Shown in pieces: positions 1 through 64,000 of a stretch of DNA of 64,000 nucleotides. The notes under the pieces were generated by a model. The model did not search any database. It was not told the origin of the DNA and saw nothing but the letters and a program-made list of their open reading frames with translations. Positions within the stretch are counted from its first letter, which is position 1, and each line of letters opens with the position of its first letter. The stretch covers positions 3,348,001 to 3,412,000 of the forward strand of contig OZ176057.1 in assembly GCA_964247055.1 (NCBI GenBank). Reading direction: 5' to 3'. The position numbers were made by a program, and so were the translations under genes. Source of the stretch: Paragordius varius (taxonomy: Eukaryota; Animalia; Nematomorpha).

Positions 1-560
1 TCTTCCCATTCTTTTATAAAGGAACGATTTTCATCGGATAATTTACGTTTTTTACCATTAGATGTTATTCATTGAATTTATGTTTAAATATTATGTAAAT
101 TTTTTCAAAAAAATAGGAATATAATCTGAATTATGCTATAAAAAAACAGGCGAAATTTAATGATCTTGATTTGAAAAATATTTATGGGCAGTTATTAAAA
201 ATGATGCAGGATAGCAATGAAAAGAATATGTATATGGAAGTTTGGGTGAAAGGCTTGCTTAAATACAAAAAAAAATGGAATAAAAATTTCAAAATAGAAA
301 AGAAAATAGAATACAGAGAAACAACGTATGCCAAAATTTTAAAATCATTTTTATGTAGAGAAATTTTTCTACATTTCAAATTGGGTAAAAAATAAAACAA
401 AATTAATTTTAAAGAAAATAGATTAATATTAAAATAAGCGAAAATTTGTTTATGTGTACATCAATAAAAAAATAATTTAAGTATCAATATGGTCATAGGG
501 CAATTTTAAAGCACTCTTAGGGCCGCATGCGGCCCGCGGGCCGCGGTTTGAGTATCACTG
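1..560 (-). mobile_element. 5' end of a hAT DNA transposon (Charlie/SPIN/Buster type, GTF2IRD2/ZBED5-like transposase), truncated by the window edge
   Basis: Minus strand starts CAGTGATACTCAAACCGCGGCCCGCGGGCCGCATGCGGCCC at 560; flank ATCTACAC (561-568) fits the NTCTAGAN-like target. Positions ~60-1 translate on minus as NGKKRKLSDENRSFIKEWE. The segment aligns with 51930-52380 upstream of the hAT transposase remnant. Confidence 0.85.
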
Positions 561-739
561 ATCTACACATAACCTTAAGGCATCATTCGCTTTTGTTATA
601 AAAATAGGGGTGACCCAAGTTGGTTTCTCAGTCGTAGTAATGATTTGATTATGTTCGCTTCTAAAAGTCTCTTAATTTCAGAGTCGACTTTTCTAATAAT
701 ATGCGGCGACACTTAAATATTTTTGATTTTGTATTGTTT

Positions 740-1195
740 TTAAAAATAAAGTTTGATAGGGGAATGAACACCCTTTTCACGGAAAAGTGAAATAATTTTA
801 TTAAGTGAATTTTCCTCAAATATATTATTAATAAAGTATTTACGACAATTTATCAACTGTTTAACGGCATTGAATTCTAGCTGATCAACCAAGAATTGAA
901 GCCTCCTAGCCGTTACAACCATACACGCCAAACATTTTTGTACACTGACCATGCACCTACCCTTGGAATTGATTTTTTGTCCACCATAGCTATACAGATC
1001 TGGACCTGTTTGTTGCAACTCGAGCTCCCCAATTTTTTCCCACGCTTGACAATCAATTATAGATACACTTGAACCTGTGTCTATAATCATGCGTATTGGC
1101 TTACAACTAATTACTATTGGTATTTTAGGGGTGTCTCTACATTCGATATGTTGAACGTTGCTTATCATACATTCGATACACTGGTTGCTAATCAT
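740..1195 (-). pseudogene. Retroviral-type aspartic protease remnant of the Gypsy element
   Basis: MIIDTGSSVSII catalytic motif followed by LYSYGGQKINSKGRC; paralog in ORF 27951-28184. Confidence 0.88.
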
Positions 1196-1395
1196 TTTCC
1201 TATTACAGTACAGTTGGAAGTGATTTCAGCCTTAACACTTATCGTTGTTTGCCCCAAGCTGGGCATCTGCCGGGTGGATGACCTAAACCGCAGAATCGAC
1301 AATTGTTTTGGTATTTTCGAGCTGTAGTCTGCAATATGTGGCCATCTATTGTTGCTAATTGATGTGCCTTTTTACAATTGAGCAATGTCTACAGC

Positions 1396-1641
1396 TTATT
1401 TTAGGGTTTTGGTTATGTTTTCCCACATAATTTCGGCGAATCTAGTAAACAGATCTAATTTAATTTTCGACTCCCAGGCCTGCAATGAAAGCGTGGCGCA
1501 TTTTTCATCGACGTCAAGCTTGAAGTTCCATTTTGTGGCTATGGTTTTGACTCGTAAAAGAAATTTCGTAAATGTTTCATTCTCTTTACGACGAAGTTTT
1601 ACGAAATTAAATCTGGGCTGGAATTTAATTGTCCTATTCAA
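1396..1641 (-). pseudogene. gag remnant of the Gypsy element
   Basis: RFNFVKLRRKENETFTKFLLRVKTIATKWNF resembles Gypsy gag and lies just upstream of the Cys-His box. Confidence 0.7.
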
Positions 1642-1885
1642 TTAGTAAATTTTTCTTTCGGTTTCAATGATGTTGAGCCAGGAAATATTACCGAGCAAAT
1701 TCGGGAAAAGGAATTGTTCGATTTTCTAGGTGACCGACATTCGTAAGCTAGAAATAATGTCCTGCAATTGTTGTCGCTTGTGGTGAGTTTTTTGCAACTA
1801 GCATTCGCTGAATGTTAAAACGTATCGGTTCGTTTTATTAAAAGTTCCCTAGGAATTTTTGCCAGGTTCATCACCCCAAGGGAGG

Positions 1886-2015
1886 GTTATATCACAAAAA
1901 ATATACTAACTATTTTGATTGAAGATACAATTAACATTAACTAAGTGTGTCATAAAGTGTTATTGTTTGCAATTATATAGGTGATTGTGTCCACGAAAGT
2001 AGGATCTAACTATTA
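1886..2015 (-). repeat. Diverged 5' LTR of Gypsy copy 1 (~130 bp)
   Basis: Aligns with the 134-bp 3' LTR at 25011-25144 (shared ttgaagat..aattaacattaact..gtgt..tcataaagtgtta..tgtgtccacgaaa..ggat). Confidence 0.7.
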
Positions 2016-2414
2016 AAGCATGGAAATTACTATTTTTATATTGAATGACAACCGATAACTCCAAAAATTCGGATTAAATGCATTAAGACTCCCTTAGTAT
2101 TATGTTATATATTCAAAGTTGGTTATGTTTAATATATATATATATATATATATATATTGTGAAGTACCACGTTTGATTATATTAAACATGTAAGTTTTTG
2201 TAAAATATTATAATTCTATACATTTTTATAAACTATTTAACATCTATTTAAAAAGGTACTAGCGTAAACACGAGGAAGTCTTTCGAATTCTGGGGGGGGA
2301 GGGCTATTTAAAATAAGGGACAATAAAATGATCCACATATGTGAATTATTACGAAACATTATTCAAATATGATTTTATGGGAATTTTAAAACGGTGCATT
2401 CATAGTAATATATT

Positions 2415-5400
2415 GTATACTTGGAAGAAAAAAAGATTTAAAAAAATTATTTTGTGGACTACTTTTTTGAAATAGGTGGTATTTTACGGGGGTAGCGGGT
2501 AAAAAGAGGGCCTAAGTTAAAAAAGCGAGTCGACTATGTTTGGCGCGATCAAAAATAAGTAAACATAAATCACATTTGAAATTGAATGGTCCAACACGTT
2601 CTCCGGAAAATAATTTCAACCTGTTTTTTACACAGGCTAGGCCCAAACTGGGGGCCTATTTCCAAAAAAGGGCGAAGCTTTTGTAGGGACAGTTATTAAT
2701 GATTACATTTTTTCCATATTTGGATTTTGTTGGGTTCACCGGTTTTCCGGAAACAGATCACAAAGTTACATGAAGAATCAGTTTTTAACGGGTAGCTCCT
2801 CAGCAGCTATCATCAAAATAAAAGCTTTGCTAATTTTTTTGCCTTTTAACAGGGAATACGTGAAATTTATATAGAATTTTTACGGACTCATACTTAGGGA
2901 AAAAAATCGATTAAAAAAATATTTTTGTGGATGATCTTTTTTGAAAAAAGTGGTATTTTAGAGGGCCTAAGTTAAAAAAGCGAGTCGACTATGTTTGGCG
3001 CGATCAAAAGTAAACATAAATCATATTTGAAATTGAATGGTCCAACACGTTCTCCGGAAAATAATTTCAACCTGTTTTTCACACAGGCTAGGCCCAAACT
3101 GGGGGCTTATTTTCAAAAAAGGGCGAAGCTATTGTCGGGACATTTATTAATGATTATATTTTTCAATGTTTGTATTTGAATTAATTCACCGGTTTTCCGG
3201 AAACAGATCACAAAGTTAAATGAGAAATCAGGTTTTAGCGGGTAGCTCCTTACCCAGCAGCTATCATCAAAGAAACGGGGGACTAAAATTTTTGCCTTTA
3301 AACAGGGAATACGTGGAATCCATATTGAATTTTTACGGTCTCATACCTTGGGCAAAAAATTGATTAAAAAAATATTTTTGTGGATTATTTTTTTGAAAAA
3401 GGTGGCATTTTACGGGGGTACCGGGTAAAAAGAGGGCCTAAGTTAAAAAAGCGAGACGACTATGTCCGGCGCGATCAAAAATAAGTAAACAAAAATCATA
3501 TTCGAAATTGAATGGTCCAACACGTTATCCGGAAAATAGTCTCAACCTGTTTTGTACACGGGTTAGGCCCAAACTGGTGGCTTAATTCCAAAAAAGGGCG
3601 AAGCTATTGTCGGGACATTTAATAATGATTACTTTTTTTCGATATTTGGATTTGATTGGGTTTACCGGTTTTCCGGAAACAGATCACAAAGTTACATGAT
3701 GAATCAGTTTTTAGCGGGTAGCTCCTTACCAAGAAGCTATCATCAAAGAAACGGTGGACTAAATTTTTTGCCTTTAAACAGTGAATACGTGGAATCCATT
3801 TTGAATTTTTACGGTCTCTTACCTTGGGCAAAAAATCGATTGAAAAAATATTTTTGTGGACTATTTTTCCGAAAAAGGTGGCATTTTACGGGGTAGCGGG
3901 TAAAAAGAGGGCTTAAGTTAAAAAAGCTAGACGACTAGGTTCGGCGCCATTAAAAATAAGTAAACAAATATCATATTTGAAATGGAATGGTCCAACACGT
4001 TCTCCGGAAAATAGCCTCAACCTGTTTTGTACACAGGTTAGGCCCGAACTGGTAGCCTAATTCTAAAAAAGGGCGAAGCTATTGACATTTATAAATGATT
4101 ATATTTTTTCGATGTTTGGATATGAATGGGTTCACCGTTTTTCCTGTACCAGATCACAACATTCCATTTTTATTTATATATATTACCAAAAATAATGTTT
4201 TATTATACATATATTTTTTAACATCCTTTACACATGATAGAAACTTTTTATTCAGCAGCTATCATCAAAGAAACGGTAAACTAAAATTTTTGCCTCTTAA
4301 CAGGGAATACGTGGAATCCATATTGAATTTTTACGGTCTCATACATTGGGCGAAAAATAGATTATAAGAAATATTTTGGTGGACTGTTTTTTAAAAAGCT
4401 GGCATTTTACGGGTAGCGGGTAAAAAGAGGGCCTAAGTGAAAAATGCGAGACGACTATATTCGGCGCGATCAAAAATAAATAAACGAAAATCATATTTAA
4501 AATTGAATGGTCCAAAACGTTATTCGGAAAATTGTATCCACCTGTTTTTTACACGGGGTAGGCCCAAACTGGGGGCCTAATTTCAAAAATGGGCAAAGCT
4601 TTTGTTGGGACATTTATTAATGCTTACATTTTTTCCATATTTGGATTTTTTTGGGTTCACCGGTTTTTTGGAAACAGATCACAAAGTTACATGAAGAATC
4701 AGTTTTTAGCGGGTAGCTTCTTACCCACCAGATATAATCAAAGAAACTCTTTACTAAAAATTTTGCCTTTTAACAGGGAATACGTGCAATTTATATTAAA
4801 TTTTTGGAATCATACCCTGGGCGAAAAATAGAATCATAAAAATATTTTTGTGGACCTTATTTTTAAAAAGGTGGCATTTTACGGGGAGAGCGGGTAAAAA
4901 GTGGGCCTAAATCAAAAAAGCAAGATGACTATATTCGATATTTGAAATTGAATGATCCAACACGTTCTCCATAAAATTGTCTCAAAGACACAATTTTTGT
5001 GGACTTCTGTTTTCAAAAAAACCCGTTTTTCACACGGGGTGGGCCCGAACTGGGGGCCTATTTCAAAAAACGGCGAAGCTATTGTCGGGGCATTCATTAA
5101 TGATTATTTTTCGATGTTTGGATTTGAAGGGGTCTACCGGTTTTCCTGTACCAGATCACAAAGCCAGCAATTTCAATTTTTATAAATTTATAGATTACCA
5201 TAAATAATGTTTTATTATACATATATTTTTTAACATCCTATACATATGATAGATACTCCCTCAGCAGCTCTCATCAAAGAAACGCTTGACTAAAAGTTTT
5301 GCTTTTTAACAGGGAATACGTGGATTTTATATCGAATTTTTACGGACTCATACCCTGGGCGAAAAATAGAATCATAAAAATATTGTGGACTTTGTTTTTT

Positions 5401-5800
5401 AAAAAAGTTGGTATTTTACGGGGGGAGCGGGTAAAAAGAAGGCCTAAATCAAAAAAGTGAGTCGACTATGTTCGGCGCGATCAAATATAAGTAAACAAAA
5501 ATCATATTTGAAATTGAATGATCCAACCTGTTATCCATAAAATTGTCTCAAAGACACAATTTTTGCGGACTTCTGTTTTCAAAAAAACCCGTTTTTTACA
5601 CGGGGTGGGCCCGAACTGGGGGCCTAATTCCAAAAAAGGGCGAAGCTATTGACATTTATTAATGATTATATTTTTTCGATGTTTGGATTTGAATGGGTTC
5701 ACCGGTTTTCCGGTACCAGATCACAAAGCCAGCATTTTCCATTTTTATAAATATATAGATTATCGATTTTACGTTTTTATATCCGTACCTGGCTATGAAA
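2415..5800 (+). repeat. Tandem satellite, ~7 units of ~455-540 bp, each a trimer of ~145-175 bp sub-repeats
   Basis: Anchor gagggcctaagttaaaaaagcgag and variants at 2506, 2961, 3432, 3907, 4427, 4901, 5438. Internal self-similarity such as ttgaaattgaatggtccaacacgttctccggaaaata vs ttggatttgaatgggttcaccggttttccggaaaca. Confidence 0.95.
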
Positions 5801-7809
5801 CGGCCAAAAATCCCTTAGGATATAAAAACATTTATATATTGATGCTGAATTATAGCCTTAGATCTCTAATTTTAAATTGTGTTATCAAATAATTTTAAAA
5901 AAACTTATTAACTTACATTGGTCAACATATAAGTCTTTGCTATGTTAAGTTGGATCATAAAAATAGTGTAAGATAATGAATGCATTTATTAGAAAAATAG
6001 ATTTAAACATATAGAAGGTATTTACAATAACAAACCACATAAATATAAATTAAGGATAATCAATGACGGGATTCGCATGATATATACAAAGATATACGTG
6101 TAAACTAATAGACAGATTATTTGCATCATAATACAAAATTATAATTATATTATCATTTATACAATTTAATATAAATCTAACAAATTTGAATTGGTATTTA
6201 ATGAAATATCTGAGGTAGAAATGGGAGATGTTTTCATAATATCATGCCGTCGTCCATATGTTTTAAACGCCGTAAATCATCCCTTTTCGGAAACTTTCTA
6301 ATGTTGAAGCAAAAATTTTAAATTTTATTTTGCAACCTCGGCATTTTTGTCTTTAGTTTTAAAAAAATTGCCCATTTTGGACGTGTTATAAATATCAGGG
6401 TTTACTATTATTTTATTAAAATAATGTTTTGCTTTTTATATATAATTTTTGCTTTATTTTAGTAAAATTTATTGAAATAAAGCACTTTCTCCAAAAAATA
6501 CTATTTAGCATATTGTTCCCAAATCCTACCATTTTCTGATATGGAGGAATTATATCCCTTGTAACATTGATCTATCAAATTATATATTTCATTAGGGTAT
6601 TTTTACACAAAAAAAATTTAAAATTATTTGGCCTACACGCGTTCCGAAAAATCATTCCAAAATAACATACAATATATAATTGTTTGAGAATGACCTGCCT
6701 GTATTTAAAATTAACCCCTCAATTAAACCCTCCTGTTCCAAAAGGTATACTTAAATATTTTTTTACATATGCGAGGAATAGAATTGCTTTTTTATAACCT
6801 AGAGCTAACTAATATCCCCATAATATTCCGATTCCGGCCTTTCTTAATTCGCTGAGTACGGCTTCACCCTCTGTAAAATGCATTTTACAATATAAATACA
6901 ACTTTGGTTAAGGTAAATTTTCGTCTAGGCATGAAATGTATATTAATATTGAGAGCATTATTCCGTTCAAAGCCTTAGTTCTCCGCTTGAAATAACTGAT
7001 AGATAGTGTTTTATTCTCAGCGAAATTCACCATATTATAAATGACGTGTTTAAAATTTTTGTCGAAATTATGAAAACTACCCTACCAAATTATTATAACG
7101 TAATGCAAACTTCTCGAACAACTAATCATATTTTATGAGTTTAATTATGATATTAGTAATTTACTCATAAATGCAAAAATATTAATCAATATATTAATTG
7201 ACCCTTGAATAGGGTCGCATCCTCTCTTAAATAAGCCATTGTATGAAATAACGTAAGCCAATTTATAGACAACCATATGGATTCAATCATTATCATTGAT
7301 AGGTATTGTATAAAATGCATAGTTAGACTAGTGCTAGTACCTTAGTAGGGCTTTATGCTTTGAAATATGCCATCCTTTTAAAATTTCTAATACCAATTTG
7401 AAAATCCTAATAAACTTAAATTGAAATATAATTTTGATTTTTCTTATTTAAGTCAAATCAACAACTTAAAACTTGAAGACCCTTTCTGTAAAACACGCCG
7501 CTACGAAAATATAACTTGGCAACTTATATTCAGATATGGTTACATATGGAAACATTAGAAACTAATAATTTTTGACATAAGGAAAAAAATATATCAATCA
7601 AAGCGCTATTTTGGAATTAGCCTTTGGGCAGAGCCCTACCCAATGTAAAATAAGCCATGACATAAAATAACCTGGCATTAAATTAAATCAATAATTAAAT
7701 GTTGATTTTTTTTATTTTTAGATGAGCCAATATTTTACATCTACCCCTTGTTTAATAATAATTATTCCATTTTTAATAAATTATCGATTAGTTATATATA
7801 TATATATTA

Positions 7810-8251
7810 GGTTTCTATATAATATTATATATAGAAATAGAATCGGGACACAGCAGAGTAAATAATGAATTAAAAATATTTGTCCAAGCATATATTATAC
7901 AAAGAAATTTGATTTCCAAAAAAATTATAAATTTAAGAGTGTTTTATTGTTTATAAATACGGGTTAATAGAATATGAATAGTTCATCTACTGCTGGTATA
8001 TAAAATATTGTATATATATATATATATATATAAATTATCTAAAAATCACTGTTATTTTATTTACCCAGCAGTAAATGACTATTCATATTCTATTAATCCC
8101 GTTATTATAAAACAATATACTCTTAAAATTATATTTTTTTTTGGAAATCAAATTTCTTTGTATAATATATGCTTGGGACAAAATTTTTAATCCATTATAT
8201 ACACTGCTGTGTCCCAATTCGATAGGTATATAAGAGTTTATATAAAAGATC
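7810..8251. mobile_element. Palindromic MITE, PIF/Harbinger (Tourist)-like
   Basis: Long inverted arms (gggacacagcag...ctgctgtgtccc), GG termini, TTA/TAA flanks; orthologous copy at 38711-39131. Confidence 0.7.
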
Positions 8252-8309
8252 TAATTGCTTTTCAAAATTATAAAAAATTTTTTTACTAAATTTTGACCGT
8301 TTATCAAAA

Positions 8310-8388
8310 ATGAAGATATTTTTTGCCATCTTATTTGTAACAATGTGTATTTTGTTTCAATTTAAACATGCGTTCGCTGGAGACGGTG
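8310..8388 (+). CDS. Signal-peptide exon (exon 1) of secreted micro-exon gene, copy A: MKIFFAILFVTMCILFQFKHAFA-GDG
   Basis: ATG, basic n-region, hydrophobic core, A-F-A cleavage motif; G|GTAATT donor; 74-nt intron ending ttttgcag; 77/79 nt identical to 39191-39269. Confidence 0.85.
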
Positions 8389-11300
8389 GTAATTGATTTT
8401 TAATATAATTTATAAATTCATATTTAGCATTTCCGTATATAATGTTTAAAATTTTTTTGCAGTCTCAAAGCGCTCAGCATGTAACTTTATTTATAATATT
8501 TTTCAAGGCTTCGATCCTAACTGGCTCTAGAGATTTGGGAAGCACAGTTTCAAGGCTTATGAATCTATTTTAGTTGTTTCATAACATTTATTTTCAAATC
8601 GGTTTTCTATAAAATAAAAATAAAATCTTCAAAGGTAGGAGAATCGGTTTCAATTGCAACCCGCTAATTTCGGTTCCACTTTTTTTGAGCTGGTTAGATT
8701 GAAGCCCTGTTTATGATTACTTTAATACACAAATTGAATTATTTTATAAACCATTTTTCAATCAAAAGCAACATTTTTTCATCCCGCAACATTCCTTCAA
8801 GCAAAGACAAGATTTCAACCAACAGCAACAGTTTTTTAGCAAACGCAACAACAATCGAAAAACTGCGTTTTTTAAAAATTGTCTTCGCTTGAAAAATATT
8901 GCGTTTGCTAAGAATGTTGCGTTTAATTGATACAATATGGCGTTTGTTTGAAAAAATGTTGCCTATGACTTATAAATAATATCTTAATAATAATTTTTCC
9001 ATACAGATGAAGATTATTACGGGTATTCGTATTTATATATTATTACTAACCAAAAAATAATAAAATAATATGATTTAAAAACCTTTAATCATTTTGAAAA
9101 TACACCAGTATATGAAAAAACAGCTAAATGGAAATAAAAAATAGGTTCCTATTATTACAGTGTGTGCAAAAAAAATTTTTTTTGAGATAGATTATGACCA
9201 GCGTATTCATTTGCCGCAAAAATTTTTATTTGTTGACAACCTAGTTTCTGAAATATTGAGAGAAAATCGAAATCGGAAAAAAGTGAAAATTAAGGATAAT
9301 TAAGGATAATTTAAAAAATAATGATAAAATCTGAAATATTATCGTTTATTAACATTTTAGGGGATATTTTCAATATATAAATAGCCTAAAATCATATAGT
9401 TAGGGATTCTATAAAATTTCGGGTCAAAAGATGGCGTTTTTCTTTTATCACACTTAAACAAAAAAATTAATGAAACTATATTAAAATATTTTTTTTAATA
9501 TTTACTACCTAAACTCACTATTAAAATATTAGCATTCATATTTATTTAGGAAAAACTTCTATATCAAAATAAAACCAAAAATATTGATTTTTAATTTTTG
9601 CATTTTGTCATGTGGTTTATGAGTGTATAAAAAATTTATACTGTTTTATTTTGGATTCTTAAATGAGTGGGAATTATTAAGTATATAATTTATGCAAAAT
9701 AGGATTGAAAATTAGTTAAATATCAACCAACAATCCGTACAAATCCCAATACAAATATTAATTTGTCATAAAACAGACTTGTTTAAGGAAATTGTAAGGA
9801 TTGTTGGTTGATATCCACTACTTTTAGATCCTATTTTGCATAAATTATATACTTAATAATGCCTAATCATGTAAGAATTCAAAATAAAACAGTATAAATT
9901 TTTTATATACTTATAAACCAGATGACAAAAAAATGCAAAAATAAAAAAAACAATATTTTTGGTTTTATTTTGATTTAGAAATTTATTTTACTGAATATAA
10001 TATGAATGTTAAGATTATAATAGTGAGTTTAGGAAGTAAATATATAAAAAAAAATATTTTTATATAGTTTCATTAAATTTTTTTGTCTTTTAAGTGTAAT
10101 AAAAGAAAAACGCCATCTTTTGACCCGAAATTTTATAGAAAACCTAACTATATGATTTTAGGCTATATTTATATATTGAAAATATCCCCTAAAATGATAA
10201 TAAACGATAATGATTCAGATTTTATCATTATTTTTTGAATTATCCTTAATTATCCTTAATTTTCACTTATTGCCCGATTTCGATTTTCTCTCAATATTTC
10301 AAAAACTAGGTTGTCAATAAATAAAAAATGTTGCGGCAAATGAATACGCTGGTCATAAGCTATCTCATGAAAAAAAATTTTTTCATTAAATCAAAACGAC
10401 CCTCTTTTTTGCACACAGTTTTACATTACTTTGTTTATTTAAGGACAAATTTGTTTTTTAACACATGCTACTGTGTTACTAATCTTATAAAAATAATGTA
10501 AATAAGCCAGCATAAATTTGCATTCTAATAAAATGACCAATCAAATCGAAGTGTTGAGAAAATTTGCGCTTTTTACAGGGGTCCAAAAAATTTTAAAATT
10601 TTGAATTTTACATAATTAAATTGTTTTTATATAACACTGGACAACAAATTTTTCTGCCACTTGAGTTTTTTGCATTTTCTGATATTTAGTATCATTTTAA
10701 CAGTAAATCTGATATAAAAATTATAACTCGATGGAAGAATTTTGTATAATTTGATTTTTTGATTATGCGCCCTCTTTATAAAAATTTTACTAAAAAATGG
10801 TTTTCTTTAAAAATATACAAGTAATGCCCATTTGTAATATATCATTCGAAAGAGTAATAAAAACTCTATAAAATGCATACTAATATGTATTACATCGACA
10901 ATTAATATTGGACACAAAGAGCGACAAACGCGCGAAGCGAGACCATTTTTTTTAAATATTATATTTTTAAAACTAATGGATGAAAATAGCTCAAACTTTG
11001 TTTAGATGGTATGAATGTCCAAAGAAGATAACAAAGTTATTTTGATTAAAACATTTTTTATTGCTTTTATGTCCTCAAAACAGCCATTTTTAAGTTTTTT
11101 GTTTTTTAAAAATTACCATCTCATCAATATTAATTTATTTTCTTTACGAAGCTGATAATTTCGAAATTTTAAAGATAAAAATAAAATTTAAGGTATTTTT
11201 GAACTTTTATAGCCATTATGTAATAAATTTATAGTTATAACTATGCATTTTAGTATCCACTAGGTAAAATATTTAAGATAATAATTTTAATTGAAAAAGC

Positions 11301-14300
11301 AAACCAGCTTTTTCAAACATTTTTTTTAAATTAAATACTAATATAACCCTAATAATTATATTAAAATAATTTATATGATTTTCATAGTTTGTCAGTGAAA
11401 ATTCTTGATTTATTTAAGGATTGAAAATTTCGACCATTTAAATCCAAATAACTTTATCATCCGATTGATTTAAATGACTTACTACCATTTAAAAGATGCA
11501 GTTTTTTGCGCTCTTTCGAATGATATAAAATACATGGCTTCATATCTAAAACTTTTAATTTTCAAAATTTCGAGTTTAATGTTAAATCGGGGCCAAAAAT
11601 TATCGATTAACTCTAATATAAAAAAATTCTTGCATGGTAGAATTTTCTTTTTAGATATACTAATGTACTTTAATGAATTAAATTTTAAATTTACAAGAAT
11701 GGCAGTTAAAAAAAGTTAAAATTTGGTGTCTAGTGTAATTTATGATAAGTAATATTTATTGGGGTAAACATTTGGCTCTTAAATAAATCATATTAAAAAA
11801 TCTGCGCAAATTGGCCATTGTCCTGATACTTTGAGAAATTACCACAAAAACGGTAACATCTCTCTTGTATCGCCCAAAGGCAATAAACAAAAAATACCTG
11901 ACAAGAATACAAAAAGTCAAAATAATCAGTTCAAATATTAAACATTTGCCCAAATAAATTATCATAATTAGAAATCATAATATATATTAAATTAATATTT
12001 AATTATTTGTAGTGAAAGTAAGCATTTTTTTTTAATTTCTATCGAACGAATAAATGTTTATATTAGATAATTTTTTTTTAATAACTAATATGATATAGTT
12101 ATTAATAAAAATCTATAAGGTCCTTAGGATAAGTTATTTAAAATGTAAAAAATATCATTTTGAAAACTATCCAAAATCTAATGATTTCTCTCAATTTTAT
12201 ACCATTTACAGCTCAAATTGACCCTTGAACAATTAAATGTGTTTTCGAACTAATATTATTCATTTTAAGATGAAATATATCTTTATGGCATAGTTTATTA
12301 TTTTTTTAGTATTATTTTAATTTTAAACAAATTATTTTCAAAAAATATATAATATAGAGGTAATTTATAATTAATTTTAGGGTGAATTTAAGTCCAAGGA
12401 TGAATTTGAATTATTCAAGGGTAATTGTTTAAGGGTGATGATTGTAAATGTTATATTTTTATTTAAGGCAAAGGTGTTCAACACAAAAGGCTTCGCGCAC
12501 CGCACATTAAATTTAATAATGGGCAGTTTTTGTTGATGTCACCAAAAAAACCATAGAAACGAAAAAATTGATCGCGATACTTTAGATAATATCTTTTATA
12601 TCGTCTCCTTCCCTGTCTAAAGCGTTTTATATATTTTTGGTTGTTAACTTGAAGGGCATTTTAAGTCGCATTTATTAGGGGTGCAGAGAAAGAACATTTA
12701 TTTGCGCTTCAAAAGCGGTGTTTTTAATTTTTGATTAATATTTATTATAGTAGTTTCCCCAGGTATGGTACCATTTGGCTTTATATAATATAACTTTTTA
12801 ACCATATACCACATATTCAATTTCATTATTTGTTATTATTATAGATGAGTAAGAATATTATTTAATTTGACCACAATTCGTTTTATATTTTATGTTATAA
12901 TTACATTTATTGAATTAGATATCAACTGGGTAAATTAATATATTTATAATTATAATTATATAAAATTCTACCAAACAAATATCCAAATAGACGCCATAAT
13001 CCTTGATATCATAAAATTTATTTCAAATATCTGTATATAAGTATACATAAAATTGTTAAATTTAAATAAAATAATTTACAAATATCTTTAAAAATCCAAC
13101 CACATTTGATTTGACCATATAAATTATTTAATTGATTGTGTTCACAATTTCCATTTCTATCAGCCCTATTTTTCAGTGCATATATGTAAAAAAAGGCTCA
13201 TTTCTGGCACTCGTTACATGAATCAATCCCCTTGTTTCTAAAAATAATTAATAATAAACCGTGGACATGACACGACACCACTCATAGTTGAGTGATTTTT
13301 ATAAATATTATACAAAATAATAACTTTCAAATACCTATTTTTTGAAATAAAAAGGCGCCTGGTGTATCAGCCTCCTTTCCTCTCCCCTAACTAAGTGGTC
13401 AATTCTACTGTGATTTCCAATAAAACATAATTGAGTTATATTGTTAACAATCATTTATCAATGTCGGGCACCAATGCAGCAAAAATTGAAATTCAGAAAC
13501 TTAACTTAAAAGATACATGTTTTTTTAAAAAGAATTATATTTAAAATCCGTTTATTAAAAACACTCATCATATCCAAAATAAACAGTATGTATATTACAA
13601 TCAATTATATTAAATCAAAATTGTGTACATTTAATATCTTCACAAAATTTATATAATTTTATAAATAAATTATTTTTGGCATGGTGTAATTCCTTTTATA
13701 ATGTATAATATAATGTAATTAGCATTTTCGTTTTTCTATTTTCTCCCCAAAAAGTCTCCTTCCTTAACCAATAAGTTTCATTTTATATGTTGCAAATTTA
13801 AATTAATAACTGTCTTTTATTTATCCATTTTCTCTAAGAATGAAGCTAATTAAAACTATAAAGTTTTGAGTAAAAATTGATACACAACGTGAAAATATAA
13901 AGACAAATATTTTTATAACAGACAATCCTTAAAACCTTTATTTTTTTAGATCTAGGTCTTGATGAAAATGGTGAAGAGATATAGACAGTAATTATTAATA
14001 AATTTTAAACAATTTGTTTTAATTGTTATCACTTCATTACCGTTTCACTTTTTTGATTAGTTCAATATCAAATCAATAGGGTATGTTATATATAATAATT
14101 TTAACAATTATACATATTTTATTTCACAATGCATTTTCTCCCAAACTTAGATGAATAAAACCTAATATTTTTCTATTACCATATATCAACACTTTTTAAT
14201 CAAACTTTATACTTATTTTAATTAATTGCCCTTATAAAATTATTATTTTAAGGTTTTATATGAATATATGTTCATATAGAATATTATATATCCCTTATTT

Positions 14301-14736
14301 TTTAAATTTTAGTCAAAATAACTAAATTTGCATTAAGGGTATAAGTAAATAATGTTGTTCTGAACCGAATCAACATGGCATATTATAAAAGACAATAAAA
14401 TACTCTAAATATAATTAAAATTATTTTTAAACAGATAAATATTGAGTTTGATTGTAAATGTGTTTTTCAAGGCTTCAACTAATTTATATGTAATTAATTT
14501 TTGTGCCATCAAATTTTTTTTTAAATATTCATTTTGATTTTTAGATGTATCCAAATCAAAATGTTCCATGTATCAAATTATTTAATTCTGGCTTAATTAA
14601 TATTGCTTAAACCAATAAACAATTTGTGCTTATTCTCCCAAATAAATATTTAGTAGCCTATGTATTATTTTTTATCAGGATCATCTTAAAAACAGACGTT
14701 ATAAACACAAAGTTTTCTTTAAATTTAAGATTTTAA
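8310..14736 (+). CDS. Putative micro-exon gene for a small secreted protein, copy A (splice path and frame unresolved)
   Basis: AG/GT-flanked islands with positional counterparts in copy B: 8310-8388, 8463-8480, 9007-9028, 12013-12017, 12751-12762, 12845-12848, 12919-12929, 13164-13185, 13950-(13970 or 13987), 14061-14080, 14313-14338, 14435-14453, 14545-14569, 14679-14736. Many intervening introns are 70-110 nt. Confidence 0.62.
8749..8981. mobile_element. Small TACCATTT-family MITE with aacgcaacattttt-type subterminal repeats (intronic)
   Basis: Inverted gcaacatttt/aaaatgttgc repeats; paralog 40770-41004 and dispersed copy 63315-63543 have TACCATTT...AAATGGTA ends. Confidence 0.7.
9158..10421. 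mobile_element. 1.26-kb foldback non-autonomous Tc1/mariner-like element (intronic, copy A only)
   Basis: CAGTGTGTGCAAAAAA terminus, ~600-bp inverted arms around a short spacer near 9750-9790, TA flanks; empty site ctattattacattattttg at ~41161 in copy B. Confidence 0.85.
10635..11735. mobile_element. Non-autonomous Chapaev3-like (CMC) DNA transposon (intronic, copy A only)
   Basis: CACTGGACAACAAATTT...AAATTTGGTGTCTAGTG termini with TAA target duplication; closely similar copy at 18477-19589; absent from copy B. Confidence 0.85.
12200..12453. mobile_element. TACCATTTAC-family MITE (present in both duplication copies)
   Basis: TA-flanked TACCATTTACAGCTCAAATTGACCCTTGAACAA...GTAAATGTTA; ortholog 41980-42212. 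Confidence 0.75.
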
Positions 14737-15304
14737 GTATAGTTTGATCCGTTTGATATTAGTTGCAATAATTATTTTCCTTTACAAAAAATAAATATTA
14801 TGACATATATAGAGCTTTGTTTAGAATTTACTTTAATTGGAGTAAAAATGAAATTTTTAACAACTTATGTGTAGTCAGAAAAAAATTAATTACGGATCAT
14901 GCCCAAACTAAGGATATTCAGAATCCTGTGACAAAGTTTTTATGAGAAGCTTTTTATTTTGGGAGAAGTTAGTATCTAGAAATATACCTGCAAGTTTCAT
15001 ATTTTACGCTCTGATTTTAATGTAAAAATGGGGGTAATTGTAAATAATTTGAAACTACTTAGAAAAGTAGCACAAAGCGTTAGTGCTAAAAATTATCAAA
15101 ATTCTTATAAAGCGATGAAGATAAAAAAACTAGATTAAATATGTCAAAAACCCGATTTTCGCGATATTTCAATGTATGAAGATTGATGTCGCTTGGTCTT
15201 TTAAAAATTGGCTATATTATAGCTAAAAATGTTATATTCTACAAGAAATAAATTTTTTGTAAAATATAAAAATAAAAATTACAACAAAAATTTAAATATT
15301 ATTA

Positions 15305-15361
15305 CCCGTAAAGTCCGATATCTAATGGATTATTATATCTTGATGTATTTATCTATCAGAT

Positions 15362-15392
<31 letters not shown>

Positions 15393-17650
15393 TTATAAAT
15401 CTGGGAAATGCTGGTTTTATGATCTGTTTCCGGAAAACCGGTAGGCCCATTCAAATCCAAATGTCGGAAAAATATAATCATAAATGAATGCCCCGACAAT
15501 AGCTTCTTTAGGCCCCCAGTTCGGACCCACCCCGAAAAAACGGGTTTTGACACAATTTTCCGGAAAACGTTTTGGACCATTCGATTACAAATATGATGTT
15601 TTTTACTTTTTTTGATTGCGCCGAACATGGTTGGCTCGCTTTAATTTAGGCCCACTTTTTACCCACCCCCCCTCACGCCGTAAAATGCCATTTTTTTAAA
15701 ACAATGTCCACAAAAATCATTTTTTGAATCTATTTTCGCCCAGGGTATGAGACCTTAATAATTTAATGATGATTCCAGATATATCCTGTTAAAAGGTAAA
15801 AATTTTAGTTCTGAGTTTTTATATTGGCTGTTGGTAAGGAGATACCCGCTAAAAACTGCCCCGTCATATCGAAATAGCGGGCCTTTGTGGCTTAATTTTA
15901 GGAAACCTCTCAGGCCATATTAGTTTAACAGGTGCTTTGAATATTACCCTTAACTATAGAAAAATTTAAGTAGTGAGATTTTTAAATTAGCCGTTAATTA
16001 GTCCCTTCACGGCCTGAAAAAAACGCCACCATAGAATGATTTTTTAGTTTTGAGAAAATTCCAAAAACAAATGAGAGCATATGGAACCAATTATGATTTC
16101 AGGTCTCCGTAAAAAGGCAAAAATTTTAATTAGCGCTTTTTTTGTATCAACCTTTGGGTAGGTAGCTAGCACCCTAAAACTGCGCCACCATATTGAAATT
16201 GTGTTTAGGAGTTATTTTTCAGGAAACTTATCAGGCCACATAAGTTTAATAAGGGTTTGAAATATTACCCGTAAAAAAGCAAAAATTAAATTCCAGCGGA
16301 TTTTTTAAATTTGCCGTTAATTAGGCCGTTTACGCTCTAAAAAATGACCAATCATTAAACTATTATTTAGTTTTGTAGCTATTCTACCAAAAACTATTAA
16401 GAACATAAGGAATGAATGATGGCAGGTATTTTCCGTAAAAAGGCAAAAATTAATCAAGCGCTTTTTTTGTATAAGCCTCTGGTTAAGGAGCTACCCGCCG
16501 CATTGGTTAGGTGTTAATTTTCAGAAAATTATCAGGCCATATAAGTTCAATAAGGGCCTGAATTACCTGAAAAAGGCAAAAATTTAAGCCAAGCGATTTT
16601 ATTGAATTAACTGTTAATTAGGCCATTTGCGCCTTAAAAATTGCGCTATCATTTAGCTATCATTTAGTTTTGATGCCATTATTCCAAAAACTATTAACAA
16701 CATATGAAATGAGATTTTAGTTATTCCCCTATAAAGGCAAAAAATTTTATCGAACTTTTTTATATTGGTCTCTGGGTAGGGGGGTACCCACCCTATATCT
16801 CCGCCACCATATCGATACATCGTGATTTTGGAGGCAAATTTTTGAAAACTTATCAGGCCATATAAGTTAAATAAGGGCTTGAAATATTACGTGTAAAAAG
16901 GCCAAAATTTAAGTAGAGCGGTTTTATTAAATTACCCCTTAATAAGGCCCTTGCACTGGAAATGCGCCAGAATGACTTATTGGTTTTGATGCAATTTTTC
17001 GAAAATCTCACGACAACATATGGAATCAATCATGATTTCAGGTATTACCCGAACGGCAAAAATTTCAATCGAGGATTATATGTTTCGCCCCTGGTTTAGG
17101 GGCTACCCGCGTAAAACTGCGTTATCATACCGATACAGCATGCCTTTGGAGCCAAATTTCAGAAAATCTATGAGACTGATAGGAACATATGGAATCCATG
17201 ATAATTCCAGATTTTCTCCATATAAAGGCAAATATTTTTCTCAACGCTTTTTTTTACCTCCCCCGGGGTAAGGAACTACCCGCCAAAAACTAAGCCACTA
17301 TATAGAAATTGCGTTGTTTTGGAGCTATTTTACAGAAAATTTATAAAGCCATATGTGCTTATTAAAGTTTGAAATATTACCCGTAACCAAGTAAAAATGA
17401 GGTCAGGCGTTTTTTTATTAGTGGTTAATTTGGGGTCTTGATGCCATAAAAATCCGCCATCATATAACGGTTATTTAGTGTTGAGGTATTTTTTCGAAAA
17501 ACCCAAATAATCCATCAGACGATGGTAAAGATGATTCCAAATATTTGCCCAATAAAGGCAAAGAATATAACTCAACGCTTTTTCCATATAAGTCTATGGG
17601 TAGAGGACTACCTGCCATATGAAAATGGCGTGGTTTTGGAGCTAATTTTA
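15305..17650 (-). repeat. Inverted, more diverged block of the same satellite: one ~470-bp trimer-type unit, then ~12 monomers of ~160 bp alternating two types
   Basis: 15400-15860 is the reverse complement of the 2415-5800 unit; aggcaaaaa-like anchors at ~16115, 16277, 16441, 16574, 16735, 16899, 17054, 17226, 17390, 17556. Confidence 0.88.
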
Positions 17651-18249
17651 AAACTTAAGAAGCAATATTAGTTCAGTTAAACACATTTCTGGGGAATTTG
17701 TAAAATCATTTTTTCCTTCAAAAAAGACCACAAATGATTTACTTTTTATATCCCTTGATCCGAGCTAAGTGAACAGAATACTAAAATAATTAACCATGAT
17801 TTTGTAAAACAAAAATTTTAAAATAATTTAATAATAGATAATTTAACTTAATAAGGGACAGTTTAAATATGGTCAATTTCGAGTAAACAATATTGAGCCT
17901 AGAAAAAACCCTTGAAAGAATAAATAAAGACATTCTTTTTATTAAATATGTTTTTTATTACATTTTTCTCAATTACCTCTATTTTTTCAAATTATTGAGA
18001 ATAATTATTTTGAGAGACGTCACAGGAAGCGTGACATGGTCAGCTAGTATATATTAATACTATATTTTTTATAGGAAATCGGGGAACATTGTTTTATATC
18101 AGGGGCAACATGTGGCCCTCTACGATTTTTTGAGCCTAATACTTAAAATAAGGCAAAATATTTATAATTTTCCCTTTAAAATATTATTTTTAATATCCTT
18201 TAAATTTCAAAAACACTATTTATTGTTGAATAAAGGGCGAATAATATGC

Positions 18250-18415
18250 TATCGGTTTCCACTTCTTTACATGCGTATATCGGCAAAGAAAATCGAACCT
18301 CTTATGACCTAATAGAAAGCAAAGCAGAGTTGGTTTCTGGTTTTAATCAAGGAAATATACTCAGAGTTCGCTCTTTTTTAGCTAAGTATTTTGGTATTTT
18401 ATTTTTTGTATTTTA
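18250..18415 (+). pseudogene. nad1: NUMT: frameshifted fragment of mitochondrial NADH dehydrogenase subunit 1
   Basis: Translates FPLLYM..ISA / ENRTSYDLIESKAELVSGFN / FA-LFLAKYFGILFF, matching the ND1 motif AETNRxPFDLxEGESELVSGFNxEY...FALFFLAEY. Confidence 0.78.
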
Positions 18416-18476
18416 AGCTCCTAGTATATTTATATATCACACATCCTTTTCTAATTGAAATACTATCGGTTCATTA

Positions 18477-19589
18477 CACTGGACAACAAATTTTTCTGCC
18501 GCTCGAGTTTTTTGCATTTTCTGATATTTAGTATCATTTTAACAGTAAATCTGAAATAAAAATTATAACTCGATGGAAGAATTTTGTATAATTTGATTTT
18601 TTTGATTATGCGCCCTCTTTATCAAATTTTACTAAAAAATGTTTTTCTTTGAAATATACAAGTAATGGCCATTTGTAATGTATCAATTCGAAAGAGTAAT
18701 AAAAACTCTATAATATCCATACTAATATGTATTACATCGACAGCTAATATTGGACACAAAGAGCGACAAACGCGCGAAGCTAGAGCCTTTTTTAATTATT
18801 ATATTTTTAAAACTAATGGATGAAAATAGCTCAAACTTTGTATAGATGGTGATGAATTTCCAAAAAAGATAACACAATAAAGTTTTTTTGATTAGAACAT
18901 TTTTTTATTGCTTTTATGTCACTCAAAACAGCCATTTTTAAGTTTTTTGTTTTTTAAAAATTACCATCTCAATATTAATATATTTTCTTTACTAGGCTGA
19001 TAATTTCGAAATTTTAAAGATAAAAACAAAGTTTAAGGTATTTTTGATCTTTTATAGCCATTATGTAATAAATTTACAGTTTTAACTATGCATTTTAGTA
19101 TCCACTAGGTAAAATATTTATGTAATAATTTTTATTGAAAAAGCAAACCAAAAGCTTTTTCAAATATTTTTTTTAAATTAAATTAATATAACCCTAATAA
19201 TTATATTAAAATAATTTATATGATTTTCAAATTAGTTTGTCTGTGAAAACTCTTGATTTATTTGGGGATTGAAAATTTCGACCATTTAAATCCAAATAAC
19301 TTTTACATCCGATTTATTTAAATGACTTACTACCATTTAAAAGATGCAGTTTTTTGCGCTCTTTCGAATGATATAAAATACATGGCTTCATATCTAAAAC
19401 TTTTAATTTTCGAAATTTCGAGTTTAATGTTAAATCGGGGCCAAAAATTATCGATAAACTCTAATATAAAAAAATTCTTGCATGCTAGACCAATTTTCTT
19501 TTCAGATATACTAATTATGTACTTTAATGAAATAAATTTTAAATTTACAAGAATGACAGTTCAAAAAAGTTAAAATTTGTTGTCTAGTG
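18477..19589. mobile_element. Non-autonomous Chapaev3-like DNA transposon, second copy
   Basis: CACTGGACAAC...GTTGTCTAGTG termini, TTA target duplication; high identity to 10635-11735. Confidence 0.87.
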
Positions 19590-19932
19590 TTAAGGTAAAA
19601 ACGCTGTTTTTGGCATATAACAACAATACGTTATTCAGGGAAAAGCTATTAGATATATTTCGCTCGTAAATATTATTGGTTTTAATTTTTGCAGTAATTG
19701 ATGTCCATGTGTTTATATTTTGAATTTGTGGCTGCAGGTTTTTTTCAATCGAAAATGCTGCCTGCGACGCCATTTATGTGATGCAATCCTGGCAAAAGAT
19801 AATCACCGAGTTAATCTTATATGAAATTTTTTAATTATTAACATATCATTATTTTTATAAAATCTTTTAAAATTATAATTTATATCTTAGTTTTATAATT
19901 TTATTTCGTTTTTGTGTTAGAATAAGTGAGAT

Positions 19933-21614
19933 AAGGGTTGTCCAACACAAATGGCTTTGCGGGCCGCAAGATTCCAACGGGCTGCATTCGAAATCTATAT
20001 GGCATATATAAATAATTAATTAGATTACAAAAACACTTCAAAACGAAAACGGACAACAATTTTTCTCGCTCTTGCTATTTGCCAGGGGCGTACCGAGCAT
20101 TTGCGGCGCCTGGGGCATAAACTTATGACGCCCCTCCCCTCCTCTTTTTAAAAGCCAATATAAAAATTTGGTAAAAAAATGCAAACGTTGCAAATTAAAC
20201 ACCATAGATAAGTACATTATTTCAACATGTCCTCGAAAAGGGAAATTTTGGGTAATTAAAAATTTCCAGGCCAATATTCGATGGAAAATATTTCACCAGC
20301 GATCCTTTTCAGATTGCATATGAGCTTCTAGAGCAGAATCAATTCCCGTATCATTCTTCTTTCTGCCTCTTGCCAAGTGGTAAACGCTTTCATTGAGGCT
20401 ATTTTCATGATGGATTAATTTATCTTTTTTTCCTCCATTCATTAAAACCATGCGTAATGGATAGGTCGATCAAAAAGTAGGCATCAAAAACAATAAGCAG
20501 ATCTCTTCTTTGGTGAATATAAAAGCCAAGACCTCTCAACTTCATATCCTTCTTTATTATCGACACGTGGAAAAAACCATGATTGGGGCATTGAATGATG
20601 ATTTTTTGTTTCAAAGAGATTGCATTTATTTTGAAATTCTTGAGATATACGAATAACCATTTCTGTGCGAAGTTGATTAGATATTACGGGAACATTATTA
20701 TTAGTAAATTTTAAAAATGTGACATCATTAAACTCTATAGGTATAGCGCTTGGAATTAGTGGTATTGTAGTTTTCTCATCTCTATATATTGAATCAATAA
20801 CTAGCAGGTGTATTAAGTTATTATTAAGGGGTACCGTTATGTTTGTGTCGCATACATTTTTTTCAATATTATGGTTAATATTTCGTTAAATAAGATTACA
20901 TCCTCATTCGCATTTTATGTTTTATTCTCTTCCTGGATTTTACGTTTCCTATTTGCGTAACCGCTGAGTTTAGGCATTGATATCTGATGAAAATGATAGT
21001 AGTTATAAAAAATACAAGGTTATATTAATAATAAAAACCTACCTTGTTAGAGATAGAAAGATCTTGGGAATTTAAATAAATAAAATTGGGTTGATTAAAA
21101 TAAAAATGTATATAAATTTTTAGAATAAGAGATAAGGTTTTGAACAGAGAGAGAAGTTAAAATAACTTAATTAAAAGCAATAAAAGAATTATCAATATGT
21201 GCGTGATAGAGAAACGAAGCGAAAGAATAATTTTGCACGTTTTGAAGGGAATACCTACATCATAATGTTTTATCTTGATCTCATTTATATAATTTTTATA
21301 TTATTTTAGGGATTAGTACGTAAATTACTGAATAATCTTATTTGTTTTTTCATAATTTAAATTTAATTTTGAAAAAATCATTTAGGCGCCCAATAAAAAC
21401 GGGGGCATGATGCACCCCCTTGCCCCCCCCCCCCCCCCCATCGGTACGCCACTGATTTGCATAAACTTATTTAGGAAAAATTGTCTAAGGAATTCAATTT
21501 TACCAAGATTTTGTGAAATGTTTTTGCAAATTAGGGATTCCAATTTTTGGCGGGCAACACAGAAAGTCTCGGAGGGTCTTATGCGGCAGGCGGGCAGCGT
21601 GTTGGTCACCCCTG
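19933..21614. mobile_element. Charlie-type hAT MITE (~310 bp) split by a nested hAT insertion
   Basis: AAGGGTTGTCCAACAC / GTGTTGGTCACCCCTG termini (13/16 match), flanks AGTGAGAT / AGTTTGAT (6/8), gcgggccgca subterminal motif. Confidence 0.7.
20083..21454 (-). mobile_element. Internally deleted hAT (Tip100/ZMYM1-like) element
   Basis: CAGGGGCGTACCGA / TCGGTACGCCACTG TIRs with ATTTGC on both sides; minus-strand remnants RSWLLYSPKKRSAYCF, GFNEWRK and FPFRGHVE of the transposase N-terminus; homologous to 28938-29560. Confidence 0.85.
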
Positions 21615-21759
21615 AGTTTGATGATACTTACGAAAATCGATTAATAAATTTATTTATAATTTTGCTGATGTTTGCATGATGTTAATTGAAATATTTTTTA
21701 TTGTAACCTATTATACTTTTAAACTCTCTTAAATGATATATGATTCATAAATATTTATT

Positions 21760-23509
21760 TTTTGCGCATTGTGCGAATATTACAGTAAATATCAGTGGAA
21801 CTTAAACTGCCAAGCCCTAAAAGTGTTTTGTTATGGCCCTGAAAAATTTACTGAATTCAGATGTACTTATTTTCAGTAGTATAAATATCTGCAAATGTCT
21901 CAAACACTTATTTTTTTATCGGTATTATATGGTGTACGGCCCTTGGAACAAGATAAAATTTGCAGTCCTTTATTTTTTGGGTAAGTATCACTGGTATATA
22001 TTGTGTGAACAAAGCTTTAACATAATGTAATTTTACACCATTACCGAATTTGGTCAAAAGAAGCAATATTTATTTTTTTATCTTAGCATATATTTTATTA
22101 TCGTGTTATCGGTTCTTGTAGGTTTATAAGAACTGGACTATTCGAGCGAAAAAGATTTTCGGTTACGTAAAAAATTAAGTCAAACATGGATATTAGATTT
22201 ACTTTTCTAATATAGTTTATTAGTTATAAAAAATTGGAATGAAACAGTATGCACATAACCAAATTTGTTTAGCACAATACAGTTAATTGTGCAATTTTTC
22301 GGATAAATTACGATTAAAATATTCTAAATTGGTTGGCAAGGCCAAACAAATGAAATATGTATATATATAGAATATTAAATTTTAGAGCATGTTCCGCTTT
22401 AAAAAACAATTTTTAATATGTGAAGGTTTCCCTAACCAAATTTTGATATCAAAAGCCACATAGGAAATAAAGTTAAAAAAACCAGTGGCTAAACAGCTGA
22501 CCCCAATTTCAACAAAAAGTCATATATTTTAAATTAAGTTTTCAAAAAATCAAAAAATGAAATTTATTTGCCCATGATAAAAATATACTTACAGACATGA
22601 TATTAAATTGTAAAAATTAAATATTTTATTAAAAAAGTGGACAGATTAAAAGATGGATGAATAGTATAGAAAAAATGTCACTAAAATCGACATTCAAAAG
22701 GTATATAAATAATGCGTATATGACATATTTTTTAAAAGAAACTCTAGTTTTTACTCTACACATGAATATTAAGGAATATTATTTTTTGAATATGAAAAAA
22801 ATCCGAAACTTTTAATTTTCTCCTTGTATAAATTAAACATTAAAATCACGCCAGGTTCTGTAATAAAGAATGGCATGGTTACGGATATCAAAAACCTATA
22901 ATTGATATATATACAGGTATAAATAGATGTTAGAGTATAGAGGTAGTTTTGTAGGAGAAAACAAACTATACGAGATAAAAGCACAATTAATATTAGCAAA
23001 TTTAGAACAGTCAATTGGTATAAATCTCGTTTGGTTTCCCTCAACTGATATAGGCGTATTTGTGAGATTAAAAGTTTTTTCGATGTCTGACCAGTTTCTC
23101 CATTCAATGGCAGTTGAATGGCTTTTGGTTCGTGTAAAATGATGCCTGGCAACATAGGCAAATTTTTTGAGTCGTTTTTCTGGCGACAATGTTTGAAATA
23201 TTTTTTTATCACATTATATTTTACAAGTAAAGGTTTCCAATATCTCAACTTTAAACGTAAATCCTTTGTTTCATGTTGGTGATCCTTATTATTCGAAAAT
23301 AGATTATTATCTCTTGAATGAATTTTGCTGCTTCTTTGTGAATTCCATATAAGGAAATGCGTGAAATTGCAAATATTTATACGTACAACTTCTACAAGAG
23401 CACACGTTCCGAAAATTAAAAATATATAAGGAATCAACTTGGTCACAATAGTATTAAACGTTTAAATGAAATGTTTTGAGATGTTTCGTTTAAACCAGTC
23501 CGGTTTCAT
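21760..23509 (-). pseudogene. Degraded type II membrane glycosyltransferase, probably alpha-1,3-fucosyltransferase (GT10 family)
   Basis: In-frame MKPDWFKRNISKHFI*TFNTIVTK followed by hydrophobic LIPYIFLIFGTCALVEVV; overlapping long ORFs 22769-23446 and 22896-23189; downstream HYVKALFTQYIPVIL, CKFYLV and shifted RTPYNTDK resemble GT10 YVxELxKYIxVD and YKFYLAFENSxCxDYITEK. Confidence 0.5.
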
Positions 23510-25010
23510 TTTATAAGCTAAATGTATTGTTATCAAAACAATGCTAATAATATAAGCACTGTATAAAAAGAGTTTGACACGATGCCAAGTTCTATTGTAA
23601 TTAAAAGTAAAAATTAATCTAATGACACGATAAAACATGGTCAGGAGAAGCGCATAGCTTTGGGTAGTTATTAGAATTTGATTGCATGAGAACAGTAGAT
23701 AGGGTTGCGGAAAAATTTCTAAAAAAATGCAAATTTTACCGATTGTGTGCGTTTACAAAAAGGCTATAGAATATATTCTGCTAAAAGACATCCATTTCTG
23801 TTTAAGACTCCTTTTCCAATGTTTAAAGATTATATTATGACAATGGTTTAATCTGAGTTTCGACCCAAAAGGTAAAGCCTTTGGAAAATATCGAATTAGG
23901 AGGAAGCATATTAGAATTGCATGTAACACTAAACATGTCTATTCTATAAAATTCATGATTTTCCGAATTTTAAACATAGGAAAAATGGAGTTTTATTTCA
24001 AAGAACAATAATCTTATTTTTTGGCTACCAAAAAATTAATTAAAATTACCCAAATGGATTTTTTTTATAAATGCAATTATTGTTAACTAATCGCCAATTG
24101 TGGCTGATAATAAATACGCCTTAATAAAAAATCTAATTTGTTAATTGATATTGGGGCATTATCATGCAAAGCGTGCACAATGGCTACGTTTTTTGGAAGT
24201 TTCACGTTTATAAAGAGATTTTTATGAAAAATATATATATAAGGGGGCTTTAGTTTTTTGAAATTACGTGTGTTCTCTAGTAATTAATTAGTTTAAATGA
24301 AACGTACATAAGGTAATTAAAAATTGGATCTAAGAGCTTAAATGATTATCCACATATATATCTCCCTATAAAGGTACTATTAGGCCAATTAAATTAAAAA
24401 TATTTAAAAAATTTTAACCCAAATCGTCAATATTAAAGTATGTTAATTATAAATTTTATTAGAAATTGAGATTTACACATTAAATACAATTTCATTCCCA
24501 TGGAATTAATATTTAAAAAATAAAAAAACTTACCTTCGCCTGCTATCAAACATAGGCTTCTATACATGAGTTGTCAAATTCCACTAAATGTTTGTGCATT
24601 TTTTAATTTTGAATGATGCTTTATCCGATCTTAGACAATTGCAGGTAAAAATTGTTAAATTTAAGCTGTGTCTGAGGTCGATTATCAATCATACTTTAAA
24701 CCAGATAGGTGTCAGTGACTTCCAAAATTAATATCTTATTATTCCCTGTAAATTTAATTTTTAGGTATCATGTCAGCCCAATATTGTGTATACCACATTA
24801 ATCTTTGATTAATTTTTTACTAGGCTTTTTAGGGAAACTTTATCAGCAATGGTAAAGCCGAAAGAATTGGATTTACTAATGCCCATGTGATTATATGAAA
24901 CCGGGTGATTTTTCAAGTTCTAGTGCGCCCCGCGGAACCATTTGTATTGGTAATGGGAGTTTTATATTAAAAAGAAAACATTTATTAAATACCAAAATTA
25001 AACATGTCTG

Positions 25011-25144
25011 TGTAATATCACATACTTGAATTACATATTAGCTACTTTGCTTGAAGATAAATTAACATTAACTACGTGTATCATAAAGTGTTATAAGTGT
25101 TTAAAGGTGCGTTTGTGTCCACGAAAATAGGATTTAACTTAACA
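25011..25144 (-). repeat. 134-bp 3' LTR with adjacent polypurine tract
   Basis: Minus strand reads AGGGAAAGAG (rc at 25148-25157), TAA, then TGTTAAG...GATATTACA (TG...CA ends). Confidence 0.8.
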
Positions 25145-28100
25145 TTACTCTTTCCCTGTCCTTGATATCTATCTGGTGGGTGTCGGATTTGTATTGGGTA
25201 TGACCGTTCTGTGTGAGTCAGTGGTAGGTGATATAGTGGGTGTTTTTTGGGATTCCAACTCAATGATGGGTTTCGAGGGTTGAGGCGGTATGCCGAAGCT
25301 TCGGTCGTGACAGTAGGGTAGGTGAAACATAGGTCATGCGATGATGGTGTTTCTTCGGACGATGTTGTCTTTTCCATTATTCTTTCACATCCTTCCCTTG
25401 GACTCAGTTGATCAGCGTGTTTTCAGATGATTTTGTTACTATCTCGAATTTCATATGAGAGTAATCCGAGTCGTTTATTTATTCCTTTTCGCATTCATTA
25501 GTTCATTTTATATATTTTTTTCGTATTCAAGGTATTTGTGGTTCGGTTGTACACCTTCTAAGAAGTCTGTGTGTTTATATTACAGCCAAGTGATTGGATT
25601 GGGCGTAATACATTTTAGGAAAAATCGTGCGGGACATGTATTTGTAGCACTGTGAATAATGCGGTATCCCCAAAGCGTATTATTTAATTTAAATGCAAGC
25701 CACCGTCTCTGCTGACCGGTAATGTGTATTGAGGGTATATATCACTCGTTCCACCATTCGCTCGTTTTTGGATGATAGGGAACTGATGTTACATGTTTAA
25801 TGTTTCCCGTTTCCCTGTATTTTTTAAACTCCTTAGATGTAAAGTAAGACGCGTTGTCGGTTACTCTCATTTTTGGAGATCCATATCGACTGAAACATTC
25901 GTCTAGGAAATTTAAAATATTTTTTGTCGATATAATTTCGATAGTTTAACTCCGACCCACGTGAATAATTGTCAATAATAACTATCCAATAAAAATTGTT
26001 TATTGGGCCTGCTACATCTAGATGTAATCTCTTCCATATTGCTGTAGTAGTGTCCCATTTGTAGGGGGTGTTAAGTTTTCGCATCGGACGGTTTTCTTGA
26101 CATTTTTTACACGTATCTACCTACTTTTTTATGTCGCTTTCCATGTTGTGTTAAAAGACAATTTGTTTTGCTAGTTCGTACATTGCTTGGGACCCCGGGT
26201 GTCCGACGTGTAATAATTGTAATTACTTTTTAAGATTCGGGAATTAATAAACTATCATGCCAATATAATAACCCGTACGTATTTTCAATTTCATTTTTAA
26301 AATAGTGGAATTATTATTTTATTGGACCAATTGTTTGTTCTTATTGCACCTATTAACTGTTTTAATACAAAGTCGGTTTCGGTCTGGCTTCTAATATGGT
26401 CACGATTTATATTGAATAGATTACAATTGACAAACCTTACATGTTTCGCTGTTTGAAGGCTTTCTGTATCTTATTGTTGTGGTTCTGTCGGCATGCGAGA
26501 CAATGGATCTGCAATGTTTTCGTGATTTTTAATGTACCGTAGATTGTAATTAAATTCGCTAGCTTTATATATCAAACGTGGTAGCTTGGAATTATTTATT
26601 TGGTTTAGTTTTCAATTATTTCCAATAAACTTTTTATGGTCTGTGATTAGTACGCAGTTCAAACTTCTTCCCCGTAATAAAAGTTTCGAATTTTTCAAAA
26701 GCGAAAAGTATGGCTTGTCATTTCTTTTCTATCACTGAATAATTTTCTTCGGGTTTAGACCATTTTCTAGATGCGTAGGCAATGGGTTTATTTATGACCC
26801 AATGCGGTGGTCTGTAGTGATACTGCTCCGTACCCTTTGTTCGATCCGTCTGTTTTAATTATTATAGGTAACTCAGGGTTGAACAGAGTTAGTTTAACAA
26901 TAGGAATATTTAACTTTTGGCTCTGTTATAACAGTCCTCTTGTGGTCCATCAGGGTTTTTTATAACTCATTAGATCGTGAAGTATAGCCTAACTATGCAA
27001 TTTCGGGAGGAATCGTGAAAATTTATTAAGCCTAAGAAGGACTTGAGTGTTGTTTTGTCAGTGGGTTTTGGGAAGTCTTGTATGGCTTCTTTATCGGCCG
27101 GTGGTGATATGCCGTTTTTGATATAACTATCCTAAATAACTTACAGATGGTAATAATTTTAGTTTTCTTTACTTAATTTTAAACCAGATTCGTCTAGACG
27201 CTTAAATACCCTTTCTAAGTTTTTTTATGATAGTTTCGGTTTTTCTATTATTAAAATATCGCCCAAATATACAGTTGTTCCTGGGCAATCACCTAAAATT
27301 TTACCCATTAATCTTTAAAAAATGCAGGGGGCGCTTGTTAGGCCAAAGTAAAGCCTTTTATATGTAAAATACCCTAGGGGTGTGGTAATTGTTAGTAACT
27401 TTTGACTTTCTTGATCTATTGGCAATTGCAGATATGCGTCTTTCAAATCGATTAACGACCAATCCTATTTTGGAATTAATTCGTCATATGTCAGTATATT
27501 ATAAATATCATCTACTAGATGTGGATTTATTGCAACACGATAATCTGCACATAACCTTAAAGCACCATTCGCTTTTGTTATACAAACAATAGGGGTGGCC
27601 CAGGTTAGTTTCTCAGTCGTAGGGTCTATGGTTTGATTTTGTCCGCTTCTAAAGTCTCTTAATTTCAGAGTCGACTTTTTTTAATTGTATTGGAATGCTG
27701 CGACACTTAAAAATTTTTGGTTTTGTATTGTTTTTAAAAAAAGTTTGATAGGAGCAGTGAAACACCCTAACTTTTCACGAAACAGTGAAATAATTTTATT
27801 AACAAATAAATTTTCCTCAAATATATTATTATTAAAATGTTTACGCCAAATTATCAGTTTTATGGCATTCGGGAATTCTTGTAGCCAATCCCAACAAGAA
27901 TTTCTGGGGCCTTCTTGCCGCTTACAACCATACGCGCCAAAGATTTTGTTTCACCATCCTACCCCGACCATACACCTACCCTTGGAATCGAATCTTTGTC
28001 CACCATAGCTATACAAATCTGAGCCAGTTTCTTGCAACTCGGGCCTCCCATTTTTTTCCCACTGAAAACCAATTGTAGATACACTTGAACCTGTGTCTAC

Positions 28101-28365
28101 AATCATGCGTATTGGCTTACCATTAATTACTGTTGTTATCTTAGGGGTGGCTCCACATTTGATATGCTGAACGTTGCTAATCATTTTCTTCTTGCAGTAC
28201 GGCTGGAAGTGATTCCAGCATTGACACTAAAATTGCTTGCCCCAAGGTGGGCATCTGCCGGGTGAATGACCTAACCCGCAAAATCGGCACTTGTTTTGGT
28301 ATTTCCGAGCTGTAGTCTGCAATATCGGGCCATCTATTGTTGATTGGTGTGCTTTTTCAAAGTTG
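25011..28365 (-). mobile_element. Degraded Ty3/Gypsy LTR retrotransposon, copy 2 (Zn knuckle, PR, RT, RNase H, integrase, PPT, 3' LTR; 5' truncated)
   Basis: Protease DTGSSVS (27951-28184); RT LRLCADY and YKRLYFGLTSAP...VYLGDILI; RNase H ENYSVIEKEM; integrase LHVGHPG and WKRLHLDVAGP...IIDNYSR (25833-26084); C-terminal YPIQIRHPPDRYQG. Confidence 0.95.
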
Positions 28366-28937
28366 GGAAAGACAGCAGGGACCATAGCGCTATGTTGATA
28401 CACACTGTGCGATTTAATGGATTGAATGTGCTCAATTTTTTTTGATATATCTTAAATAGCAACAACTGTTTTTTATACTTACAGATTAAACATCAGTGAT
28501 TTGCTTTAATCGTTTTTTAGCAATCCAAACATTCATAAGTAAAAAATGTAAAAAATAGAAGTTTTCATATCTAATACAGGAGAAGAGGATTTGAATATTT
28601 AACAACGTTAAATACAGAATTGTTTATGATTTGTGGTAAATATTATCTCAAATATCGTAAATCAAAATGAAAAAGTAATAAAGTGTTAATGAAATTGGAC
28701 TTTGGGTTTAAAGTATAAATATAGATGCTCCCAAGATTGTATCACCCAAATAGATTTTAATATTTTTTTAATATAATTATAATTGAAAATATATTTAGAA
28801 AACTAGTCTCTAATTGCTATTTATATTTATATTTATATATATAAATATAAAATAGACCTAAATAAAAAATTTAATATGTATATCGATATTAATTACAAGA
28901 AAATTTGGATGTTTAAATTTAATGAAAGCTTTAGTCT

Positions 28938-30979
28938 GGCAAGGGGTGCATCATGCTCCGGGCGTCGTTATTTAGGGGCGCCAATCATTAAAATAATATA
29001 AATATTATATAAATGAGATGAAGAGCAAACATTATGCGAACAACTTTCAAGTAGGTATCCCCTCCAACATGTGCAAACTTATTTTTTCGCTTAAAAAACT
29101 TTTTATCACGTACATATTATTATTTATTTAATTGCCTTTAATTTATTTTAACCTCTCTCTCTGTTCAAAAATTTATCTCTTATTCTTATTTATAATTCAT
29201 TTCATTTTAATCATATTCGATTTTAAAACCCATTTAATTTATTTAAACCCCCAAGATTTTCTCTAACAAGGTAGATTTTTATTATTATTATTATAGCCTT
29301 TTATTTTTTATATTTTCATTTTCATCAAATATTAATGCCTAAATTCAGCGGTTACGCAAATAGGAAAGAAAACAGGAAGAGAATAAAACAAATAAAATGC
29401 GAATGAATATGAAACCTTATTTAACGAAAATATCGAATTGAAAAAAGTGTATGCGACACAAACATAACCATACCCCTTTATAATAAGAAATACACCTAAA
29501 GCCTAGTTTTTAATAAATATAGATGATAAAACTACAAATAAACCATGTAATTCCATGCAATGTCAATTGAAAATGTAATTTTAAAAATCTTATGTATTAT
29601 TCAGTTATCAAATTGTAGATCTCAATGCTATGATAATGCAGTTGTAATGTCGGGTCACATTTCAGGCGTTCAACGAAATGGGATTAAAAATTAAACTAAA
29701 AATCTGTTAAGCGTGAGTCTGAAATCCGATGGAGTGTTGGAATTTAAGCATTTATTGCCATTGTTGAGGGAATAGATGATTTGATAGAGCTATTAGAGAT
29801 GTGTTTTAAATTTCAATTTTTTAACAATAATTTTTTTCTGGCATCAAGTACTTAGAAGAATCGATAAGGTTTAACATAGACTGCAAGATCCTAAAATTAA
29901 TTTTAATGAAGCATTTAAGAACCTTGAATCCTAATTGAAGTATCAGATTTTCGGAATCAATTTTGCGATGAAGCCATAAAAAAAGCAAAATTGTATGTGA
30001 AAATTGGGATGTTTCTATATCATCAGCCCGTGCAAGAAAGCCATATTCCCAGGAGAATTAGATGGATTAATTCTTTCTACAGAAAGTGAAATTTATCAGG
30101 GTTATGAAACAAGTATTGGATAAATTGGAACATGAAATGGAAAAGCGATTTTCTAAGCTAAGAGATGTAAATTCTAAATTTGGATTTTTGTTAAATATTA
30201 AAAATTATTGACACTTAATAACAATAATGATTCTAAAACAATTGTAAATCTATAGGCGAATTTTACAATACAGTTTTAATGGAACAGATCTTTTTATAGA
30301 AATTTGTGAATGTCGGATGTTATCCTAAGTCGAAAAGATGTCATCCTAATCTGTTATAACTCTTAATCTTTATAATTTCATACGGGGAAGATGTGATTCC
30401 CAATTTAAGGGTTGCACCAAATACTATTAATTATTTCAACGTCAGTCGTTAGTTAATGAAAGGTCATTTAGCAAATTGATATTAATTTTAACATATATGC
30501 GATCGACAATAAGTCAAGATCGTTTGAATGACTTAACATTGTTGAGGTGGAAAGAAATTAATATGAGAGATTTTAATAATATAAATTTATTTATATGACT
30601 GTGCTGTCTATGGAAATTGTATATAAAAAATGTTTTTGTTGCATATATTGAATTGATCTTATGATAATGGCGAACAATAAAAAAATAATTGTAAATCTAA
30701 GCGAATTACAATACAATTTTAACAGAATTATAATGCAATTTATTTAATAAAATTTTAATTATGTGAAGATTTTATCACTTGGTAAGGAAAAAGGCAACTA
30801 AGAGAAAAATATCTTTTATGTAAAAATTTTTCTGGTTACCTAAATTGCTGAAAAATCTCATTTGCATGTTCTTATTATTTTTGCATTATTTAAATTTAAC
30901 TATAAAAAATCATTTAGGCGCCCCTAAATAACGGCGCCCGGGGCATGATGACCCCCCCCCCCCCCTCGGTACGCCCCTG
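28938..30979 (+). mobile_element. Degraded hAT (Tip100/ZMYM1-like) element with outer left TIR missing
   Basis: CRSQCYDNAVVMSGHISGVQR near 29610-29675; dimerisation motif ERSFSKLILILTYMRSTISQDRLNDL near 30460-30540; right TIR CTCGGTACGCCCCTG ends at 30979. Confidence 0.88.
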
Positions 30980-31579
30980 GGTAAAGTATTTTTGTTTAAC
31001 ATTTATATTATCAAACGGAAAAATATGGAAATGTATTCGAGTTTATGTATTGACAATCTTTTCTAGCAATTAGCAGTGCAATATCGACAATTTTAAAAGC
31101 AATATTTCAGATTACGTCATGATCACTGTTTTTTAATTGATTTGCAATGTGCACGACTTAATCATCTTAAACCTTAATTAACTAATTATGTCAACATCAA
31201 TTCCTTTTAATTAAAATTAAAACTGCGGCGTGATACTCTTTTTTAATTTGATGGTATTTACTATTTTGAACCACATGTCGATTATCTAAAACCTGGTATG
31301 CAGTAATCCATAAAATCTTGTAAATTATTAGGATCTTTGCCGTTACAAACCATTTTTTACTTCAATCAACTAAAATCCATCGCAAAATGTTCAGTTAATT
31401 CTCCATTGTAAATTCAATCATTTGAATCATGTAAATGTTTTTGTATTTTTACACTGATTGTTGAACCAAAGGTCTTCTAAATAATCATATACTATAATGA
31501 ATGAGGAAATAAAAATAACTACCCGAAAAGAACTTTTTGTTTTTATTGAAACGACCTGTGCTAGTCAATCCAACAATGT

Positions 31580-31672
31580 AATACATCAATCTTTTAATAC
31601 TTAATATGCATACGCGCCCGCGTGAGATTTTCTCCCAGAAAAGTAGCCGGGAAAAAAGGCTGGCCACTTCTG
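31580..31672. mobile_element. Right end of a Charlie-type hAT element
   Basis: ...AAAAAAGGCTGGCCACTTCTG followed by CTCTATCC (Charlie-like target); partner end not found. Confidence 0.45.
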
Positions 31673-31713
31673 CTCTATCCGATCTTAGTCAATTGCAAAA
31701 ATGTTTTTTAAAC

Positions 31714-31870
31714 CAGTGGTACTCACCAAAAAAATTTGTCGGGCCAAATAAAAGTATTTTTTTGGAGGGCCATGAACTTATAATGGCAATATTCCACAGC
31801 TATTAGACACTTATACTATTCAGCACAATGATTTTTTTGCGGATCGCATGCACATCCAGCAACTCGTTTT
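31714..31870 (-). mobile_element. 3'-terminal fragment of the Buster/Charlie-type hAT family seen at 51352-54261
   Basis: CAGTGGTACTCACCAAAAAAATTTGTCGGGCC... matches the reverse complement of ~54090-54261; preceded by TTTTAAAC. Confidence 0.75.
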
Positions 31871-32019
31871 GCAGCATTTAGTTTAAAAAATTAAAATATT
31901 TTGATAACAACAATTTCCCTATATTTATTATGCTTGCCCCAACGCCATAAAGAAAAGAAATTTATTTATATTTAAATTTATCTATTATATTTTATTTATT
32001 GACTATACTTCTTAATGGT

Positions 32020-34610
32020 AATATGAACAATATAGGATCTCTCAAAGCCCATTTATCATCTCCAAGCTAACAAATAAAAACATAGACATTTGTCGCCTTC
32101 AAGAGACACGAGACAAAGATGGACGAAACAAAGTCATTGATAATCATAGAGGTACCACCAGATATTGTTCTAATTGGTGGTGATTTAAATGGAGTTGGAG
32201 CAAAAAACGATAATTATGAAAATGTTCATGGAAATTACGGTTTTGGCCTTGAACATGGAGAAGCAATACTTGATTTCTGCAATTCCTTAAATTTAGTTGG
32301 AGCTAACACTTTCTTTACAAAACCAAATAAGGCTAACCTAGCAATGACAATAAATCAATAATTGATTAAGTCCTAATCAACCAAAAACACCGCTTTTGTA
32401 TAAGGAATATAAATACTTATGCATGTGAAACATTCTCTGATAGTAGCCGAACTACAGATAAGTAGTAATAATAATAAAAAATAAAATTAAAATCAAAAAA
32501 GGATAGTAATGCTCTATCTAAACCAAAAAAGATGCACCACTTTCAAAATAAGACAGCCATTATAGCTGTAGATGAAAATATGTGTATTGAAAATACATGG
32601 ACCCATTTAAAAAACGGGGCAGTAAAGACTGCACTTAAAGTTTGCGGCAAAAAAAGTATGGCAGTAAGCCACAAAAGCAATAATGGTGGTCAAATTAAAT
32701 TGATTGTCACACATCGAAAAAATTTGAATTATTTAAAAAATGTAAAAAATCAGGTTTCGATAAATTAACTTATGTATATAAAAAATGTTCATAAGATAAA
32801 TGATGTCCAAAAGAACAAGAGGAAAAGAGAAATACCTGATAAAATAGAAAGAGATACATCCAATTTGAGAATATATAGAAAGGTAAAAAGAATACAAAAT
32901 AAGATATGCCAACCTATAAATATATATTAATTATAAAAACGAAAACTATCACCACACCTGACGACGTGAAACGAACTTGGCTTGAATATATGAAGGGACT
33001 CTTAAATAAATCAAATCACGATGAATAACTGCCAATATTTAACATTGGCCCCACACCTTTCCTCAACGAAATTGACATAGAAAACAAAACAATAAAGCGG
33101 CTGGACTGAACTCTCGAAAAGTATAAAATTTAAGGATCCCATTTTAACAACACTTTTTAACAAAATAATTTGATAATAAGATCCCAACCGATTGGAACAC
33201 AGTATTACTCCAATTAAAAATAAAGGGAATAAACCAAATTGCACATCATAAAGCCCAATTAAACTCCTGGAACATACTATAAAAGTTTTTGAATCAATCT
33301 TAGCTCAGAAAATAAGGGACATAGTTAATATTGACAACATGCAGTTTGCCTTCCGAAGGCTGCAGCACAACTAATAAGGCGTCTCCAAGAAAACTGTCTT
33401 TCTAAAGGAAGCCAATTATACCATCTATTTATTGACATGGAAAAAGCGTTTAAAAATCCCTGGAACGCTTATTTTCGGGTGTCATCAAAAAAAGGAATAG
33501 ACAAATAGATCATAGATGCAATTAGGTTATTATATGACAACGGTAAACTTGTGTTAACACACACATACACATTTTGGGTACACAATTTCATTCCACATCA
33601 CAACAGGTGTACACAAGGTTCTGTTCTCGGCCCCCTACTATTCACCATAATCATAGACACCATCAGTGATAAGATTCGTACAGATCTATGGGCTCAACTA
33701 CGCTGATGATCTATGGTTAACGTCAGAAATTCTAAACGAACTCAGTCAAAAGTTCAAAAGTTGGAAAAACTGCCTTGAGCGTCATGGTCTTACAACCAAC
33801 ATTCAAAAAACTAAGATTATGATAACAGGTGACAAAAGGACTGATAAAATCAAATACCCATGCCGCGCATGTGAGACTAAACTCAATCCAATGCATTAAG
33901 TGTCAATACTGGTTACATTAACCATGTTCAGGATTAAATGGAAGTCTAATAAATAATAATAATTACATATGCCCCCCATGTACTCTATCCAAACAATATA
34001 TTCCACACATAGATGCTTCCTACCTTATAGGTGATAGCGACATTGAAAAAGTAGAAAAGTTCTATTTTGGTGATACCATTTCCGCTCAAGAAGGTTCATC
34101 TGAAGCCACCAAAAATCGTATAAAAATTGGTTGGGGTTAATACAACCAATATAGACACATATTCACCAACAAACATATATCTTCAAAACAAAAATAAAAT
34201 ATACCTGATTGGCGTTAGGCTTACTATAACATATGCTTGCGAAACATGGCAAATAAGTAAAAGACAGGAAAATATGCTGGATAATATGGAATAAACAATG
34301 ATAAATACATTTAAGCGAACAATCGCTAATGATAAACAAATCCTACCAATCTCAAAATATATCCAAATCCGTAGACTCGGCCACTACGGTCACCAAAGAT
34401 TAGATAACAATAATTGGATAAAAAATATAACAAACTTTAAGCCAAACAAACAAAACAGTGGTCGTCCATCATTAAAATGGGACAAAAACACAGGCCAAAA
34501 ATAAAAGCCGGGGACAGGTTAAACAAAAAAATCTTCAATGCAATGATTAATCACCTAAACCCCGTCACGACGGAATGCCAAGGGACCCTCCAACTATCTA
34601 TCAATAGATA
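32020..34610 (+). mobile_element. Degraded RTE-clade non-LTR retrotransposon (APE endonuclease + RT)
   Basis: LIGGDLNGVG...VHGNYGFG...GEAILDFCNSLNLVGANTFF (32119-32361), FIDMEKAF, GSVLGPLLF, NYADDL (33666-33899), RRLGHYGH and GRPSLKW; many stops and frameshifts. Confidence 0.9.
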
Positions 34611-34889
34611 TTTATTTATTGTATATTGTCAATTTCTTTGTCTAATAACAATCCTTTCATTCAGACGTATTTCTCGTGCAAAAGAGATAACAACCTTAGC
34701 GAATTCGGGCAGTTTATATTTTAATATAAAGATACGACATTTTTATAAAGTTCTATTATATGGATCATCAATAACATTTTCTGCAGAGTCTTCGTTAATA
34801 AAAAAAATATTCTGTGGTATCGTATACTGGGGCTGGTATATTTGGATCATTTTGCATTTTCGTTTTAAAATTATAATGGAAAACCTGAC

Positions 34890-35077
34890 TTTGGAATACC
34901 ACTTGTATTGATTTGCTCGTTTAAATATGTATAATTGTTTTTTAAAATTAAATTAAAATTAAATTATAAAAAAATCCTGTTGGCGGCCTCAAATTTTTTA
35001 TTTGTTTTGGCCTTTTCATGCCATTAGGTAACAGAAAATGCAAAAAATATGGTGGTGCAAAACCTTGTTAAGCAGTC
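34890..35077. mobile_element. Terminal fragment of a Chapaev3-like element related to 39502-40641
   Basis: ...ggtggtgcaaaaccttgttaagcagtc+TTA matches the reverse complement of 39502-~39720. Confidence 0.6.
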
Positions 35078-35655
35078 TTATTAAATATTTTAAACATATA
35101 CCTTTTATTTGCAAATTTTTGAATATTTTTCCATTGCACCTGAGATCCTCAATATAAATGATGTTCATTTAAAATCAGTTAAAAATAATTTGATACAATA
35201 TGTGTGAGTTCAGCAATCTAACACTGATTATTTCCCAATATCGTTGCTTATTAATTAAAATTAGTAATATTTAAATAAATCGATTATCAAATAATAATTA
35301 CCATTATGCTTGTAATATAAATTTAGGTCCTCCAATTTTTTTGGCCCTTTCACTAAGTTTTTCTACGCCCTCCTTTTGAAAAACACTGCATTTTTAATAA
35401 ATATAATTTTTTAAACGGGATAACGTTACGCTTAAATCGGAGTTTATTATAAAAATAGTTCAACCAATTTGATAAAATAAATATACTTTGAGAACAATAT
35501 ATGAATTCTCATGATAATTCTGAAGTCTTATGAGTGTCCAACTTTTGTGGTAATCAATCCATATCAAAAATTAAATTGCAAATATTCTAAATAAAATTTT
35601 TTTGGTAAAAGGTAACTTCTGATCAAAAAATATTACCAATATCATGATGTTATTA

Positions 35656-35926
35656 CAGCAAAAAATGAAATTATACAGACAAAACGTAACAATATAATAA
35701 CATTTTTTTTCCAAAAGACAACTATACTTTTTATACCTAAATTTTTGCTATATAAACTATTCAATTAAAATTTCAAATACAAAATTGACTGTATACCAAT
35801 AGTCTCACCTCCATACTTTGCGATTTTAAACAATAAGTTTGTAGATCAAGATTCAAGTATGATTGTCTTTTAGAAAATATTTGTCTTTATATATCCGTTT
35901 TTTCCGTATTATTTCCATTTTTACTG
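35656..35926. mobile_element. Tc1/mariner-like MITE
   Basis: TA-CAGCAAAAAATGAAATTATACAG...CCGTATTATTTCCATTTTTACTG-TA; related copy at 48741-49035 and partials at ~13865, ~43500, ~62660. Confidence 0.65.
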
Positions 35927-36260
35927 TAAATGCAAAAAAATATCTTTATAAAATTTTTAATAACTTTGAAAGTTTAGTCATTAAAATAGGTCAATTTACT
36001 TAAAATAAGGCAAAAATTTCAATATAGCGGAATAAAAATTTAAATATGTGTTAAATATTAAAATTTTTTCCCGAAAATATGGACAGTTTCTTAATATAAT
36101 TACTAAAATTTTGGGGAAGCGAGATATAAGGTTGCAGCATGGTGGAAACAGCCAACAATCCCTATAGATTCATATATATGCAAATTTCTATGAAGGTGTT
36201 TACATGATAAAAACAACATAAATTAAATTAAGGATAATCAATGACGGTATTTGCATTATA

Positions 36261-36902
36261 TACCATTTGCACTTCAAGAGTGTCCTTGAACACTTCAAGT
36301 TGGTCCTTGAACATTTCAAGTTGGTCCTTGAACAATTCAAGCTGGTCCTTGAACACTTCAAGTTGGTCCTTAAAATTTATAAATTTTGATTTAACCATAA
36401 TTTTTGCATTTATTTTTTATTCTATTATTTATTAACCTAAATTTCTTTATTTATTATATATTTATTTATTTATAAATAAAATTTTTTATTGAAAACCACT
36501 TTTTTTGTTTCAAATTATTTTTTTCCAATTGAACAAAATTATTGACTTTTAAATGTTTTTATTGAAAAATTTTAATTAATAACCCAGAAAATTTGTATAT
36601 TTTTTCATTTCGTGTTAAAATCTTATAAATATCCAAAATTATTTTAAGAAATTAAATACGATTTCTCAAAGATTAAAAGTTGATATCCATTTAAAATTTA
36701 TGTTAAATGATAGAAAATAGGTTAAAAACAATAAAATAGCTGAATTATTTACGATTTGATTGATAAAATTTAAAAACAAAACAAAAAAGTCAAAGGACCA
36801 ACTTGAAGTGTTCAAGGGCCAACTTGAATTGTTCAAGGACCAACTTTAAATGTTCAAGGACCAACTTGAAGTGTTCAAGGACATCTTGAAGTGCAAATGG
36901 TA
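36261..36902. mobile_element. TACCATTTGC MITE with ~110-bp TIRs built from 21-bp repeats (copy B only)
   Basis: TA-flanked; (cttgaacacttcaagttggtc)n at left and its reverse complement at right; empty site gcatgatatatacaaag at ~6076 in copy A. Confidence 0.88.
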
Positions 36903-38671
36903 TATATACAAAGAGATATACGTGTAATCTAATAAACAGGTTATTTGCATCATTATACAAAATTGTAAATAGAAATATATTATCATCACTACAATTTGTA
37001 TTATACATATAAAAGTATAAATCTAACAAATATGAATAGGTAACAGTCTCTTAATCATTCAGAGGTGATAGAAATGGTAAATGTTTTCATAATATCATAC
37101 CGTCGTTCATCATGTTTCAAAATACGTTACTACTCGTCTCACCGAAATTTTGCCGTAAATCAACTCAACTTTTTGGGAAAAACTTTTTAATGTCAAAAGT
37201 TAAAATGATAAAATTCTATTATGCAAAATCGGCATTTTTGTCTTTAGTTTAAAAAAATTAGACCATTTTGGACGGGTATAAAATATCAGGGTTTTGGAAC
37301 CCTGTATCTAAAATATATTTAATAAAAATATTGTTTTGCATTTTATATATAATTTGTGCTATATTTTAGTAATATTTATTGAAATGAAGCATGAAGCCTT
37401 CTTCAAAAATATTATTTATATTGTTCCCAAATCCTGCCATTTTATAATATGGAGAAGTTACCACAAAAGGGTGATAATTTTCTGTAATCCCTTGTATCAT
37501 TTATCTATCAGAATTATTCATTAGGGTTTTTGTGGACACATAAATTAATAAAAAAAATATTTTTATATTGGGCCTACACGCGTTCCGAAAAATCATTCCA
37601 AAGTAACATAGAATATATAATTGTTTATGAATAACACACCGCTTCATCCCCACAATTAGGCCCTAACCCGTATCAAAAGGTATATTTAGGAAAAAATCTG
37701 CAAAAATCATGGCTTTACACAATTTCTAGAAAACGTGTAGACCTAAATATTTTTTTACATATGCGAGGAATAGAATCGCTTTTTTATAACCTAGAGCTAA
37801 CTAATCTCCCCATAAAATTCCGATTCCGGCCTTTCTTAATTCGCTGAGTACGGCTTCACCCTCTGTAAAATGCATTTTACAATATAAAATTTTGAAAGTA
37901 TTTTTCGGTTTATAGCCTAAGTTCCCCGCTTTAATTAACTGATAGATAGTGTTTATCCCCTGCGAAATTCACCACATTATAAATGACGTGTTCAAAATTT
38001 TTGTGGAAATTATGAAATCATATGAATTAATTAAATTCTGTTTTAGCTTTATCCTACCATATTATTATAACGTGATCCAAACTTCTCGAAAAACTAATAA
38101 TATTTTATGAGTTCATTTAATATTGATAATTTACTCATAATGCAAAAATATAATCAGAAATATATTAATTAACCCTTGAACAGGGTCGCATCCTATCTTA
38201 GATAAGCCATTGTATGAAATAACATAAGCCGATTTATAGACCATATGAATTTAATCATTATCATAGGTATTGTATAAAATCGATAGTTAGAAGGGTGCCA
38301 GTCCCTCAATATGCCATCCTTTAAAAATTTCTAATACCAATTATCTTAATAAAATTTAATTGAAACATAATTTTAATTTTTAATATTTGAGCCAAATTTC
38401 AACTATATTATATTACTTAAAACCGAAAGGCCTTCGCTGTAAAACACGCCACTACGAATTTTTGACATAAAGGAAAAAAATATATCAATCAAAGCGCTAT
38501 CTTGTAATTAGCCTTTGGGCACAGCCCTACCCAATGTAAAATAAGCCATGGCCCTGGCATTAAATTGAGTCAATAATTGAATGTTGATTTTTTTCATTTT
38601 TAGATGAGCCAATATTTTAAATATACCCCTTGTTTAATAATTATTCCATTTTTAATAAATTACCGATTAGT

Positions 38672-38708
<37 letters not shown>

Positions 38709-38710
38709 TA

Positions 38711-39131
38711 GGTTTTTATATAATATTATATATAGAAATAGAATCGGGACACAGCAGAGTAAATAATGAATTGAAAATTTTTGTTCAAGCATATATTATA
38801 CAAAGAAATTTGATTTCCAAAAAAATTATAAATTTAAGAGTGTTTTATTGTTCATAAATACGGGTTATAGAATATGAATAATTCATCTACTGCTAGTAAA
38901 AAAAATATTATATTATATATATTATATAAATCACTGTTATTTTATTTACCCAGCAGGAGATGAAATATTCATATTCTAATTAACCCGTTTTTATAAAACA
39001 ATAAAACACTCTTATCCAAATTTTTTTGGGAAATTAAATTTCTTTGTATAATATATGCCTGGGACAAAAATTTTTAATTCATTATTTACACTGCTGTGTC
39101 CCAATTCTATATATAATTTTATATAAAAACC
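38711..39131. mobile_element. Palindromic PIF/Harbinger-like MITE, ortholog of 7810-8251
   Basis: GGTTTTTATATAA...TTATATAAAAACC termini, TTA/TGA flanks, long inverted arms. Confidence 0.72.
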
Positions 39132-39190
39132 TGATTTCTCTTCAAAAATACAAAAATTTTTTTTTACTAAATTTTGTCCGTTTATCAAAA

Positions 39191-39269
39191 ATGAAGATAT
39201 TTTTCGCCATCTTATTTGTAACAATGTGTATTTTGTTTCAATTTAAACATGCGTTCGCTGAAGACGGTG
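39191..39269 (+). CDS. Signal-peptide exon (exon 1) of secreted micro-exon gene, copy B: MKIFFAILFVTMCILFQFKHAFA-EDG
   Basis: Tail of ORF 39044-39277; G|GTAATT donor; 75-nt intron ending ttttgcag; differs from copy A by one synonymous (TTT/TTC) and one G/E change. Confidence 0.85.
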
Positions 39270-42200
39270 GTAATTGATTTTTAATATAATTTAAAAATTC
39301 ATATTTAGCATTTCCGTATATAATGTTTAAAAAATTTTTTGCAGGCTCAGACCCAGGTAATTACTTAATTTATGATATTCGAGGCTTCGATCCTTAACCG
39401 AATCAACCCAGCTCTAGAGATTTGGCGATCTCAGTTTCAATGCTTAATCTATTTTAATTTATTCATAACATTTATTTTTGATCCGGTTTTCTATAAAATA
39501 ACACTGATCAACAAGGTTTTGCACCACCCCATTATTTTTGCATTTTCTGATACCTAATGGCATGGAAAGGCCAAAACAAAAAAGAAAATTGAGGCCACCA
39601 ATAGGATTTTTCCGAAATTTAATTTTTAAATTTATATTTAATTTAAAAATAACAATCATTCCTCGTGTATATATGTTTAAATATTCAAACGCACAAGTCG
39701 ATACAAGTAATATTCCATGCATGAATAACAAAATTCTAGGCATTAAATAAGATACTAAGCAAGCTAAGAGCCAAAGTATTAAAAATCTAAAAGGGGCTTA
39801 TGTATAGTGTGATAGATTCGGGCGGCTGCACAAGCTCTGCATATCCCCCAAGCGATCCAATTATGCCAGATATGGCAAAGATAACAATAAGTAATCGTAA
39901 AGCCCGATAAGAGAGACTTGCAAGCAAAATCCAGGCAAATTGACATGTCAAATTAACCAATTCACAGAATAAAGTTAGATAAATTCTACAATTAAATTGA
40001 ATAAAAAGATTAGGTAAATACAAATGGTCCAATCCCATAATAGTAAATTCTACTAAAAGTGGCTGCACAACATCCATCTGAAATTAAAAATACAAAACAA
40101 CCAATAATTTTAAAAAATAAAGTATATCCACTAGGTATAAATAAAGGATTTTTTGTAAGAACCAACTCAAGAAAAAAAGCCTAATAAGTACTCGAAAGAA
40201 CGAAAACTAACAAAAAAAATATAGCCTATCTAAAAGCCGAAGGTTTAAACCATAGAATGCCTTTTTTAGTATTTTTTTAAAATTTTTTTATACGTATTAA
40301 AAATTCACTTGAAAGGAAAAGACTAAATTTTGATGTTTAAGTCCGTACTATTTTTTTCTCTCTGATATTTAAATGACATATTTATATTCAAAAGATAGAG
40401 TTTAAAACGCTTTATTAAATGATATTAAGTTTATAATATAATAACATTTTATTATAAAGTTATATGTAATTTTCTCTCGATTTTCTCTTGTTTTTGAAAA
40501 ATTGTAAAACCTATAATACTTCAAAATTCTGATTGGCGGGATCAAAAAATTTTTCACATTCGGTTTTAAAACACTGAAATTAGTCATAATTTAAAAGTAT
40601 GAGTGGTGGTGCTCAAAAATGTCCAAATTTGTCGACTAGTGTAATTCAAAGGTAGGAGAATCAGTTTTAATTACAATTTACCCGCTAATTTCAGTTCCAC
40701 TTTTTTTGAGCTGGTTAGATTGAAGCCTTGTTTATGATTACTTTAATACACAAATCGAAATATTTTCTATACCATTTTTCAATTAACAGCAACATTTTTT
40801 CATCCAAACGCAACAATTTTTCAAGCAAAGACAAGATTTCAATCAACAGCAACAGTTTTTAAGCAAACGCAACAACAATCAAAAAACTTGCGTTTTTAAA
40901 AATTTTTGCTTAAAAAAAATTGCGTTTGCTTGAAAGAATGTTGCGTTTAATTTAAAAAATGTTGCGTTTTATTGAAAAATGTTGCCTATGACTTAAAAAT
41001 GGTATCTAAATAATATTTTATTCTATACAGTTCAGTTTCTTCCCGGATATTTGTAATTATATATTTTATACCAACCAAAAAATAATTATGTAACAACCTT
41101 TATTATTTTGCAGACCAGTATACGAAAAAACAGCTAAATGTTGAAATGATCAATAGTGTCCTATTATTACATTATTTTGTTTATTTAATTTGGACAAAAT
41201 TTGTTTTTTAACACACGTTACTTTGTTACTAATTAACTAACATTAATGTAAATAAGCCAGCATAAATCCACATTCTAATACAAAAATGCCCAATCAAATC
41301 GTAGGGTTGAGAAAACTTGCGCCTATTACAGGGGTCAAAGTTTTTTAAAATTTAGAATTTTAAAATATTAAATTGGTTTTAAATAATCATTGATATTTGT
41401 AATATATATTGGGGTAAAGCATCTGGCTTTAACCAAATAAATCATATTAAAAAATGTGTGCAAATTTGCCACTGTCTAATACTAAGAAGTTACCACAAAA
41501 ATGGTAACATCTTTCTTGTATCATCCAAAGGCAAAAAAATAAAATCTGACAATTTTGATACTTTTATACTTGAGAATATATATTCATTTCATCAGTATAT
41601 TCATTGATATCCCCAATTTTATGGACAGTCTTAAAAACAATGGAAATTTTTGTTTTTTTTAAAGAAAAAGAGCCCAAAATGCAAAAAATTGAAAATAATC
41701 GGTTTAAATATTAAACAGTTATCCAAATAAATTAACATATTCTTAAAAGAACCTCATATATATTAAATTAATATTTAATTTTATATAGTGAAAGTAAGCA
41801 TTTTTATTTTTTAATTTCTATCCAACGAAAATTTAGTTTATTTTTAAATAAACTATTTTAACTAATATGATAAAAATGATAAAAATCTATAAGGTCCTTA
41901 AAATAAGTAATTCAAAATGTAAAATGTAAAAAATATTTTTTTAAACTCTATCCAAAAATAAAACTTTCTCTCAATTTTATACCATTTACAGCTCAAATTG
42001 ACCCTTGAACAATTAAATTATGGTTTTTAAACTAAACTCATTATTTATATGAATATCTTTATGGCATAGTTTATTATTTTTTCAGTATTGTTTTAATTTA
42101 AAAATTATTTTTAAAAAATATATAAAAATATAGGTAAATTTTAATTAAAACATATAATTTATTTTAGGGTATATTTGGATAGTTCAAGGATGAATTTGAA

Positions 42201-45200
42201 TCGTAAATGGTATATTTCAAAAGGCTTCGCGCACCGCACATTAAATTTAATAATGGGCAGTTTTGGATGATGTCACCAAAAAAACCATAGAAACGAAAAA
42301 ATCGATCGCAATACCTTATATAATATCTTTTATATCGTCTAATAATCCCTGTCTAAAGCGTTTTATATATTTTTGGTTGTTAACTTGAACTACAGGTTAA
42401 GTCGCATTTATTAGGGGCGCAGAGATAAAACATATATTTGCGCTTCAAAAGCGGTGTTTTTATTAATTGATTATTATTTACTGTAGTGGATGAGCCAGGT
42501 ATTGTATTGCCATTTGGCCTTATATAATATAACTTTTTGAACATATACCAGATCATTTCATTATTTGTTATCATTATTATTATTATAGATGAGTAAGAAT
42601 ATTTTTTAATTTGACCACAATTTTTGCTTTAAATTTTATGATATAATTACATTCATTGAATTAGATCTCATCAAATGGGTAAATTAATATATTTATAATT
42701 ACCATTATATAAAATTCTACCGAACAAATAAAATAGACGCCAAAAAATTTATTTTAAATATTTGTAGGAGTAAAGATTATAAGTAAACATAAAAATGTTA
42801 TAATTAAAAGAAAAAGATTTTACAAATATTTTTAAAAAAGCAACCAACTTTGATTTTACCATATATATAAATATTTAATTATTCACAATTTCCATTTCTA
42901 TCAGCCCCATTTTTCAATGCAAATATGTAAAGAATTAAAGTTAAATAGCATAATTCTATTTTTTATGTAGAGGCGTAGCTTTCATTTCTGGCACCCGTTG
43001 CATGAATCAATCCCTTCTATTTTAAAAATAATTAAATTTAAACCGTGGACATGACATGAGACCACTCATAGTTGAGTGATTTTTATAAATATTATAAAAA
43101 ATAATAACTTTCAAATACCTATTTTTTGAAATAAAATTAAAATAGCGCTCGGTATATCAGCCCCCTTTCCTAATTAAACTATTTTTGGCAAGTGATGTAA
43201 TTTTTTTATAATGTATAATATAATTAGGATTTTCAGTTATCTATCTTCCCCCAAAAAAATCTCCTTAACCAATTATATTTATTTATATTGATATTCTTTG
43301 CTCTTGGACTAGGAAACTATTTAATTTAATACAGTAACGATAGTTATTATTGACCTATTAGATATTTATTTGGCGAGTGTATATGTATGTTGCCATGTAT
43401 AAGTTTCATTTTATTTGTTGGAAATTTTATATTTATAACTGTCCTTTTTATCCATAATATTCTATAAGAATGAAACTAATTAAAATTAAAAGTTTAGAGT
43501 AAAAATTGAAATAATACAAGGTAAAGACATAGAGACAAATATTTTTTTGAAAGACAATTATCAAAACCTTTATTTTTTAGATATAGGTTATGATGAAAAT
43601 GGTGAAGAGATATAGACAGTAATTTTTGTAAGTATTAAACAATTATTTTAATTGCTATTACTTCATTACTTTTTCACTTTTTTGTCCTAATTTAACGTAT
43701 CTAGTTCGTTAATAATTTACTGTTCATTTTAGTTGAAATTTTATGTAACATTATCAAGTTTTAGATATAAAAAAATATTTTTTACAGTTTTGTGACTTCT
43801 AGACTCTAAAATGGGGACAGCTCCAAAACGCGCTGCAACAGCTGATAAAATAAAAATAAATTCAGTTTTACTGGTAATATGTAGCTTGAGAGCTTTTTAA
43901 AGTTAATTATCTATATTTTTAACCATATTATACATTTAATTGCCGGTTGCATTTGTGATTTAAGAAAATTATACAAAAAATGGCGGCAAAAATGTTGAGA
44001 TGAGGATTAACAATTTTACATTTTTTTAAAAATTATTTGTGTAATGCTCATAGCAGGCTAAATAAAATATATTCTCAAATTCGGCCTAATATCTTAAATA
44101 CTTTTTAAGATAATCAAATGTTAAATCGCTTTCGCATAAAATACTACCCCACAAAGTAATGGAGTGTAAAATATATTATTTACAGTCTACATTTAAATAA
44201 TTGCTTATATCACACGATTGTTGGGTAATCAAAAACGCAGTAGTTTATGGAAAAAGCAAAAAAATGTTGAATAAACAATCTTTTTTTTCCATACGCTTTG
44301 CAAATTGCCCTACTACAGTGTGAAATAAGCAACCATTAAAATGGATATTGTATTATGACCTTAATTTAAAAGTTAGGTACTAGGGGCTAAAAGTTATGCT
44401 ATTGTTAAAAACTATATTTTTCAGAGAGACCTATTCAATTTTTGTTTAAAATGGCCATTTATTTGAAATGTTTGTAATATAATGATATGAAAACCGGGTC
44501 ATTGTCATACGAGTTAAAATTACATTTAAATGAGCCATTAAACTTTTTCTTACTTAGTTAAATAAAGTAAATAATTGGATTTAAGAACTTCGGGGTTAAA
44601 CCCTATTTTGAAATTAATGTTGCACACTTAAGTATTTATATGTCAAAAGCTATATTTTAAAATTAAACAAAGCGTTATAAAATCAAGTTATCTAGTTATT
44701 GTTTTTGAAGTCTTTTCAAAATTCAGCTGTCTAAAACTCTCTTGATCAGCGTAAGGTTAATTTTATTCAAATTAGTATTATATTTAAGTCATTCAATTTT
44801 AAGCTAATAAATTTATTCTAAGATTGCACACCAGTTCCATTTCTAAGAAAATGACTAAAATTTTGAGCATCTTTTATATAAGCTACATTAAATCGGATTC
44901 GATGTAATTTGCTTTAGTTTAATAAAATTAATTTTAAAGCTTTAGCCAATATCTTTCAACATGTTAAACATTTTATATTGAGTTGCGTCGCAACGTTTTT
45001 ATGGTTTATATTAGATATCAAATTTTGATAATAATAATTATAATCATTAAAATAACGGTGGCTGAAATTTAAATTTTCTGAAAGCCAAACACACTAATAT
45101 TTTTCCAAAGAGGTCAGCTATACCGAAATATTTTATGTGTATGAAAAATTCTAATTGACACTTAATTCGTTAATTTACAAACATTTGATATTTGCAAAAA

Positions 45201-46140
45201 TTTGTGAAAGTGTGTATAAACAAATTTAAAGATAATAAATAAGTTTAAATGGCAACGATCTAGCTGACAATTGATTAATAGTTAACCTGTTTTTTTGAGT
45301 TAAAATTTGATAAAATATATACCAATGTCTATATATTTTCCAATGCAAGCTCCGAATTTTTTATGCTAAAATGCGGCCCACTAAAAGATAGGTTTTGAGC
45401 ACGATATTCTATAAATACTTATAATTTTGAAAGTTTTAAGCTCAATATGTACTTGTTTATTGACGCAATTCTCAAATGATAAAATATTTAATATATTTTT
45501 TAGTTCAATATCAAGCTAGTCATCAATAGGGTATGTTATACATAATAATTTTAAAAATTATACCTAATTTACATAAAGCAATTTCTATATGAATAAAACC
45601 TAATATTTTTCCGTTACCATATATCTTTTCCAATCAAACTCGATAGTTATTTTAATTTATTTCCTTTTAAAATTGATATTATGAGGTTTTATAAGAATAT
45701 ATGGTCACATAGTAGTTTTTATATCCCTTATTTTTATGATTTTAGTCAAAATATCTAAATTTACATTAAGGGTATAAGTTAAATAATGTTGTTCTGAACC
45801 GAATCAACATGGTAACATATTATAAAAGCCAATAAACTATAAATATAATTAAAATTATTTTAAACAGATGAATGTTGAGTTTCATTGTAAAGGTGTTTTT
45901 TAAAGCTTAAACAAATTTATATGTGATTTATTTTTGTGCCATCCATTTTTTTATATTTGCATTTTGATGTTTAGATGCATCCAAATCAAAATTTTCCATG
46001 TATCAAAATTTATATCTTGCTTAATTAATATTGCTTAAACCAATAAACAATTTGTGCTTATTCTCCCAAATAAATATTTAATAGCCTATGATATATTATT
46101 TTTTATCAACAGGATCATCTGTTTAAAACAGCCGTTATAA
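39191..46140 (+). CDS. Putative micro-exon gene for a small secreted protein, copy B (splice path and frame unresolved)
   Basis: AG/GT-flanked islands: 39191-39269, 39345-39356, 41031-41052, 41789-41793, 42487-42498, 42589-42592, 42665-42678, 42768-42782, 42905-42926, 43581-(43601 or 43618), ~45504-45530, 45746-45771, 45868-45886, 45975-45999, 46113-46140. Confidence 0.62.
39502..40641. mobile_element. Chapaev3-like non-autonomous element in intron 2 of copy B
   Basis: CACTGATCAACAAGG...TTTGTCGACTAGTG termini with TAA target duplication; absent at the matching site (~8615) of copy A. Confidence 0.78.
40770..41004. mobile_element. TACCATTT-family MITE (aacgcaaca subfamily)
   Basis: TACCATTTTTC...AAAAATGGTA; ortholog of 8749-8981. 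Confidence 0.72.
41980..42212. mobile_element. TACCATTTAC-family MITE
   Basis: TA-flanked TACCATTTAC...GTAAATGGTA; ortholog of 12200-12453. Confidence 0.78.
43683..45497. other. ~1.8-kb segment present only in copy B, containing repeat fragments
   Basis: Copy A reads cactttttgattagttcaatatc contiguously at ~14046-14069; copy B has this extra sequence, including the acagtgtgaaataagcaaccattaaaatg MITE end at ~44315. Confidence 0.65.
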
Positions 46141-47427
46141 GCGAAAGTTTTCTTTAGAATTAAAATTTTGAGTATAGGTTCATAACGTTTGATATTAGTT
46201 GGAATAATTAGTTTTCTCTACAAAAAAAAATATTATGACATATATAGAGCTTTTGTTGAAAATTACTTTGATTAAGTTTAAAACGAGATTTAATTTAACA
46301 AGTATATATGTGTAGTGAGAAAAAATTAATTACGGATTATACCCAAACTAAGTAAATTCAGAGTTATGTGACAAAGTTTTTATGAGACGTTTTTGGGGGT
46401 ATTTTAGAAAAATACCCGCAAAGTTTGATATTTTAAGCTATGATGTAATTAAATGTAACGTATAAAATGGAGTGTGGGGTAATTGTGAATAATATGACAC
46501 TATTTAGAAAAGGAGCACATAGCATTAATGCTAAAACTAAATTATCAAAATTCATATAAAGCGATGAAGGTAATAAAACACTTCACTTTAGAATGCCAAA
46601 ACCCCCATTTTCACCATGTTTCAGTGTATAAAGATTGATGTCGCTTGGTAGTATAAAAATTTGCTATATTATAGCTAAAAATGTTAAATCTCATAAGAAA
46701 TTTATTTCTTGTGAAATTCAAATTAAAAACTTTTAGACACAAATTTTTGCAGTATTTTGCCCTTATTTTGAAAGTATTTATTATTTATGGACAAATATAA
46801 TCAAAAAAGTGGTAACTAAAATCAATTAAAGATTTTCAAATTAATTAAATTAAAATTATAATATAAAATGAATAATTAATTAAAAATTCTAACTGGGCTG
46901 GTGATTATTTTAGTCCATTTCTTATTTTGTAACCCAATAAAAAATAAGGTGTATATTGACATTTCAAAATATTAAATAAATTAAAAAATTAAATGCACCC
47001 CAAAAAATCATTTATTAATTATATATACTATGATGATTTCATATAAAATTATTTTGATATGTATGGAAAAAGAATGTTGTGTATCGATTATACATAAATT
47101 AGCCCTTGACATAAAAATAAAAAATAAAAATTATTTTGAAAATTACAAGTAAAAAATTTGCCGGAAAAGTTTAAAAAATATTTGATGATTATTCGCATCT
47201 ATTATACACATATACAACTTTATCTTTGGGATTGTCAAGTTTTTTGTATTGTGTGTTTGTTTTATATTCTCCATTTGACTCATAAAAATAGGACTACACA
47301 AAAAAATATTATGATAAAATTTATGAAACATGGTATAACATGGAAACCATTTGATTTTCATATGCAATAATTATTTACTGAATTAATATTATTTAAAAAT
47401 TACTATATATGTATACATATATATATA

Positions 47428-47683
47428 ATTAAAATTCACCCTTAAATAAAATATAAGTTTTTTAAGATTAATTAAATATTACCTATATTATTACATATTT
47501 TTCAAAAATAAAAATTTTGTTTTAAATTAAATTATATAATACTGAAAAAATAATAAACAACTATGTCATAACATAAAGATATATTTTATATTAATATGAG
47601 TTATTATATTAGTTCGAAAACACATAATTTATTTTTAGGGTGAATATGAATTGTTCAAGGGTAAATTTGAACTGTAAATGGTA
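47428..47683. mobile_element. TACCATTTAC-family MITE, left end truncated
   Basis: Right end ttgttcaagggtaaatttgaactgtaaatggta; internal similarity to 59664-59933. Confidence 0.7.
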
Positions 47684-48740
47684 TATATATATATAGATAT
47701 TTTTTGAACGTTTTACCTCCGTTGGACAGTACGGTTTATCACATGGAGTTACAGGTGTCCAACCAACACTTCCGTCCATTGCTAAATACATACAAAATAC
47801 ATTAAATGGGTGTACCTATAATTATTATTAATTACAAGTAGATGAGACTTAAACGGGCCAAAAGAAAGAAGACACTAATTATTATAAGTTGCAAAAATAA
47901 TAAAATATTTAGACTTGAAAAATGTAAAGATTATAGATTTTTTTAAAAAAAATCTAAGTTTTTTGTGTTATTTGATTGGAAAAACATATATTTTTTTTTC
48001 TTCATTTTCCAGGTATCGATCGAGTTAATCTCATAGTTTAAAAAACTAAAAAGATAACCTTTGACAACTCACGGGGTTTAAATAAATTTTCTTATTTCGA
48101 AACTCCATATAGAGTTGGTTTTTGGACAAATCATTACAAAACATTTTTGATTTTATATTAGAAAATGCATTTTGCTTCCTAAATGTCTAAGCTTATTATA
48201 AGGTTATTGTTGAGATTATGTATCTTATTAAAATCAATACACACTGCGGCAAATTCGCATTCTGATAAATGATGATCCATAAAGAGATTATACGGCCTAA
48301 TACATCATTTAAATATATTAGTATACATTATTTTGCTCAACCCGATAAATTGTTACCACAGATTTATGAAAAAACTAACATAAATGCTGGATTGTTTTGA
48401 ATCAAATCATATTAAGATAACTTTGCAGATTTTCATACATAATTAGTATTCATAAATCAGTTATCTGTAGCCTGTAGTTTCCAAAGTTAAAAATAATTTA
48501 CCTTTTATAAATTTAAATCTATAGTCAAACTTCTTTTAATAATTTAATTCAATATTTTGAGCTATACCTCCCAGTGTATATAAAGGGAAAAATAAAATAA
48601 CTAACACATATTATATCCAGTTTAACCAAATTAAATGATATTAACCATGCACTGCTACTGGAATACATTCTAAATTCTTAGATATATATATCTTAATTAA
48701 AAAATATGGTTCTATACTTTTGCTCATTATTCAATAAATA

Positions 48741-49035
48741 TACGATAAAAATTGAAATTATACGGACGAAACGTAAAAAATAAAGACAAATATTTTTCAA
48801 AAACAACTATACTTATCTAAACATTAATTTTTCCCAAATAAATTATTTAATTACAATTATAAATTACTATAATTGATTGTGTTACCAATATACAACTCCA
48901 ATTCATACTTTGCAATTCTAAACAATGAGTTATAATTAAAAGAAAATCAAGACCTAAAAATTATCATTGTCTTTAGAAAAAAATATTTGTCTATATATTT
49001 TTACGTTTTTTCCGTATAATTCCAATATTCTATAT
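48741..49035. mobile_element. Tc1/mariner-like MITE related to 35656-35926
   Basis: aaaaattgaaattatacggacgaaacg ... ttacgttttttccgtataattcc inverted ends. Confidence 0.55.
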
Positions 49036-49500
49036 TATAAATTTAAAAATTTTTCTTCACCATTTTTCCCATTTTTTGCATAATTTTAAAATTTAGCTTA
49101 TTCTATGTCGAAATAGTAGCATATTTTACACTTTAAAATTACAAAACTGTACAATCTAAAAACTTTTAAATGGGTGTTTTAATGTTGAATAACTCTAAGA
49201 AGAGATAACTTTAAAATTTAAAGCTGTTGGATATTAACCCGAAATATATATATTTATATATATATATATATATTATTTATATATATATATATATATATAT
49301 TAATATGTGAAATAAAAGGTAAATAATTTCAAATATTTTAACTTTTTTTTAAATATAAAAAATTACTTAATGGCTTATCATATGTCCTTTTGACAGCCAA
49401 ATTATCGAACAAGCGAGGGTAGGCTTTAATATATTCTTTACCTAAAAAAACAATAATGGCCATAAATTAATAATTTGTCATCAAAATTTTTTTTCCAGAT

Positions 49501-49800
49501 CAGGGATGTTCACAACAGGCGCGCCCTCCCAAAATATTTATGTAGCCCGCGAGAACACATTCCAATAGAAAATTTTATGAATTATAAAAATAGACTTTAT
49601 TAAACAACTTTTGTGAATAGGGTTTTTCCGAAATTTCGGCAATAAACCAACCAGCAAAAGTTATTAAAACATACAGCATTTTTAACAGTTTAATGTATGA
49701 AATCTAAACAAATATTTATTAATTCATTCATGCCCTAGCCTCTAAGTTAAGCAAATGCAACCCGTTCATTTTTTAATGCAATGATTAGGCCCGCGAAAAC
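49501..49800. mobile_element. Probable Charlie-type hAT left-end fragment
   Basis: CAGGGATGTTCACAAC preceded by TTCCAGAT, with repeated gcccgcga motifs; partner end not found. Confidence 0.4.
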
Positions 49801-51351
49801 TTTTATGTTAAAGATAATTTATATTCAAAAATTCATATATGTGTCACTTCTCCAAAAATTGAAAGGATTCCAAATTCGTTGTAATTTATTTAAATTTATT
49901 AGCGGTTGATTAGACGAGAGATAATTTTCAGAAATTATAGTTAGTTTTGAAAGAATGATCTTTTGTTTAAGATATTAATATTCTTGTTAACAGAAGCATA
50001 GCTTCCATTCGTGGTACCCCCTCCCCCCTCCGTGGGACTACTTGCATTTTAAAAAAGTTAATCTAATTTAAACCTTGGTCATGACCACTCATAAATGGGT
50101 GATTTTTTGTGTATTCAAAATAATAACTTTAACCGAAAAATCAAAAAAAAATTTAAAATCTGCGCCCCAACTATGGCGGTCAATGCATAAACCTTCTTTT
50201 CCAATCTACAACTTTTAAATATATTAAAACATAAAAATTAAAATATTAAACTATACTATACCTTGTAAATTAATGCATTTAAAGGTCCCCACATAGGCCA
50301 ACACCAAAATAATAGTCAAGAGTGATTTCACCATATTAAATCTTTTTTTTTGTTCGTTTAAAAATGTTTTTGAATAAATGTATTAATTTGTAGAAAAAAA
50401 TATAAAATAAAATATATGGGAATATTTGTTAAGGAGTAAACTTTTATTTTTATTTAGTCTGGTGTTTTCAATCATTGTTTGCGTACGTGTACAAATGTGG
50501 AGCAAATTGATTGGCTTAAAACAATAATTGTTACGAATCAATAATAGCCAAATAGCTAATGTACATTTGTTTATTGATACAATTTTAAGTATTTTTTTTG
50601 CATTATTTGTTGAAATAATAGGTAAAAAATAATTCCAAAATTTAGAATTTTTCTTCGAGTTCTTTTGTCTATGTTTATTTTAATCTGAAGTGCGTTTATT
50701 TTTGGCTTAATTTTCTCAGGTTTATTTGGATCTCTTACCATTATGTTTCATATCATCCATAATTTTTTTAAACATGGAATGGGACTAGAGCCATATATAT
50801 ATTAAACCGCTTTGAAACTGAAAAATGGTTAAAAATTATTTTTTCAAATTTTTTCCCCAAATATTAATATAATGTAGCCTATTATTAGACTAATTTTGCT
50901 TAGAGACAAAGATTTTATGTAAAATCGTATTCAGAATTTGACAGATCACACCTGTATGTTTTTTAGTCAAGTGTTCACCTACATCATATAATTTATTTTT
51001 GAATACAAAAAAATCAAAATAGTGATTAAGAAACAAGGAGAGTCATTTTTTGGTCTCTGAAACTAGGACTTTTGTCGGTATTAAACAGCAGTACCAGAGA
51101 TAACCTGATAAAGCCAATCACTACTCAAATTTGAGTCAAAATTTCAAAAAATATTTGTTTGCTTACGATTGAAATAGCAAATATAAGGATCTAATAGGCT
51201 ATTTAAAATAATTATTTATTGATGGAATTAATATGCAAATTATGATAGTTTATATTTATAATATAATGCATAAAAATATTATTATAAGTCAGTTTGGTAA
51301 AATTTGGAATCTATGCAAAAATTTGTTTTTTTGTAAAAAAAAATAATAATC

Positions 51352-54261
51352 GATCAATAAAAAAAATAATTTGTATCAATTGTCATATGAAAATTTTAAT
51401 CTCTTAGGGCCGCGGTTTAAGTACCACTGCTCTAAACTGTATATTATTAAGAAATTTTATATTGTGTTAAAAATATTTCGTTTTATGCGGTCCACATTCT
51501 TATAAATTAATCTTACGGATATTTTAGAGAAGCACATAAACTTTCAATATACAGTATAACAAAATATTATCACGAAAAAACAAATGAATAACCAAATGAA
51601 AAATGATAATCACATGGTAAAAATATGTAATAAATACACCATATAAGACCACCCTTGATGAATTTTTATCTATTTACACATTTAACACATTTCTTAAACC
51701 ATGTGCTAATCATTCTTTTCATTTAGATATTAATTTGTTTTTTTCGTGATAATCATCTGTTAGTTAATCTTACTATATATCTGTCGTTGTTGATTATTAA
51801 ATTTGTTAATCTGTTTTAAAACCGATCATTATATGAAAAATGGTCTTATACATTCAAAAAGCCCTAAAAAATTATTATATAATTTAAACGTAGCATATAG
51901 AATTAACCATGTGATTAATATATAGTCAAAAACATAAACGGATCTTCGCTTTTTTAATATTAATTTATTTTCTTTAGATTTAATTTTGGTAATTTTTATT
52001 TTTACCCAATTTTAAATAAAGAAAACTTTTTCTACATTAAAATATTTCAAAATTTTGACACACGTTGTTCTGCATTCTTTTTTCTTTTCTATTTTGAAAT
52101 ATTTATTGCATTCCTTTATTGTATTTAGGCAAGCCTTTCACTAATCTTGCCTGTACATATTCTTTTGATTGCTATCTTGCATCATTTTTTATAACCTATT
52201 CCCATATTTTTCAAGTCCTTATCATTAAATGTCGACCTGTTTTTCTTATAGCATTATTCAAATTATATTCCTATTTTTTGAAAAAAATACATAATATTTA
52301 TACATAAATTCAAAGGATGACATCTAATGAGAAAATAATGTAAATATCCGATAAAAATCGCTTCTTAATAGAATGGGAAGAAAAATCTTTGTCGTTTTAA
52401 ATAAAAATGTTGTTACCTGCTTTATATGTACGGACAACATAATTATAAAAAATACAATATTAAAAAAATTTTTACAATCCATCATTCTCATAAATTACCA
52501 GAAAATTATGATGAAAGAAACGAAAAATATAAAAAGATAAAGGAATAATACCATAAGGATAATTCTATTACCATAGCTTCAGGGAAAAGCTGTAAAATTA
52601 GCTTCGTATGAAATTTTCTATATTTTAGGAAAATAGATGAAACCGTTTACTGATCACCAACTAATAAAAGAATGTCTAATAAATGGTTGCACTTTCCATA
52701 ATAAAGATCAAATCATGAGGCAAATTAAAAAACTTCAACTTTCTGATTCAACATATGCTCGACGAGTCGAAGTGTCTAAATTTATTTTTAACAATACACT
52801 ATTGGCTCTGAAAAACTGCAAATATTTTAGTTTTGCTATTGATTCTAGCACAGATATTAGTTCAACACCTCAATGTGCGCTCTTCGTGAGATTTTGCAAC
52901 GACAACATAATCAACGAGGAATAATATTTACCAATGAATTATACCACGAAAGGAAGTGATTTTCTTGAAATAATTAGCCCTTTTTTCGATATATATGCTA
53001 TATCTATAAAATTGGTTTTGATCTGCACAGATGGCTCCCTCTATGATTGCAATAACCAAAGGATTTATTTCTCTTTTGAAAAACAAATATAATCAAAATT
53101 TATCCTTTCACTGCTTTATTCATCAGCAAAACTTGGTTTGAGTAAAAGATAAATCACTCAATTCAGTAATTAAAGCGGTTGTTGATATAGTTAACCACAT
53201 CCGTGGCAGATGTAACCGCCGTAAATTTAAAAACAATCTGAAAGATATCCAGTGAGTTTGATAATATACTTTGTACACCGCTGTGAGATGGCTAAGCCTT
53301 AGCAAAGTATTAAATAGATTTTTTGCTTTAAGACATAAAATTTTATTATTTATATAAGTTAGACGAGGAAATTAATGGTGATAAATGGTGTGTTTTATAA
53401 GCCTACCTTTGCATTAGTTATAAACTTAGTATTTTTAATTTAAGTCTTTAAGGGAGAAATTAAAAACCCAATTTTTTAATCAAATTTTGCTTTTGAAAAA
53501 AAATTAGTAATATATAAACAATTTATAAATAAAACACTCTTATATTTTCCAACACTAACGATTCATGAAGAAAATATGGAATTTTAGCGCGGAGATTAAT
53601 TTAATAATAGACAATCATTTAACATTTTTTGAGATGAAATCATATTTCAAGAATTAAGAAATAGTTAAAATTGCCGAAGGTTGAAAATCCATGGCATATG
53701 GATATATCCACTATTAAGCAACTTGAGAATTTTAGTTTTGATCAGGCACATATCATTGAATTTGTAGATTTTAAAAAGGATTCCAATTTGGAGGCTATAT
53801 AGGAGAAAGATATATGTGCCAAATAAATATGAAAATTTAAAAAAATGTGCTCAAGTTATCCTAAATGTTTTCCCCTCAACTTACACGTGTGAGACGGCAT
53901 ATTAAAAAATGAAGTATGTTAAGAATACATGCATAAATCGCTTAACTGATGATCATATGGACGACGTATTAAGATTGGCCTGTCATGAGAATAAAAACAA
54001 AATTTTCGAAAATTATTGGTTAATATAATAAATAAAATAAATGTTGTTATCAATTTATTTAATTTCTTAAACTTAATGGTGAAAAACGAGTTTTTAGCTG
54101 GATTTATATGCGATCCGCAAAATATTTATTGTGCTGATTTAGAGTATAAATATGTCCTTATGGTCAAATAGCTATGGAATATTTGCCATTATAGGTTTAT
54201 GGCCCTCGAAAAATGAATATGTTTTATTTGACCCGTCAATTTTTTTTGGTGAGTACCACTG
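51352..54261 (+). mobile_element. hAT (Charlie/Buster, GTF2IRD2/ZBED5-like) transposon with pseudogenised transposase; its 5' TIR lies in an inverted segment
   Basis: KPFTDHQLIKECL...YFSFAIDSSTDISSTPQCALFVRF (52637-52924), ICTDG, HCFIHQQ, YTAVRWLSLSKVLNRFF, STYTCET..KMKYVKN...RLTDDHM; 3' TIR ...GAGTACCACTG at 54261; 5' TIR inverted, ending at 51429. Confidence 0.92.
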
Positions 54262-54877
54262 GTTTAGAGTCTCTTTTTTCCTTTTGCATTCTAAAGGGTA
54301 AGGACTTAAAATGCATCCGAAATTGTCAAGGCTTTAGCACCCTGCCCAGGGCTAACATTGTGGATGGAAAAATTGCGTAGTTTCGGGGTTCGAACTCTGG
54401 CACGCAATGTCCGGCGCATACAACGCTTCACAATATAAAATTTTATTACTTAAAAATAATAATAAAATTTTATATTGTGAGGCATGATGGTATACTATAT
54501 AGAGCCTCTGACCTGATTCAAAATATTGAAATTTATGTATTTAGGTTGAAATTGCGGGCCCCTTTAACACTACTTCATTACCTTTTTGGGTAAGGTTTTT
54601 ACCCCATAGATCTCAAATAACACATCTTAAGGTATTTGAGGTGTTAAGCCGAATTTAAACATATGCTTTCTTTAGCGTTTGAGGCGTATTATACATTTTT
54701 TTAAAAAAGTAAAATTCGGCATTATTTTATCTGATACATGAGAACAATGTTTTATAATTAAATTTAAACAAAAATAACTTTGTAGTTTTTAAAAATTGAG
54801 CTCTAGATAAAACCAACCCAATAAATAAACTATGACAAAAAAGTCAAAACTATTATTGCTAAACATAATTATATTTT

Positions 54878-55915
54878 GGAAAAAAAATAAACTACGGGAA
54901 GCTCTAAAACAACTCGGAGTGTCAACATATTTAATCAACATCATATTTTCAATTTATTCAAATTCCACGGCTTTAATATCTACACCTCACGGTATGACTC
55001 ATGTAAGGTACAAGTCAGCCTCCGTCAAGGATGCGTTTTATCACCAATTCTTTTTAACGCATACCTGGAGTGCATTATAAGATATATCCCACACACTTAC
55101 GGCATCAACGTAGGTGGGAACCTATTTACATCCGTTCACTACGCCGATGATACAGTCTTATTCGCAGACAGTGTAGACACATTATCGCAAGCCTTGCAAG
55201 TGTTTACAACTGAGTGCAATAAATTTGGATTAAATATTAATTTCAAAAAAACAAAAGTCATGCAAATAAATCCGGCTCAAACCAATCCAATAATCCTCAA
55301 CGGCAACCAGGTCGAAACAGTTAGCAGCTACACGTACTTAGGTAGCATTATTAATAATGAGAACAACTCTACGCCTGAAATAAAGCGAAGAATTGCTATT
55401 GCTAAAGCAGTTTTTAAATATAACAGGATTTGGATGTCACATGACAAACTACAAACCAAAATCAGATTAATCAAGGCTACAGTTTTCCCCACATTCATGT
55501 ATGGGGGGGAAAGCTGGACACTGAAAAAATATGACGAACGTCTAATAAACTCTTTCGAATTATGGGTTTGGAGGAAACTTCTTCAAACAAAATTTACAGA
55601 CAAAGTTTCAAACACCACCATTCTAAATAAAATTAACCCAGAAATGTCACTTCTAGGCAGCTTAACACGGCAAAAACTCTCCTTCTTCGGGCACATTATG
55701 AGATCCATCTCACTTGAAAAATCACTGATGCTGGGGAAAGTGAGTGGTGCCTGAAAAAGAGGGAGAAGACGAACTCGTTGGATGGATAACATCCTCTAAG
55801 AAACGAACCAATCATTATCCGAACTAAACACCAAAACCGAAAATCGCAGTGAATGGAGAAGCTTTATTTTCAATGTTGCAGTTAGTCGGAATCGACCTTA
55901 GCAAACAACAACAAC
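54878..55915 (+). mobile_element. 5'-truncated RTE (BovB-like) LINE with 11-bp target-site duplication
   Basis: VHYADDTVLFAD; ORF 55194-55754 (GLNINFKKTKVM...YLGS...EIKRRI...YGGESWT...FFGHIMR); RGRRRTRW; (CAA)n tail; AATTATATTTT at 54867-54877 and 55916-55926. Confidence 0.95.
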
Positions 55916-57038
55916 AATTATATTTTAACTCGTTTAAGACTTTTAAAAAGTTAATCAATTTATATTATGAAACTGAAAAATGATTTTAAAAAAGCCCTCC
56001 GAAAAACACCATTATTTCTCGAAATCAATTATTAGTAGAGTTATTATACAGTTAATCCAGACCACATGTTTCAATGAATCCCTTTTTAATTAAAATTTTT
56101 CCGAAATTTTCTTAAATCTTTTTATATTTAATGTATGAGAATCGTATATATTCAAATATGAAGATTAGCGTTTACATCAGTCTTATCGCCCATAAATGAT
56201 TCATTTATATACGACATATATTTTATTAAACCAAACAAACTTCAAATTAATTCTAATAGTGTCAAAATATATTTGATGTATTTTATAAATTACATAAAAT
56301 AATTTGTAAAATTCGAGTTTTGCTTATAAGTATTTAAATTTTAAACCTTATATATTTTTTATATCCACTATTAGTTTTAATCCGTCATTAATTTATTATT
56401 CATTATAAAAGTTTCTAACTGTTTATTATTTCAATAAGTTCCAATTTAAAAGATATAATTCATTACTTGTAGATGGGGTGGGGGTCAGAGTATCACGTAT
56501 CGGTAAATTATATGTATTAAGCATATAGTATAATAATTGCTAAATTTTATTGTGATAATATTAACATGCAATATCAGACCAATATTATATCCCAATAGAT
56601 TTACAAATTTTATATTTGAATCTAGTTGGCTCAATGGGGTTCTTTCTACGCTAAAACTATTCACATATAAGGACATGGAAAAATTTTTATAAATCACCAC
56701 CCGGAATCGCATTGAAACACCCTTGATTCGTGTGGGCTACAGTATAAATAATTAGCCATTGGTGTTGTTTCACATGTTTTAATTATTGCCGATAGCATTA
56801 TTTGGTTTTGAAAATCGTTTTTTCCTGCAATTCACCAATAATAATTCTCTTTGCAGTTTATACCATTAAAGAAGCCCCAGTAAATATATTTTCGGATAAA
56901 TTTATTTTATATCAAAACATAACAAATGTACACAATTTGTAGTACTACTTCATCTCTTACACCAATATAAAATTTTGTTTTAATTACAAAATAGCGGTAA
57001 GAATGTTTGAGACTTACTCTTTTCATGTGTGACAATGT

Positions 57039-57080
<42 letters not shown>

Positions 57081-57151
57081 TTTTGTCTTGATTATCTTGT
57101 ATTGATGTATACAACCAATAGTCTAAAAAGTGTCACCGTATATATTATATA

Positions 57152-57417
57152 TACCATTTACAAATCAAATTCACCCTTGAACAATTCATAACCCTAAAAA
57201 TAAATTATGTATTTTCGGGCTAATATAACTTATTATCAATATAAAATATATCTTTATGGCTTATTTTATCATTTTTGTAATACTATTTTAATTTTAGAAA
57301 AAAAAACCATTTTTAAAAAATATAATAAAATATAGGTAGTTTTTAATCTTAAAAACACAAAATATATTTAAGGGTGAAATTAAATAGCTCAAGGATAAAT
57401 TTAAAGTGTACATGGAT
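57152..57417. mobile_element. TACCATTTAC-family MITE
   Basis: TACCATTTACAAATCAAATTCACCCTTGAACAA...; degraded right end gtgtacatggata. Confidence 0.7.
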
Positions 57418-57433
57418 ATATATCATTTTTACT

Positions 57434-57436
<3 letters not shown>

Positions 57437-57495
<59 letters not shown>
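57437..57495. repeat. (TA)n microsatellite (longest in the window)
   Basis: Uninterrupted TA run of ~59 nt; shorter runs at ~2132, 38663, 49243, 57043, 61215, 61775, 63140. Confidence 0.97.
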
Positions 57496-57498
<3 letters not shown>

Positions 57499-57975
57499 AA
57501 TTACAATAAAAAAAATGAATTTTTGTGTTTCAGGTACCTTAAAAAAAACCAAATAAATGCTATAAAAATCACAACACATAAAAATTATTATGTCTTTGAA
57601 ATTAAGTGTTGCTCAGATACTTCCAAGGAATGTATACAATGTAATGATTAGAGTTTGGTGAAAATTTTTGTGGAATAAAAAAAATAAGTGACATATTTGG
57701 TTAATAATTATAGTTACCATTCTGATATTTGCATTATTGAAAATCAAAAAACACTGTGTTATATAATTTTGTTTTAATATTAAGTAATATAAGGCAAAAT
57801 ACCAAAAAGTATTATAGGTTGACTTCCCATAATTAACAAATCCTAAACAAATAGGTGCTCTTTTTGTAGAATCCTTTCTTTAAAATAACTTTGCCTAGTC
57901 CTAATATTTTCATTTGCAGAGTTTTTATTGTAGTTTTCGGTATTAATCGCAAATTACAAAAAAATAATAAGTTTT

Positions 57976-58417
57976 TTAGCGGTTAAACATTTCCGTTACT
58001 GTTGTGGTTTCGATTATATTTAAGGGTGATTCAATATTCTTACTAATGCAATTAGTAGCTAGATGATCGTTACAATTATTAGTTATTTCAAGCAGGGCCG
58101 GTTGTCGTTCCAAAATGATTAAAAGTAATTTATCAATGTATTGTCGTAAACGTTGATTCTCGTATGTTAACTGTTTAAGCAATAATGTTGGATTATGAAA
58201 ATTTTCATTGCTGCTACATTGGGTTTGCGTTAACTCATGGGCTAAATTCTGAGCGGGTTCTGTGTTATTATTGTGATTAAAAATTTGTTCTGTTTGGTTT
58301 GTAGTTTCATGCAAAGTATTTGTTGTATGATGCCTTTTTTCAAGTGTATTATTAGTTATTTTGGTATCCAATATATCTTGCCATATTTCACGTTTTTGTG
58401 CACTTATATAATTTTGT
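57976..58417 (-). CDS. Unassigned ORF / terminal exon, T/N/Q/H-rich with a coiled-coil segment
   Basis: Open for ~146 codons from a tatatag acceptor (KQNYISAQKREIWQDILDTK...LLKQLTYENQRLRQYIDKLLLIILERQP...) in very AT-rich DNA; AATAAA downstream. Confidence 0.45.
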
Positions 58418-58894
58418 TTCTATATACATCAATCAATGGATTAAAAGATTATGTTCAAAAAAAACATAACATTAAATAATAAGGTGTAAAAAATATAAAT
58501 AAATTCTTATTTTACAATTTTTTGAACTATTCTAAAGAAAATATAATGTTTAATTATAAATAGGTATAATATTTAAAGCTCATAAGACCATTTTTATAAT
58601 TAAGGTTTACTTTAATAACGACTTAAAAATTATGCTTTTTAAAATAAATGTTCAACATTTATTTAACTAGTTTTTTAACTACAATATGCGATTAATTCAT
58701 TGTATGAGCTAAAATACGCTTCCTAACTAGTTTTCATTAAATTTGGCCAGATAAATTTTACAACAATGAAAAATCTATTTTATTGACTACACATATAAAA
58801 ACAAATGTGTTTTTTTCGCTTTATTAATATTATATATATAAATATGACTCTTTTTCTTAATAATTCAATCTATCTATCTGGCACAGGGGCAAGT

Positions 58895-59140
58895 TTATAA
58901 TAAAACCCAGCGAAATAAACTTTGAATTATTTTAATTAAAACTTTTTGCAATTCTTCAAGGTTGGCCTGAATATTAAGGCATATATTGAGTATCATTTCT
59001 GGGGTAATTTTTGGTTCAACAACATTATTTTCGTTTAATTCAACCGTTTCAGATATGGATTCGTTTTGAGACATTGTCGGTTCCTTTGTCAATGTATTTA
59101 GCGTTGATTGCATTTGGATTAGTGTTTGATGAACGTTCAT
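58895..59140 (-). CDS. Unassigned short ORF, helical/coiled-coil-like
   Basis: MNVHQTLIQMQSTLNTLTKEP...PEMILNICLNIQANLEELQKVLIKII has protein-like composition unlike the random AT-rich ORFs. Confidence 0.35.
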   Translation of the reverse strand: MNVHQTLIQMQSTLNTLTKEPTMSQNESISETVELNENNVVEPKITPEMILNICLNIQANLEELQKVLIKIIQSLFRWVLL

Positions 59141-59663
59141 AAAAAACTATGTAATTAATTGACAAAAAAATTATAAGATAGTAAAAATAATTGTAATAAA
59201 ATCTAGATTTTTGCTTTTTATAATCTGTTACTATGGGATGCAAAATAAGAAAAAAAAAGAGTTGAAAATTGGTACCACCTATTCATTTTTATAATTTGTG
59301 ATCGTAACTATATGCAAGTTTTTTATTTAAATTAAAGATTAAAAAAATTTTGTTTATGTTTTGTTTTTTTAAATTTTAATTTTAACGTTAAAAAAGGGGA
59401 ATAGGACAAAATCCAAAAAGTATATTTTTATACAAAAATCGTCAATCAATATTGCAAAAAATCCATTTTATAAAAAAAACAAATAGGTGCATAAAAATAT
59501 GTTTTAAACTGCATTAGGCCTAAATTTTTGCAAATATTAAATAACTGTCCAAATTTTTCATCCTTTGTTAAGCTTTTAATGTGGTTAGAAAATATGTAAG
59601 TTAATTATAATTTTACATTATATTTCCAATATATATAAATATTTTCATATTTATTGAAAATTA

Positions 59664-59933
59664 TACCATTTACTGTTCAAATTCACCCTTGAACAATTTA
59701 AATTCACCCTAAAATAAATTATGTGTTTTTTAAGATTAAAAATTACCTTTATTTTTTAATATCTTTAAAATATAAAATTCTGTTTAAAATTAATAAAATG
59801 CTGAAAAAATAATAAAACAATATCGTAAAAATTTATCTCATATTAATGATGAGTTATACTAGCTTGAAAACAGATAATTTATTTATAGGAGAAAATTGAA
59901 TTGTTCAAGGGTGAATTTGAATTGTAAATGGTA
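59664..59933. mobile_element. TACCATTTAC-family MITE (complete)
   Basis: TA-TACCATTTACTGTTCAAATTCACCCTTGAACAA...TTGTTCAAGGGTGAATTTGAATTGTAAATGGTA-TA. Confidence 0.88.
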
Positions 59934-60114
59934 TATATTATATAGCATAACTTATCTAAATTGTTTTAATCGTTTTTTTTGCTCGGTGTTTTGCCTATGA
60001 ATAATAATAATAATAATAAAATTAACTATATATTAACCGTAAAACAATAAAAAAATTAAGTTTCTTATGTTTCATTCAAAATGATAGAATTGACAATATA
60101 CAATACATTATGCT

Positions 60115-60276
60115 TTTTAATGGTTGCTCATTTTTATAGTAGGGCAATTTGCAACACAGAACTGTATGGAAAAAAAGAGGGAAATCGTTTATTTAATCTT
60201 TTGTTCGTTTTTTGCCATACACTACTGTGTTGGAAATTGCCCTGCTATAACTGTGTGAAATAAGCAACCATTAAAA
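60115..60276. mobile_element. Small palindromic MITE-like repeat
   Basis: ttttaatggttgct...agcaaccattaaaa arms; related copies at 61919-62066 and ~44215-44345. Confidence 0.6.
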
Positions 60277-61227
60277 TGCATCCTTTATATAAAAAAAATG
60301 GTTAAATCATATCTTTTAGCAATTAATATATCTTGCGAATGCTTTATATATAACGTTTAATGAAAAACAAGTATAATCCCCAGTTATTATACGAGAAATA
60401 TGATTGGTTTACATTTTTATTGTCCTCTTTTAAAAATGTGTATTCAGGCAATTCTTTTCTTTAAAACAACTATAGTAAAGTATTTTTAACCTTCTTTTAA
60501 TTAGCAAAAAAGAGAAAAAGTAGAGTGTTGAAAAGCATACAAAAGACCCTAATAAACAGTGGCCTAAAGCAATTTGCGTATGCTGATTATCATGCATTTT
60601 TTCGATTTTTCTAGAAGTTTCTATGTTTTGAGTTATAATTGTTCGAAAATTAAATATCTTGCCCTAATTTACAGCTCTTATGAACCGAAAAAAAACAGTT
60701 TAATAAAACTAAATTATAATTAATTTCCAAATATTTTTCATCTACATATATATATATATATATAGGTAAAAAACTGAATATCAATTGGAAATATTATTGT
60801 AATTTAATTTATCTCAAAGATGGGTAAGGAATTTTATGATGCATATATTTTGAGCCATGTATATTTATATTGCTGTATACCCCAATTTTCCTGGTGTCAA
60901 TTTTTGCGATATTTTTCATATCGGTCGTGACAAACCTTGATAATTTACACGTGAAATCTTTAAATTTATTTCTGGTATTATTTTTCAATTATATTATTCT
61001 CCAAATTTTTCACGCGCGCGCAACTATCCCCTATTGGCGGCCACTGCAATAGCGTATGATACAAAATTAATTTTGTCCATAACAAAATAATTTAACCCCT
61101 TTAAAGTTATTTGTTGTAAAAGAGGGAGGGAGGGGGTGTTTAATTTTAACCATTTTTTTGCTTTTTATTACCCATACGCTAATTATGTATTGCTTATAGA
61201 CTAAAAATATTATTCAAAGAGATTCAA

Positions 61228-61265
<38 letters not shown>

Positions 61266-61471
61266 GTGAATAAATCTACCGAAGCGTAATTATTTTCAAT
61301 CTTCTCCAATTTTTGGGTTAATTTTAGGGCCCTGGCCTCGGCTCCATCAAAGTCCTGCCGTAATTTTTGGTTGGTATTTTGAGAAACTTTTAATTCATGT
61401 TCACACTTTTCGTTTTCCTAAAATACATATGAGATGTAATAAAAATATTGAAAAAAAGTAATTTTTTTAAT

Positions 61472-61767
61472 AATTTCACCCTTAAACAATTCAAATTCAC
61501 CCTTCAACAATTCAATTTCACCCTTGAACATTTCATATTCACCCTCATATAAAACATATGTTTTTTAATATTAAAAATTACCAATATTTTTATATATTTT
61601 TAAAAAAGAAAAATTTTGTTTTAAATTAAAATAATACTGAAAAAATAATAAACTATAACATAAACATATATTTTATATTAATAATGAGTTATGTTAGTTC
61701 GAAAATACATAATTTATTTTTAGGTGAATTTGAATTGTTCGGGGGTGAATTTGAACTGTAAATGGTA
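61472..61767. mobile_element. TACCATTTAC-family MITE, left end truncated, expanded subterminal repeats
   Basis: Four ttcaccct(t)..aca repeats; right end ttgaactgtaaatggta. Confidence 0.75.
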
Positions 61768-61775
61768 TGTGTATA

Positions 61776-61818
<43 letters not shown>

Positions 61819-61918
61819 ATTTTTTTAATGATTTTAATTGAACAAGTTCTATTCATTTAAGTTATAATATTTTTTTGAATAATAGATATTATTTTAAATA
61901 ATATACTACAGTGTGAAT

Positions 61919-62066
61919 GTTAATGGTTGCTTATTTTAAACTATAGTTGGACAATTTGCAACACAGGAGTAAAGGAAAAAATTGTTTTTCAACATTTTGT
62001 TGTTTTTTCCATAAACTACTGCGAGCAAATCGCCCAAATATAGTGTAAAATAAGCAACCATTAAAA
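61919..62066. mobile_element. Small palindromic MITE-like repeat
   Basis: taatggttgctta...taagcaaccatta arms, same family as 60115-60276. Confidence 0.6.
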
Positions 62067-63136
62067 TCATATTTTGATGTTTTAAATGTCATTAAATAAA
62101 ATATATAAATTTTTATGATGCTATTACCCCTTCAACAATTTTTAAAATAAAATTTGCTATTGAGATTCGTAATCTCATCAATTCAGAAAAAAACTCTTTC
62201 TATAATTATATCATAACTTAATATCTATTTTTGAAGATTTAGCATAATGTAATTTCGTATGTTTATGGAGGGGTTTAAAGTGTGAACATTTTTAAATAGA
62301 ACAATACTAAAAAAAATCTAAAATATATTTTTCTTTATTCATTAAAAAACATATTTAAAACAGAGTAAATACTTCACCTCCCTTAAATATAAAGTTTAAA
62401 CATTGTTTTTTCTTTCTTAGTAAAAAAATGACAAATTTTGTTGTAAATTTTTTTTTGAAATCTTGTGAAGTATTATACAAATCCTTAAAGTTGGAAAAAA
62501 TATTTTTTTTTCATAATAAAAAAACATACCATTTTATACGTTTCAGCCATGTGAGAAAGCCTTTCATTAACAGATTCATTTTCTTGTAGTCGTGATTCTA
62601 ATTTATCAATCCTACGATATATATATGTAAGTGAGTAAAAATATATATTTATATTAAAAATATAAAATTATACGAAAGACAAAAAAAACGTAAAAACTAA
62701 TAAAAACAAATATTTTTTCATTCCACCTAAATTTTTTGATATTTTTGTGATAAAAAATTGCGTAAAAAATGATATAATATGGTCCATTTTGCAAAACAAA
62801 CCTATTAAAAATAAAACTTTAACAAAAACACCAAAAAAATTGTATTTGAGTAAAAAAAAACTTGTAAATATATTGTTGAGTTTGTTCGGCTTTTTCGCGT
62901 TCAGAAGCGTGCATATAGCTACGATTTTGTGCTAAAAGTTCAGATATTTTGGCATCAGATTTAACCTCATTTTCACGTAATAAATCTTCCAACATACGGA
63001 TTCTGTAATGGGTATAGGGAAAAAATATATCTTACGCATATAAAAAGTGTGTGTGTTTTTTTTAGAAAAAAGTCAAACCAATTTAACGTAATCAAATATA
63101 GTTAATAGTATAAAATGAGGTGTTAAGGTATCAGGT

Positions 63137-63168
<32 letters not shown>

Positions 63169-63314
63169 CAGATTGTGTTAATAATAATATTATTTAATAT
63201 ATTCCATAATAAACTGTATTCATCTGTGAATTGCATAAGCGCGCTTTGAATATAAAAAAATCCTGGTAGTTGCAAAGAATTAAATTAAACATAAGAAATT
63301 TAATAAATCAAATG

Positions 63315-63543
63315 TACCATTTTTCACTCAAAAGCAAGATTTTATCAACCAAACGCAACATTTTTTATCCAAAAAACATTTTTTTCAACCAAATCCCAAA
63401 ATTTTGTAAGCAAACATAATATTTCAGTTGTCTTTGTTAATAAAAAAAAATACGTTTGAAAATTGTGGCGTTTGCTTAAAAATGTATGGTTGAAAATATG
63501 TAGCGTTTGATTGAAATAATGTTACTTTTTACTGAAAATGGTA
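63315..63543. mobile_element. TACCATTT-family MITE (aacgcaaca subfamily)
   Basis: TACCATTTTTCACTCAAAAGCAA...TTTTACTGAAAATGGTA. Confidence 0.72.
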
Positions 63544-63677
63544 TATTAAATAAATTCCTCCTTCCCATAGTAATATAATGAGACCTGTGGTTATAAATTA
63601 TAATATATTCTTGCAATAGGCCTTTTTAAAAATTAATTCCATATTTTGCAAAAATACAAAGATTATTTTCAATAAAT

Positions 63678-63897
63678 CATTTCCACCCTTGAACAATTCA
63701 AATTCACCCTCGAACAATTAAAATTCACTCTCGAACGATTCAAATTCACCCTAAAATAAATTATGTGTTTATTAAAATTAAAATAATGCAAATAATAAAA
63801 TAGGTCGTAAAAATATATTTCATATTAATGATGAGTAGTTATATTATCCTCAAAACACAATTTATTTTTAGGGTGAATATTTTAATTATAAATGGTA
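63678..63897. mobile_element. TACCATTTAC-family MITE, degraded
   Basis: cacccttgaacaattcaaattcaccct repeats; right end tataaatggta. Confidence 0.68.
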
Positions 63898-64000
63898 TAT
63901 TATATATTATATTCAACATATATTATTCTCGCAATAATATAAAGACGCAAATTCATTTTATTTTCGAGCTAGTTTCAACACACTCACAAACCCAAAGCTT

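Follow-up and report, generated by a model that had tools for sequence, protein, structure and literature searches.

In the conotoxins and in the Hessian-fly SSGPs the 5' UTR, the signal sequence and the first intron are conserved, and the mature peptide outpaces neutral DNA. Exon structure is ordinary in both families, each of which comprises many paralogues, and the conotoxins have cysteine frameworks. The micro-exons of the schistosome micro-exon genes (MEGs) are mostly multiples of 3, 6-81 bp long and typically 15 bp, permitting in-frame skipping (PMC10526429), and MEG proteins show accelerated evolution (PMC10526429, PMC4350168). The bicycle genes of aphids encode proteins with CYC motifs and have about 17 exons on average, with phase 2 as the starting phase of nearly all of them (PMC9168663). 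Ultra-short exons have been validated in plants, namely 1-nt exons in APC11 and VPS55 and an adjoining pair of 5 nt and 12 nt in rice; they demonstrate that splicing of 1-5-nt exons is feasible and that annotation routinely overlooks them (PMC8831610).

The window analysed here is a stretch of 64,000 nucleotides from Paragordius varius (Nematomorpha; contig OZ176057.1, positions 3,348,001 to 3,412,000 of the forward strand). As claimed in a preliminary description of this DNA, it contains a duplication in two copies, A (~6269-15293) and B (~37152-46746), of a ~9-kb unit whose aligned parts are 82-85% identical. The copy number of this unit in the 110-Mb genome is two, and both a genome-wide DNA search and a protein search for further paralogues located exon 1 solely at A and B. 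The anatomy of the locus (Table 1), its duplication and the contrast in conservation between its parts were observed directly. The locus probably represents a genuine secreted-peptide gene. There is about an even chance that it is a two-copy, lineage-restricted gene for the precursor of a small secreted peptide, assembled from micro-exons; the micro-exon chain as such is plausible, the scales being about level.

Table 1. Features of the duplicated locus and the predicted exons of its two copies (positions within the window).
Feature	Copy	Position	Strand	Description
Imperfect palindrome, ~450 nt	A	7806..8255	.	immediately 5' of the copy A gene; right arm holds the TATA-like boxes
Two TATA-like boxes, putative promoter	A	8227..8248	+	83 and 71 nt upstream of the ATG
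Conserved 5' block (leader, exon 1, intron 1)	A	8277..8462	+	7 of 187 columns differ between A and B, against 18% expected (binomial p=3e-9)
Exon 1	A	8310..8388	+	79 nt; AAAATG context at the ATG; ends in phase 1; donor GTAATT
Exon 1	B	39191..39269	+	79 nt
E2	A	8463..8480	+	18 nt; symmetric phase 1; hypervariable; acceptor TTTTTTTGCAG
E2	B	39345..39356	+	12 nt; good donor CAG/GTAATT
E2 read-through, two-exon alternative	A	8481..8530	+	TAG 8528-8530; in B stop 39395-39397
E3	A	9007..9028	+	22 nt; enters in phase 1, exits in phase 2
E3	B	41031..41052	+	22 nt
E4	A	12013..12017	+	5 nt, TGAAA; acceptor TTTGTAG, donor GTAAGC; passes strict splice-site filter
E4	B	41789..41793	+	5 nt, identical to copy A
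E5	A	12751..12762	+	12 nt; symmetric phase 1; variable
E5	B	42487..42498	+	12 nt
E6	A	12845..12848	+	4 nt, ATGA, between TTATTATTATAG and GTAAGA; passes strict filter
E6	B	42589..42592	+	4 nt
E7	A	12919..12929	+	11 nt
E7	B	42665..42678	+	14 nt
E8	A	13164..13185	+	22 nt; passes strict filter
E8	B	42905..42926	+	22 nt
Last exon (E9)	A	13950..14002	+	TGA 13960-13962 in the frame of the preliminary description; 38-nt island ends at 13987
Last-exon island	B	43581..43618	+	stop 43591-43593

Exon 1 had been described as a 79-nt signal exon. Its predicted product is signal-peptide-like, consisting in copy A of 23 such residues followed by GDG, and it represents a rare type of ORF. A crude signal rule (basic n-region, 13-residue hydrophobic core, A-x-A ahead of the cut) was passed by only 3 of the 472 ATG ORFs in the window, two of the three being copies A and B. 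Two of the 79 nt differ between the copies, giving one synonymous and one G/E change, and the ATG, the frame, the donor and the acceptor are all retained in both despite 12% neutral divergence. Together with the leader and intron 1 (74/75 nt in A/B), this exon forms a block of low divergence that terminates precisely at the intron-1 acceptor; beyond it, identity falls to about 50%. A 7-nt island at 8428-8434 would divide intron 1 into introns of 39 and 28 nt; it was rejected because E3 of copy A would then contain a stop.

The arms of the palindrome preceding the gene (7813-7924 and 8136-8247) are 85% complementary. Copy B has the same palindrome on its 5' side (about 38707-39135), and it is found nowhere else in the genome. 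A mirror gene at the far end of the palindrome was also considered and rejected; the minus strand there reads merely ATG GAA TAA. At the position matching the TATA-like boxes of copy A, copy B likewise has TATA-rich sequence.

Behind the conserved block, the copies diverge strongly in some of the predicted micro-exons. In E2, E3 and E5 taken together, 25 of 52 columns differ (about 50%; resampling P=0.006). E3 contributes 11 mismatches in 22 nt, lying between well-conserved flanks and beginning at the first base of the exon. Windows with at least 10 mismatches per 22 nt are confined to four places within about 5 kb, E3 among them, and a window with 11 mismatches starts exactly at 9007. The acceptor of E3 scores in the top 3% in A and in B, and E3 is the best-supported micro-exon of the predicted chain. 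A micro-inversion as the cause of its divergence is unconvincing, the reverse complement matching only in part. In E2, half of the alignment columns differ (9/18), and the 5/12 mismatches of E5 represent a level reached by 5% of 12-nt windows. The mature part gave a pN of 0.319 and a pS of 0.165, as compared with 0.117 and 0.130 in a non-coding control, so that pN/pS is about 1.9 in a small sample of 36 codons. Divergence is not elevated in E4, in E6-E8 or in the coding start of E9 (P=0.6). For all islands pooled, a Fisher test of mismatches in exons versus introns (p=2.6e-5) is overstated, since the differences cluster; with clustering considered, resampling gives P=0.03. Strongly divergent patches were also seen outside any proposed exon, e.g. 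at 8110-8122, 8241-8257 and 14374-14387.

The only phase in which both copies keep E5 open is phase 1 (phase 0 has a stop in A, phase 2 a stop in B) and E3 exits in phase 2; E4 is therefore required by the model. The one argument for E4 is this need of copy B to keep its reading frame, which weakly suggests an exon here. The 4-nt E6, flanked by introns of 82/90 and 70/72 nt (A/B), is a weak candidate; if it is omitted, both copies are still open and terminate in the last exon in a different frame. E6 and E7 add up to 15/18 nt, and the pair therefore returns to phase 1. No frame of E8 contains a stop in either copy, so that it carries no frame information, and its 3/22 mismatches correspond to the neutral level. 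The exon at 13950 contains stops in all three frames and the hexamer AATAAA at 13997-14002 in A (ATTAAA in B). Its acceptor coincides with the terminus of a short repeat present genome-wide (255 or more candidate copies) and is a weak candidate for a splice site.

The chain as a whole was then compared with the claims made for it. The exon lengths given in the preliminary description (79, 18/12, 22, 5, 12, 4, 11/14 and 22 nt) were exactly reproduced, every island is bounded by AG and GT in A and in B, and the joined translations match the two proposed peptides, including the stop at the same codon, letter for letter. Two properties that had been put forward as evidence turned out to lie at chance level. 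Enumeration of five-island chains from 16 conserved islands, selected with a moderately strict filter, yielded 61 that are open in both copies, and 33 of the 80 short indels in non-coding DNA (41%) have lengths divisible by 3, as do the length differences between the paralogous exons. The predicted introns were said to be often 70-110 nt long, which applies to three of the eight (74/75, 82/90 and 70/72 nt), the remainder ranging from 226 to 2984 nt. These three match the short-intron class in CCT genes of the same genome (71 and 73 nt). The further islands proposed downstream, up to six in number (14313-14736), lie past the all-frame stops of the exon at 13950; they would add no coding sequence and they diverge at the neutral rate.

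A splice-site filter blind to frame and divergence returned 11 islands in 8389-14800, five of which belong to the proposed chain, and a slightly looser filter additionally recovered E5 and E7. The G+C content of E2-E8 is 37-41%, versus 24-25% in the introns. Under a position weight matrix trained on 26 CCT-gene introns, the donors of E3, of E8 and of E2 in copy A had mediocre scores; donors in this genome are heterogeneous, many being GTTTTT, so that the matrix is of low information and lacks discriminating power. It is unusual in animals for exons as short as 4 and 5 nt to lie beside introns of ~700 nt.

Contigs from three sequencing runs of this species that are probably RNA were compared with positions 8200-14199 (6,000 letters), together with one DNA run, and showed neither exon 1 nor any splice joint; a single match (27 nt, 3 mismatches) was dismissed as spurious. 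The 61-aa model protein had no match among 5.8 billion clusters (length window 34-107 aa), and 1.84 billion representatives, taken without a length limit, contained none for the 32-aa exon-1 translation. Pfam gave nothing significant, the best hit (YfjL_N, E=0.081) being taken as a chance match. Of the idea of a micro-exon gene for a secreted protein, the core fits the comparison of the paralogues; the full nine-exon chain, which found no RNA or protein match in these searches, is a prediction.

Other readings of the locus have to be weighed against this one. It could be a two-exon gene, which we consider improbable, in which exon 1 would be joined to 8463 (39345 in B) and translation would continue through the E2 donor to a stop, giving precursors of 48 (A) or 43 (B) residues, with the downstream islands as chance AG..GT pairs. 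Exons of 4 and 5 nt would then be unnecessary, and a 5' block ending at the acceptor is equally compatible with it. The read-through is open in both copies over 21 (A) and 16 (B) codons and the resulting proteins align with two one-codon gaps and a common ...GFDP end, although 19% of random conserved acceptor/phase combinations produce a frame of the same length that is open in A and in B. An AATAAA follows at about 8613 in A, but its place is occupied in B by a 1.1-kb insertion, and copy B moreover carries the good CAG/GTAATT donor at the end of E2. Divergence clusters that fit the splice-bounded intervals 9007-9028 and 12751-12762 find no explanation in such a gene. In a variant, the 27-nt GT..AG segment at 8481-8507 (39357-39383 in B) would be spliced out as a micro-intron, for which one 36-nt intron in a CCT gene of the same genome may serve as a parallel; this is judged unlikely because the acceptors closing the segment are poor (AAG in A, GAG in B). 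If just the two-exon reading were true, the locus would be an ordinary small orphan secreted-peptide gene pair.

It is quite unlikely that the locus is non-expressed or dead, the signal-like ORF being a relic or due to chance, 8277-8462 a gene-conversion tract or a conserved non-coding element, and the divergent patches mutational clusters such as complex indels or micro-inversions. The results from the three probable RNA runs and the protein searches would be in line with this, as would the divergent patches outside the proposed exons and an excess divergence of the pooled islands that is merely P=0.03 once clustering is counted. However, the conserved block would then have to stop precisely at an AG that has a long T-tract, and the E3 cluster would have to fit its AG and GT borders to the base. 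The rarity of signal-like ORFs in the window and the preservation of ATG, frame, donor and acceptor in both copies at 12% neutral divergence also speak against a dead locus. We assign a similarly low probability to a real gene in which exon 1, E2 and perhaps E3 are exons and the others differ, with E6 skipped, another last exon or exons outside the unit. Skipping of E6 leads into another frame of the 13950 exon with a longer tail that is identical in A and B, E8 can be read in any frame, replacement of E9 by the island at 14313 gives a stop after four codons in both copies, and the 61 open chains offer further alternatives. Against this, the moderately strict filter yields between E3 and 13950 essentially the islands of the proposed chain plus two T-rich ones in a repeat (12294-12359), and a rule to include every good island therefore returns that chain.

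According to the micro-exon model, transcription would start behind the TATA-like box. Exon 1 would supply the signal peptide and end in phase 1, and the 74-nt intron would then be removed. The mature peptide would be built from micro-exons, among which E2, E3 and E5 have reasonable support and E4 is called for by the reading frame, with E6 to E9 as the likeliest continuation. The predicted precursor has about 60 residues and the mature peptide ~37; the latter would be acidic, rich in Tyr and Phe, and free of cysteines. Following duplication, the leader, the signal exon and intron 1 may have been held near-identical via purifying selection or gene conversion, and in the first half of the mature peptide, non-synonymous sites would have changed ~2.7 times as fast as neutral DNA. 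Such a pattern would correspond to diversifying selection, as in secreted proteins facing another organism or a fast-evolving partner. Transcription, each of the splices, secretion and any function are predictions from the DNA, and the effector, toxin or host-interaction role suggested in the preliminary description can be no more than surmised.

If the splicing is as modelled, the 4- and 5-nt exons would be close to the lower limit known in animals, and the genome would contain a gene class overlooked by ORF-based and standard gene finders; a parasite lineage that has been little studied would also have yielded a concrete candidate for a secreted peptide. The 5-nt/12-nt exon pair of rice mirrors E4 and E5; the plant ultra-short exons reside in conserved housekeeping genes and were confirmed by RNA-seq and RT-PCR, whereas E4 and E5 are predicted from sequence. 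As in the conotoxin and SSGP families, a near-identical signal-like end is combined with a predicted mature part that is hypervariable across paralogues, but there are two paralogues here and the proposed structure is one of micro-exons. With the aphid bicycle genes, which are putative gall or salivary effectors known by gene structure and not by sequence (PMC9168663), the locus shares a predicted N-terminal signal, many predicted micro-exons and very fast divergence. It differs from them in its mixed phases, with cassettes returning to phase 1, in the lack of cysteine in either mature peptide and in its ~37-residue product.

The schistosome MEGs resemble the model in that a signal-peptide exon is followed by many tiny exons with far longer introns, with small secreted, lineage-restricted products (here predicted) that lack known domains and are overlooked by standard ORF and gene finders. 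Accelerated protein evolution is another common trait, the pN of 0.319 comparing here with a non-coding value of 0.12 in a small sample. As in the MEGs, where micro-exons of about 36 nt or less hold most of the coding sequence, most of it would reside in micro-exons in the model, seven of them internal (4-22 nt). Alternative splicing into protein variants and expression in secretory glands are further marks of the MEGs. Unlike in the MEGs, the lengths of five of the seven internal exons (22, 5, 4, 11/14 and 22 nt) are not divisible by 3, and skipping of a single exon would therefore shift the frame; the symmetric units of the model are E2, E3+E4 (27 nt), E5 and E6+E7 (15/18 nt). Furthermore, Pfam and the two protein-database searches showed no sequence similarity to MEG families, the phylum is another one, and two copies stand in place of a superfamily. 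The comparison is one of analogy, not of membership. If the predicted splicing is true, the design of a signal exon plus micro-exons for fast-evolving secreted proteins would have originated independently. It is a tentative possibility that an animal outside the flatworms and aphids, probably an insect-parasitic horsehair worm, has in this way independently evolved a MEG-like system, in which a hypervariable peptide is encoded by a micro-exon chain with constitutive 4- and 5-nt exons and phase-1 cassettes made of single exons or pairs.

Two copies, A and B, of a ~9-kb unit lie in the window, which is eukaryotic and strongly AT-rich (G+C 22–35%), contains relics of retro-element ORFs and derives from an assembly of 110.6 Mb in 44 contigs. 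The copies are 82–85% identical over their aligned parts, and copy-specific insertions interrupt the alignment. Intron 3 of copy A holds a 1.1-kb element, absent from copy B, which is a mobile element because it is 93% identical to a second site 7 kb downstream; it is a young insertion. Near copy A there is also a comparatively G+C-rich tandem array (475-nt unit, 3.7 copies, 85% match), with additional, diverged copies downstream and one inverted copy just past the gene.

Coordinates of the duplicated locus and of neighbouring features (window positions unless stated; E2–E9, candidate exons bounded by AG and GT)
Feature	Copy A or single site	Copy B
~9-kb unit	~6269–15293	~37152–46746
475-nt tandem array	2438–4159	
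Diverged copies of 475-nt unit	to ~5760	
Inverted copy of 475-nt unit	15416–15858	
Palindrome, ~450 nt	7806–8255	38707–39135
Leader, exon 1 and intron 1	8277–8462	
Exon 1	8310–8388	39191–39269
E2	8463–8480	39345–39356
27 nt after E2	8481–8507	39357–39383
Stop of read-through frame	8528–8530	39395–39397
E3	9007–9028	
1.1-kb element	10631–11736	
1.1-kb element, second site	18473–19590	
E4	12013–12017	
E5	12751–12762	
E6	12845–12848	
E7	12919–12929	
E8	13164–13185	
E9	13950 onward	
Repeat at E9 acceptor	13866–13951	
Four downstream islands	14313–14736	
Third ORF passing signal-peptide rule	25455 (+)	
36-nt insert, locus L024 (CCT gene)	~521–556 (G000:C2 ~9804720–9804755)	

Exon 1 starts with an ATG in AAAATG context, 70–83 nt downstream of TATA-like boxes, and its translation opens with basic residues, followed by a 13-residue hydrophobic core and an A-x-A site. 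The window contains 472 ATG ORFs of 24 codons or more; just 3 of them pass a crude signal-peptide rule, namely those of copies A and B and a third that begins MRVIRVVYLFLFAF. Leader, exon 1 and intron 1 together show 7 differing columns out of 187, versus 18% over the whole alignment (p = 3e-9). This near-identity ends precisely at the intron-1 acceptor, and the following 18 nt (A) or 12 nt (B) are about 50% different. The genome-wide paralogue search with exon 1 suggested in the preliminary description was carried out at DNA and protein level and returned the A and B loci and no others. Immediately 5′ of exon 1 both copies carry an imperfect palindrome (arms ~81–85% complementary, (TA)n centre, TATA-like boxes in the right arm), found genome-wide at these two loci alone; a mirrored gene sought at its left end was not found.

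The chain of exon 1 and eight islands proposed in the preliminary description could be rebuilt in both copies, with AG and GT at all islands, the lengths as described and translations identical to its two peptides. A splice-site filter (YAG with pyrimidine tract, and GTA followed by A or T, both conserved in A and B), which ignores frame and divergence, kept 11 islands in 8389–14800, including five from this chain. E5 and E7 were also recovered by a slightly looser filter, which between E3 and the last exon added just two islands, T-rich and inside a repeat. The proposed exons have 37–41% G+C versus 24–25% for the introns. A PWM derived from 26 introns in the chaperonin (CCT) genes of this genome was nearly uninformative because donors vary and many are GTTTTT, a type present in many ordinary CCT introns.

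Divergence between the copies is concentrated in some of these islands. In E3 11 of 22 nt are mismatched between flanks of ordinary similarity, and the window with these mismatches begins at the first base past the AG; at least 10 of 22 is reached at only four places in ~5 kb of alignment, and two of the other three resemble alignment slips. E5 has 5 mismatches in its 12 nt; 5% of windows show that many. The excess is confined to E2, E3 and E5, which together differ in 25 of their 52 columns (P = 0.006 by resampling); E4, E6, E7, E8 and the beginning of E9 show none (P = 0.6). Resampling across all islands gives P = 0.03; a Fisher test gives 2.6e-5 and takes no account of the clustering of differences. 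Nei-Gojobori counts gave pN 0.319 and pS 0.165 for the mature part, and 0.117 and 0.130 for the control, non-coding DNA read in all frames. Most of the change between the copies falls in the first half of the proposed mature peptide and outpaces the neutral rate. This suggests selection favouring change, as would be expected of a protein exposed to a host, a pathogen or a receptor that itself evolves fast.

Two rival readings dispense with the islands after E2. If the E2 donor is unused, the frame runs on to a nearby stop, and the resulting peptides of A and B can be aligned with two gaps of one codon each and have a common end, but an equally long open frame is given by 19% of random acceptor/phase combinations. 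Alternatively, E2 is followed in A and B alike by a 27-nt GT..AG segment that could be removed as a micro-intron with the read-through frame preserved. The acceptors of this segment, AAG and GAG, are poor. One likely micro-intron, of 36 nt, was seen in a CCT gene of this genome. Both variants leave unexplained why the divergent clusters at E3 and E5 fit splice-bounded islands. The CCT case is an in-frame GT..AG insert, GTTTTTTTTC...ATAATAG, splitting the conserved 'AILRE / IAVKHPAAK' motif.

Within the micro-exon chain, support differs from exon to exon. The open frame proved a weaker argument than first thought, 16 fairly strict islands yielding 61 five-island chains open in both copies and looser islands hundreds of thousands; so did length differences in multiples of three, seen also in 41% of short non-coding A/B indels because 3-nt indels are unusually common (24 of 84 in the alignment of 7561–15293). 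The four downstream islands lie behind stop codons in every frame and contribute nothing. Since none of the three frames of E8 contains a stop, this exon is unable to fix phase. Omission of the 4-nt E6 also leaves both copies open, and the protein then ends in a different frame of the last exon. The acceptor of E9 coincides with the end of a short repeat, for which there are at least 255 candidate copies genome-wide, several of them likewise ending in a T-run and TAGAT. This repeat (~45–85 nt, core AACGTRAAAATATAAAGACAAATATTTTT) is very abundant and occurs also in other loci (L005–L012), several per locus and on both strands, frequently with a T-run and TAG end. E5 is open in both copies in phase 1 only and E3 exits in phase 2, therefore copy B needs an intervening exon of length 2 mod 3, and the sole good island of this kind between them is the 5-nt E4. 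This frame requirement is the one real argument for E4. Exons of 1–5 nt have been demonstrated in plants (PMC8831610), which makes E4 and E6 feasible as putative exons.

None of the sequencing runs listed contained the locus as RNA, and three probable RNA runs of this species gave no contig over exon 1. This does not show a silent locus: expression restricted to one stage would escape notice, and transcripts made of micro-exons are difficult to assemble and call. No protein sharing the signal peptide was found in two large protein libraries, nor did Pfam return anything.

We regard it as probable that the locus is a genuine gene, spliced and coding for a secreted peptide. A chain of micro-exons that includes at least E3 and E5 has an even chance, while the exact nine-exon model with its 4-nt exon is rather doubtful. 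The gene would encode a secretory precursor of ~60 residues, cleaved after A-F-A to an acidic mature peptide of ~37 residues that is Tyr- and Phe-rich and lacks cysteine; a K-R pair in copy A, missing in copy B, may be a processing site. The units E2, E3+E4, E5 and E6+E7 each start and end in phase 1, and these units, not single exons, would in principle be skippable in frame.

The locus is tiny, duplicated and hypervariable and has asymmetric exons. Its proposed design is similar to that of schistosome micro-exon genes (MEGs) and aphid bicycle genes. It lacks the symmetry and phase features that define the MEGs (PMC10526429) and the bicycle genes (PMC9168663), and no sequence is shared with either; the locus is therefore an analogue, not a member, of these families.

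Follow-up and report, generated by a model that had tools for sequence, protein, structure and literature searches.

A segmental duplication in the window that we analysed, a stretch of 64,000 nt, appears to carry two young copies of an orphan gene that would encode a small secreted peptide with a diversifying mature part, a reading that we favour tentatively from the sequence. Between the two copies, A and B, the exon that encodes the predicted signal peptide is identical at 77 of 79 positions and the non-coding DNA is ~87% identical, while a 22-nt putative exon further downstream is identical at 11 of 22 positions in an ungapped comparison. Both exon counts had been given in a first-pass annotation of this DNA and were verified in the sequence. 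The locus is a lead and not a result, because the case depends on one 22-nt putative exon.

The duplication and the conserved 5' block of the gene

The duplication consists of two direct copies of 9-10 kb each (Table 1). By region, the non-coding DNA is 84-91% identical without gaps, in agreement with the roughly 80-90% reported in the first pass for the flanking introns and splice regions, and the background divergence is 12.9% over 3310 alignment columns. Copy-specific transposon insertions break the homology, and a 1.2-kb foldback insertion with long inverted repeats lies downstream of exon 3 in copy A only. Intron 2 of both copies contains a palindromic repeat with more than 226 matches in the genome, which ends 26 nt upstream of exon 3 in copy A. 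DNA and protein searches of the 110.6-Mb genome found no third paralog, leaving A and B as the sole copies, and Rfam and tRNA scans found no RNA genes in the window.

Table 1 Features of the duplicated locus, in positions of the window.
Feature	Positions	Strand	Remarks
Segmental duplication, copy A	6157..15293	+	blastn and MAFFT against 37001-46746
Segmental duplication, copy B	37001..46746	+	same orientation as A, ~31 kb downstream
Conserved block (part of 5'UTR, exon 1, intron 1)	8277..8462	+	186 nt, 96.8% identical to B
Exon 1, copy A	8310..8388	+	79 nt, CAAAA-ATG start context, phase-1 donor GTAATT
Exon 1, copy B	39191..39269	+	77/79 identical to A
Putative exon 2, copy A	8463..8480	+	18 nt, GC 50%, open in phase 1
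Putative exon 2, copy B	39345..39356	+	12 nt, GC 67%, open in phase 1
Palindromic repeat element in intron 2	8732..8980	.	both copies
Putative exon 3, copy A	9007..9028	+	22 nt
Putative exon 3, copy B	41031..41052	+	22 nt
Foldback insertion	9165..10385	.	copy A only
Possible exon 5, copy A	12751..12762	+	12 nt, GC 50%, weak support
Possible exon 5, copy B	42487..42498	+	7/12 identical to A
Candidate terminal exon, long model	13949..13983	+	32/35 identical, read by eye

The predicted product of exon 1 begins with MK, followed by a 14-residue hydrophobic core and an AFA cleavage motif, which together form a canonical signal peptide as called by inspection and a simple rule. This suggests that the gene product would be secreted. 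One of the two differences in exon 1 is synonymous and the other lies immediately past the cleavage site; the 23 residues of the signal peptide contain one synonymous and no non-synonymous change between the copies. The conserved block extends from part of the 5'UTR through intron 1, and its 3' edge coincides exactly with the exon-2 acceptor. The spacing between exon 1 and exon 2 is 74 nt.

Protein searches were made with the signal exon only, exons 2, 3 and 5 (4-7 codons each) being too short for protein tools. Pfam found nothing on exon 1, and the exon-1 open frame had no credible match among 5.8 billion or 1.84 billion proteins; these blanks say little, because histone H2B of this genome was also absent from the collection. 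In a word search, the open frame of 79 aa surrounding exon 1 of copy B had words in common with two candidates, neither of which scored. The sole full-HMMER match for the 40-aa open frame of copy A (P0001, E = 1.4e-6) was rejected as chance: its score was inflated because it is made up of four tandem units of 51 aa (on an ENA contig), each matching stretch is weak, and the protein is absent from this genome.

Divergence of the putative mature-peptide exons

In both copies, the exon-3 island lies flush between an AG and a GT and both of its outermost columns are mismatched; its 3' end retains the codons GGG/GGA-TAT (Gly-Tyr). Compared with the background, its divergence gives p = 3e-5 in a Fisher test, ~0.005 after correction for 168 candidate AG..GT intervals, and an empirical window p of 0.003. 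No other genuine 22-nt island with an identity of 50% or less exists in the ~5 kb that were aligned; three further candidates proved to be hidden alignment shifts. Other origins considered for the exon-3 difference were discarded. Neither 22-mer recurs within the window as a donor, and a 2-mismatch match on contig C9 sits in an unrelated satellite-like repeat. A micro-inversion is contradicted by the reverse complement of A, which matches B at 3/22 positions only, and exon 3 is not the tail of the intron-2 repeat, which stops at 8980.

The other islands diverge less clearly. Exon 2 had been described as different in both length and sequence, and the difference in length stands, with 18 nt in A and 12 nt in B arising from a 3-nt indel and a 3-nt shift of the donor; in sequence, it shows only 3/12 substitutions, an excess over the background that is not significant. 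For exon 5, the reported identity of 7/12 was reproduced, and its divergence is marginal (p = 0.013 by Fisher test, 0.04 empirically), as 5% of 12-nt windows are equally divergent; among the GC-richest AG..GT intervals, it is the sole divergent one. Pooled, the islands contain 19 mismatches in 46 positions (p = 2e-6 by Fisher test, 4e-4 by permutation). The excess of the islands over the intronic rate, on which the first-pass annotation had let its proposal stand or fall, holds for the pooled islands and, taken singly, for exon 3; it is marginal for exon 5 and non-significant for exon 2.

The ratio of dN to the intronic divergence, dN/K(intron), is ~5.7. In the whole codons of exons 3 and 5, which amount to 27 nt only, pN is 0.49 and pS is 0.44 (dN/dS ~1.2), and synonymous and non-synonymous changes are both above the intron rate. 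The positive selection on the mature N-terminal region that had been proposed from the first pass is not borne out by these values, pS being as high as pN. This near equality would be expected if the gene is real but has not been under positive selection, its mature peptide being unconstrained or one copy decaying, and if acceleration is mimicked by a small number of complex mutations, namely a compensated frameshift, changes of several nucleotides at once and the donor shift. With gaps, exon 3 aligns at 14/21 with two compensating 1-nt indels, and part of its difference may therefore come from a few such mutations; the few substitutions of exon 2 and the total island sample of 46-52 nt are also consistent with this explanation. 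However, exon 3 is 33% diverged with 2 indels even when gapped, against 13% and ~0.5 indels expected, and decay is unlike two copies that both keep the ATG, the signal peptide, every splice dinucleotide and an open frame. We consider a gene free of positive selection rather unlikely, though it is the likeliest of the alternatives.

Gene structure and alternative readings

Candidate gene models with 2, 3, 4 or 6 exons can be drawn, and the islands are putative exons. Exons 2 and 5 have a GC content of 50-67% compared with 24% in the background, and the donors GTAATT and GTAACT are also used by real myosin introns of this genome. The exonic length changes are frame-preserving throughout, with 3 + 3 nt in exon 2 and a net change of zero in exon 3. 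Both exon 2 and exon 3 begin at the second codon position, and in exon 5 the phase-1 frame is the only one open in both copies. The 22-nt length of exon 3 shifts the frame; therefore, the next exon cannot start at codon position 2, and a link from exon 3 to exon 5 needs an additional exon of length 2 mod 3, or else an early stop. At the 3' end of the long model, the candidate terminal exon has a strong T-rich acceptor upstream, and in both copies its phase-1 frame stays open as far as a shared TAG.

Alternatively, the islands are not exons and the locus is either a plain two-exon gene, in which exon 2 reads on, or no expressed gene, the exon-3 and exon-5 islands being chance clusters of mutations in non-coding DNA flanked by AG and GT. 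The open frame does extend past exon 2, by 22 codons in A and by 17 in B, with a 3-nt indel, and of the eight candidate exons that could link exon 3 to exon 5 in the long model the only well-flanked one is 5 nt long, which is implausible. Small islands without splice signals occur at 10484-10487, 14839-14844 and 12654-12660, the last being of like size to exon 5 and 100 nt upstream of it, and neither the word search nor the full HMMER search gave the gene a credible external match. What makes this account unlikely is the position of the exon-3 island: the AG x GT frequency is 0.0014, and the chance of an exact coincidence of island, AG and GT in both copies is ~0.001-0.02. It also fits poorly with the enrichment in GC, with the open frames and with length changes that keep the frame.

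The contrast between exons and surroundings could also arise by concerted evolution, in which gene conversion homogenises the non-coding parts while the mature-peptide exons escape and show an older, true divergence. Such homogenisation has been proposed for the SSSGP genes of the Hessian fly (PMC2955719), and identity within the duplication varies from patch to patch, 14 runs reaching 95% or more, the conserved 5' block among them. Exon 1 lies in one of these 14 patches, so that its conservation could reflect gene conversion instead of purifying selection. As an account of the whole pattern it is very unlikely, however, since the periphery of the duplication (85% identity) has the same divergence as the gene body (84-91%), copy-specific transposon insertions interrupt the homology, and conversion tracts would repeatedly have to skip segments of 12-22 nt, which would itself require selection there. 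Finally, divergence exceeds that of the flanking introns ~3-4 fold at synonymous and at non-synonymous sites alike, which would fit a mutational process that targets the tiny exons besides selection. This could be hypermutation focused on exons, or a templated replacement of patches that is coupled to the splicing or transcription of micro-exons, an idea that we rate as highly improbable; a mechanism of this kind is a long-standing suspicion for conotoxin-like genes and is not known to have been demonstrated.

Under the diversifying-duplicate reading that we favour, each of the two ~13%-diverged copies would contain a lineage-restricted gene that looks intact and encodes a small secreted peptide. 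Exon 1 would encode the signal peptide, and exons 2 and 3, separated by intron 2 with its transposon-derived repeat, would supply the first part of the mature peptide and perhaps almost the whole of it. After the duplication, the mature-peptide exons would have been remodelled at several times the surrounding non-coding rate by substitutions, by the two 3-nt length changes in exon 2 and by the compensated frameshift in exon 3, while the block of 5'UTR, signal sequence and intron 1, all AG/GT pairs and the reading frame were retained. Most likely, constraint acts on secretion and splicing, and change in the mature peptide is either tolerated or driven. What the sequence shows directly is the pattern and the excess in rate; we infer that the islands are exons, that the peptide is secreted and that selection rather than mutation drives this change.

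Comparison with known systems

By analogy, the pattern resembles that of effector, toxin and antimicrobial-peptide paralogs. In venom genes such as those of conotoxins and snake venom PLA2, the signal sequence and introns are conserved while the mature-toxin exon is hypervariable between paralogs. Exon 1 and the introns are likewise similar here, and at least one tiny putative downstream exon is far more divergent than the surrounding non-coding DNA. The conotoxin and PLA2 families are large and have transcript and protein evidence, in contrast to this two-copy orphan, which is known from sequence alone.

The SSSGP genes of the Hessian fly, for which an 'unusual conservation' was described (Chen et al. 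2010, PMC2955719), are clustered paralogs for small secreted proteins. Their promoter/5'UTR, signal-peptide region and one intron show high conservation, in contrast to a diversified mature coding region; both positive selection and homogenisation were invoked. The SSSGPs are expressed in the salivary gland and reach the host by secretion. Here, as a likeness of pattern, the conserved block is 96.8% identical compared with 50% for exon 3, exon 2 is remodelled, and the copies lie 31 kb apart. Unlike in the SSSGP genes, there are only two copies, the mature part would lie in tiny exons, and the introns, except intron 1, show an ordinary rate of divergence.

In the schistosome MEGs, which are reported to be restricted to flatworms, the first exon encodes a signal peptide and the mature protein comes from very short, frame-neutral exons with lengths in multiples of 3, and the mature part evolves faster than the signal part (PMC4350168). 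Such symmetric micro-exons make up most of the MEG coding sequence, and their skipping generates protein variants. The locus similarly has a signal exon first, tiny putative downstream exons and a faster-changing mature part; exon 2 (18 nt in A, 12 nt in B) and the 12-nt exon 5 have the MEG-type symmetry, which the 22-nt exon 3 lacks. No credible relative was found among known MEG families, in a weak test with the exon-1 open frame as the only query.

The bicycle genes of aphids encode secreted proteins with paired Cys-Tyr-Cys (CYC) motifs in at least 5 and on average ~17 exons, many of them small and almost all internal ones starting at codon position 2, and combine fast coding divergence with a conserved gene structure (PMC9168663). 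The locus shares a predicted signal peptide, a phase-1 intron after exon 1 and fast divergence of the putative coding exons within a retained gene structure. Only 3-6 exons can be proposed here, and, unlike in the bicycle genes, the in-frame exons 2, 3 and 5 of both copies contain no cysteine and thus no CYC motif.

If the exons are real, the locus would be a clean young case in which the secretion signal and the splice scaffold are fixed and the mature peptide is rewritten, and a tractable test of selection against exon-focused mutation and escape from gene conversion. Our best reading from these comparisons is that it would add a new example to the pattern known from the Hessian fly SSSGPs, the schistosome MEGs and the aphid bicycle genes.

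Divergence of the putative exons

Copies A and B, two direct duplicates of a putative orphan gene encoding a small secreted peptide, lie in the same orientation ~31 kb apart, and their ungapped identity is 84-91%, region by region. The first-pass annotation had claimed that the tiny downstream exons 2, 3 and 5 diverge faster than the signal-peptide exon (exon 1) and the introns. Its strings and counts are all correct, including the identities given for exons 1, 3 and 5. Exon 2 measures 18 nt in A (TCTCAAAGCGCTCAGCAT) and 12 nt in B (GCTCAGACCCAG). AG and GT flank all of these claimed exons, in A as well as in B.

Features of the duplicated gene and its two copies (window positions)
Feature	Copy A	Copy B	Note
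Whole copy	6157-15293	37001-46746	
Exon 1	8310-8388	39191-39269	77/79 identical
Exon 3	9007-9028	41031-41052	11/22 identical
Exon 5 (possible)	12751-12762	42487-42498	7/12 identical
Possible end, long model	12845		AT-GAG-TAA
Possible end, long model	13949-13983		35-nt exon
Insertion	9165-10385		1.2-kb foldback
Insertion	10640-11740		about 1.1 kb
Insertion		39510-40640	about 1.1 kb
Insertion		43690-45500	about 1.8 kb

As background we used the non-exon, ungapped, well-aligned columns downstream of exon 1 (n=3310, 12.9% diverged). Against this rate the claim stands for the pooled islands (19/46 mismatches; Fisher p=2e-6, empirical p 4e-4) and for exon 3 (11/22; Fisher p=3e-5, empirical window p 0.003), but not for the aligned part of exon 2 (3/12, Fisher p=0.19). 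Among 168 AG..GT intervals kept in A and B, no other gap-free one of >=10 nt diverges as much as exons 3 and 5; once these 168 candidates are allowed for, exon 3 still stands (p ~0.005), whereas exon 5 (5/12 mismatches; Fisher p=0.013, empirical window p 0.04) loses significance. Four 22-nt islands show <=50% identity; three of them reflect hidden shifts in the alignment, which leaves exon 3 as the only real one. An unbiased island finder places the start of this island in the first column after AG, and the last column before GT is also mismatched (AG x GT frequency in this DNA, 0.0014).

Mode of change and selection

Exon 3 aligns best at 14/21 with two compensating 1-nt indels. The change amounts to a compensated frameshift, rewriting five residues and keeping the terminal Gly-Tyr (GGG/GGA TAT). 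No donor sequence for either version was found elsewhere in the genome; a micro-inversion was excluded as its source, as was derivation from the palindromic repeat within intron 2. In exon 2, three substitutions, one 3-nt indel and a donor shifted by 3 nt (A, CAGCAT|GTAACT; B, CAG|GTAATT) separate the copies.

On the best reading, the locus may well be a recently duplicated orphan gene that encodes a small secreted peptide. The secretion signal and splice scaffold would have been retained in both copies, while the mature part would diversify after duplication. All length changes in the exons preserve the frame; only 41/111 intronic indels of <=12 nt are multiples of 3. Positive selection had also been proposed. 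When only complete codons in exons 3 and 5 are counted, pN (0.49) and pS (0.44) are both far above the intron rate, and dN/dS is ~1.2. The excess of divergence is real, yet not specifically one of replacement changes. Less probable, though conceivable, is a real gene with an unconstrained mature part hit by a few complex mutations.

Exon status and gene models

That the islands are not exonic at all seems somewhat less probable still. The unbiased island finder also returns a 7-nt island at 12654-12660 that equals exon 5 in strength without splice signals. Exons 2 and 5 have a GC content of 50-67%, compared with 24% in the background, and among the GC-richest AG..GT intervals only exon 5 is divergent. 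The frame fixed by exon 1 runs through exons 2 and 3 without a stop, and for exon 5 the phase-1 frame is the sole one open in both copies. The proposed splice sites are normal for this genome, because six reconstructed myosin-gene introns show the donors GTAATT, GTAACT, GTATAA, GTCACT, GTTTTC and GTAGAT and T-rich acceptors ending in TAG or CAG. We consider exons 2 and 3 probably real and exon 5 doubtful, though it could be.

Several gene models are conceivable. With exon 2 read through, a 2-exon model has an open frame of 22 further codons in A but 17 in B. A 3-exon model meets a stop (TTG-TAA) at the exon-3 donor in B, and a 4-exon model, with the common acceptor ACCAG| ~80 nt beyond exon 3, stops within 2-6 codons. 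The long model to exon 5 requires a linking exon of 2 mod 3 length, or skipping of exon 3; among eight frame-compatible candidates, good splice flanks are present only for the 5-nt TGAAA at 12013-12017. After a T-rich acceptor, ATGAGTAAG is the same in A (12845-12852) and B (approximately 42590-42597), and allows two readings, a terminal Asp-Glu-stop that follows exon 5 or a 4-nt exon. Adjoining possible exon 5 upstream is a relatively GC-rich 267-nt block (12484-12750), 91% identical and confined in this genome to the two copies. It could be one of those conserved intronic elements that border micro-exons, or else be unrelated.

The start context of exon 1 is of the insect type (CAAAA-ATG). 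The exon encodes a predicted canonical signal peptide bearing an AFA cleavage motif, and its donor is in phase 1. Around it, 186 nt (8277-8462) form a block of 96.8% identity whose end coincides precisely with the exon-2 acceptor. Immediately upstream of the gene, an inverted repeat (7813-7924/8136-8247, 85% complementary) surrounds a TA microsatellite, a layout that recurs upstream in copy B. A TATA box likely lies at about 8226-8236, within the right arm, and the promoter may therefore be transposon-derived.

Genomic setting and known systems

Gene conversion homogenising the non-coding DNA is unlikely; the duplication periphery (85% identical) and the gene body do not differ in identity. 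A and B carry separate sets of transposon insertions, and genome-wide searches at the DNA and protein levels found no third copy. The surroundings are AT-rich animal DNA (GC 24%) in an assembly of 110.6 Mb and 44 contigs. A ~520-nt repeat, 85-96% identical, at 11124-11641 (within a copy-A-specific insertion) and 18969-19489 is probably a young transposon. Retroelement fragments are also present, with remains in open frames at 743-1195 (minus strand; weak Pfam matches, below the cut-off, to aspartyl proteases) and 55194-55751 (plus strand; reverse-transcriptase-like, no Pfam hit). The frame at 57979-58371 (minus strand), with a Rab11-FIP (RBD-FIP) domain exceeding Pfam's cut-off, is the final, C-terminal exon of a conserved Rab11-FIP gene. 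A tandem array at 2417-5762 (5-7 units of ~475 nt, 61-90% alike, GC ~33%) resembles a satellite-like repeat on another contig. At 50334 (minus strand), an ATG starts a frame that resembles a signal peptide, MVKSLLTIILVLAYVG..., and a GT donor in phase 1 follows 73 nt on; this may be the first exon of a further secreted micro-exon gene.

No protein tool can handle sequences as short as exons 2, 3 and 5, so the sole protein query was the open frame that surrounds exon 1. A word search with it found nothing, and the single full HMMER match was rejected as its score was inflated by repeats; this genome's own H2B protein is missing from the 15-billion-protein collection, so these blank searches weigh little.

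Membership in the aphid bicycle family fails because the CYC motif is missing here, and membership among the schistosome MEGs is unsupported. The pattern itself is already known from three systems: the Hessian fly SSSGP genes, a precedent for a conserved signal with a diversifying mature part (PMC2955719); the MEGs, in which dN/dS is higher in the mature than in the signal part (PMC4350168); and the bicycle genes, whose micro-exons begin at codon position 2 (PMC9168663).
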